Virus record (IMG/VR): IMGVR_UViG_3300037743_000193
Span: 1 to 29,777 of that record
DNA length: 29,777 bases
DNA from: a virus
Lineage: Duplodnaviria; Caudoviricetes
Strand: one strand, 5' to 3'
Part shown: positions 1-29,777 of the stretch, piece after piece
Layout of the letters: each line of letters opens with the position of its first letter
Position numbering within the stretch: the stretch's first letter is position 1
Notes under the pieces: model-generated
Databases searched by the model: none
The model's input: only the letters and a program-made list of their open reading frames with translations
What the model was told of the DNA's origin: nothing
Made by a program: the position numbers and the translations under genes

Positions 1-130
1 AGTAAGGGGGGACCCGGCAGGGTAGGTGCTACCCCGCCTACCACTGACCCGAATGTCATAGCCCTCAGAGCCCCTCAGCTCGCCCCTAAGCGCACCCATG
101 ACAGCGCGCGATCGTCGTCGCAGCAGTACA

Positions 131-520
131 TCATCGACCCCTCCTGAAATGCTTGACGGTCTCCACCTCGCCCCGCTCCACGACATCCGGGACACACCAG
201 CATTCCCTCCCAGCCACATGCACAGGCTCCCCAGGCCAGACCGGAATCAAATGGACGCTCGGCACAACCTCCTCATCGACGACCGGCAGCCCGGTCCGGC
301 CCCATGCTGAACGCGGCTTCGATACGCGCCCGCCCGCCTGCTTCTGCCCCGCCATCACCCGAACGCATCTCGCACAGCGCGGGGCATCAGGGCTCGCCTC
401 GAACCACTTGCCCGTGATGGACCACTTGCGCTTGCTCGGGGACCGGCCACATGCCGCTGCGGGTTCGTCCTCGTCGCGGTGGTGGGCTGATGCGCCTGTT
501 CCGATCCTGAACCAGGTCAT
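131..520 (-). CDS. Hypothetical protein with two Cys/His metal-binding modules
   Basis: AH..ACG..CARC module followed by a VHLIP..H..CWCVP..H module. ATGA-coupled to the upstream gene. Confidence 0.65.
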   Translation of the reverse strand: MTWFRIGTGASAHHRDEDEPAAACGRSPSKRKWSITGKWFEASPDAPRCARCVRVMAGQKQAGGRVSKPRSAWGRTGLPVVDEEVVPSVHLIPVWPGEPVHVAGRECWCVPDVVERGEVETVKHFRRGR

Positions 521-750
521 CGCATCCGCCTCTCGAACGCGGCCAGCACTTCCTGGCGCAGGTTCTTGGCGTGGTACTCGGTGTTCCAGCTTTTTTCGCA
601 GTACGCCTCAACCTGCTCCAGCATCGCCCTCACCTCGCGATAGCGCCGCACCTCTCGGGCCTGCGCTTCGTCCTCGGCATCCCTCTTGGCCGCCTTCTCC
701 GCGTCTAGATCCACGACCCTCCCTGGCTTCCTGAACGGGTTCCAGCTCAT
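517..750 (-). CDS. Hypothetical helical protein
   Basis: ATGA overlaps at both ends; protein-like charged helical sequence. Confidence 0.75.
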   Translation of the reverse strand: MSWNPFRKPGRVVDLDAEKAAKRDAEDEAQAREVRRYREVRAMLEQVEAYCEKSWNTEYHAKNLRQEVLAAFERRMR

Positions 751-1148
751 CGCCGCGTCTCCTTCGCAATCGCCATCCAGTCCGCCAGCGCAAGTGTCAC
801 CAGCACGTTCTCCGCGACCGGCTCAATCGCGAACACACTCCGACCCACCAGCCGAACGAGGTCCGCCGCCGACATCGTCACGTGAATCGTCCGCGCCCCT
901 GTCACTCGCCAGATCACCACCGGCGTCCGGCCATCAGTGGCTTCACATGCCTGCTTGTACGCGGCGGCGACATCGACCGCGTTCCGGTGCTTGACCTCGA
1001 CCCAGTACGGCGTCCCCTCCACGTCGGAGCACTCGGCCCCCTTGCGCGTCTGCCTCAGCCCACGAGCGGCATCGGGCCAGAGCGGGCGCAGGAGCTTGAC
1101 CAGATGGAGCTCGAACTCTGCGCCTTTGCGGCGGCTCATCTTGCTCAT
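747..1148 (-). CDS. Holliday junction resolvase (Hjc-like PD-(D/E)XK nuclease)
   Basis: SRRKGAEFE ... SDVEG..YWVEVK motif. Start taken at ATG 1148, which overlaps the stop at 1145-1147. Confidence 0.8.
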   Translation of the reverse strand: MSKMSRRKGAEFELHLVKLLRPLWPDAARGLRQTRKGAECSDVEGTPYWVEVKHRNAVDVAAAYKQACEATDGRTPVVIWRVTGARTIHVTMSAADLVRLVGRSVFAIEPVAENVLVTLALADWMAIAKETRR

Positions 1149-1351
1149 GCGGCCCCTTTCAGATACTCCCATGGCACCCAGCCCGGGCTCGGCGGCGCCA
1201 CCAGCCTTGTCCTCGGCCTCAGTCCGGGCACCGGGAACCGCTCCCTCATGAGCGCGCGCTGATAGGCCAGGTCCAACGCGTTGCGGCACGGGCGGCAAAG
1301 GCGGGCTCCGAGCGTGCGGCGTTCGCAGGCTCCGCAGCGCGACCAGATCAC
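1145..1351 (-). CDS. Small Zn-ribbon protein
   Basis: CGAC...CRPC; GTGA and ATGA coupling to its neighbours. Confidence 0.6.
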   Translation of the reverse strand: MIWSRCGACERRTLGARLCRPCRNALDLAYQRALMRERFPVPGLRPRTRLVAPPSPGWVPWEYLKGAA

Positions 1352-1878
1352 GAGCGCCTCCCCGCGATGCGCCAGTAGCGGACTTGGGGCCTCCCGCCGC
1401 CCATCTCTCGTTCGGCCCAGCGCCCGTATGGTCGGCCGAACCTCTTCGCCGTCTCGCCGGGATACGGACCTAGCCGGCTAACCACGATGCCGCGCTCCTC
1501 CAGCCTGCGCAGAGTGACCATTGCCGATTTCGGCGCTGCCCCCGCGTCGGCCGCGACCTCGTTCGTCGTTAACTCCTGCCCCGCTATGCGCAGCGCCTGA
1601 ACGATGTCCCTCTGCGCAGGGCTCGTGCCGTCGATGGCGTTGCACTCGCTGCAGCCGGCTAACTTGGGCCCACCGCTGCGCCCGCACTTGACCTCGATGC
1701 GCCCACGCCCGCACTCGCACATGGGCTTGGGCTTGGGCTTGCCGCGCTTCCTGCTCGCCATCACGTCCTCCCTGTTGCAGGTGCGACACGAGACGACGCC
1801 GGTCGGGCGCACGTACCTATTCGCTTCGTCGAGCAGGTGACCGCGACGGCACAGGCCGACCTCTCTGCACGCCATCAT
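1348..1878 (-). CDS. Putative DNA-binding regulator: Cys/His module, Zn ribbon and winged HTH
   Basis: CRRGH..N.Y..CRTC, then CECG..CSEC, then AQRDIVQALR..LTTNEVA..TLRRLEERGIV (wHTH-like). Confidence 0.65.
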   Translation of the reverse strand: MMACREVGLCRRGHLLDEANRYVRPTGVVSCRTCNREDVMASRKRGKPKPKPMCECGRGRIEVKCGRSGGPKLAGCSECNAIDGTSPAQRDIVQALRIAGQELTTNEVAADAGAAPKSAMVTLRRLEERGIVVSRLGPYPGETAKRFGRPYGRWAEREMGGGRPQVRYWRIAGRRS

Positions 1879-2294
1879 CGGAGCCTCCGCAGTTCGTCTT
1901 TGAGCAGCCGGACCGCAGCCGCCTCATCGATGACCCAGTGGTCCGCGAGTCCGAGCGAGAAGAAAACGGATCGGTCCATGGCGTCCGCGTCGCCGACGAG
2001 GATGGTTTCCTTCTCGGAGCCGAGGGCGAACCCGAGTTCGACCCCGCTGCCGTATCCGTGCCCGGGTGGCGGCACGAGCAGGATCAGGACGTCGGCCACG
2101 ATGATTTCGGACAGGCAGGTTCGCGCGGCGTGGAGAGAAAGGTCGGCGGGAAGGTGGTTCGCTTGCCCGATTTCGTCGATACTCTCGACCCAGCTACTCG
2201 TGACCTTGATGCCGGCACACCTCAGCGTCTGCATGAAGTGGCGGGCTCGGTCGATCTCGACAGAGGCGGCGGCGACGTAGACGCGGCAGGTCAC
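1875..2294 (-). CDS. Nucleoside 2-deoxyribosyltransferase-like protein
   Basis: VYVAA, ADVLILL and GSGVELGFALG motifs of the NDT fold. GTG at 2294 overlaps the upstream stop. Confidence 0.78.
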   Translation of the reverse strand: MTCRVYVAAASVEIDRARHFMQTLRCAGIKVTSSWVESIDEIGQANHLPADLSLHAARTCLSEIIVADVLILLVPPPGHGYGSGVELGFALGSEKETILVGDADAMDRSVFFSLGLADHWVIDEAAAVRLLKDELRRLR

Positions 2295-2497
2295 TGGCGC
2301 CTCCTTCCACACGGGCACTCGACGTAAACGCCGGGGTCGTAGTAACTCGGCTCGATCTCGAGCTCGATGACCTCTCTGTGCACGCGGCGTCGTCGGCACC
2401 GGTCACACCAGACCGCTGAGTATTCCCGCCCTGTGTACTTGTCCTCGGTCGGACCCGGGCGACAGATGACGACCCTGCCGATGTGCTGGCAGGTCAT
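2291..2497 (-). CDS. Small Zn-ribbon protein
   Basis: MTCQHIG...WCDRC..H...ECPCG; coupled at both ends. Confidence 0.65.
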   Translation of the reverse strand: MTCQHIGRVVICRPGPTEDKYTGREYSAVWCDRCRRRRVHREVIELEIEPSYYDPGVYVECPCGRRRQ

Positions 2498-2658
2498 AGC
2501 GCCCCCAGATACGCAACCACCAACCCTCCGGCCACGAGCAACCACAGGAACCGCCTCGTCACCCGCGCCGCTCTCTCGCTGGCGATCCTCTCGACCTCCA
2601 CCGCGTAGAAGGTGCGGAGGCCGGTCAGGTCCGTGCTCTTGCCCCAGTCGATGCTCAC
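2494..2658 (-). CDS. Small membrane protein, 54 aa (not in the ORF track)
   Basis: Manual translation MSIDWGKSTD...RRFLWLLVAGGLVVAYLGAL. GTGA and ATGA overlaps; C-terminal hydrophobic helix. Confidence 0.65.
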   Translation of the reverse strand: MSIDWGKSTDLTGLRTFYAVEVERIASERAARVTRRFLWLLVAGGLVVAYLGAL

Positions 2659-3032
2659 GGCACCACCTCCGCGCAGTTCGTGACGGGAACGCCGGCGCGC
2701 TCCGCGATCTCCATACAGCCGCGAGCGCCGCGCGACTCACCGAGCGGGAAAGCGAAGACGCCGACCTCCTCGCCGGCCCCATCGGCGATCCACTTGGCGA
2801 CGGCGACCATGGCCTCGTTGCGCAGCGGTCCAGCCCGACGACCATCCTTTGCCCAGTCGGCGGGAACGACGAGGACGGGAACGGCGTAGTGGATGGCCCA
2901 GTCATGGGCAAGCTGATCGGCCCCTCGCTGACACCCTCCGTGAACCACTATCGTCGGCTGAGCTTTGTCGAGAGCGCTCCAGACTACGCCCCCGTCTACC
3001 CAGTTACGGGACCCGGTGACGATAGCGATCAC
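2655..3032 (-). CDS. SLOG-family protein (YspA/DUF2493-like)
   Basis: IVTGSRNW, VVHGG..GAD, ADW..GRRAGPLRN..M and AFP..SRG motifs. Confidence 0.88.
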   Translation of the reverse strand: MIAIVTGSRNWVDGGVVWSALDKAQPTIVVHGGCQRGADQLAHDWAIHYAVPVLVVPADWAKDGRRAGPLRNEAMVAVAKWIADGAGEEVGVFAFPLGESRGARGCMEIAERAGVPVTNCAEVVP

Positions 3033-3208
3033 GGCCGCACCACCGGCAGCACGCTGAGTCCCCACCGCCGCGTACTCCTGCAAGCATCGCAGCTAAAGAT
3101 CTGCTCGTACGCTTTGCCGCTCATGATTTCCGCTCTCCTCTCTATTTCGAATCGGTGCTTCGTTGGTTTGCCGCACGGGTCGCAGAACAGGATTGGGTAG
3201 AGGCTCAT
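3029..3208 (-). CDS. Small Zn-ribbon protein
   Basis: LFCDPCGKPTKH...FSCDAC; coupled at both ends. Confidence 0.7.
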   Translation of the reverse strand: MSLYPILFCDPCGKPTKHRFEIERRAEIMSGKAYEQIFSCDACRSTRRWGLSVLPVVRP

Positions 3209-3450
3209 GACGTCATCTCCTTCTCGCTCTCCTTCACCGCCTCGATCCGCGCCGGGGGCAGCACCCCGAACAGCTGATGGCGGAGGATCCATTCGCGGTA
3301 CCGGAGCGCTCGCATTCGGTCCCGGGTGGCCCAGCTCGGTCTTTCCTCGTGACCGGTCGCCGCGCTGGCTCGGATGCGGACCTCGAGGTGCTCGATGGCG
3401 CGCAGGAGTCTGCGAAGGCGCCAGCGCCGGACCCAGCGGCGCAGCATCAC
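3205..3450 (-). CDS. Hypothetical basic protein
   Basis: GTG 3450 / ATG 3447 overlaps the upstream stop; fills the operon chain. Confidence 0.6.
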   Translation of the reverse strand: MMLRRWVRRWRLRRLLRAIEHLEVRIRASAATGHEERPSWATRDRMRALRYREWILRHQLFGVLPPARIEAVKESEKEMTS

Positions 3451-3602
3451 GACCCCCTCCCTGTCGCCGACTTCGGCCGATACGCGAAAAGTGGGCATTT
3501 TGGGGCCGTGCAAGCCTCTACTTGCTGCCTCCAGGTACCTGGGGTACCCCGGTCGTAGATGCAGGCCTTACAGAAGGCGTCGATGGCCTTTTTTCGGCTC
3601 AT
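3447..3602 (-). CDS. Small Cys4 phage protein (KAI..FCxxC...C...CPLF.YR type)
   Basis: MSRKKAIDAFCKACIYD...VEACTAPKCPLFAYRP; GAGGAG SD upstream. Confidence 0.75.
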   Translation of the reverse strand: MSRKKAIDAFCKACIYDRGTPGTWRQQVEACTAPKCPLFAYRPKSATGRGS

Positions 3603-3603
3603 C

Positions 3604-4365
3604 TCAGTCCTCCTCTGAGTACGAGACGAAGGGTCCGCGGTGAAAGACGCGCTCGGGAACACCTCCCAGTCTGCTCTCCGCGCGCTCCGGTTGCGGGCCT
3701 GTCTCCGGCTCGCCGTGCTTCTCGCGCAGGGACTGGAGCTCGGCGAGGGCGGTGACGAGCCGGAGCCGGGTCGAGAGATGCTCCGACTTCTCGGTGTCGA
3801 GCTTGTGCGCGTACAGCTCCGTGTCCAGCTTCGCCGACTGCCACTCGCCTTGCAGCAACGTACGGTCACCCCTCAGCACCTGCGCCTCCTGCTCCAGCGT
3901 CTTGACCAGACACCGGAGCCGCTCGAACTCGGTGACTTCGGCTTCGGGGGCGGGCTCCTTGGCGCGCGCCTCCCCGGACAACTCGCAGTTGCGATTCGGG
4001 CACTCGATGAATCCGCCGGCCATCTGCCAGAGATCCAGGCCACACCCGCTGCACTTCGGCTTGAGCCCCGGCCACGCGCGGTCCGCGATGTGGACGGTGT
4101 CGGCGATGTACCGGGATGCGTCGATGGCCCCGTCCACCATCAGGGTCCCGTACCTGACCGCATCCGGGGACGCACCCATGGGCAGGTGCCATTTCTCGAC
4201 GGTGGACAGGCGGTACCCGTCCGGGCTCGGCTCGGGGTCGTGCTCGGGTTGGCCGGCGGTGGTGTAGTCGCAGCTCCTCATGACGCACTCACGCAACCCG
4301 GTCGATCGCGTGACCAGCCACCCGCAGCGGCACTGTGGGCAATCCTTGTAGTTGCTCTCGCTCAT
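3604..4365 (-). CDS. Hypothetical protein with two Zn ribbons and a coiled coil
   Basis: CPQC..C..C and CSGC..CPNRNC, then heptad-rich helices. ATG at 4365 with a GGGAGG SD. Confidence 0.7.
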   Translation of the reverse strand: MSESNYKDCPQCRCGWLVTRSTGLRECVMRSCDYTTAGQPEHDPEPSPDGYRLSTVEKWHLPMGASPDAVRYGTLMVDGAIDASRYIADTVHIADRAWPGLKPKCSGCGLDLWQMAGGFIECPNRNCELSGEARAKEPAPEAEVTEFERLRCLVKTLEQEAQVLRGDRTLLQGEWQSAKLDTELYAHKLDTEKSEHLSTRLRLVTALAELQSLREKHGEPETGPQPERAESRLGGVPERVFHRGPFVSYSEED

Positions 4366-4580
4366 GTCTTGCTCCCTCCCTCGGTCTCGTTGTTGATCTC
4401 GGTGATTCGCTCGCCCCGCCACGTGCCGGGCATCGAAATCGGCTCGGTCTCGGTCCCGTCCTCGAGCACGCACCGGCACAAGGTCCAGGTGCCGTACTTG
4501 TTCTGGCCGGTCACGCGGACGGTGACGGGCAGGATGGCCAGGCGGATGTGGGTGCCGGGTTGGGCCTCGGACAGGGTCAT
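4362..4580 (-). CDS. Hypothetical small beta-rich protein
   Basis: MTLSEAQPGTHIRLA...; ATGA overlaps at both ends. Confidence 0.6.
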   Translation of the reverse strand: MTLSEAQPGTHIRLAILPVTVRVTGQNKYGTWTLCRCVLEDGTETEPISMPGTWRGERITEINNETEGGSKT

Positions 4581-4768
4581 CGCGCGAACCTCCTGGGCAA
4601 CGGCTGCTCCCAGCCTGTGCTCGTGCGGAACACCCACCAGCGCTGATTTCCGCTGTCGAGCTCGAGGCCATCGACCCACCAGGGCATCGACCTGGCTCGG
4701 GCGATGGCTTCGGCGCGGGTCTCGGTGCGGGCGCGGGACCGGCGGAGGCGGCCGATGATGGGGCTCAT
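4577..4768 (-). CDS. Hypothetical protein
   Basis: ATGA overlaps at both ends. Confidence 0.55.
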   Translation of the reverse strand: MSPIIGRLRRSRARTETRAEAIARARSMPWWVDGLELDSGNQRWWVFRTSTGWEQPLPRRFAR

Positions 4769-5403
4769 GACTTGCCCCCGAACGAGGACTCGGCGTCGAT
4801 GACGTTGTCGGGCTCGTCGGTGTCGTCAACCTCGGGCGCTGCGTTCAGCTGCGGCATTACCCCGGACAGCAGCTCACCAGCTGCGACGGCTCGGCTGTGG
4901 CGCTTGCCCACCTCGAGTTGCGCGTGCTCATGCCGGTCGATGAGCCCTCGCGGCGCGAACCTACCCATCTGCGCGATCGATTGGCTGCGCTCGCGGATGG
5001 AGCGATAGGCGTCGATGAACCGGGCGCGGCTGCTGGCCGGATTGTCGCTCAGGCACAGGTTGCGCCAGCCGATGACGTCCACGGCTTCGGCGATTTCGCG
5101 GATGTCGAACGTCGGGGTGCGGTACGAGCCAACGCGAGAGATTGCGCGACGGACCTCGCCCCACGCCTCCTCGCCGGACGGGATCGCCGACATCGACTCC
5201 TCCGCGACCTCGGCCCGGATCTCGGCGATGGTCGGGAAGAACTTCGAGGTCGCGATTAGGCGCTGGGTTGCGGCCCGGGCCTCGTCGTAATCCAGATCGG
5301 CGAGCATATGCGAGTACGCCTTGACGGTCGCCTCGTCGATCTCCTGGCGCGGGTAGGACGCTCGCAGGATCGAGAGCAGTCGCTTGATGTCGGCGTTGGT
5401 CAC
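4765..5403 (-). CDS. Replicative helicase loader/inhibitor (SPP1 G39P-like)
   Basis: LL..L.ASYP..AYSHML.DL..A..R.IATSKFFPTIAEIR and GEEAWGEV..AI motifs. Directly follows the initiator gene. Confidence 0.78.
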   Translation of the reverse strand: MTNADIKRLLSILRASYPRQEIDEATVKAYSHMLADLDYDEARAATQRLIATSKFFPTIAEIRAEVAEESMSAIPSGEEAWGEVRRAISRVGSYRTPTFDIREIAEAVDVIGWRNLCLSDNPASSRARFIDAYRSIRERSQSIAQMGRFAPRGLIDRHEHAQLEVGKRHSRAVAAGELLSGVMPQLNAAPEVDDTDEPDNVIDAESSFGGKS

Positions 5404-6326
5404 TTTTTCTCCTTGTCGGCGTCTTCGGCTTCAGCCATGGCCCAAAGCTCCTCGGCTGTGTAACCGCGGTTGTTGCTACTCCCCTTCGGCTTCGGGATCG
5501 GCTGGTCCTCGTCCTCCCAGCACCGCCCGCGGACGTAGGTGGTGAAGTGCGGGATGAACGCCCGCTCCTGGTCCTTGGCGGGGACGTGCCTCCACGCCAG
5601 CTCGAGCCCGGTCATCTTCGCGAGCGCGGCGCTGTAGTCGCCCTGGGTCTGGATCTCGGACTCGGCTGCTTCGAGCCCGCGCTTCCGGTTGCGCTTGCGG
5701 GGGTACAGGTCGTAGAGCTTCGCGAGGTCGAACCGGGGAACGCACACGTCGGGGACGAGCAGTTGTGCGCCGCCCGGCGCACATATCTCCTGCTCCCTGC
5801 TACCTGCTACCTGCTCCCTGCTACCTGCTACCTGTATTTGCGAAAGGGCAGCGAAAGACTCTGCGAAAGCAGCCTCAAAGGCTTTGCCCAAGGCTTTCGC
5901 AAAGGCTTTAAGCTCTCGCCAGACCTCGACTTTTAGCTCGCAGTCAGGTACCCGATCCCACCCCTTCGCCCACCCCTTGATGCGGTTCGGGTTGGTGGGC
6001 TTGGTGCTCTTGCGCGCGGTCCCATCACGGTGCCTCAGTGCTCTCGGCAGCCAGATGAGTCCGGCCTTCGTGTCGGCTTTCGCTAAACCTTCCGACAAGA
6101 CTTCGGCAAAGGCTTTCGCAAAGGCTTTCGCGTCCCATCGGAGGTCGTCCGCAAGCACCGCTGGGCGCGCGATTATGACGCCCGGTATCTTGGTCGTCCT
6201 CCGCCCGGTCAGGAGATAGAGCCAGAGCGCTTGGCCGCCGGGCTCGAGGGGGGTCAGCTCACGGAAAGCGAGGTCGTCCCACATCTCGACCTCGACGGTC
6301 TTGTAGACGCGATGCTCTCGGCTCAC
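5400..6326 (-). CDS. Phage replication initiation protein
   Basis: N-terminal MWDD..FRELT..ALWLYLLT (HTH-type), a repeat-containing linker, and C-terminal F..LYDLYPRK...FIPHFTTYV.G.CWEDE. Confidence 0.82.
   Translation of the reverse strand: MSREHRVYKTVEVEMWDDLAFRELTPLEPGGQALWLYLLTGRRTTKIPGVIIARPAVLADDLRWDAKAFAKAFAEVLSEGLAKADTKAGLIWLPRALRHRDGTARKSTKPTNPNRIKGWAKGWDRVPDCELKVEVWRELKAFAKALGKAFEAAFAESFAALSQIQVAGSREQVAGSREQEICAPGGAQLLVPDVCVPRFDLAKLYDLYPRKRNRKRGLEAAESEIQTQGDYSAALAKMTGLELAWRHVPAKDQERAFIPHFTTYVRGRCWEDEDQPIPKPKGSSNNRGYTAEELWAMAEAEDADKEKK
5790..5834. repeat. Tandem heptamer CTGCT(C/A)C x6 (2 x 21 bp) inside the initiator gene
   Basis: Read directly from the sequence; encodes QVAGSRE twice. 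Confidence 0.95.
5838..6131. repeat. Iteron-like 12-bp-period repeats (putative replication origin)
   Basis: AAGGCTTT at 5878, 5890, 5902, 6109 and 6121, with degenerate copies at 6073, 6085 and 6097. Inverted GCGAAAG at 5840, 5851 and 5863. Locally AT-richer. Confidence 0.75.
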
Positions 6327-6826
6327 CGCACCCTCCAAATCAGCCCGGCATCGGCAAACGCCGTGAGGAAACACTCCGGCCGCCACCCGTGGTAAACGAA
6401 CGCGCTCGGGAACGGAGCCCCGGCTGGAGCTCCACGGAACGAAATGCGCCCGCGCCAGAAACAGATCGTGGCAGCCCGCTCGGCCAGCTTGCGGAATGCC
6501 TTCGAGTCCGTGCGCGACGGGACCAGCGTGATGATCTCGCAGTCAACCGAGGACTCGCGGTCGATCTTCTCGGCCCAGTTGAGCGGCCCGCGCCCCCTCG
6601 TGTACGGCGGGTTGCAGAACACGAGCCCGCCCGCCGCCATCTCGTGCCACGGCGCCTGGAGCCCGTCCGGCTCGTCCTCGGCCGTGATCCAGCGGACGGC
6701 CCCGGTCGGGTTGTCGGGCTCGGTGCAGGGGTCGAGCGCGATGGGGGCGATGGCTCGAACGCGGTCCAGGACGTGATCTGGGGTTTGCCACGTGGACTTG
6801 TCGCTGGAGAAGTGGACGCTGGTCAC
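6323..6826 (-). CDS. Phage DNA N6-adenine methyltransferase (Dam_phage-like)
   Basis: WQTP, LDPC, DGL..PW, VFCNPPY, LVPSRTD, GRISF and APFPS motifs. Confidence 0.92.
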   Translation of the reverse strand: MTSVHFSSDKSTWQTPDHVLDRVRAIAPIALDPCTEPDNPTGAVRWITAEDEPDGLQAPWHEMAAGGLVFCNPPYTRGRGPLNWAEKIDRESSVDCEIITLVPSRTDSKAFRKLAERAATICFWRGRISFRGAPAGAPFPSAFVYHGWRPECFLTAFADAGLIWRVR

Positions 6827-7110
6827 GCGGCCACCTCTTGCGCTAGGATCGGGGGATGCGGATCTGGGCTTGGGTGGCGCTGTCGGCTCTCCTGGCAGGG
6901 GTCGCCGGCGGGACCGGCTACTCGCTCGGCCATGTACGGGCCGAGGAGGCCGGCTGGGAGGCCGGCGAGGAGCGCGACCGAGTCCGAGCCCGCGCCCCGG
7001 ATTACATCTGGGTGGAACTCGACGGGGAGCGTGTGCCCGCTCGCTGCCGGGACCTCGATGGGATCCGGATCTCGCCCCGGAAGTGGCCTGAGTTCCGGTA
7101 GCCCCCTCAT
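6823..7110 (-). CDS. Bridge ORF, antisense to 6856..7101
   Basis: ATGA overlap with the CII-like stop and GTGA overlap with the MTase start. Product is Pro-rich with no recognisable fold. Confidence 0.4.
   Translation of the reverse strand: MRGLPELRPLPGRDPDPIEVPAASGHTLPVEFHPDVIRGAGSDSVALLAGLPAGLLGPYMAERVAGPAGDPCQESRQRHPSPDPHPPILAQEVAA
6844..6849 (+). promoter_or_regulatory. -10 element TAGGAT of a probable leaderless transcript
   Basis: Lies 6 nt upstream of ATG 6856; no convincing -35. Confidence 0.5.
6856..7101 (+). CDS. Small N-terminally anchored or secreted protein, antisense within the early operon
   Basis: MRIWAWVALSALLAGVAGGTGYSLG signal/TM segment; codons mostly end in G/C. Confidence 0.65.
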   Translation: MRIWAWVALSALLAGVAGGTGYSLGHVRAEEAGWEAGEERDRVRARAPDYIWVELDGERVPARCRDLDGIRISPRKWPEFR

Positions 7111-7481
7111 CCCTCCACCCCCGCCCGCTCAAGCAGCAGCCGCCCGACGTCCCCTTGAGTGCGCAGAACGGCCTTGAGCGCCGCCAGGTCCTCCTCGGGG
7201 CTCCTCGGCGCTCGCTCGAAGCGGCCCCCGCTCAGCCGCGCGAACCACTCGGCCACGCGCGGCGAGTGGACGGCGAAGTAGACCAGGTGCCGGGCCTTGA
7301 TGTGGCACCGGTCCCGGTCCGCGAGCATGTTGTCGAGGACGGTCCGGCTGACGTCGAGGTCGTAGGCAACCTCCTTGCGTCCGATGCGGTCGGCCTCCTG
7401 CCGGACGATCCCCAGCAGTTCCGGCCAGCGTTCCTCGCTCAGATAGGGGAAGGGGAACGCGAGGCGCACTTGCTCAGTCAT
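7107..7481 (-). CDS. CII-like regulatory protein
   Basis: Position after cro; GRKEVAYDLDVSRTVLDNML HTH-like segment. An alternative start exists at 7574. Confidence 0.6.
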   Translation of the reverse strand: MTEQVRLAFPFPYLSEERWPELLGIVRQEADRIGRKEVAYDLDVSRTVLDNMLADRDRCHIKARHLVYFAVHSPRVAEWFARLSGGRFERAPRSPEEDLAALKAVLRTQGDVGRLLLERAGVEG

Positions 7482-7583
7482 TTCGGCCGCCTGTCTCTGC
7501 TTGTGATTCGCAAGCGGCGCTAGGCGCCGGCCTGTGGATAAGGTGATTCCTCGATGCCACGGAGCCCACGACATCCATCGCCG

Positions 7584-7814
7584 CTAGCTGGCCTTCCGGC
7601 GCTTCTTGGTCCGCGGCAGGCGCCCGAACAGGAGCTCTTTCCGCGAGATCCCAAGGGCTCTCGCGATCGCCTCCTCGTTGTCGGTCCGGGGTGCGTAAAC
7701 ACCCGTTTCCCACTGGGAGACTGCCTGCGGGGTAACCTCAGCCAGCTCAGCCAGCTCTACTTGAGTCATTCCGCAGTCTTCGCGGAAGCGACGGATACGG
7801 AGACCTAGAGCCAT
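7584..7814 (-). CDS. Cro-like XRE-family HTH regulator
   Basis: LGLRIRRFRE..GMTQVELAELAEVTPQAVSQWETG..P motif; first gene of the leftward operon. Confidence 0.9.
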   Translation of the reverse strand: MALGLRIRRFREDCGMTQVELAELAEVTPQAVSQWETGVYAPRTDNEEAIARALGISRKELLFGRLPRTKKRRKAS

Positions 7815-7821
7815 GGATCTA

Positions 7822-7850
7822 TCGGTACCGAACCGCGGCTCAATAGTCAA
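7822..7850 (-). promoter_or_regulatory. Leftward early promoter: TTGACT-17-TACCGA, 7 nt before the cro ATG
   Basis: -35 at 7850-7845 and imperfect -10 at 7827-7822; overlapped by an operator. Confidence 0.6.
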
Positions 7851-7861
7851 GTCTAACTTGG
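7847..7861. promoter_or_regulatory. Operator palindrome TCAAGT-CTA-ACTTGG
   Basis: The reverse complement of 7846-7862 matches 8645-8661 at 16/17 positions. Confidence 0.8.
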
Positions 7862-7900
7862 AGAATCATCAATCCCGACTCGGCGCCAAACAGGCTAAAT

Positions 7901-7915
7901 TCAAGCCACGCTTGA
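7901..7915. promoter_or_regulatory. Operator palindrome TCAAGC-CAC-GCTTGA
   Basis: Perfect 6-bp arms; overlaps the A of the repressor ATG. Confidence 0.78.
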
Positions 7916-8340
7916 TGCGCAAGAAGCTCGACATCACCAAGTTTCCGCCGGGGTACGAGTTCCTCGTAACGGACCGCGCGGTTCACCTGATCAGGGAAAA
8001 GAAGGACCAGGAGAACTGGGGCAACGAGGAGTTGGCACGCCGCGGCAAGAAGGCAAGCCGGGGGCGGATGCCGATGACCGGCCAGTCCGTCAAGGAAGTA
8101 ATCCAGGCGGGGCCTGGGCGCAGGAGGAAGAGTAAGCTTATCCCCTACCTCCTGCTCGCTGCCGACGTCGAGCTGACGCTCGACCTGGTCCTACCCGTGG
8201 CCGACGGCGAGACCGCCGTGATCGTGGACCAGATGGAAGCGCGGGTCCTCGAGGTGCTCCGCGCCGAGCCCGAGATCTACGCGGTATTTGCTGCCGTTTC
8301 GAGACGCCTCAGCTCTCGCCTAGAAGAGCCCGAGCCCTAG
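7915..8340 (+). CDS. Putative phage repressor (atypical HTH, no S24 peptidase domain)
   Basis: Divergent from cro and lying between operator-bearing promoters; IREKKDQENWGNEELARR..MTGQSVKEVI is XRE-like. Confidence 0.6.
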   Translation: MRKKLDITKFPPGYEFLVTDRAVHLIREKKDQENWGNEELARRGKKASRGRMPMTGQSVKEVIQAGPGRRRKSKLIPYLLLAADVELTLDLVLPVADGETAVIVDQMEARVLEVLRAEPEIYAVFAAVSRRLSSRLEEPEP

Positions 8341-8581
8341 CAGCCACGCCCGCAAGTTCGGCTGTCCCACGAGCGGCCCTCGGTTGCGGCCATCCCTCCG
8401 CAGCCATTATGGCGCGCTCGATGTCCTCGATCGCCTGCTCGGCCTCCCTCCTGGCCGTGGCGAGGTCGGCGATGCGCCCGCCCTTCGTCCGCCAGCCTTT
8501 GTGGGCCTCCGAGATATGTGCCACCGCGCTGAGCAGTCGCTCAAGCGCCCTCCATTCTGGACCACTCTGATTCCACCTCAT
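8309..8581 (-). CDS. Hypothetical helical protein convergent with the repressor
   Basis: Fills the gap between the repressor and the rightward promoter; protein-like sequence. Confidence 0.5.
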   Translation of the reverse strand: MRWNQSGPEWRALERLLSAVAHISEAHKGWRTKGGRIADLATARREAEQAIEDIERAIMAAEGWPQPRAARGTAELAGVAARARALLGES

Positions 8582-8645
8582 GTCGTCTTTGGATGATGCT
8601 CTGGGTAGCTCCGGAGTGCCACAGGGGAGAGGCCCCGAATAAAAT

Positions 8646-8685
8646 CCAAGTTTGACTTGACGTGCGTCAAGCCAGGCTTTAACCT
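8646..8685 (+). promoter_or_regulatory. Rightward early promoter TTGACG-17-TAACCT with two operators (8646-8660, 8667-8681)
   Basis: -35 at 8657-8662, -10 at 8680-8685, ATG 6 nt later. Operators are CCAAGT-TTG-ACTTGA and TCAAGC-CAG-GCTTTA. Confidence 0.82.
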
Positions 8686-8691
8686 CGGACC

Positions 8692-8859
8692 ATGCAGTCC
8701 TTACTCGCCGAGCGCCGCCAACTCATCCGCCTCTTGCGCCTGGCCGAGGACCGGGTCGAGCGCGAGCTCCTCTGGCACTCCATCATCCAGCTCGACGCCA
8801 AGGCCGGACTCGACGAGGACCGGCACCTGGCCGAGTTCGTGGCGGGGGCCGAGCGATGA
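8692..8859 (+). CDS. Small helical protein, 55 aa, first gene of the rightward operon (not in the ORF track)
   Basis: MQSLLAERRQLIRLLRLAEDRVERELLWHSIIQLDAKAG...; ATGA overlap with the next gene. Confidence 0.75.
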   Translation: MQSLLAERRQLIRLLRLAEDRVERELLWHSIIQLDAKAGLDEDRHLAEFVAGAER

Positions 8860-9137
8860 TCGAGCACGGCCACATCGACAGTCCTATCCGGATCGCCATC
8901 GCCCGCGCCGATCACTACGCCGCCCATCGCGCTGTCACCGCTGACGCTGATGCCTTTGTCGCCGGCACCGTCGATCGCTACGTGTGGCCCTCCGAGCCCG
9001 AGTGGGACGAGCCCGGGATGCGACTGGTGGGCGGTCGGTGCCCGGCGTGCGGTAGTGACCTCGCCATCGAGGTGGCCGAGGACCATCCGCTGGTTGCGGA
9101 GCTGAGCCGGCCACGAAAGAAGAGGGGTTCGAGATGA
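8856..9137 (+). CDS. Hypothetical protein with a CPACG motif
   Basis: Coupled at both ends. Confidence 0.7.
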   Translation: MIEHGHIDSPIRIAIARADHYAAHRAVTADADAFVAGTVDRYVWPSEPEWDEPGMRLVGGRCPACGSDLAIEVAEDHPLVAELSRPRKKRGSR

Positions 9138-9958
9138 AGTTCACCCCCGAGATGCCTCTGAATTTTTCGCGGATCAAATACGCCGACACCAGCCCCAAGC
9201 ACTTCAAGGCCGCGTGCCTCAGCCAGCTCCAGCGCGACACCCTGGGCATGCGCAAGGGCTCGGTCGGCCACTGCCTCACCCTGGAACCGGATCGGTTCAA
9301 GGAGCGGTACATCGTCTGGGAGCACGGCGACCGGCGCGCGAAGGGCTACAAAGCGTTCGCGGCCGAGGCTGCGGCTAACGGGCTCGTCGTCCTGACCAAG
9401 CCCGAGTTCGAGGCCGCCCGCGAGATGGCCGCCGCGATCAACACGGACCCAATCGCCGCCGCGCTGCTCTCGGACCCGAATGCGATCGTCGAGCAGCGTT
9501 TGTTCTGGACCGACAAGGAGACCGGGCTCGCCCTCGCCGGCACGCCCGACTACGTCTCAGTCCGCGACAACGTTCTGCCTGACATCAAGACTACGGCCCT
9601 GGCCGAGGTGCCATGGGAGAAGTACGCCGGTCGCCAGAACCTGCACTGCCAGATCGCCATGTACATCGACAGCTGCCGGGCGAACGGGATCGATATCAAC
9701 GACGAGGCCGGCCACTGGATCGTCCCGGAGTCGTCCCAGCCCCATGACGTTGTCTGCTACCACGTGCCGAGCGATGTCGTAGAGGAAGGACGGCGCCGGT
9801 ACCAGAGCTGGCTCGTCCGGGTCGCCGAGTGCATCGAGTCCGGCGAGTGGCCGGGCCGGGCCGGGGACGTGCGCGAGTACAACCTGCCCCTGTGGCGGTA
9901 TCTCGATCGCGAGGAGCCCGTGACGCTCACCATCGGTGGCGAGGAGATGACGATCTGA
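9134..9958 (+). CDS. RecE/exonuclease VIII-like PD-(D/E)XK nuclease (DUF3799-type)
   Basis: G...HCL.LEP, EQRLFW.D.ETG...GTPD, DIKTT and QIAMY motifs. Confidence 0.88.
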   Translation: MKFTPEMPLNFSRIKYADTSPKHFKAACLSQLQRDTLGMRKGSVGHCLTLEPDRFKERYIVWEHGDRRAKGYKAFAAEAAANGLVVLTKPEFEAAREMAAAINTDPIAAALLSDPNAIVEQRLFWTDKETGLALAGTPDYVSVRDNVLPDIKTTALAEVPWEKYAGRQNLHCQIAMYIDSCRANGIDINDEAGHWIVPESSQPHDVVCYHVPSDVVEEGRRRYQSWLVRVAECIESGEWPGRAGDVREYNLPLWRYLDREEPVTLTIGGEEMTI

Positions 9959-10356
9959 TGCCCCACTGGAGACTGCTGATCCCGACCCGGTACGTGTCCT
10001 TCGCCGACCTTCGCGGCCGGGACGTTGTTGCGACCATCGAGTCCGTTTCGCGCGAGGAGATGGTCGAGAAGGACAAGAAGACGAAGAAGACCCGGAAGGT
10101 CAAGCGGGCCGTGGTCAGGTTCGTCGGCGAGGAGAAAGGCATGGTCCTGAAAGCCACCAACGCCGGAACGATCGTGGACCTGTACGGGACCGAGACCGAA
10201 AACTGGATCGGGAAGCAGATCACCCTGTTCCCGACCACGTGTTCCGCATTCGGGAAATCTGGCGTCGAGTGCGTTCGGATCCGGCCCGAGGTCCCGCCGC
10301 CGCCCAAGTCCCGCAACCAGCAGGCGGACGAGCCCATAGACGGAGCCAACCAGTGA
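9958..10356 (+). CDS. Conserved phage protein, putative OB-fold ssDNA-binding/recombination partner
   Basis: YVSFADL.G.D...TI..V, LKATN...I..LYG.ETENWIGKQITL, VRIRP. Occupies the RecT position. Confidence 0.65.
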   Translation: MPHWRLLIPTRYVSFADLRGRDVVATIESVSREEMVEKDKKTKKTRKVKRAVVRFVGEEKGMVLKATNAGTIVDLYGTETENWIGKQITLFPTTCSAFGKSGVECVRIRPEVPPPPKSRNQQADEPIDGANQ

Positions 10357-10622
10357 TCGACCTCAGTGCCCAAGACCGAGCCATCGCCGCCATCCGCGTC
10401 GAGCGAATGCGCCAGGAGCGTCTCAAGGCCGCCGGCAAGTTCGCCGCGACGCCCGCCGACGACATCCCGGACACGGACCGGCTGCCGATGCTTGTCGAGG
10501 AAGTGGGCGAGGTGGCGAGGGCTCTGTGCGACGGGACGAATCTGAGGGAGGAACTGGTCCAGGTCGCGGCGGTGGCTCTGGCCTGGGTCGAGGCGCTGGA
10601 GAAGATGGAGTCCGACTCATGA
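10353..10622 (+). CDS. MazG-like nucleotide pyrophosphohydrolase
   Basis: ER.RQ, LVEEVGEVARAL and LREELVQVAAVALAWVE motifs. Confidence 0.85.
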   Translation: MIDLSAQDRAIAAIRVERMRQERLKAAGKFAATPADDIPDTDRLPMLVEEVGEVARALCDGTNLREELVQVAAVALAWVEALEKMESDS

Positions 10623-10966
10623 CCCCCCTCGAAAAGCTCCGGCACCTGCGCTCGCTCGCGGCCATGGCGACCCCGAGGCCGTGGAAGGTCCGGCGCGAAG
10701 CCACTGACGGCTTCATCGACTACCAGATCCACGACGGAACCGGCGGACACCTCGCGGCGTGTTCGGAGCTAGCCAACGATCTCGCCCGCGCTGATGCGAG
10801 GTACATCGCCGCCGCCGCGAACCTGCTGCCCGCGCTGGTCGAGTTCGCGGAGGGGATTCGCCACGTCTACGACACCTGCCCCGGCGAAAGCCGCGGGATG
10901 GTCATGGTGAGGATGTCGGACGCCCTTGCCGCCCTCGAGCGCGCCCTGGAGGCCGACCATGTCTGA
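10619..10966 (+). CDS. Ead/Ea22-like protein
   Basis: LA..ATPRPW...ADARYIAAAANLLPAL motif. Confidence 0.75.
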   Translation: MTPLEKLRHLRSLAAMATPRPWKVRREATDGFIDYQIHDGTGGHLAACSELANDLARADARYIAAAANLLPALVEFAEGIRHVYDTCPGESRGMVMVRMSDALAALERALEADHV

Positions 10967-11204
10967 GCGCGCTGGGCCACGGGTCTACGCCGAGATCGTC
11001 TACGAGTGCCGCGGCTGCTGCCACCTGCGAACGGTGACGCGGCGCGAGCACTTCGGAGACCACGCTATTGACCCGGAGGATCCGATCTCGCTGTGCGCCG
11101 CGCCCTCGATCGTGAGCAAGTACAGCTTCCCGCAGGCGCTCTGGGATGGCTACAACCCGAGGGCGCCCGAGTGGTGCCCGTACCGGAGGACCGACGATGG
11201 CTGA
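10959..11204 (+). CDS. Small Cys-rich protein
   Basis: CRGCCH...C...APEWCPY; GGAGG SD. Confidence 0.7.
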   Translation: MSERAGPRVYAEIVYECRGCCHLRTVTRREHFGDHAIDPEDPISLCAAPSIVSKYSFPQALWDGYNPRAPEWCPYRRTDDG

Positions 11205-11400
11205 GTCGCGCTACGTGTATCTCGGCGCCAAGATGACCCGCCCCGAGCTAGTCGGCGCCGGCTGCGACCCGGTGCGGCGCCCCGATGGCAAGTGCATCGT
11301 CGGCCGCAACGCCACCCAGTTCGTCCGCTTCGAGGACGGGGAGGAAGTGGTCGTCATGCGGCGCCGGCTGCGGCTGAGGAGCAAGCTCGATGCCCGATGA
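11197..11400 (+). CDS. Hypothetical protein
   Basis: ATG 11197 with a GGAGG SD; overlaps its neighbours. Confidence 0.7.
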   Translation: MAESRYVYLGAKMTRPELVGAGCDPVRRPDGKCIVGRNATQFVRFEDGEEVVVMRRRLRLRSKLDAR

Positions 11401-11725
11401 ACTGCACCCGACAACCGGAGCCATCAACCCCGACTGCGAGCGGGCGGACTGGTGGCGCGAGGCATTCGGCGGCCTCGAGGTCCCGCTCGTATCGCCCGTG
11501 GCGCAGCTGTGGCTGGTCCCTGGCGTCGACGGCGTCGAGGGGGAACATCTCGTCTACCAGGTCGACGTGAGCAAGCTCGGCGGCGACCAGATCGATCGAG
11601 TGGCCCGCGTGGTCGCCGCTCAGTTCGACCTCGACGTGGCCTCGGTACGTGCGGACATCGAACGTGAGGGGATTCCGATCCTGGCCGAGGACGTCGTGGT
11701 TTCGTTTGACGCGAGGTGGCTCTAA
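11390..11725 (+). CDS. Hypothetical protein
   Basis: GAGGAG SD; acidic, globular-looking sequence. Confidence 0.72.
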   Translation: MPDELHPTTGAINPDCERADWWREAFGGLEVPLVSPVAQLWLVPGVDGVEGEHLVYQVDVSKLGGDQIDRVARVVAAQFDLDVASVRADIEREGIPILAEDVVVSFDARWL

Positions 11726-11955
11726 TGGCCGGCGAGTCGCGCTGCAAGAAGTGCCGCGAGCTGATCGTCTGGGCGACGACGGCGGCCGGCAAAAACATCC
11801 CGCTTGACCCGGTGCCGGTCCTCGGCGGCAACCTCGAGAAGGACCACGACGAGGTCCGCTACGTCACGCCCGACCCCGAGGTCCGGCGCTACGTCTCCCA
11901 CTTTTCGACGTGCCCGGCGGCGGCGAGCTTCCGGCGATCGCGAGGACGGAAGTGA
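11725..11955 (+). CDS. Small Zn-binding phage protein
   Basis: CKKC..I.W.TT..GK.IPLD...YVSHFSTCP pattern. Confidence 0.78.
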   Translation: MAGESRCKKCRELIVWATTAAGKNIPLDPVPVLGGNLEKDHDEVRYVTPDPEVRRYVSHFSTCPAAASFRRSRGRK

Positions 11956-12404
11956 GCGCCCGCATCCCCACGCCCGAGGAGCGGCGCGAGTTGGCGCGGC
12001 TGCTAGATGCCGCCACCGAGCGGCCGTGGTCGTGGGAGCAAATTGGCGAGAAGGTGAATGGCTACGTCATCGGCGTCGCTTTTACCGAGGATGGCGAACC
12101 GATAGCCGGGCGAGTTCAAGAGCCGGACTTTGTGGTGGATGGGATACTAGTCGGCGAACACGAAGCCGCGACATGCAACTACGACGACCCGGGGCTGATC
12201 GTCACAGCCGTGAACGCCCTCCCCGGCCTCCTCGCCGCCCTCGATCTGGCTGAGCGAGCGCTGATCGAAGTCGTGGCAGACGGCGAGCGTCGAGACCATT
12301 ACGACACCTGTTCCCGCGCGCTGAGCGAGGCGAACGACTGCGATTGTGGACTGGGGATCGCTCGCACCGCACTCTTCGGGCTCCGCGGGGAGGGCGGGTC
12401 GTGA
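11952..12404 (+). CDS. Second Ead/Ea22-like protein
   Basis: LLDAATERPW...D..LIV.AVNALP.LL; C-terminal H..TC..CDCG. Confidence 0.7.
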   Translation: MSARIPTPEERRELARLLDAATERPWSWEQIGEKVNGYVIGVAFTEDGEPIAGRVQEPDFVVDGILVGEHEAATCNYDDPGLIVTAVNALPGLLAALDLAERALIEVVADGERRDHYDTCSRALSEANDCDCGLGIARTALFGLRGEGGS

Positions 12405-12661
12405 GCGGCCTCTTTCTCGGCACGTGGTGTTTCGACTGCGGCCCGGACGTTGGCGTGGACGAGGACGGGTGCTGTGTGACGTGCGGCGACGGTGCCCTGG
12501 GAGACGGCGCGGATGAGGCGCACCGGATCAGAGCCGAGCGCGACCGGCTCCGGGCGGCGCTGGAGGAGATCGCGAACCTACCGGCCCGGTACTTTCCCAA
12601 TGCCGTAGAGATCGCCAAGTCCGCCCTCGCCGACGACCGTGCAACCGGGGAGGAGTCATGA
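12401..12661 (+). CDS. Zn-ribbon plus coiled-coil protein
   Basis: CFDCG..VDEDGCCVTCG, ERDRLRAALEEIA. Confidence 0.7.
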   Translation: MSGLFLGTWCFDCGPDVGVDEDGCCVTCGDGALGDGADEAHRIRAERDRLRAALEEIANLPARYFPNAVEIAKSALADDRATGEES

Positions 12662-13110
12662 AGCTGTACGAGGACGCCCGGCTACCGAAGCGTTTCTGGG
12701 ACAAGGTGAGGATCGATCCCGGGTCGGGGTGTTGGCTTTGGACGGCGTGCGAGAGAGGCAAGGGGTACGGCAGCTTCTGGTTCGGCGGCAAAATGAACCA
12801 GGCCCACCGGGTCGCCCGCGAGGTGCTCGTCGGCGAGATCCCACGGGGATTGCAGACCGATCATCTCTGCCGCGTTCGGCGCTGCGTCAACCCCGAGCAC
12901 CTCGAGCCGGTCACCTCCAGAGAGAATACGCTCAGGGGCGACACGGCCCCGGCGGCTAATGTCGCCAAGACCCACTGTCCCCAGGGCCACCCGTATGACG
13001 AAGGCAACACGTACGTGGCCAGGGGCGGCGACAGGAAATGCCGGAGATGCGATCGGGATCGCAGGCGGGCCTATAGACAAAGGGCGCGACAGGAGGGGGA
13101 GTCATCGTGA
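12658..13110 (+). CDS. HNH endonuclease
   Basis: RFW.KV, CWLW, GYG, AHRV and DHLCRVRRCVNPEHLEPVT..EN motifs. Confidence 0.92.
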   Translation: MKLYEDARLPKRFWDKVRIDPGSGCWLWTACERGKGYGSFWFGGKMNQAHRVAREVLVGEIPRGLQTDHLCRVRRCVNPEHLEPVTSRENTLRGDTAPAANVAKTHCPQGHPYDEGNTYVARGGDRKCRRCDRDRRRAYRQRARQEGESS

Positions 13111-13388
13111 TGTCTTGCAGGAGGTGCTCCGAACCAGCCGCCGTCCAGCTGCCGAGGGGTGAGCGGCTCTGTTCCGGGTGCGCAGTAGGGCGGATTCGGC
13201 TGCTGGCGGCTCAGCGCGACGAGGCCCGGGCCGCGCACAATGAAGTCGCCACCAGGCTCGAGACCTGCCTCGGCGAACTCCGAGAGGCCCGGGCCGAGGT
13301 GGAGCGGCTGCGACGGGACCTCGACGCGTGCAAGGCGGTGCTCGGGTTCATCGCCAGCCACGCCCCCGACCCGGAGCCCGGCGAGTGA
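13107..13388 (+). CDS. Zn-ribbon plus coiled-coil protein
   Basis: CRRC...CSGC followed by heptads; coupled at both ends. Confidence 0.65.
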   Translation: MMSCRRCSEPAAVQLPRGERLCSGCAVGRIRLLAAQRDEARAAHNEVATRLETCLGELREARAEVERLRRDLDACKAVLGFIASHAPDPEPGE

Positions 13389-13612
13389 CCCGGGACCTCG
13401 ACCGCGAGCTGGCCCGGCGGCTGGGGCCAGAGGAGATCCTCACCGTCACCCAGGCCGCTCGTTTCCTAGGGGTTGCGCGCCGATCCCTGTACGAAGCCAT
13501 CGGCCGCCTCGAGGTTCCGCACCGAAGGATCGGCCGCCGCATTGTTCTTTCCCGCGCCGCCCTCGTACGATGGCTGGACTCGTGCGAGGCGCCGGCCAGG
13601 AATGGAGCCTGA
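13385..13612 (+). CDS. xis: Excisionase (HTH_17-like)
   Basis: ILTVTQAARFLGVARRSLYEAI...VPHRRIGRRIVL...L.RWL; directly upstream of the integrase. Confidence 0.88.
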   Translation: MTRDLDRELARRLGPEEILTVTQAARFLGVARRSLYEAIGRLEVPHRRIGRRIVLSRAALVRWLDSCEAPARNGA

Positions 13613-14691
13613 TGGCTGCCTACAAGGACGACACCGGCCGATGGCGTTACCGGAGGCGGATTCGTTTACCTAATGGGAAGCGGACCCGCATCAAAGGGAC
13701 GCCGGAGACCAACACCCGAGCCGCGGCAGAGGCGGCCGAGCGGGACCGCATCTGGAGATTGCAGAACCCGCTGGCCTTTGCCGACGCCACACCAAAGGAG
13801 GTACCGACACTCAGAGAATACACCGACCAATTCCTCAACGGCTACGCCGCCGATCACAAGGAGCGGAGCCGCGAGGAGAAACGACGCATCCTCGACACGT
13901 ACATCCTGGAAGAACTCGGCGAGCTCCGGCTCAGCGAGATCACCCAGGCGACCATCGACACCCTCAGGGCCGACCTACTCCGGGGCCGAACGACGAAGAC
14001 CGCGGCGAACGTGCTCGCGGTCCTGTCCTCGATCATGAAGTACGCGGCACAGAACGGGCTCATCAGCGTGGCCGGCTTCCGGTTCACGGTGAAGTCCGAC
14101 GAGGGGGCCGAGGTTGAAGCCGTGCCCGCGGTGGACATCGGCAAGCTGATCGCAGCGACGCCAGACCACCGTTACCGGGTGATGATCCTGCTCGCCGCCG
14201 AAGCCGGGCTCAGGGCCGGAGAGATCCGCGCCCTGGAGTGGGCCGACATCGACGGCGAGCTGCTCAACATCCGGCGCGCCCTCGACACCCGGAACCGCCC
14301 GACATCGACCAAGAGCCGGCGCCATCGCCGGGTGCCCGTCAGCCACGAGCTCGCGGGCGCCCTCGATCGGCATCGGCAGACCGGACCGACCGTGGTCACC
14401 AAGTTGCGGTCACCGGGCCCGCTCACCTACTGGGCGATGCGGGATGGGATCCTCTCGGTGTACGACGCCGCGGGGGTCCGGGTGCCGTCGATGCCCTGGC
14501 ACGCGCTCCGTCACAGCTACGGGACCGCCCTCGCTCGCGCGGGTGTCCCGGTAGAGGTGATCCGCAAGGCGATGGGTCACGCCTCCATTGCGACGACCCT
14601 TCGCTACTTCCACACCGACGATGACGACCTCATCGCCGCCGCCCGTTCGACGTTTGGGCCCACACTGGGCCCGAGCTCGGATCTGGCATGA
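13612..14691 (+). CDS. int: Tyrosine integrase
   Basis: Catalytic set GLRAGE, TKS, HALRH, MGH and RY; N-terminal arm-binding region (WRYRRRI). Confidence 0.96.
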   Translation: MAAYKDDTGRWRYRRRIRLPNGKRTRIKGTPETNTRAAAEAAERDRIWRLQNPLAFADATPKEVPTLREYTDQFLNGYAADHKERSREEKRRILDTYILEELGELRLSEITQATIDTLRADLLRGRTTKTAANVLAVLSSIMKYAAQNGLISVAGFRFTVKSDEGAEVEAVPAVDIGKLIAATPDHRYRVMILLAAEAGLRAGEIRALEWADIDGELLNIRRALDTRNRPTSTKSRRHRRVPVSHELAGALDRHRQTGPTVVTKLRSPGPLTYWAMRDGILSVYDAAGVRVPSMPWHALRHSYGTALARAGVPVEVIRKAMGHASIATTLRYFHTDDDDLIAAARSTFGPTLGPSSDLA

Positions 14692-14729
14692 GAAAAACCC
14701 GCGAAACCGGAATGGTCTCGCGGGCTTCC
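14692..14729. terminator. Hairpin terminator (U-tract on the minus strand, possibly bidirectional)
   Basis: AAACCCGCGAAACC-GGAAT-GGTCTCGCGGGCTT; follows both the int stop and the tRNA fragment. Confidence 0.8.
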
Positions 14730-14732
14730 TGT

Positions 14733-14754
14733 TGCGACCCCAACGGGATTTGAA
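14733..14754 (-). other. attP core = tRNA 3' fragment (T-loop plus acceptor strand; Glu/Asp-like)
   Basis: Minus strand reads TTCAAAT-CCCGT-TGGGGTC-G-CA; the 5' part of the tRNA is absent. Confidence 0.85.
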
Positions 14755-14880
14755 GACGTAAAGCAACCCTAACAGGGCCGGCGCCTTGCACGAGTTTCGC
14801 GCCGTTAGGGGAGCGTCCAATGGCATCTGGTTGCACCGGATGTCCTGCAAGTGGGCCCGAAAGGCCCGGGGTGACCTCCC

Positions 14881-15366
14881 ATGTCTGATGAAGTTTGGAA
14901 ACCAGTGCCGGATCTGCCCGGCGTGGAGGCGAGCAGCCGAGGGCGGATCCGCATCGACGGAACCGTCCGTCGATCCTCGTCGAGTAATGGCTACCTCCGC
15001 GTCCAGCCCAAGATCGACGGGAAGAAGCGGTGCCTCTACGTTCACCAGCTCGTCCTGGCGGCCTTCGTGGGCCCGCGGCCTCCCGGCCTCGTCTCGCGTC
15101 ACCTGGACGACAATCCGCTCGACAACCGCCCGGAGAACCTCGCCTACGGGACCCAGGCACAGAACATGGCTGACCGTGACAAGCATGGCAACGGCCCTAC
15201 CGGCGCGCGCAACGGCCGCTCTAAGCTGACCCCGGCGTTAGTCCGACTCGTCCGTCTAGCCCGAAAGGGGGGTGCCTCGTTTCAGGCCATCGCCGACGCG
15301 GTCAACATGAACTCGACGACCATCCAGGACATCTGCAAGGGCCGCCTATGGAAGGATGTGGCGTGA
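14881..15366 (+). CDS. NUMOD4-type HNH endonuclease with a C-terminal HTH
   Basis: EVWKPV, SS.GRIR, NGYL.V, YVHQLV..AF.G, RHLDDNP.DN..ENL..GT...N and SKLT motifs. Confidence 0.9.
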
Positions 15367-15473
15367 CACGCGGATTTTCAGTCCCCGTGCTGCGCTCGCT
15401 AAAGGGAGGGAAATCGAATGGATAAGAAACGAACCGAGACCGATGGGACGCCGATGGGACGAGGAGGTAAGGG

Positions 15474-15614
15474 ATGAGTCCAGAGACAAAGGTTGATGCA
15501 GTGATCGAGATGCTGGCGGAGTTGGTCCGGCTTCAAGCGCCAAACCGCGTACTCCACGAGATCGGGGTGTGGCTGGCAACGCTCAGCGACGAGAGCGAGG
15601 CCCAGGATGGATAG
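15474..15614 (+). CDS. Small protein, 46 aa (not in the ORF track)
   Basis: GAGGAGG SD; MSPETKVDAVIEMLAELVRLQAPNRVLHEIGVWLATLSDESEAQDG. Confidence 0.6.
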   Translation: MSPETKVDAVIEMLAELVRLQAPNRVLHEIGVWLATLSDESEAQDG

Positions 15615-15873
15615 GGACATGCGCGCCCGCATCGAGGCCATCGTTCGGCCCATCCTGTGGGAACACATCGACCCCCTCAGCTGCGAGGTGGACGAGCAGA
15701 TCGCGCTCGTGGACGCCGCGGTGGAGTGCTACGGGGCCGGAGACGGAGGCCGGTACGGGCGCGCACTGGAGCAGATTCTCGCCCTGGAGAACGACCCCTC
15801 GCCCGACTGGCAGAAGCTGATGCGCGCTCTCGCTATCGCCAAGGCGGCCGTTGACGGAGTGGACGTTCGATGA
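15607..15873 (+). CDS. Hypothetical helical protein
   Basis: Overlaps the previous ORF; G/C-ending codons. Confidence 0.65.
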   Translation: MDRDMRARIEAIVRPILWEHIDPLSCEVDEQIALVDAAVECYGAGDGGRYGRALEQILALENDPSPDWQKLMRALAIAKAAVDGVDVR

Positions 15874-15906
15874 TTACCGAGGCCGGACACCAGAAGAGGC
15901 GCGACG

Positions 15907-16074
15907 ATGGGAGGTAAGCCCCGCACGGGGCCGACCGTGCCCTGGCCGCGGCTACCCTGCGACTGCCACGCCGTTGCCTGGCGAGCGGCGTGGCTTGGGG
16001 GCTGCCCCGTTCACGTCTGCAACGCCTGCGGTCGAATCAGGCGCGAGGAGCTGGGGCGCTGGTGGAACGACTAA
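15907..16074 (+). CDS. Small Zn-ribbon-like protein, 55 aa (not in the ORF track)
   Basis: AGAGG SD; ...PCDCH...VHVCNACGR. Confidence 0.5.
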   Translation: MGGKPRTGPTVPWPRLPCDCHAVAWRAAWLGGCPVHVCNACGRIRREELGRWWND

Positions 16075-16123
16075 ACCCGCCGCAAAAACCGCCCTCGCCG
16101 CCACCATGTGAGCCCGCTCGTCT

Positions 16124-16501
16124 CTAGCCCCACCGCGCCGGCTTCGGTCGGATGTCGTAGTGAGTGAACGTCGCGTATCGCCCAACCCCGCCGTTGCGCA
16201 TCCGCCCTTCCCGAACCAGGCGCAGGATAGTCGCGTGGACCTTCCGGGCCGGCACTCCGCGCACCACGATGTCGGCAGCCCTGGCGTAGAGGTGCTGGCT
16301 GGTCTTCCCGCCGCCGACGCCCCGGTTGTAGGCCGGGTGCCGGTAGCCGCTGTTGACCTTGATCACCTTGCCCCCGAGCTCGGCCCGGAGCACCTCGAGC
16401 TGCTCGGCGAGGCACGTGACCCGGGCCAGCCACCTCGCCGGGACCGGGGTCCCGTCGCGGCAAGAGAACTCGTCCAACCAGAAATGAGGCGTGAGCTTCA
16501 C
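16124..16501 (-). CDS. Endolysin, peptidase M15A (Zn D-Ala-D-Ala carboxypeptidase-like)
   Basis: LTPHF.L.EF, NSGYR...N..VGG..SQH...AAD and FTHYD.R motifs. Confidence 0.9.
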   Translation of the reverse strand: MKLTPHFWLDEFSCRDGTPVPARWLARVTCLAEQLEVLRAELGGKVIKVNSGYRHPAYNRGVGGGKTSQHLYARAADIVVRGVPARKVHATILRLVREGRMRNGGVGRYATFTHYDIRPKPARWG

Positions 16502-16740
16502 AACCGGTCCTTCCCCTCTTTCGTCCTCAGCGCCCGGACCATGCACGATGCGCAGATCATCACGACGCTGACCTGGATCCGGGTCAAAGCCGGCGCGCCA
16601 CACAGGCGGTGGTGCCGGCTCTCGCCCTGCCAGTGGCGCCGGGTGCCATCGACGAGATGCCACGTCTGCCACTCCCCGTCCGTGACCGGCAGCCAACGCG
16701 AGCCCTCGGGCGGGCCCAGGGTGACGACGGTTAGGGTCAA
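16498..16740 (-). CDS. Small His/Cys metal-binding protein
   Basis: WH...LCG...CASC; TTG start, and its stop overlaps the endolysin GTG. Confidence 0.55.
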   Translation of the reverse strand: MTLTVVTLGPPEGSRWLPVTDGEWQTWHLVDGTRRHWQGESRHHRLCGAPALTRIQVSVVMICASCMVRALRTKEGKDRL

Positions 16741-17264
16741 CCGAACGCCCCGTGTCGATTTGTTTGATTTACGGGTTGACGGCGCCGCGGAGATGCCTTA
16801 GATTGAGAGTCATGAACACGACGCAGACCACCGGAACCCAGCACCTCATCGCCCGCGCCGCCAAGGACAGCCGCGTCGCCGGACTCCTCCAGGACGTCTA
16901 CCGCTACGGCCGGCGCGGGGACTACGTGCTCCAGGAGCAGGCCCTCAAGACCCTGGACGACTACTGCCAGGGAGATTTCTCGGCTCGCGACGCGGCCGCC
17001 GCCGCCGAGAGCCAGGAGAGCAGGATCGCGAGGGCGAAGGAGCTGCGCGGCGAGCTGGCTGACGCCGCTGCGGAGCTCTACGGCGAATGAGCCCCCGCGG
17101 AGGCCCACGCCCCGGCGCCGGTCGCAAGCGGCGCCGGGTGCGGCTCCAAGCCTACGTCGAGCCCGAGCTAGCCGAAGCCGTGGAGCGCGCCGCCGATGAT
17201 GCCTGCCTCGAGATCCAGGACTGGCTGCGGCGGGCGCTGAGCCGGGCGGTCGAGTAGCGGTCAC
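16737..17264 (-). CDS. Bridge ORF spanning the antisense cassette
   Basis: GTG 17264 overlaps the stop at 17261-17263; its TGA overlaps TTG 16740. Product is shadow-like. Confidence 0.3.
   Translation of the reverse strand: MTATRPPGSAPAAASPGSRGRHHRRRAPRLRLARARRRLGAAPGAACDRRRGVGLRGGSFAVELRSGVSQLAAQLLRPRDPALLALGGGGRVASREISLAVVVQGLEGLLLEHVVPAPAVAVDVLEESGDAAVLGGAGDEVLGSGGLRRVHDSQSKASPRRRQPVNQTNRHGAFG
16776..16804 (+). promoter_or_regulatory. Sigma70-type promoter TTGACG-17-TAGATT, leaderless
   Basis: ATG lies 7 nt after the -10; AT-rich tract upstream at 16757-16771. Confidence 0.82.
16812..17090 (+). CDS. Moron-like protein of unknown function (92 aa)
   Basis: Own promoter; G/C-ending codons; antisense to the late operon. 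Confidence 0.78.
   Translation: MNTTQTTGTQHLIARAAKDSRVAGLLQDVYRYGRRGDYVLQEQALKTLDDYCQGDFSARDAAAAAESQESRIARAKELRGELADAAAELYGE
17087..17257 (+). CDS. Ribbon-helix-helix-like DNA-binding protein, 56 aa (not in the ORF track)
   Basis: MSPRGGPRPGAGRKRRRVRLQAYVEPELAEAVERAADDACLEIQDWLRRALSRAVE; ATGA overlap. Confidence 0.78.
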   Translation: MSPRGGPRPGAGRKRRRVRLQAYVEPELAEAVERAADDACLEIQDWLRRALSRAVE

Positions 17265-17434
17265 CCGAACACCTCCGACCGCTCCAGCCGCTCCATCGCC
17301 GCCACGTACTCGATCACGAGCCGGGCGACATCGAACCGGGGCCCGAGCCGCCACAGCTCATCGTGCGGGAAGCTGGGGAGCTCGGGCCGGTCCATGCGCA
17401 GGGTCTGGCGGCTGGTGCTCGTGCGGGACCTCAT
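17261..17434 (-). CDS. Small hypothetical protein
   Basis: ATG 17434 overlaps the upstream stop. Confidence 0.55.
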   Translation of the reverse strand: MRSRTSTSRQTLRMDRPELPSFPHDELWRLGPRFDVARLVIEYVAAMERLERSEVFG

Positions 17435-17601
17435 TCCTCGCCGTCCCGCATCTGAACCGCGCAATGCATGCGGCACGGCTCCGAGATGGTAACGGTGGCC
17501 GCCACGAGCCGGCCCGCGATGTACTGGTGCGCGATCCACAGCAGCTGCTGGAACACGGCCCAGCGCCCATCGACGACCTGGTGCCCGGACTCGCGGCTCA
17601 A
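17431..17601 (-). CDS. Small hypothetical protein, 56 aa (not in the ORF track)
   Basis: TTGA and ATGA overlaps; ..DGRWAVFQQLLWIAHQYIAGRLVAATV.. Confidence 0.55.
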   Translation of the reverse strand: MSRESGHQVVDGRWAVFQQLLWIAHQYIAGRLVAATVTISEPCRMHCAVQMRDGEE

Positions 17602-17933
17602 GGCACCCTCGGCTTCTGCTCAGTCAGCCGTGGGACCCGACTCCGGTCGTAGCACTGCCCGACCGCGTGCAGCCCCGCCCTCGGTCCCCAGAACTCGGCC
17701 AGCCACTGAGCCCGCTTGCAGGTAGCGAGCGAGTCCGCGCAGAAAGTCACCCACTCACCCGTGTTGGTCACGCCCTGGACGCAGGTCGTCGGCGGCTCGA
17801 TGTGCGGTGCCGGGGCCAGGGGTGCCGCCTTGGACCCGCACCCGCAAACCAGCACCACCAGCCCCAGGATCAGCCCGAGCAAGCCCGCGATCAAGGTCGC
17901 CCGCCCTCCGGGATCGTGGCCGCCGAAGGTCAC
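17598..17933 (-). CDS. Putative lipoprotein
   Basis: Hydrophobic stretch then LVCGC/GS, a Pro-rich linker and four further Cys. Confidence 0.6.
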   Translation of the reverse strand: MTFGGHDPGGRATLIAGLLGLILGLVVLVCGCGSKAAPLAPAPHIEPPTTCVQGVTNTGEWVTFCADSLATCKRAQWLAEFWGPRAGLHAVGQCYDRSRVPRLTEQKPRVP

Positions 17934-18079
17934 GGGCTCTCCCTCGACGTCCGCCCTGTCTTGCGGTATGGTGACAGGTAATTCGGCCCTGGTTGCCGAA
18001 GGGGGACCGCTCGTATGGGCGGTCGAGCAAGGGCCGGCAGCAATGTCGGCCTTTGTCTTTTGGGGCTGATTAAGGTCAC
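17930..18079 (-). CDS. Bridge ORF (49 aa) spanning the antisense RNA locus
   Basis: GTGA overlaps at both ends, 50 codons, no internal stop. Atypical codons. Confidence 0.3.
   Translation of the reverse strand: MTLISPKRQRPTLLPALARPPIRAVPLRQPGPNYLSPYRKTGRTSRESP
17944..17972 (+). promoter_or_regulatory. Promoter TCGACG-17-TATGGT
   Basis: Same geometry as the promoters at 8657 and 16776; the -10 is bracketed by CCTGTC/GACAGG. Confidence 0.6.
17979..18061 (+). ncRNA. Candidate ~83-nt structured small RNA
   Basis: Three consecutive hairpins whose G-U pairs work only on the + strand. The last has a GCAA tetraloop and a U-rich tail. Confidence 0.6.
18029..18061 (+). terminator. Intrinsic terminator
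   Basis: AAGGGCCGGCA-GCAA-TGTCGGCCTTT followed by GTCTTTT. Confidence 0.7.
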
Positions 18080-18291
18080 GGGTCCTTGGTCAGCTCGAGG
18101 TAGTGGTCGATGATGTCGTCAGCCCGGGACAGTCGCTTCTCGGCGTCGTCGGCGGCCACCTGGAGCAGCCGCATCCCGATCGCTTGCAGCCTTACGCGGT
18201 CGCTCGGGACAGTGGCCGAAAGCATCTTGCTCAGCTCCCCGATCTCGTCGGCGGGCGCCATTTGCTCCTCGGGCGTTTTCTCTCTGGTCAT
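18076..18291 (-). CDS. Hypothetical helical protein
   Basis: GGAG SD; G/C-ending codons. Confidence 0.7.
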   Translation of the reverse strand: MTREKTPEEQMAPADEIGELSKMLSATVPSDRVRLQAIGMRLLQVAADDAEKRLSRADDIIDHYLELTKDP

Positions 18292-18452
18292 CGCGATCTT
18301 CTCCGTCTTTGCATGGGCCGTCTCCGGTCCCGGTCAGTTACCTCGCGGTTGAACTCGCTCCAGCAGTTGTGCGGCGCCGGCTGGCGTTCGCGGATCTCCC
18401 GGTACAGGTCGATACACGAGAAGGCCCAGTCCACGATCACGAGCGGGTTCAT
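18288..18452 (-). CDS. Small hypothetical protein, 54 aa (not in the ORF track)
   Basis: MNPLVIVDWAFSCIDLYREIRERQ...; ATGA overlaps at both ends. Confidence 0.55.
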   Translation of the reverse strand: MNPLVIVDWAFSCIDLYREIRERQPAPHNCWSEFNREVTDRDRRRPMQRRRRSR

Positions 18453-18634
18453 GGCTTCTCCAATTCGCGCCGCTCCCCGGCCTCGTAGCCGGCGATGAGA
18501 GCGCGAACCATGTCCTCAGCCATACTGAACTCCCTGGCCAGGGTCGCGAGATCGTCCCCGGCCCGGTACTGATCGGTCAGTGCTGCGGCGAGGGACAAGC
18601 CGACCACCCGCGGCGTGGTGAGGTATCGGGTCAT
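18449..18634 (-). CDS. Small HTH-like protein
   Basis: YRAGDDLATLAREFSMAEDMVRALI resembles a DUF433-type HTH. Confidence 0.55.
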   Translation of the reverse strand: MTRYLTTPRVVGLSLAAALTDQYRAGDDLATLAREFSMAEDMVRALIAGYEAGERRELEKP

Positions 18635-18765
18635 CGTCGCTCCCTCTCGCAGGACTTCTCCGCGCTCTGGTCCCCGCTCTCGGCCGAGTCGGCGGCGCTG
18701 CGGGGGCACGTTCGGCCGCCACCGCATGCGGATAGGAGTAGGAGGGTGACGACAAGGCGGGTCAC
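18631..18765 (-). CDS. Small lipoprotein (44 aa)
   Basis: MTRLVVTLLLLSAC|GGG canonical lipobox; coupled at both ends. Confidence 0.65.
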   Translation of the reverse strand: MTRLVVTLLLLSACGGGRTCPRSAADSAESGDQSAEKSCERERR

Positions 18766-19007
18766 TGGTCCGCCGCGACCTCTGCCTTCGTCCGGCGACA
18801 CATGCGGCACTTTGTGATCGTGAACGCGCCCTTGTCGGTAGCGACCTCCTCGACGGACGTGAAGTCGTGGGGCTCGGGGTCGCGGTGCAGTGTCGGGCTC
18901 GGGGACAGATTCGTGCCGCACTCGGAACACCCTCGGCATCGACGCGGCGGCATAGATCCCATCGACTCCTCGCGCCCGCACTTGCATCGGTAGTACATCA
19001 TCGGCAT
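18762..19007 (-). CDS. Zn-finger protein
   Basis: CKCG..CRGCSECGT..H..H..CRMC; GGAGG SD. Confidence 0.72.
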   Translation of the reverse strand: MPMMYYRCKCGREESMGSMPPRRCRGCSECGTNLSPSPTLHRDPEPHDFTSVEEVATDKGAFTITKCRMCRRTKAEVAADQ

Positions 19008-19056
19008 CCCTCCTATTCGGTTTCGGTTTCGGTCACGGCAACGGCCTCGGTCTCAA

Positions 19057-19251
19057 CTACCCACGCTCCGCCTCCTCATCCGCCATCGCCGCGCCCGCGC
19101 CCTGGAGGGCGCAGATCAGGGGCCACCACTTCTGCCAGCTCGCGGGACAGACCCGTCCGGCAGTGCATCGGTGGCGAGGGATCCGGCCCCGGCGGGGTAG
19201 CCGGACTGCGACCCGGGTGCCGCACGCTGGGAACGGAACGAGACGCTTCAC
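19057..19251 (-). CDS. Small Cys/His protein
   Basis: GTG 19251 overlaps the upstream stop; ACG..IPRH..CPAS. Confidence 0.5.
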   Translation of the reverse strand: MKRLVPFPACGTRVAVRLPRRGRIPRHRCTAGRVCPASWQKWWPLICALQGAGAAMADEEAERG

Positions 19252-19682
19252 GGCGTCGCCCTCGGCAGCGGTTCCGGTCGCGATCCCGACGCCCGCTCGA
19301 TGCGCATCAGGGACCGCTGGATCCACCGCACGTTGGTCTTGATTTCGACATCGACTCGCTCCAGCTTCTCGACCCGGTCCCGGAGCGACGGCACCTCAGC
19401 GGTCACGGGTACGGCCGCTTCAACGGCCTTGACCCGGTCCCGGATCGGTTTGATCTGGCTAAGGGCACGGTCGTGGTCCCGGAGCGCATCCCTGGCGTCG
19501 AAGACGACCCAGGACGCCCCGGCGAAAAGGCCCGCGGTCATGATGACGAGCACGGCTTTGGCCCCGTGGCGGATGAGCCAGTGGTTCCGGAGCTGCACCG
19601 GGTCGGCGACGGGCGCGGGGATGGAAGCGGTCCCGGCTCGGAGGCCGTTGGGGGTTCCGGGGTTGGTCTTGGCGCGGGACAT
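19248..19682 (-). CDS. Single-TM plus coiled-coil membrane protein (lysis-region protein)
   Basis: AVLVIMTAGLFAGASWVVF TM segment, then LRDRVEKLERVDVEIKTNVRWI heptads. Confidence 0.7.
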   Translation of the reverse strand: MSRAKTNPGTPNGLRAGTASIPAPVADPVQLRNHWLIRHGAKAVLVIMTAGLFAGASWVVFDARDALRDHDRALSQIKPIRDRVKAVEAAVPVTAEVPSLRDRVEKLERVDVEIKTNVRWIQRSLMRIERASGSRPEPLPRATP

Positions 19683-19888
19683 CAGAAACGGTGCCTCCAT
19701 CCGACCCCGACCTCGTAATGGAGCCCGGACCACGCGCCCCAGCCCAGCGCGGCCATGGCCTCGGCAAACAGGGCGTCCTTCTTGCTGATCCGGTGCTCGT
19801 ACGCAGCCGACACGCCCGCCAGCCCGCTCGCAAAGTCGCCGCGGAGGATGGCCCCGACATCGAGACGGCCCCGGCCCACGGGCACCAT
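19682..19888 (-). CDS. Small beta-strand protein; start uncertain
   Basis: Alternating-residue strands ending YEVGVGWRHRF. The frame stays open upstream to beyond 19971. Confidence 0.55.
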   Translation of the reverse strand: MVPVGRGRLDVGAILRGDFASGLAGVSAAYEHRISKKDALFAEAMAALGWGAWSGLHYEVGVGWRHRF

Positions 19889-19968
19889 CTCGACGCGATC
19901 GAGCCCGCGCGTCAGCTTCTCCAGATCGATCGTCAGGTCAGGCGTAGCCGGCCGTTCGGTGGTACCGG

Positions 19969-20211
19969 TTACGCCTCCGAAGGGTCTTTGGCCACCGCGG
20001 CTTTGGCGGCGGCGAGGACGGCCTCTTTGCCGTTGTCGGCGATGCCCTGGCCGACGATATACGCGGCGATCAGGAGGAGGATCTCGAGGACGCTCTCCTC
20101 GGGGATGAGCACCCCGGCCTTGGCCAGGCCCCAGACGACGGCGCCGGCGAGGAGGGCCAGGGCTTTCTTGCTAGTGAGGAAGGTCTTGAGCAGGTCTTTG
20201 ACGATGTCCAT
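19969..20211 (-). CDS. Holin (two TM helices)
   Basis: TSKKALALLAGAVVWGL...LLLIAAYIVGQGIAD; AGGAGG SD. Confidence 0.78.
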   Translation of the reverse strand: MDIVKDLLKTFLTSKKALALLAGAVVWGLAKAGVLIPEESVLEILLLIAAYIVGQGIADNGKEAVLAAAKAAVAKDPSEA

Positions 20212-20224
20212 GGTTGCCTCCTGG

Positions 20225-20971
20225 TTACGAGAAGAAATCGCGAAGGATCCGGCGCTCGGTGGCGGTGAGTGCGTAGCCGTCCCATGCAGCGGCGAAGGCG
20301 ACAACGGTCCCGGGCTCGACGTTGTTCGCGCCGGCGCCGATGGCGAGCGCTGTGGTGGCCGTGATGTCCGAGACCGCGACCGTCCCGTCCACGTCCTCGC
20401 CCAGTCCAGTGCGGAGGGCTAAGCCTGCGCTCCACGACCACGACAACTGATACGGAGACCAGCGCCCGCCATGGTCGGCTTCCACGGTCGCGACGTCGGA
20501 CGGGGTGCCGCCGTCTATGGTCGCCCGCGCGGTCGCGGTCGGGTTCCCGTTGGAGTAGATGGCCCATCCGGGGAAGGCCCCCGAGCCGTCGCGCTTACCC
20601 ATGAGTTGCCGATTGGTGGCGGTGTGAGCGGGCGGCCTCGCGACGATGAGCGCGCTCACGTCCGTTGCGGTGCCGCCGTCCATGAACGTTGTCGAGGCCA
20701 CGGCCAGGGCGGTGGTCGCCGTGGTCAGCGTGATGCCGGGCCCGAACGGGGTCGCCACGCCGCGGGTCACGGTCCCGGCCGCCACCGCGAAATCGTTCGA
20801 CCCGATCCGGTCCGCGAAGTCGCCGGTCGCCTCGTCGAAGATCCAGAGCCCGTCCGGCGCCGTCACCGCGGGCAGGGCCGCTGCGAACTCGTCGGCCGTG
20901 GACGGGACCCAGCGCGCGTTGAGTCCGGGGATTAGGCCGGCGCGCATCCCCATTTGCATCCCGGGGCGCAT
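20225..20971 (-). CDS. LamG/concanavalin-like jelly-roll protein (virion-associated)
   Basis: GLWIFDEATG..AD.IG.ND at the N-terminus; LAIGA...WDGYALTATE at the C-terminus. Confidence 0.7.
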   Translation of the reverse strand: MRPGMQMGMRAGLIPGLNARWVPSTADEFAAALPAVTAPDGLWIFDEATGDFADRIGSNDFAVAAGTVTRGVATPFGPGITLTTATTALAVASTTFMDGGTATDVSALIVARPPAHTATNRQLMGKRDGSGAFPGWAIYSNGNPTATARATIDGGTPSDVATVEADHGGRWSPYQLSWSWSAGLALRTGLGEDVDGTVAVSDITATTALAIGAGANNVEPGTVVAFAAAWDGYALTATERRILRDFFS

Positions 20972-20972
20972 T

Positions 20973-21437
20973 CTATTCCTTTGCCCAAAAATGCACCGAC
21001 AGATCCCCGTTGGCCGTGATCGGAAGCTTGAGCCGGAGCCGGCGCACGCTGACCGCCGAGATCGTGATCATCTCCGAGGCCGCAGCGGATCCCGCCGGAC
21101 CCGTGAACGCGATCTCGGAGGCAGTGACCCAGTCAGCGGTCTCGTCGTACGCCTTCGCGTGCGCGTGGTCGAAGTTCGTCACTTGCACGACGCCCGTCCC
21201 GTTGATGCTGATGGTCCCGTCGTACCAGCGCAAAAAGATCGACACGTACGTCGCATCCTCGACGGGGATCTCGACGTAGTGATTCGGGCCCCCGTCCTGA
21301 CTGGATCCGTCCCATCCCGTCGTGGTGGTCACCGCGGTCTTGCCCTCCTGATCCTTGTGCGGCAGCGCCAGGGGCTCGTCGGTCGCCTGCGCTCCGTAGA
21401 TGGTCAGCGGCTTGTACTTCGGACAGATAGCACCCAT
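20973..21437 (-). CDS. Beta-rich hypothetical virion protein
   Basis: AGGAG SD; beta-sandwich-like pattern; late-operon position. Confidence 0.7.
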   Translation of the reverse strand: MGAICPKYKPLTIYGAQATDEPLALPHKDQEGKTAVTTTTGWDGSSQDGGPNHYVEIPVEDATYVSIFLRWYDGTISINGTGVVQVTNFDHAHAKAYDETADWVTASEIAFTGPAGSAAASEMITISAVSVRRLRLKLPITANGDLSVHFWAKE

Positions 21438-21446
21438 ATCGATCTC

Positions 21447-23756
21447 CTATCCGGCCCGTTCCTGGCCCGGGGTAAATTCCGGCTTGCTCTGCGACCCGAG
21501 CGCGCCGAACGACGGCTCCGGCATCGGCGCTTGAGTCCCGCCCGCGCTCATCTCCTCATTGGCGAAGTGCCCCTGAAGCACCGCCATCACGTTCGGCTCC
21601 ATCGCCGGATCGACCGGGACCCCGAACAGGATCCCGAGCATGAGCCGCCGCTCGTACGGAAGCTCCTCACGCAGCTGTGGCAGACGCTCCTGAAGGTCGG
21701 CCTGCACCTGGCCATAGAGCTCCGGGTACACCTCGCGCAGGGCCTCGGCATCCTCCGGCGTCATGGTCCCGTCCCCGGCCCGTTCCAGGACCCCGATCGG
21801 ATCCTCGGTGGCCTGGGCGTATCGAGCGAACGCGGCGATCTCGAAGTGTGACGGCTCCCAGCGATTGGGTCCTGTCGGCATCCCGAGCCCGGGCTCGAGC
21901 GGCAGTTTGCTCGCGAGAAACTCCAGGCGCCGGACCGCGGCCGTCTCCATCTGGTCAGCCAGGATCGGGTCCATCGCCGCCACCGGTGCGAGACGGTCCG
22001 CGATCTGGGCCCGAGCCTGGCGCGACATCTGCGGACCGGCCGGGGTGCCGATCGTGTGCGCGCGAATCTCCGCGGCCCGGCGCTTGTACGCGGTGGCCGC
22101 CGAGCTCGAGCCCTTTACCTCTTCCCGCTCGGGGCCGTAGCGGAGCGCGTCCAGGGCCTTGACCGTGATGATGGGCGTGGCCGGGGTGACGCGCCGGGTG
22201 ACGCTCACGACGCCGTCCAGGGCCTGGGCAAGGCGCTCAGCTGCTTCCCCCGCCGCCTTCCCGGCTCGGCGAAAGACCAGGTCCCCGATCTTGTCGGCAG
22301 CGAAGGCGGCGGCGGGAACCGCGGCGGCACCGAGACCGAGCGCGGAACCCACCCCCATCGCGCCACCGAACACCGATCCCTTGAGCATTTTTTGGCCGAA
22401 GCCCTCGGCCTTGGCGGGGGCGCGCCCGGCTTCGATGGAGGCGACGATCTTGGCCTGGAGTGCCTCGTTGCGCGTGAGCAGCTCCTGGGCCGCCGCACCC
22501 GAGGATGCGCGCATCTCCGAGAGGGCTCCGCGCTCGAGGGCGTCGGCGAATTCGAGAGCGTCGGTAGGATCGAGGGCCAGCGCCTTCCCGGCCTTGCGAT
22601 CGAGCCGCTTCCCCGCCCATGTCCCGTACCGGCGCGGCGCGGTCTTGTCGAGCGTGGACAGCTTGACCGACTCGGCACCGTCCTCGACGGCCTTGCGGAT
22701 CTGGCCGGCAATGGCGGTGTCCTCGGTGGCGAGCCGGGCCATGCCGTCGTCCACCCTGGGCAGTGCGTCCCGGAGCGCCTTCGCCTCGCGCCGGAGCGGG
22801 TCCAGGGCGCGGCGGCCCTGACTCTCCGCGAGACCGATCGGCTCGTCGGCGAGGTTGCGCAGTCGCGTGCCGGCCTTGCTGAACACCGCGGTCTCGCCAC
22901 CGGCATCGACAGCGTGGAAGGCCGCGCTCCGAGCACTCGAGTAGTCCGTCACCTCGCGCGCGATGGCCTGGCCGGCGCCATCGAGGCTGTCCGGCAGCTT
23001 GCCCACGGTCCGGGACCGGAGCGCGCTCGAAGCCTTGGCGAGCCCCTTCTCGAGAGCCTTCCCGGCCAGCCCACCAGCTACCCCGGCGCCGGCCCCGTAC
23101 AGCATGTGGCTCGAGAGCGTGGACGCGATCCGCTCGGCGTTGATGGGCTCGTCGGACAGGGCCAGTTCCGAGACGCCCTCGCCGGCGCCGAATAGGACGC
23201 CCTCGGCAGCGCCACGGGCGACGGTGGATCCGGGACCGCGCCCGCCCGCGAATGCCTGCGCGGCCCGGGTTGCAAGACCGGCCGGGGTTGCGGCGGCGGC
23301 ACGGGCACCGAGGCCAGCCCCACCGGTAGCCAGAGCGGCCGTGGCCGCCCCACCAATCTCCCCGGCCAGTGACCAGCCGTGCCTTTGCTCTCGAATGGCG
23401 CCGACTTCGCCCTCTACCCCGAGGGCGCGCGCGGCCAGGTCCGAGGTGCCCAGGCTCGCCCCACGAAGCGCACCGAGGCCAAGAGCTGCCGCACCGTAGC
23501 CCACGCCCGAGTAAGCCTCCTCGAGACGCTCCCCGCGCTCACGCTCGGCCGTCTCGACGTCGGTCTCGATGCCCTTGCCGGCGGCGGCTGCGGCACCTGC
23601 TCGCTCGGCGCTGTCGGTCGTCGCCGTCCCGAACATGCCGGTGGTGACGACCTCCTGGCCCTCCTCGATCTGGAGCCCGGCCTGCTCGGCCTGCGGGATG
23701 TCCTCGTCCTTGACCAGGACGCGGTTGCCGTCCTTATCTCGTGCCCAAACGCTCAT
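21447..23756 (-). CDS. Putative internal virion/ejection protein (769 aa)
   Basis: Long Ala/Gly-rich helical protein with hydrophobic glycine-zipper segments, downstream of the tail genes. Confidence 0.65.
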   Translation of the reverse strand: MSVWARDKDGNRVLVKDEDIPQAEQAGLQIEEGQEVVTTGMFGTATTDSAERAGAAAAAGKGIETDVETAERERGERLEEAYSGVGYGAAALGLGALRGASLGTSDLAARALGVEGEVGAIREQRHGWSLAGEIGGAATAALATGGAGLGARAAAATPAGLATRAAQAFAGGRGPGSTVARGAAEGVLFGAGEGVSELALSDEPINAERIASTLSSHMLYGAGAGVAGGLAGKALEKGLAKASSALRSRTVGKLPDSLDGAGQAIAREVTDYSSARSAAFHAVDAGGETAVFSKAGTRLRNLADEPIGLAESQGRRALDPLRREAKALRDALPRVDDGMARLATEDTAIAGQIRKAVEDGAESVKLSTLDKTAPRRYGTWAGKRLDRKAGKALALDPTDALEFADALERGALSEMRASSGAAAQELLTRNEALQAKIVASIEAGRAPAKAEGFGQKMLKGSVFGGAMGVGSALGLGAAAVPAAAFAADKIGDLVFRRAGKAAGEAAERLAQALDGVVSVTRRVTPATPIITVKALDALRYGPEREEVKGSSSAATAYKRRAAEIRAHTIGTPAGPQMSRQARAQIADRLAPVAAMDPILADQMETAAVRRLEFLASKLPLEPGLGMPTGPNRWEPSHFEIAAFARYAQATEDPIGVLERAGDGTMTPEDAEALREVYPELYGQVQADLQERLPQLREELPYERRLMLGILFGVPVDPAMEPNVMAVLQGHFANEEMSAGGTQAPMPEPSFGALGSQSKPEFTPGQERAG

Positions 23757-25855
23757 TTGCCACCTCCGGGCAGCTTTCCGCGGACCTCGTCGTCAAAGAG
23801 CGGGCGGTCCTTGCGGTCCTCTCTCGCCTGCTGGACGGCCTGGGCGGTGGACTGGCGCGCGGCCTCGGTTTCCTTCCGGTATTCGGGCAGGTCCTCAACA
23901 CCGTAGCCGGGCCCTCGCACGGTCGCGCCTGGGGTCTCGAGCACCTGCGCGCCGGCAATGAGGCCGGCCCTCACCGATTCGTCGAGCCCCTCCTTGTCGG
24001 CCGCGGACCGTAGCTCGGCGGCACCCTGCTCGGCCGACATCTCTCCGGCCTCGACGGCCTCTAGGATCGTGGTCGGCAGCCGCGAGATCTCGTCCCCGCG
24101 CTCCTCCGGGGTCTTGTCCCGGGACGCTCCGGTCGCCGGGTCGTACACCTTCGGAGTCGTCGCCTTCTCGACCTCGTCCTTGGCGGTTGGCGGCACCGGT
24201 TTTGCCGGCAGTCCGAGGCGCAGATCGCTACGGCCGGTGATCGTCTCGAGTTCCTGATCTAGTGAGGCTAGGGTGTCGTCGTAATAGCCGTCTAGGAGTG
24301 CCCGGGTGGACCCCATGCTCTGCCACAGCTTCTGTGGGTCGCGCGGGATCCGCTTCCCCTGGAACTCGATGTCGCCCTCGGTGATGGTTCCGCCCATCGA
24401 CTTCGCCTCGATGAGGATCTGACCAATCGCCAGCTGCTCGGCGCGCTTCCGATCGGCGTCGGAGAGTTCTCCGAGCTTCCATGCACGCCGGATCCCGCCG
24501 ATCTTCTGCAACTCAGTGAGCATCCGGTGCGCGCTCTTGGTCGAGCGAATCTTGTTCTTGAGATCCTCTCGCGCCTGGCGGTCCTTGATCTTGATCGGCA
24601 CGGCATTGCCCTGTGCGTCCTGGAGCCCGTGCAGGGTGTCGCCACTGATCTCGACGACTGCCTCACCCGCGGTGCCCTTGTCTCCCTTGCCCTTGCCGCC
24701 CCCGGTCCCGATCTTCGCCGTCTCGCGCTGCATCTTGGCGATCTGCGCGTTCTTGTACCGGCTCTCCAGATCGAACTCGGCCAACTCCTTCGCCCGCTTG
24801 TACTGATCATCCGCGGCCTGGGCCTGCCCCTTCGCCAGGGCCTGATCGATCCCGCGCATGGAGTCGGCGATGCGCATGGCCTGGGTTCCCTGCGGATCGA
24901 ACTGCTGGTACTTGGCCATCGCCGCTTCCCGCAACGTCAGGAGCTGCGCCTGCTTCTCGGCGGCGGCGGCCTGCTGCATGTCCCCGGTCCGGCGGTACAC
25001 CTGGCCGAGCACGCTCATTTGCTCGGCACGGCTCGCGCGACCGGCGGCGATGTTTTGGATCTGGGCCTGGATGTGTCGGTCGGCCTCGCGCTCGAACCGC
25101 TCCATCGCCATGTTGCGCCCGCCGCGGTACACCGACAGCGACCCGTCGATGGCGGCCGCGGCGATCCCGGCCAGCTTCTCGCCCCAGGACAGCGACTTGC
25201 GCCAGGCCGAGGGGTCCACCTCCTTGGGGGCGGCTTCGGCTGCGGCCTGGATCTCGGCGAGCTTCTCGTCGGCCTCGACGATGCGCGCGTCGATGGCCGC
25301 CTGTCGCTCCCTGGCGTCGATCTCGATCTCGGACTTGCCCGCGTCGTACACGGCCCGGGCTGCGTCCACCTTGGCCTGCTCGCGGCGGTCGGCCTCCATC
25401 GCGTACGTGTACGGGTCCAGCTCGCGAAGGAGCTGGGCCTCGCGCTCGGGGTCCTCGATGGCGTCGAATGCTTGCGCCCGTTCGTCGCCCGGCATCCCGG
25501 TGATCTGCTCGGTGATGGACGGCGACGGGACCGCGAACTCGCGCCCCATCTGGTCCTCGATCGATAGCGGCTGCGCGCTGATGATGGCGCCGGAGCCTCC
25601 GGTGTCGGACTCCACAAACTGCGGGCGCTCGAGCAGGTCCGCGGGCGCGTACGGCTCGGGTGCGGGTCCGGTGGGGCCGCCGAACGCGGCTTCGAGTTCG
25701 GCATCGGTGACGAGGTCCGGGGGAAGCTGCTCGGGCGGAACCTGGGCCGGCGCCAACGCGTGAGGCACGACCAACTCCGGTGGCGCCCACGGGTCCTCGA
25801 CCGGGACCGGCTCAGCGTCCCACTCAGCCGGCCACCACTGTTCCTCGCCCGCCAC
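23753..25855 (-). CDS. Putative internal virion/ejection protein (700 aa)
   Basis: Pro/Glu-rich N-terminus, Gln/Ala coiled coils; position in the operon. Confidence 0.65.
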   Translation of the reverse strand: MAGEEQWWPAEWDAEPVPVEDPWAPPELVVPHALAPAQVPPEQLPPDLVTDAELEAAFGGPTGPAPEPYAPADLLERPQFVESDTGGSGAIISAQPLSIEDQMGREFAVPSPSITEQITGMPGDERAQAFDAIEDPEREAQLLRELDPYTYAMEADRREQAKVDAARAVYDAGKSEIEIDARERQAAIDARIVEADEKLAEIQAAAEAAPKEVDPSAWRKSLSWGEKLAGIAAAAIDGSLSVYRGGRNMAMERFEREADRHIQAQIQNIAAGRASRAEQMSVLGQVYRRTGDMQQAAAAEKQAQLLTLREAAMAKYQQFDPQGTQAMRIADSMRGIDQALAKGQAQAADDQYKRAKELAEFDLESRYKNAQIAKMQRETAKIGTGGGKGKGDKGTAGEAVVEISGDTLHGLQDAQGNAVPIKIKDRQAREDLKNKIRSTKSAHRMLTELQKIGGIRRAWKLGELSDADRKRAEQLAIGQILIEAKSMGGTITEGDIEFQGKRIPRDPQKLWQSMGSTRALLDGYYDDTLASLDQELETITGRSDLRLGLPAKPVPPTAKDEVEKATTPKVYDPATGASRDKTPEERGDEISRLPTTILEAVEAGEMSAEQGAAELRSAADKEGLDESVRAGLIAGAQVLETPGATVRGPGYGVEDLPEYRKETEAARQSTAQAVQQAREDRKDRPLFDDEVRGKLPGGGK

Positions 25856-26875
25856 TCAGCCCCCCTTCATTTTCTTCTCGCGCTCGAGCTCCTCGATGCG
25901 CCGGTTGAGGTCCGCGGTGGCGGCGGCGATGGCCCCGGTCAGCTTGCCGCCGTCGATCGTCTTGCCCTGCGGCGTGTCGGAGACCATCGAGGCACCCTCT
26001 GGGGTCCGCTCGAGGTCCTGGGCCATGATGCCGACGTGTCGCCCGGCGCCATGCTGGGCCGGATCCCGGTAGCGGTATGCGGCCGGCTGGAGGGACGTGA
26101 GCAGTCGGCGAACGCTGCCGGACCCGTCATCGATGGCGGTCTTGGCGCGAACGTCGGAGAAAAACGCGCCGGCCGCGCCGATCGCGCTGCTGAGCATGCC
26201 GGCTTTCCGCTCCCCGCTAGTCGGCGTCTGCGTCATGGCGTCGAACCGGTTGCCGCGCTGCTGCTCGATCTGGCCGAATGCGTCGAGAGCCTGGCCGCGC
26301 CCGCCGAGCGTCGCCTGGAGGTCCTGGCCGCGAAGGCCGGTGAGCCCCTGCGCCGCCGCCTGGCGCTCGGCGATTCCAGCCATGGCCTGCTGGCCGGACA
26401 GGCCCGCGCCCATGTTGGCCGAGTTCATGGCCGCGGTCCGAGCCGCCATGGCCTGGTTTCCGCCGCGTGCGCCGGCCGCCATCGACTGCTGGGCGGCGAG
26501 GTTCTGACCGAGCCCTTGGCGTAGCTGCTCGGCAGAGAGCGACTGCTCGCCGCTCATCTGGCGTTGCAGCTGCCCGCGCAGTGCCGCGTCATCGAGGAAC
26601 CGCTGCTCGCTGGCGTTGGCGAACTTGCCCGCCTGGCCACCGACATAGGACATAGACCCGGTCGGGTCCACCTGGCGGAACTCGTTATCGGCGCGGCTCT
26701 TGGTCAACTCGCCGAACTGCTCTTTAGCCTGGTCGAGAGCACTCCGGCCCTTCTCTCCCCAGTCGGTGCTCTCGCCGTAGCCGGCCCTCTTGCCGGTGCG
26801 GTGCTCGCGGACGCTGCCCGGCTCGCGTTGCCAATCCCGGCTCTTGTCAATCTCCGTCCCTCGCCACGGCATCAT
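25856..26875 (-). CDS. Gln/Ala/Gly-rich virion protein with a C-terminal peptidase S74 (intramolecular chaperone) domain
   Basis: SDVRAK..I...L.P..YRY...GIMAQDLE...LNRRIEELE motif. Confidence 0.82.
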   Translation of the reverse strand: MMPWRGTEIDKSRDWQREPGSVREHRTGKRAGYGESTDWGEKGRSALDQAKEQFGELTKSRADNEFRQVDPTGSMSYVGGQAGKFANASEQRFLDDAALRGQLQRQMSGEQSLSAEQLRQGLGQNLAAQQSMAAGARGGNQAMAARTAAMNSANMGAGLSGQQAMAGIAERQAAAQGLTGLRGQDLQATLGGRGQALDAFGQIEQQRGNRFDAMTQTPTSGERKAGMLSSAIGAAGAFFSDVRAKTAIDDGSGSVRRLLTSLQPAAYRYRDPAQHGAGRHVGIMAQDLERTPEGASMVSDTPQGKTIDGGKLTGAIAAATADLNRRIEELEREKKMKGG

Positions 26876-29777
26876 GCACTCCTTGTCTGGGCCATTCGCC
26901 GGAGCCCGGTCTTGAAGCCGAGCTCAAAGCCGATCCCGGTCAGTCGCAGCGCCTCACCATCCGGGGGCGCCTCGAAGCCGACCGCCTGCGTGGTGAGCCG
27001 GACTCGGACCGCCTGCACCTTCTGGCGCTTGAACGGGTGCCGGATCTGCTCCGGGGCCCCGGCGATCTGCTTCGTCGGCGTCCAGACCCGGTCATCAACC
27101 ACGGTCTCGTCGTAGTCGTAGGACACGCGGATCCGTAGGTCGTGCGCGCTCCGCCACTCACCGAGCGGGGACATGCGCCGGGCCCGTCCGTAGCGGGTCA
27201 GGCCGCCGAACTTGACCCAGGCGGTCTCGACGTCCATCGCGTAGTCCACGCCGTCGTAGTCGTCGCGCTCGGTGAAGACCCCGTCCGCGGTGGCGTAGAC
27301 GTACCGGCCCTGCCACAGGACCGCGCTTACGGCGCCCTCGATGCTCCAGGTGGACCACTGGCCGAGCTTGGTGCTGTAGACCAGACACCGCTCCGTGGTC
27401 ATGCATCGGATCTCGTGGCGGGACTCGACCACGGACACGGACACGATCTCGTCGCCGTCGAAGTCCTCGACGGGTCCGCCGATGTACTGCACCCCGCCCC
27501 CGAGCGTGAGCAGGTGCCAGCCCTTCGACCCGTGGAAAACGATCCCGTCCGAGGTCACGCCGATGGCCTCCTGCGACTGCGCGCCAACGTCCACGGAGAT
27601 GGTTCGGGGAGGGCCGAAGTTCTGGCCGGCTCCGAGGTTGTCGAAGCCCTCGCCGGGTAGGGCGTAGATGGCGCTCTCGCAGAACGCGATCAGGGTCTCG
27701 TTGAGAACGGCGAGGGCGGTGACGGGGCCGCCCGATGCGGGGAGCGTGATCCTGTTCCCGTCGTGGAAGCTGGCCACGCGGCCGTCTTGGCGGATCTTGC
27801 TGTAGCGGATCTGGTGCGGCTCGTTCGCGATGCCCGCCAAAAAGATGCGGTCGGTGCCGGCAACGATGATGGAGGCGGACGCGGGCGGTAGATCCTCGAG
27901 CTCCACGCCGGGGGGTAGGATCTGCTCGCGCGACTGGATATCTTCGTCGGACAGAGCATCAACGAAAGAGACGGTCTCCGCGGTCGGATCGTTGTCGATG
28001 TACCGGTTGTCGCCGGTGTCGTTGGTCGGGTCCGCGTCGCTAACCCGGTAGAGAGGCGCTCCCACCGGCGGATTCTCGAGCGTGCGCCACACCTCGATCC
28101 GGGCATCTGAGCGGTCGCCTTGCTTACGCGTGACCGGTAGCGGTCGCGAAAACAGAGTCGCATCAACCCCGGATCCGGGGCTCGCAACCGGCCCGGCCTC
28201 GGCGCGCGCCAGCGACGTACTGCGCTCCATCTCTTGCGCGGCGTTCTCCCACGCCAGGGTCTGGAGCCAGCTGTGGACCCCGCCCTCCATGTCCCCCGAA
28301 TCCGCGGACCCGAGGGTAATGGCAAGCCGCCACAGGTAGAGCAGAAAACCAACCTCGGCCAGCCCCTCGCCGTCGTATTGCATGGGGACGCCGCCCGAGA
28401 CGTACAGGGTACGGCCCAGTTCGGCACTGCCCCGCGCGTCGTCGGAATCCAGGGCCAGGACAACCTCGCGCGGGGACCGGGCGGCGTAGGACGTCGAGCC
28501 CGCCTCGCCCGTGAGGAGGCGCCTCTCGAGCCCCGTCCACCCGTATCGCGAGCCACCGAGGTCCTGGACGGTCCCCAGGTGACCGTCCAGGAGGCCGAAG
28601 CCACCGGCAACGTCTTGCACCGCCCGCGCGATTACCTCGCCGTCGTCGCGAAACAGGAAATAGGCGTGCTGCACGCCAACGAGAGCGTTGTTATCGGCGA
28701 CGGTGTCACCCGCGAAGGCGCCCCAGAGATACACGCGATCGCCATGGGCGAATGCATGGGAGGCCACGCCGATGCGGTGGACCAGGTCGGTTGAGGTGCC
28801 GCTTGAGTCGCCGTCTGTCTCCGCCCAGCCCACTTCGGTGACGAAGTCACTGATGCCGCTCGTTTGACCGGAGCTCCAGAATGCAAAGCAGCGATACTCG
28901 CCCCCCGTCTCGGGGGTCGCCTTGAACGCGGCGGTGATCTGGTCGTCCGCTGTCTCGATCGTCCCGAGTGCCATGTTGACGTCGTCCGTCGCGGTCAGTC
29001 CCGCGTCGAACAGATCGCCTTCGACGTCGGTCCCATCGACGCGCACCACCATCACGTCCGCGTCCGGCGAAACGGCGATCGCAATAACCCCGTCGCACGT
29101 CCGCGCCTCCAGCTGCTTTGCGACCGTTCCAGCGGCGTTCACGGTGCCGATGCGGTAGGAAGTGGACGTGTCCTGCTGCGCCGCAAAGTACGCGGTGTCG
29201 CCGCTCACGGCCACGTCGTAGGGCCCCGCGGCGGCGGTATCGACGCTGGACTGGTCCGAGGTGTTGGCGATGTCGTGCGGGTCGATGGCGGAGGCGAACA
29301 GCTCCCCGCCGGACGTTTCGTATACGAACGCAAAGACCACCGTATCCCCGGCCACCAGTCGAGGGCGGGCCTTCCCGTCCTCGGTCCACGCGGTCGGCCC
29401 GTACACCACCGCGCCCGTCTCCACGTCCAACGCCGCAATCTTGAGCGCGTCCGGAGCCGACGGGTCGCTGCCCTCGGTCCACATGTAGATCGCGATCCCG
29501 TCCAGCTCGGCGCGGTCGCAGAAGCTCTGCTCGGCCGTGGACCCGAACAGCGACCGCTCCGTCACCGAGGCGGCCAGGTGCTCGCCCCGCTCCTGCCACT
29601 CGTTCAGGCTCGGGCTCCAGCTGTAGAGCTTCGTGTCCGTGAACGCGAGAAGCTCGTCCCGGTACGTGGCCAGGCGGCGGATGTTCGTGAGCGTCGTCGG
29701 CAGCGGCTCGTACGGGTGCCGGAGATGGAGCCCGCCGCGCTTGTCGAAGGCGACGTTCTCCGCGCGGGACAGGCCCG
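26872..29777 (-). CDS. Tail tubular/DNA stabilization protein (P22 gp10 / T7 gp12-like), 5'-truncated by the window
   Basis: The frame is open past 29565 to the window edge (GLSRAENVAFDKRGGL). Beta-propeller motifs DRIFLAG..IRYS, GPVTAL, LIAF.ESAIY and a C-terminal jelly-roll. Confidence 0.78.
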   Translation of the reverse strand, partial: GLSRAENVAFDKRGGLHLRHPYEPLPTTLTNIRRLATYRDELLAFTDTKLYSWSPSLNEWQERGEHLAASVTERSLFGSTAEQSFCDRAELDGIAIYMWTEGSDPSAPDALKIAALDVETGAVVYGPTAWTEDGKARPRLVAGDTVVFAFVYETSGGELFASAIDPHDIANTSDQSSVDTAAAGPYDVAVSGDTAYFAAQQDTSTSYRIGTVNAAGTVAKQLEARTCDGVIAIAVSPDADVMVVRVDGTDVEGDLFDAGLTATDDVNMALGTIETADDQITAAFKATPETGGEYRCFAFWSSGQTSGISDFVTEVGWAETDGDSSGTSTDLVHRIGVASHAFAHGDRVYLWGAFAGDTVADNNALVGVQHAYFLFRDDGEVIARAVQDVAGGFGLLDGHLGTVQDLGGSRYGWTGLERRLLTGEAGSTSYAARSPREVVLALDSDDARGSAELGRTLYVSGGVPMQYDGEGLAEVGFLLYLWRLAITLGSADSGDMEGGVHSWLQTLAWENAAQEMERSTSLARAEAGPVASPGSGVDATLFSRPLPVTRKQGDRSDARIEVWRTLENPPVGAPLYRVSDADPTNDTGDNRYIDNDPTAETVSFVDALSDEDIQSREQILPPGVELEDLPPASASIIVAGTDRIFLAGIANEPHQIRYSKIRQDGRVASFHDGNRITLPASGGPVTALAVLNETLIAFCESAIYALPGEGFDNLGAGQNFGPPRTISVDVGAQSQEAIGVTSDGIVFHGSKGWHLLTLGGGVQYIGGPVEDFDGDEIVSVSVVESRHEIRCMTTERCLVYSTKLGQWSTWSIEGAVSAVLWQGRYVYATADGVFTERDDYDGVDYAMDVETAWVKFGGLTRYGRARRMSPLGEWRSAHDLRIRVSYDYDETVVDDRVWTPTKQIAGAPEQIRHPFKRQKVQAVRVRLTTQAVGFEAPPDGEALRLTGIGFELGFKTGLRRMAQTRSA

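Follow-up and report, generated by a model that had tools for sequence, protein, structure and literature searches.

Three plus-strand units in the phage DNA analysed here (the window, 29,777 nucleotides of IMG/VR record IMGVR_UViG_3300037743_000193) lie within minus-strand operons, and each is crossed by a stop-free minus-strand open reading frame (ORF), hereafter a bridge, which overlaps its neighbouring genes by four nucleotides at both ends. The units are likely to be self-promoted accessory inserts (morons) in lytic operons held together by stop/start coupling. Judging from sequence, it is likely that chance supplies the bridges and that selection for ribosome passage acts as a sieve on them. 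The whole account, which joins relay frames, duplicated junctions or kept flanks and a sieve on inserts, has in our judgement a somewhat better than even chance of being correct. Relay frames over antisense phage inserts were not found described in the literature covered by our search, most subscription journals being outside it.

Layout and statistics of the bridges

The bridges occupy positions 7110-6823 (95 aa), 17264-16737 (175 aa) and 18079-17930 (49 aa) of the minus strand, and their ends read ATGA/GTGA, GTGA/TTGA and GTGA/GTGA, respectively. The preliminary description was thus accurate both as to the three open frames and as to the six junctions, all of which are NTGA overlaps with the −4 stop/start arrangement by which termination-reinitiation is recognised. 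Each insert is unique (146–524 nt) and the three have no sequence in common; no family matching them is found among the 20 repeat families listed (within 1200 nt), the scan of the window lists no terminator for any of them, and a megablast comparison of positions 6000-18700 with named phages gave no match.

A codon model self-trained on this phage was used to score plus-strand genes and bridges as log-odds, and it favours the plus-strand genes. Bridges 2 (−27) and 3 (−15) are non-coding-like, in agreement with the earlier view that the encoded peptides are shadow sequence, whereas bridge 1 is ambiguous (−0.7, as against +15.6 for the gene facing it). An SD within the upstream frame, a frequent but not a necessary feature of termination-reinitiation, is present at three of the six junctions, namely those of dam, of the bridge 2 start and of down3 (the gene downstream of bridge 3), and is weak at the other three; dam and down3 have an SD of their own, and a weak one precedes bridges 1 and 3. 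For the dam and bridge 2 starts, folding also predicts burial in a hairpin (z about −2.7, a post hoc observation), compared with none of 22 ordinary junctions at a fold z of −1.9 or below, as would suit starts that depend on the arrival of a ribosome. A low fold z was also obtained at 18079 but was discounted as a sign of start burial, the unit-3 hairpin being inside that fold window.

The six overlaps had been put forward as the main argument, a role that they lose because they are largely explained by junction duplication and by a high base rate, 4-nt overlaps being present at 22 of 48 co-directional junctions in this phage. In fact, the six are not independent events, since bridges 2 and 3 are each bounded by direct repeats that contain the NTGA; on their own, such repeats are no rarer than 1–2% events among junction pairs. 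The earlier caveat that antisense frames are often open in GC-rich DNA was justified: the probability of an open frame is 0.40, 0.22 and 0.34 for units 1, 2 and 3, openness alone being unremarkable, and a second minus-strand frame is likewise open across units 1 and 3. All three antisense units of the window are open and in register. The preliminary description had proposed to simulate the chance of double overlaps; rough nulls give 0.069, 0.021 and 0.11 for the single units but 1.6e-4 jointly, a post hoc value that is not a test because the window was chosen for the pattern from a very large scan. A gap test, in which doubly coupled ORFs filled 36 of 142 co-directional gaps against 13.8 expected, was rejected as evidence since the filling ORFs seem for the most part to be genuine small genes missed by the gene caller.

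A cassette inserted at a coupled junction

Upstream of bridge 2, the small gene up2 (17261..17434, minus strand, codon score +13) holds the SD GGAGGT; downstream, down2 (16498..16740, minus strand, 80 aa, homolog P0006 with E 5e-8) starts at TTG with a weak SD and is coupled to an M15 peptidase endolysin (16124..16501, minus strand; PF08291, E 3.8e-18; phrog_894). Bridge 2 itself (16737..17264, minus strand, 175 codons from GTGA to TTGA, as set by its frame and junctions) runs over a plus-strand cassette comprising a promoter-like site listed by the scan (TTGACG, 17 nt, TAGATT; 16776..16804), gene A (16812..17090, 92 aa, codon score +42) and gene B (17087..17257, 56 aa, +11). The promoter-like site stands 7 nt before the ATG and the transcript is predicted to be leaderless. 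Gene A had no match in Pfam, PHROG or Atlas; gene B is ribbon-helix-helix-like, with a weak match to NikA-like PF21983 (E 0.006, below the cutoff), and its product is likely to be a DNA-binding regulator. A search of metagenomes for loci related to gene B gave none; the contigs X2 and X3 have in slot 2 a gene resembling gene B and, upstream of down3, DNA different from that of the window. Bridge 2 stays open across the promoter, gene A and the out-of-register gene B, the other two minus-strand frames having 8 and 5 stops.

A sediment contig represents the empty site of this cassette, with up2 directly coupled to down2: position 16726 is joined to 17259, with 8 colinear letters, on the support of one contig at a depth of 10.3, whose shorter side measures 77 nt. 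In the window the cassette stands between two copies of a 15-nt junction repeat (16735..16749, identical at 13 of 15 positions to 17259..17273), of which the empty allele has a single copy. The 524-nt insert thus duplicated the stop/start junction, so that both overlaps of bridge 2 are copies of one, and the bridge 2 start with its SD is the ancestral start of down2 (SD score 3.6, against 0.8 for down2 today). Indeed, the need for a relay looks greatest at this bridge, since the strong SD has remained with the start of the bridge, and what down2 retains is a TTG and a weak SD.

Phage morons of the HK97/HK022 type are inserts with their own promoter and terminator between genes that adjoin in relatives. 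Cassette 2 resembles them in separating two genes that a relative has side by side, in its predicted consensus promoter (those of units 1 and 3 were recognised by eye only) and in having a copy elsewhere in another phage; it differs in that no terminator was found downstream of gene B, its GC content is not lower than that of the host phage, and its back strand is an open coupled frame. The cassette is mobile, as a 92% identical copy (91% for gene A) is present at an unrelated site in the locus L001. Between the two copies the promoter hexamers show 0 changes in 12 bases and the spacer 6 in 17, and dN/dS amounts to 1.4 for the bridge 2 frame versus 0.10 for gene B; the earlier claim that selection does not act on the peptide is thus upheld for bridge 2. 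In L001, too, the bridge 2 frame is open; the cassette there has the orientation of its neighbour, with no operon to bridge. After 41 random changes the frame would still be open 44% of the time.

The predicted RNA unit

Unit 3 (17944..18061, plus strand) is predicted to be a small-RNA unit, with promoter-like hexamers, three hairpins and a T-rich tail after the last hairpin. The RNA locus of the preliminary description is favoured by the fold (z −3.79, 1 of 200 shuffles being equally stable), but the hexamers were recognised by eye, the scan listing no promoter; there was no Rfam match to the unit (the whole window gave one chance match elsewhere, E 0.9), and its hairpin pattern had no homolog in viral contigs. 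No stretch of 11 nt or more with complementarity to the unit occurs elsewhere in the window. Bridge 3 (17930..18079, minus strand, 49 codons from GTGA to GTGA) connects up3 (18076..18291, minus strand, 71 aa, no family, codon score +27) to down3 (17598..17933, minus strand, 111 aa, codon score +15), the SD of which lies inside the bridge. The 11-nt perfect direct repeats that flank bridge 3 (17927-17937 and 18073-18083) suggest the same origin by junction duplication as for unit 2. No empty site was seen, and no contig covers 17968-18036, a gap that counts as no evidence. The down3 product has a hydrophobic helix followed by a Cys and is possibly a lipoprotein; a search for loci related to down3 returned none.

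Replacement of the antisense gene in slot 1

In slot 1, bridge 1 (6823..7110, minus strand, 95 codons from ATGA to GTGA) follows a cII-like gene (7107..7481, minus strand; phrog_101, E 3.6e-4) and carries the SD of a Dam-family methyltransferase gene (dam, 6323..6826, minus strand; PF05869, E 1.3e-13). The bridge is codon-aligned with an 81-aa plus-strand gene (6856..7101), whose product has an N-terminal hydrophobic helix and is likely to be an exported or membrane moron protein. A leaderless promoter, predicted by eye (TGGTCA, 18 nt, TAGGAT, 6 nt, ATG; 6820..6855, plus strand) and absent from the promoter list of the scan, precedes the gene, its −35 box being the reverse of the dam start junction. 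Searches with the antisense gene returned only itself, with no related loci or Atlas matches above the bar; bridge 1 had no homolog among 28 candidates, and related loci were found neither for dam nor, in metagenomes or genomes, by alignment of the cII-like gene. No empty site was seen for unit 1, slot 1 showing replacement instead.

This replacement is found in the locus L030, where a cII-like relative 98% identical to that of the window is followed by an unrelated, membrane-type antisense gene of 103 aa in place of the 81-aa gene, and by a methyltransferase unrelated to dam. The promoter there has identical spacing and similar hexamers, and the slot is again bridged, by a 116-codon GTGA/GTGA ORF with a codon score of −14 that does not align with bridge 1. 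The null for this bridge is 0.036 if register is free but 0.33–0.40 if it is inherited, and a swap of the antisense gene from start to stop with the flanks kept would retain the register. We considered whether the slot-1 gene had been flipped between two short inverted repeats and dropped the idea, as such an inversion would remove the cII stop and the orientation in L030 is identical.

The starts assumed for the downstream genes are borne out in all three units: the Dam profile match begins at residue 3–7, the empty allele has GTG at the down2 start position and the alignment of P0006 begins at residue 2, and the contig of a relative diverges exactly at the down3 start, relatives carrying other DNA upstream.

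Antisense islands in other phages

We surveyed 25 named phages and one further genome (G001), which contain 17 antisense islands; an island in Bradissa was left out of the count, its sense gene being annotated and protein-like, and 25 endolysin loci (29–42% GC, no DNA shared with the window) were excluded from comparison. A search of genomes for loci related to the integrase gave none. Outside the window 2 of 17 islands are bridged, versus 0.33 expected (P 0.04), and 15 are not; in one of the two the frame begins with CTG, and counting the full bridge alone gives P 0.28. One of the two bridged islands belongs to the Butters 57f/57r family, in which the forward frames of Xavia gp61, Redi gp59 and BIB10 gp52 (258, 270 and 215 codons) are all doubly coupled. 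In this family dN/dS is 0.31–0.47 for the antisense gene versus about 0.8 for the forward frame, whose chance of remaining open over its changes is about 0.06; in Xavia and Redi the last part of the frame is a conserved, Cys-rich tail resembling a real small gene. Homologs of 57r, about 40% identical, occur in prophages of M. abscessus.

In Butters the reverse gene is described as a lysogen-expressed defence gene lying wholly inside 57f, which overlaps the next gene by 4 bp, and a mutant without the whole 57 region was constructed and formed lysogens (bioRxiv 10.1101/2023.01.03.522681). The main text of that preprint never uses the words "coupling" or "polar", so that 57f is not read there as a relay. 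The likeness to our units, a reverse-strand gene inside a doubly coupled forward ORF, is one of architecture; sequence likeness was not found.

A proposed relay for ribosomes and its alternatives

We propose that the open minus-strand frame over each unit would act as a ribosome relay whose peptide is irrelevant. On finishing the upstream gene, a ribosome would start again within the overlap, pass over the insert and terminate where the downstream gene begins. In unit 2, and by inference in unit 3, insertion duplicated a coupled junction and left a start at one end and a TGA at the opposite end; slot 1 retains its flanks, between which the antisense gene is swapped from start to stop. Since the frame facing a gene is open 20–40% of the time under GC-rich codon use, suitable inserts would arise by chance; those out of register or bearing stops would uncouple or polarise downstream genes of replication and lysis and would not persist. 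Selection on ribosome passage, as advanced in the preliminary description, finds moderate support in the bridging of a second slot-1 occupant and of the Butters family in three contexts. In the comparison with related phages proposed there, slot 1 of L030 is bridged and the bridge 2 frame is open in L001, but the latter lacks an operon and 15 of 17 outside islands are unbridged; that interpretation is, on the whole, partly supported.

These last two observations also suit the view that the bridges are neutral by-products, the overlaps arising from duplication or kept flanks and the open frames from GC-rich DNA, with a lucky triple drawn from a large scan, downstream genes using their own SD and any translation of the bridges being without effect. 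The probabilities of openness, the frequency of 4-nt overlaps, a register inheritable through a start-to-stop swap in L030 and the SDs of dam and down3 agree with it. We nevertheless consider it rather doubtful, since it needs three frames that are open and in register within a single genome, one more of this kind in L030, and open, doubly coupled frames at three lengths in the Butters family, and since down2 has lost its SD and now begins with TTG. It is improbable that the bridge peptides, chiefly that of bridge 1, are real proteins or gene remains, as in two-protein overlaps of the Fc02 olg1/gene 10 kind, where a lysogen-expressed gene is overlapped by an opposite-strand ORF of the lytic operon and exclusion activity is reported from both overlapping genes (PMC9936078). 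The near-zero codon score of bridge 1, its ending like a normal coupled phage gene with an SD in the last codons, and the Cys-rich tails of Xavia and Redi would fit such proteins, but bridge 1 has neither a homolog nor an alignment to the L030 bridge, the codon scores of bridges 2, 3 and L030 are clearly negative, no protein-level selection is evident in the lytic-strand frames where this is testable (bridge 2, dN/dS 1.4), and the Butters mutant still formed lysogens. Finally, a stop-free back strand might be a trait of the mobile unit itself, letting it land harmlessly in operons anywhere; bridge 2 is open in the window as in L001, whereas stops occur in the other minus-strand frames, but with only two copies, 92% identical, and a chance of 0.44 of being open regardless, we regard this as very improbable.

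Relation to known systems

The relay that we favour has parallels. Mycobacterial interspersed repetitive units (MIRUs) are mobile DNA landing at start codons, with an internal ORF coupled at −4 spacing, an arrangement proposed to keep disturbance of the target gene small (PMC12548453). Unit 2, from its empty allele and duplicated junction, and by inference unit 3, likewise sit at a start codon with a −4-coupled ORF, and the architecture is, by analogy, one that works like MIRU insertion but with antisense cargo. However, MIRUs are short repeated units without cargo, multi-copy in mycobacterial chromosomes, whereas the present units are mutually unrelated, belong to a phage, and carry an antisense promoter with genes or RNA, the relay frame being the back strand of this cargo. 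Translational coupling by termination-reinitiation is described at ATGA overlaps (PMC6728339), and the ComEB protein is reported as dispensable even though comEB translation is needed for comEC (bioRxiv 10.1101/2020.12.30.424838). The −4 overlaps, an SD in the upstream frame at three of the six junctions and a proposed dependence on translation rather than product are points of likeness, but upstream ORFs there are ordinary genes and the bridges would be the shadow of an antisense unit.

More tentatively, and with the balance somewhat against it, a general rule may hold in temperate phages whose operons are tightly coupled: cargo on the antisense strand, defence genes and non-coding RNA units among it, would stay only if its back strand is a translated, doubly coupled dummy frame. 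If so, Butters 57f and many other genes annotated as "hypothetical" would be bridges hiding an opposite-strand gene, a class of mis-annotation in which gene callers choose the coupled dummy and overlook the true antisense gene, as was the case with Butters 57r, and doubly coupled, non-protein-like ORFs would be a search flag for hidden defence genes. A relay would also be a new selective constraint on phage mosaicism, acting on frame openness and not on protein, and would account for some of the long antisense overlaps with no need for both proteins to be functional. For the one-step origin of a bridge, the window provides a before/after pair in the empty and filled junctions of cassette 2.

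Three antisense units bridged on the minus strand

The three plus-strand units that lie within minus-strand operons, namely a gene at 6856–7101 (unit 1), a cassette of genes A and B at 16776–17257 (cassette 2) and a predicted RNA at 17944–18061 (unit 3), are each covered by a stop-free minus-strand frame, or bridge (7110–6823, 17264–16737 and 18079–17930, respectively), and re-reading of the sequence matched exactly the preliminary description of these frames and of their six NTGA junctions. The geometry is thus directly supported, and the true starts of the downstream genes were upheld by a homolog, by the starts of profile matches and by the points at which relatives' contigs diverge. The genes lie close together, and 4-nt overlaps occur at 22 of the 48 co-directional junctions defined by a self-trained gene finder.

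The fold of unit 3 has a z score of −3.79 and no Rfam match was found for it; a 6-bp inverted repeat around its −10-like box (17954–17978) is a possible operator. In both antisense gene units −10-like boxes are found just 6–7 nt ahead of the ATG (window 6820–6856 and 16776–16812, as well as 8743–8780 in the relative L030 and 4965–5001 in another phage sequence, L001), a spacing which suggests that accessory genes of this phage group may have leaderless mRNAs.

Insertion and exchange of the bridged units

At both ends of bridge 2 the junction is held in a 15-nt direct repeat (13/15 identical). One contig of the metagenome run X3 (612 nt, depth 10.3, short side 77 nt) represents the empty site of cassette 2: it connects 16726 with 17259 over 8 colinear letters, and the flanking genes up2 and down2 are coupled directly via GTGA behind a strong SD. 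Together with the repeats, this indicates that the overlaps at the two ends of bridge 2 are copies of a single junction, and insertion with junction duplication is directly supported for this unit. The upstream copy has kept the strong SD and GTG and now starts bridge 2, leaving down2 with a TTG and a weak SD (SD scores of 3.6 and 0.8, respectively). The promoter-A-B cassette is mobile. L001 carries it at 92% identity behind a plus-strand gene at the end of the prophage, adjoining an integrase and a tRNA-like attachment site recognized by eye. Slot 2 is also occupied in X3 and in a second run, X2, by gene-B-like sequence preceded by other DNA.

Bridge 3 is flanked by perfect 11-nt repeats, an event of 1% among junction pairs (12/1081), and from this repeat we infer that unit 3 may have the same junction-duplicating origin; in the contig comparison, the relatives carry other DNA upstream of the flanking gene down3, not an empty site. 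A predicted hairpin at 17235–17295 pairs the cassette end with the up2 end, covering the bridge 2 SD, and might end cassette transcription on the plus strand. No standard terminator was found downstream of gene B, so antisense read-through over the late genes is possible.

At slot 1, between the cII-like gene and Dam, cargo has been swapped and a bridge retained. Indeed, in L030 a 98% identical cII-like gene is followed by an antisense gene of 103 aa and a methyltransferase, both unrelated to their counterparts in the window, and the slot has a 116-codon bridge with GTGA at each end. No alignment with the window was obtained for the antisense protein or for the bridge. The two slots have in common a 29-nt leader, with the methyltransferase SD and start on one strand and, facing them on the opposite strand, a predicted leaderless promoter; the slots differ by 3 nt in the stop-side spacer. 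A start-to-stop swap preserves register by itself.

Chance, selection and the proposed mechanism

Codon-aligned antisense stops occur at 0.0068 per codon (39/5735), and the probability of an open frame is 0.40, 0.22 and 0.34 for bridges 1 to 3. Once register is required as well, the null for the single units is about 0.069, 0.021 and 0.11; the joint value of 1.6e-4 is not a clean test, because the window was selected, out of a very large scan, for showing this very pattern. For the L030 bridge, an out-of-sample case, the null is 0.036 with free register and 0.33–0.40 with inherited register. We consider it possible that the bridges are pure by-product, with appreciably less weight than a model, towards which we lean slightly, in which chance supplies the bridges and selection for ribosome passage keeps them. 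That the cassettes were pre-adapted is very improbable. The bridge 2 frame is open also in L001, where no operon needs bridging, and after 41 random changes it is still open in 44% of cases. Openness arrived with the cassette, and selection, if any, worked on which insertion survived. A function of the bridge peptides is unlikely. The codon model favours the plus-strand genes over the bridges; it rates bridges 2 and 3 as non-coding-like (−27 and −15), and the score of bridge 1 is near zero (−0.7). Bridge 2 is without protein-level constraint, its peptide not being conserved and having a dN/dS of 1.4 (0.10 for gene B and 0.54 for gene A), in agreement with the proposal that selection does not act on the protein.

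Under the model of chance supply and selective retention, ribosomes would re-initiate at the upstream overlap, traverse 150–530 nt otherwise bare and exposed to Rho, to which untranslated stretches are described as open (PMC12548453), and re-initiate again at the downstream gene. The SD requirement of re-initiation is described as differing between gene pairs (PMC6728339), and therefore the weak SDs at the starts of bridges 1 and 3 are compatible with it. According to fold prediction, the dam and bridge 2 starts are hidden in structure (z about −2.7), a post hoc comparison with 60 shuffles each in which 0 of 22 ordinary junctions reached −1.9 or below. The bridges are a real feature, partly mechanical in origin and likely sieved by selection.

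In mode of working the units resemble MIRU insertions; unlike MIRUs, they are unique and loaded with antisense cargo. The bridges would work like comEB (bioRxiv 10.1101/2020.12.30.424838). In the literature searched we found no account of relay frames that cross antisense inserts in phages. The window contributes an allele with the empty site, the exchange of cargo in one slot, a bridge spanning a unit predicted to be non-coding, and a link to a cultured phage, Butters.

Antisense islands in other phages

We surveyed 25 named temperate phages (58–69% GC) for islands of 1–3 antisense genes within operons, and counted 18 besides those of the window and L030, including one from a further phage sequence, G001. 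The relay frame was open and ended on the downstream start in 3/18, these three being the islands covered by the annotation check; the Bradissa gp55 island was removed, as it is an annotated sense gene and protein-like. This leaves 2/17 bridged islands against 0.33 expected (P 0.04), or P 0.28 when the full case, Xavia, is counted alone, and bridging is therefore not a universal rule. The other bridged island, Dolphis gp97 (L086:15211–15699), has a CTG start at the upstream stop, and its 212-codon open frame runs over an annotated antisense gene to end on the next gene's GTG. Strong Pfam matches were obtained in 3 of the other islands.

In Xavia, gp61 is annotated as a hypothetical gene in the sense direction and conceals a 191-aa antisense gene (L077:7910–8485, i.e. 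Xavia 43910–44485), and its homologs Redi gp59 and BIB10 gp52 are likewise annotated on the forward strand, although the protein conserved at these loci is the reverse-strand homolog of Butters gp57r. The antisense gene has an 85% match to the Butters gene 57 region. The forward frames of 258, 270 and 215 codons (Xavia, Redi and BIB10) are coupled at both ends, in BIB10 via an unannotated upstream ORF. The dN/dS is 0.31–0.47 for the antisense frame and about 0.8 for the forward frame. TTA, CTA and TCA codons are absent from all three antisense genes, with a chance across the observed changes of about 0.06 in a simple model, possibly an underestimate. The gp57r homolog is matched by 31 phage records, and among the matches listed three are M. 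abscessus prophages (about 40%), in one of which the match falls under a feature called DNA methylase. Butters 57r is reported to be lysogen-expressed and necessary and sufficient for defence, and to lie wholly within 57f, gene 57 overlapping gene 58 by 4 bp; the main text of the preprint makes no mention of coupling or polarity (bioRxiv 10.1101/2023.01.03.522681).

Gene layout and further variable sites

The 29.8-kb record (68% GC) is that of a temperate phage. Pfam and PHROG profile searches identified on the minus strand a cro-like HTH (7584–7850), the cII-like gene (7107–7481), Dam (6323–6826), a replication initiator and helicase loader, and an M15 endolysin with large late genes, and on the plus strand an exonuclease and integrase; the gene that diverges from cro and occupies the place of a repressor (7813–8340) had no match in these searches. 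Within the replication initiator gene, 12-nt periodic repeats (5851–5909 and 6070–6128) are probably either iterons of the origin or a segment that encodes a repeat. A stretch of 31–36 nt is common to three otherwise different phages (window 12532–12567, L001 7937–7972 and L030 3107–3137), and loose contig ends are numerous near 12571; this region is likely a recombination hot spot. Contigs in runs X1–X3 skip 15359–16071 and 18448–18631, which identifies more variable gene slots close to the regions of attachment and lysis. Unrelated junctions are alike in 12–14 of 16 letters (6323 and 17598; 8856 and 10353), a hint that gene shuffling uses microhomology at junctions.

Follow-up and report, generated by a model that had tools for sequence, protein, structure and literature searches.

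In a 142-nt intergenic spacer of a temperate phage, we identified what is probably an orphan small RNA gene carried by an accessory module. The anatomy read from the sequence, a promoter-like site followed by three hairpins of which the last is terminator-like, holds, and a stand-alone plus-strand RNA of ~82–83 nt, as an earlier sequence-only reading had proposed, is the best interpretation of it. As to its role, we tentatively favor an ~82-nt cis-antisense RNA that would work like lambda OOP, with the late mRNA being cut by RNase III; this view rests on analogy. If transcribed, the locus would be a compact regulatory RNA gene in the accessory module of a phage probably infecting Haliangiales, and OOP-style antisense control would be extended to the late/lysis operon of myxobacterial phages. 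The RNA would then be one plausible case of a familiar kind, the phage antisense RNAs. Positions refer to the window, that is, the whole stretch of DNA analyzed, which is the entire virus record (29,777 bases; G+C 68%; estimated completeness 72%). The features concerned are as follows.

17598–17933, minus strand: 111-aa ORF with a hydrophobic N-terminus and a lipobox-like LVCGC; next cistron downstream on the late mRNA.
17938–18371, no strand: variable module of ~430 bp (promoter, RNA and 71-aa ORF), skipped or replaced in relatives; right border approximate (18340–18388).
17944–17972, plus strand: predicted sigma-70-type promoter TCGACG-17-TATGGT, of the same design as the sites at 8657, 16776 and L079:13190.
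17955–17978, no strand: 6-bp inverted repeat CCTGTC-N12-GACAGG around the −10 box, a candidate operator.
17980–18061, plus strand: predicted non-coding RNA of ~82 nt (82–83), from its fold, with the start at 17979 or 17980 taken from promoter geometry.
17982–18000, plus strand: hairpin H1, predicted by folding, 6 bp, Watson-Crick pairs only, 7-nt loop CCUGGUU.
18001–18004, plus strand: GGGG linker, single-stranded in the fold, forming an SD-like AGGGGG with flanking paired bases.
18005–18024, plus strand: hairpin H2, predicted by folding, 8 bp including one U-G pair, loop GUAU.
18028–18061, plus strand: hairpin H3 and U tail, a predicted intrinsic terminator (fold, terminator scan and Haliangiales hits).
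18076–18291, minus strand: 71-aa orphan ORF (ORF scan), convergent with the RNA, its stop 15 nt from the RNA 3′ end.

Family scans of the ORFs identified an integrase (13612–14691), an excisionase, HTH regulators, an M15 endolysin (16124–16534) and a tail-fibre match (25856–26875). With its integrase, excisionase and HTH regulators, the phage is temperate; it also has a CII-like match at 7107–7481. The closest GTDB relatives of the integrase, at 38–43% identity, come from bins of Kofleriaceae and Haliangiales, which makes a Haliangiales myxobacterium the probable host. Among 183 CRISPR spacers of the order Haliangiales, one had a 21-base exact match to the phage yet 9 mismatches over 36, a weak link. 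ARAGORN found no tRNA or tmRNA in the window. Elsewhere in the phage, a hairpin after the integrase (14692–14735; −20.6 kcal/mol; T run on the minus strand) is a likely terminator near the attachment region, and 12-nt periodic repeats at 5851–5909 and 6070–6128, within a replication-initiator-like gene (5400–6338), are possible origin iterons.

Likely genes on the minus strand run from 29565 to 16124, broken by a plus-strand two-gene insert at 16812–17257. The positions of the endolysin and of the tail-fibre match uphold the late/lysis context assigned by the sequence-only reading. The RNA lies wholly within the 142-nt spacer between the minus-strand ORFs 18076–18291 and 17598–17933. The former is likely part of the late operon because its start overlaps the stop (ATGA) of a 54-aa ORF upstream. 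Its 71-aa product is predicted to fold as a charged helical hairpin (pLDDT 84) and, at E ≤ 0.001, showed neither a homologue nor a match to a known family or fold. The 111-aa product, read by eye, is likely a lipoprotein, with homologue clusters of 9 and 4 members. As promoter and terminator scans found neither a minus-strand promoter nor a minus-strand terminator in the spacer, the late mRNA should read through it.

The predicted promoter was in place as first proposed, with its −35 box TCGACG at 17944–17949 and, after a 17-nt spacer, its −10 box TATGGT at 17967–17972. The −35 box adjoins the ribosome-binding region of the minus-strand gene 17598–17933. The site matches 8 of 12 textbook consensus bases, which is under the threshold of the stock promoter/terminator scanner; run on the window, that scanner reported neither this promoter nor the H3 terminator. 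A looser textbook sigma-70 pattern was not enriched in the window (5 sites versus 4.3 expected). The promoter-pattern statistics are partly post hoc, because the pattern was drawn from the same window: TTGACG (at most one mismatch)-17 nt-TAnnnT occurs at 4 sites versus 0.47 expected (200 shuffles), and the promoter match arose in 49 of 5000 shuffles of the RNA-bearing spacer itself (about 1%). When the genome was shuffled 60 times, a promoter and terminator 60–250 nt apart appeared in 3 cases under the loose pattern and in none under the strict one. The fourth strict match, at 15014, falls within a gene and is probably spurious.

Both the 8657 and the 16776 promoter of this phage, as well as L079:13190 in a related phage, have an ATG 6–7 nt past the −10 box, which suggests leaderless mRNAs and the position of +1. 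Applied to the promoter at 17944, this spacing gives a start at T17979 or A17980, where no start codon is found; an ~82-nt non-coding RNA from 17979/17980 is therefore likely. More generally, promoters of the form TTGAC(G/C)-17-TAnnnT with an ATG after 6–7 nt make leaderless mRNAs likely in these myxobacterial phages. The inverted repeat CCTGTC-N12-GACAGG has one perfect site, and with two mismatches allowed there are 4 versus 2.4 expected, which is not significant. Another palindrome, CAAGT-N3-ACTTG, occurs only at 7848–7860 and 8647–8659 (2 versus 0.26 expected); it adjoins the HTH gene 7584–7769, overlaps the −35 box of the promoter at 8657 and is likely the operator of the phage repressor. 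That −35 box is also spanned by a further palindrome, TTGACG-TG-CGTCAA. Since the 17944 promoter has no copy of CAAGT-N3-ACTTG, it probably escapes repressor control.

The unit 17980–18061 folded at −45.2 kcal/mol on the plus strand (z −4.34; 0 of 1000 shuffles as good) and at −31.2 kcal/mol on the minus strand (z −2.98; 3 of 1000). H1, H2 and the terminator H3 all formed where the sequence-only reading had drawn them, with stem pair probabilities of 0.68–1.0, and the G-U pairs U18011-G18018, G18031-U18052 and G18037-U18046 in H2 and H3 favor the plus strand, as it had argued. H1 is the sole stem without a G-U pair and folds on both strands (−6.8 and −7.4 kcal/mol); the pairing sequence of its loop (loop 1) is CCCUGGUUGC. 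The H3 stem (18029–18054) has 11 bp, or 12 with C18028-G18055, and a GCAA loop, and its tail TTTGTCTTTT occupies 18052–18061. Most of the folding signal is supplied by this terminator (H3 z −5.9). Without it, H1 and H2 are modestly structured on the plus strand (z −1.9; 47 of 1000 shuffles as good) and reach z −2.75 on the minus strand (7 of 1000), and 55 of 3706 GC-matched phage 48-mers fold as well as H1+H2. Folding across the whole genome with 12 shuffles per window gave results too noisy for use. Of 15 terminator-like sites in the window, only H3 and a minus-strand site at 14697 have unbroken hairpins, and no second copy of H2 was found there.

The claim that no credible ORF lies between promoter and terminator held overall, with one footnote. 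An AUG at 18015, inside H2 and behind the SD-like AGGGGG, opens a 32-codon frame (SD and frame 17998–18113) that has no stop ahead of the terminator and runs through it. A ribosome decoy or leader peptide acting through this AUG was set aside, as were two ideas on loop 1, namely tRNA CCA-end binding through its UGGU and a candidate U-turn motif.

Related phage DNA was found in six runs labelled sediment metagenome. X4 contigs aligned at 80% likeness join window position 17937 to 18388 and 17927 to 18629, with short sides of 65 and 32 letters and intervening letters that are not known. Contigs of X2 and X6 that extend past the lipoprotein start diverge from the window at 17932 or 17937. By our own reading, the last seven letters of the loose X6 end equal window 18372–18378, so the insert would span about 17938–18371. 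The predicted promoter, the predicted RNA and the 71-aa ORF form one module that is absent from some relatives. No contig over 17948–18079 was found in the four sediment runs examined, and the listed sequencing runs with related phage DNA include no RNA run. At the right border of the module, 18330–18349 is similar to the lipoprotein-like gene's SD and start in relatives, as if duplicated on insertion. A second insert, 16727–17258, is skipped separately in an X4 contig. Besides its own plus-strand promoter it contains two ORFs, an orphan of 92 aa and one of 56 aa that weakly matches NikA, all opposed to the late genes; no terminator was found in it, and L079 has a similar promoter with small ORFs.

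Homologue searches covered virus, metagenome and host-lineage collections. Blastn against INPHARED gave only 3 matches, of 25–32 nt, and no homologue. The exact H2 20-mer had one match in IMG/VR (L001, 86–105), in an unrelated low-GC virus contig and not in a homologue; this copy, in a spacer between two tRNA-like genes read by eye, is probably due to chance. The exact H3 20-mer had one match, without a U tail. A gapped H1–H2 pattern scanned over 34 of 64 parts gave 119 script-read matches, 80 of them model-scored (best 15.8 bits among those scored), and a stem pattern gave 120 metagenome matches (33 of 64 parts) and 3 viral ones, all 123 script-read and 100 model-scored; neither set held a homologue. 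A match at 22.3 bits (L331) was rejected as an unrelated spacer with no promoter. In its own right, L331 866–948 has three hairpins and a T run between OxyR-like and Dps-like genes (named by eye), with no Rfam match.

Within the order Haliangiales, blastn matches occurred in 9 of 147 genomes and were all short or coding, and a single-sequence covariance model matched in 7 of the 147 (31 candidates scored per genome, in incomplete bins). In 5 of these 7 genomes the alignment is essentially to the terminator alone, so H3 is of an ordinary terminator type of the lineage; three of the matches begin at a TAA resembling a gene end. The top hit (L176) comes from an unpublished genome, G041, and the conclusion on the terminator holds on the other four. 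These matches support the predicted function and strand of H3 and say nothing on H1 or H2. In a class-wide sample, 34 of 401 genomes had short matches, and 1 of the 38 matches listed fell within the RNA part, on the terminator. An H2-like hairpin ahead of an HNH-type gene in G127 was rejected as a relative, being a single copy there and at chance level. That hairpin (L172, 1500–1560) shows a U-G to C-G change, lies upstream of a TTGACA and precedes a 453-aa gene whose C-terminus, by eye, looks HNH-like.

The sequence-only reading had recognized no RNA family and pointed to Rfam. There, no family reached gathering level in the window, and three weak matches at E ≤ 5 lay near the site. The best of them, ctRNA_p42d (RF00489; 21.5 versus a gathering threshold of 50 bits), covers the terminator only and was rejected, the context here being a phage. 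ctRNA_p42d belongs to repABC plasmids. Other genomes yielded observations of separate interest. L465 of G253 has ~1 kb (about 500–1531) that may be a long non-coding RNA: by eye it has no convincing ORF, an H3-type terminator lies at its end, and Rfam gave no match at E ≤ 0.01. L164 of G001 has a ~65-nt direct intergenic repeat at 1440–1615, with two short matches to the RNA nearby in opposite orientations. L002 has, at 4796 on the plus strand and 12218 on the minus strand, a promoter-like site with a terminator-like hairpin 135–218 nt downstream, near a related integrase. A literature search on myxobacterial or Kofleriaceae phage RNAs returned no paper by title on such RNAs.

In the cis-antisense reading that we favor, host sigma-70-type polymerase would start at 17979/17980 and stop at 18061, and the promoter, having no copy of the likely repressor operator, may also act in the lysogen. 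The minus-strand late mRNA would read through the spacer and present the mirror of H1, for which a 300-nt context predicts a stem probability of 0.85–0.87 and an unpaired loop (0.89–1.0). Pairing would begin at this open 7-nt mirror loop, the likely first-contact site for loop 1, and the resulting 82-bp duplex would be cleaved by RNase III, by analogy with lambda OOP. Cleavage would separate the cistrons upstream, with the 71-aa ORF, from the lipoprotein-like gene downstream and the more distant endolysin, so that leaky or early late-gene expression would be lowered. The RNA footprint ends ~35 nt upstream of the next SD and overlaps no coding sequence and no ribosome-binding site; with the footprint blocked, the opening energy of the downstream start region stays nearly the same (15.9 versus 17.0 kcal/mol). 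Translational occlusion finds no support on these grounds, and RNase III cutting and decay is the likely outcome because the next ribosome-binding site is neither covered nor freed. Any brake would be dispensable, since relatives manage in its absence.

Of the three roles offered by the sequence-only reading (trans-acting sRNA, protein decoy, antisense brake on late mRNA), the antisense brake fits the predicted anatomy and the spacer position best. In its favor are the promoter match close upstream of the terminator, with the shuffle and window-wide counts given above, and the rarity of such promoter–terminator pairs in genome shuffles. The sister promoters open leaderless ORFs, whereas for the one at 17944 a start codon is missing from +1. 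The RNA is complementary along its full 82 nt to the spacer in a run of minus-strand genes, but this would hold for every transcript of the opposite strand and is no proof of function. H1, free of G-U pairs, forms on both strands; against this, H1+H2 alone are modestly structured, and more so on the minus strand by z-score. The module is skipped in related phages, as is often the case with accessory loci antisense to lytic genes as described in PMC7067206, but no homologue turned up in the collections searched, and L002 has two further layouts of a promoter followed by a terminator (3 in the 242.5 kb scanned).

The same data can be read at the DNA level, or as incidental, which we consider somewhat unlikely: H3 would insulate against plus-strand transcripts, including read-through from 16776, the 17944 promoter would interfere by collision at most, and the RNA would be a by-product. 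H3 holds most of the folding signal and is an ordinary terminator type of the host lineage, H1+H2 are beaten by the shuffles and GC-matched 48-mers counted above, and no collection searched showed conservation. The terminator scan found no plus-strand terminator between the 16776 operon (which ends at 17257) and H3, and for this reason insulation combined with an interfering promoter stays strong as an explanation. It does not readily account for a promoter-like site 72 nt ahead of the tail, improbable by chance (about 1%), for a promoter-to-tail space packed edge to edge with two stable stems, or for a terminator and promoter that share one module, apart from that at 16727–17258. It is extremely improbable that the promoter is a chance match and that no discrete transcription unit exists. 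Its 8 of 12 consensus bases, below the stock threshold, and the probably spurious strict match at 15014 would suit such a view, but the local shuffle probability is about 1% and the geometry is that of the three gene-preceding promoters. Action in trans is rather unlikely. Here loop 1 would cover bases just 5′ of G-rich SD sites (HNH 12658, putative holin 19969–20211, host mRNAs). Of 53 phage start regions, the HNH leader paired best once accessibility was taken into account (10 bp, −8.6 kcal/mol), but 4 of 60 structure-preserving shuffles equalled that energy. Similarly, an SD adjoins each of the three best ungapped matches (10 bp at HNH, 9 bp at the putative holin, 8 bp at ORF 517–714), but start regions were not enriched (8 versus 7.7 expected at −10 kcal/mol; 3 versus 4.5 at −12 kcal/mol). 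What is left of the proposed trans-sRNA role is a borderline HNH target, loop 1 showing no enrichment against phage ribosome-binding sites. The 80-aa ORF at 19969–20211 (minus strand), with two hydrophobic stretches and no family match, is itself a likely holin, and its leader holds one of five exact loop 1 complements outside the RNA locus.

Pairing in cis and in trans could also be combined. It is quite improbable that a 430-bp swappable module brakes lysis twice through its three-hairpin RNA, in cis by cutting of the late mRNA upstream of the lipoprotein and endolysin genes and in trans by loop 1 covering the putative holin and HNH nuclease leaders. If true, such a double brake would be a small RNA that times lysis or blocks superinfection, in a phage whose myxobacterial order has hardly been studied. 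We also regard it as improbable that the RNA is an antitoxin-like partner of the convergent 71-aa ORF, destabilizing its 3′ end in a type I toxin-antitoxin pair. The partner of a type I antitoxin is a short hydrophobic peptide with its own promoter. RNA and ORF are convergent, 15 nt apart and in one module skipped by relatives, but the 71-aa protein is by eye a charged helical hairpin rather than such a peptide and matched no known family or fold; the scans gave its ORF no separate promoter, and the start codon overlaps the stop of the ORF before it. A decoy role, for example as an anti-CRISPR RNA or by soaking up a host RNA-binding protein or a C-rich sRNA, is very improbable. The RNA is highly folded with little single-stranded seed, Cas2 occurs in 41 of 147 Haliangiales-order genomes, and the locus is intergenic, promoter-driven and in an accessory module, like the solitary repeat units described in PMC10651486. 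Its best score against repeats (23), however, is below the phage-wide mean of 25.2, with 75% of 283 windows scoring as high, and Rfam gave no family at E ≤ 5 besides the three weak matches. The comparison used 21 distinct repeats from 22 of 30 Cas2 loci of Haliangiales, and the true host's repeats may differ; the RNA had no likeness to any of the 21, and the suggested anti-defence decoy failed on this point.

Among known systems, the RNA shares with the Pxr sRNA of Myxococcus a myxobacterial context and three predicted stem-loops (PMC5684412). Pxr is described as a 108-nt RNA of the Cystobacterineae with a sigma-54 promoter behind pxrR (nla19) (PMC5684412, PMC5568312). It was rejected here: Pxr (RF01812) had 0 matches at E ≤ 10 in the contig, the predicted promoter is a sigma-70-type site, and none of the 45 ORFs scanned had a response-regulator family match. 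Like Racr and solitary CRISPR repeat units (SRUs) as described in PMC10651486, the RNA is intergenic, behind a predicted promoter and has no cas genes nearby; unlike them, it has no near full-length match to the tested host-lineage CRISPR repeats. It resembles a type I antitoxin in the convergent small ORF (71 aa) 15 nt away, but this partner is not a hydrophobic toxin.

Antisense RNAs of phages offer closer parallels. Precedents described in PMC12197685 include OOP, aQ and PAK_P4as15, and STnc6030 of prophage BTP1 is reported to act in superinfection exclusion, with mRNA destabilization proposed (PMC7067206). Like STnc6030, PAK_P4as15 and lambda aQ, the present RNA would be antisense and face late, structural or lysis functions. 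Those RNAs are given as 220–786 nt long, with STnc6030 opposite coding sequence (PMC7067206, PMC12197685), whereas the RNA predicted here has ~82 nt in a compact fold and lies wholly between cistrons. P22 sar RNA (68/69 nt) is likewise a small phage antisense RNA on a polycistronic mRNA (PMC12197685), but sar is described as blocking ant translation, whereas this RNA ends ~35 nt before the next SD and is predicted to leave access unchanged. Lambda OOP is a 77-nt RNA, cis-antisense to cII, with RNase III decay as the proposed route (PMC12197685, PMC5869508). Compared by layout, the two are similar in size, have their own promoter opposite a polycistronic phage mRNA (here predicted) and have their own hairpin terminator. 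OOP is described as overlapping 52 bases of the cII 3′ end in an early operon; this RNA ends 15 nt short of the stop of the 71-aa ORF, which is not CII-like, and lies in the late region among orphan genes. At most, the RNA would resemble OOP in its mode of action, which is the likeliest reading, and it belongs to none of the OOP, Pxr, Racr or ctRNA groups.
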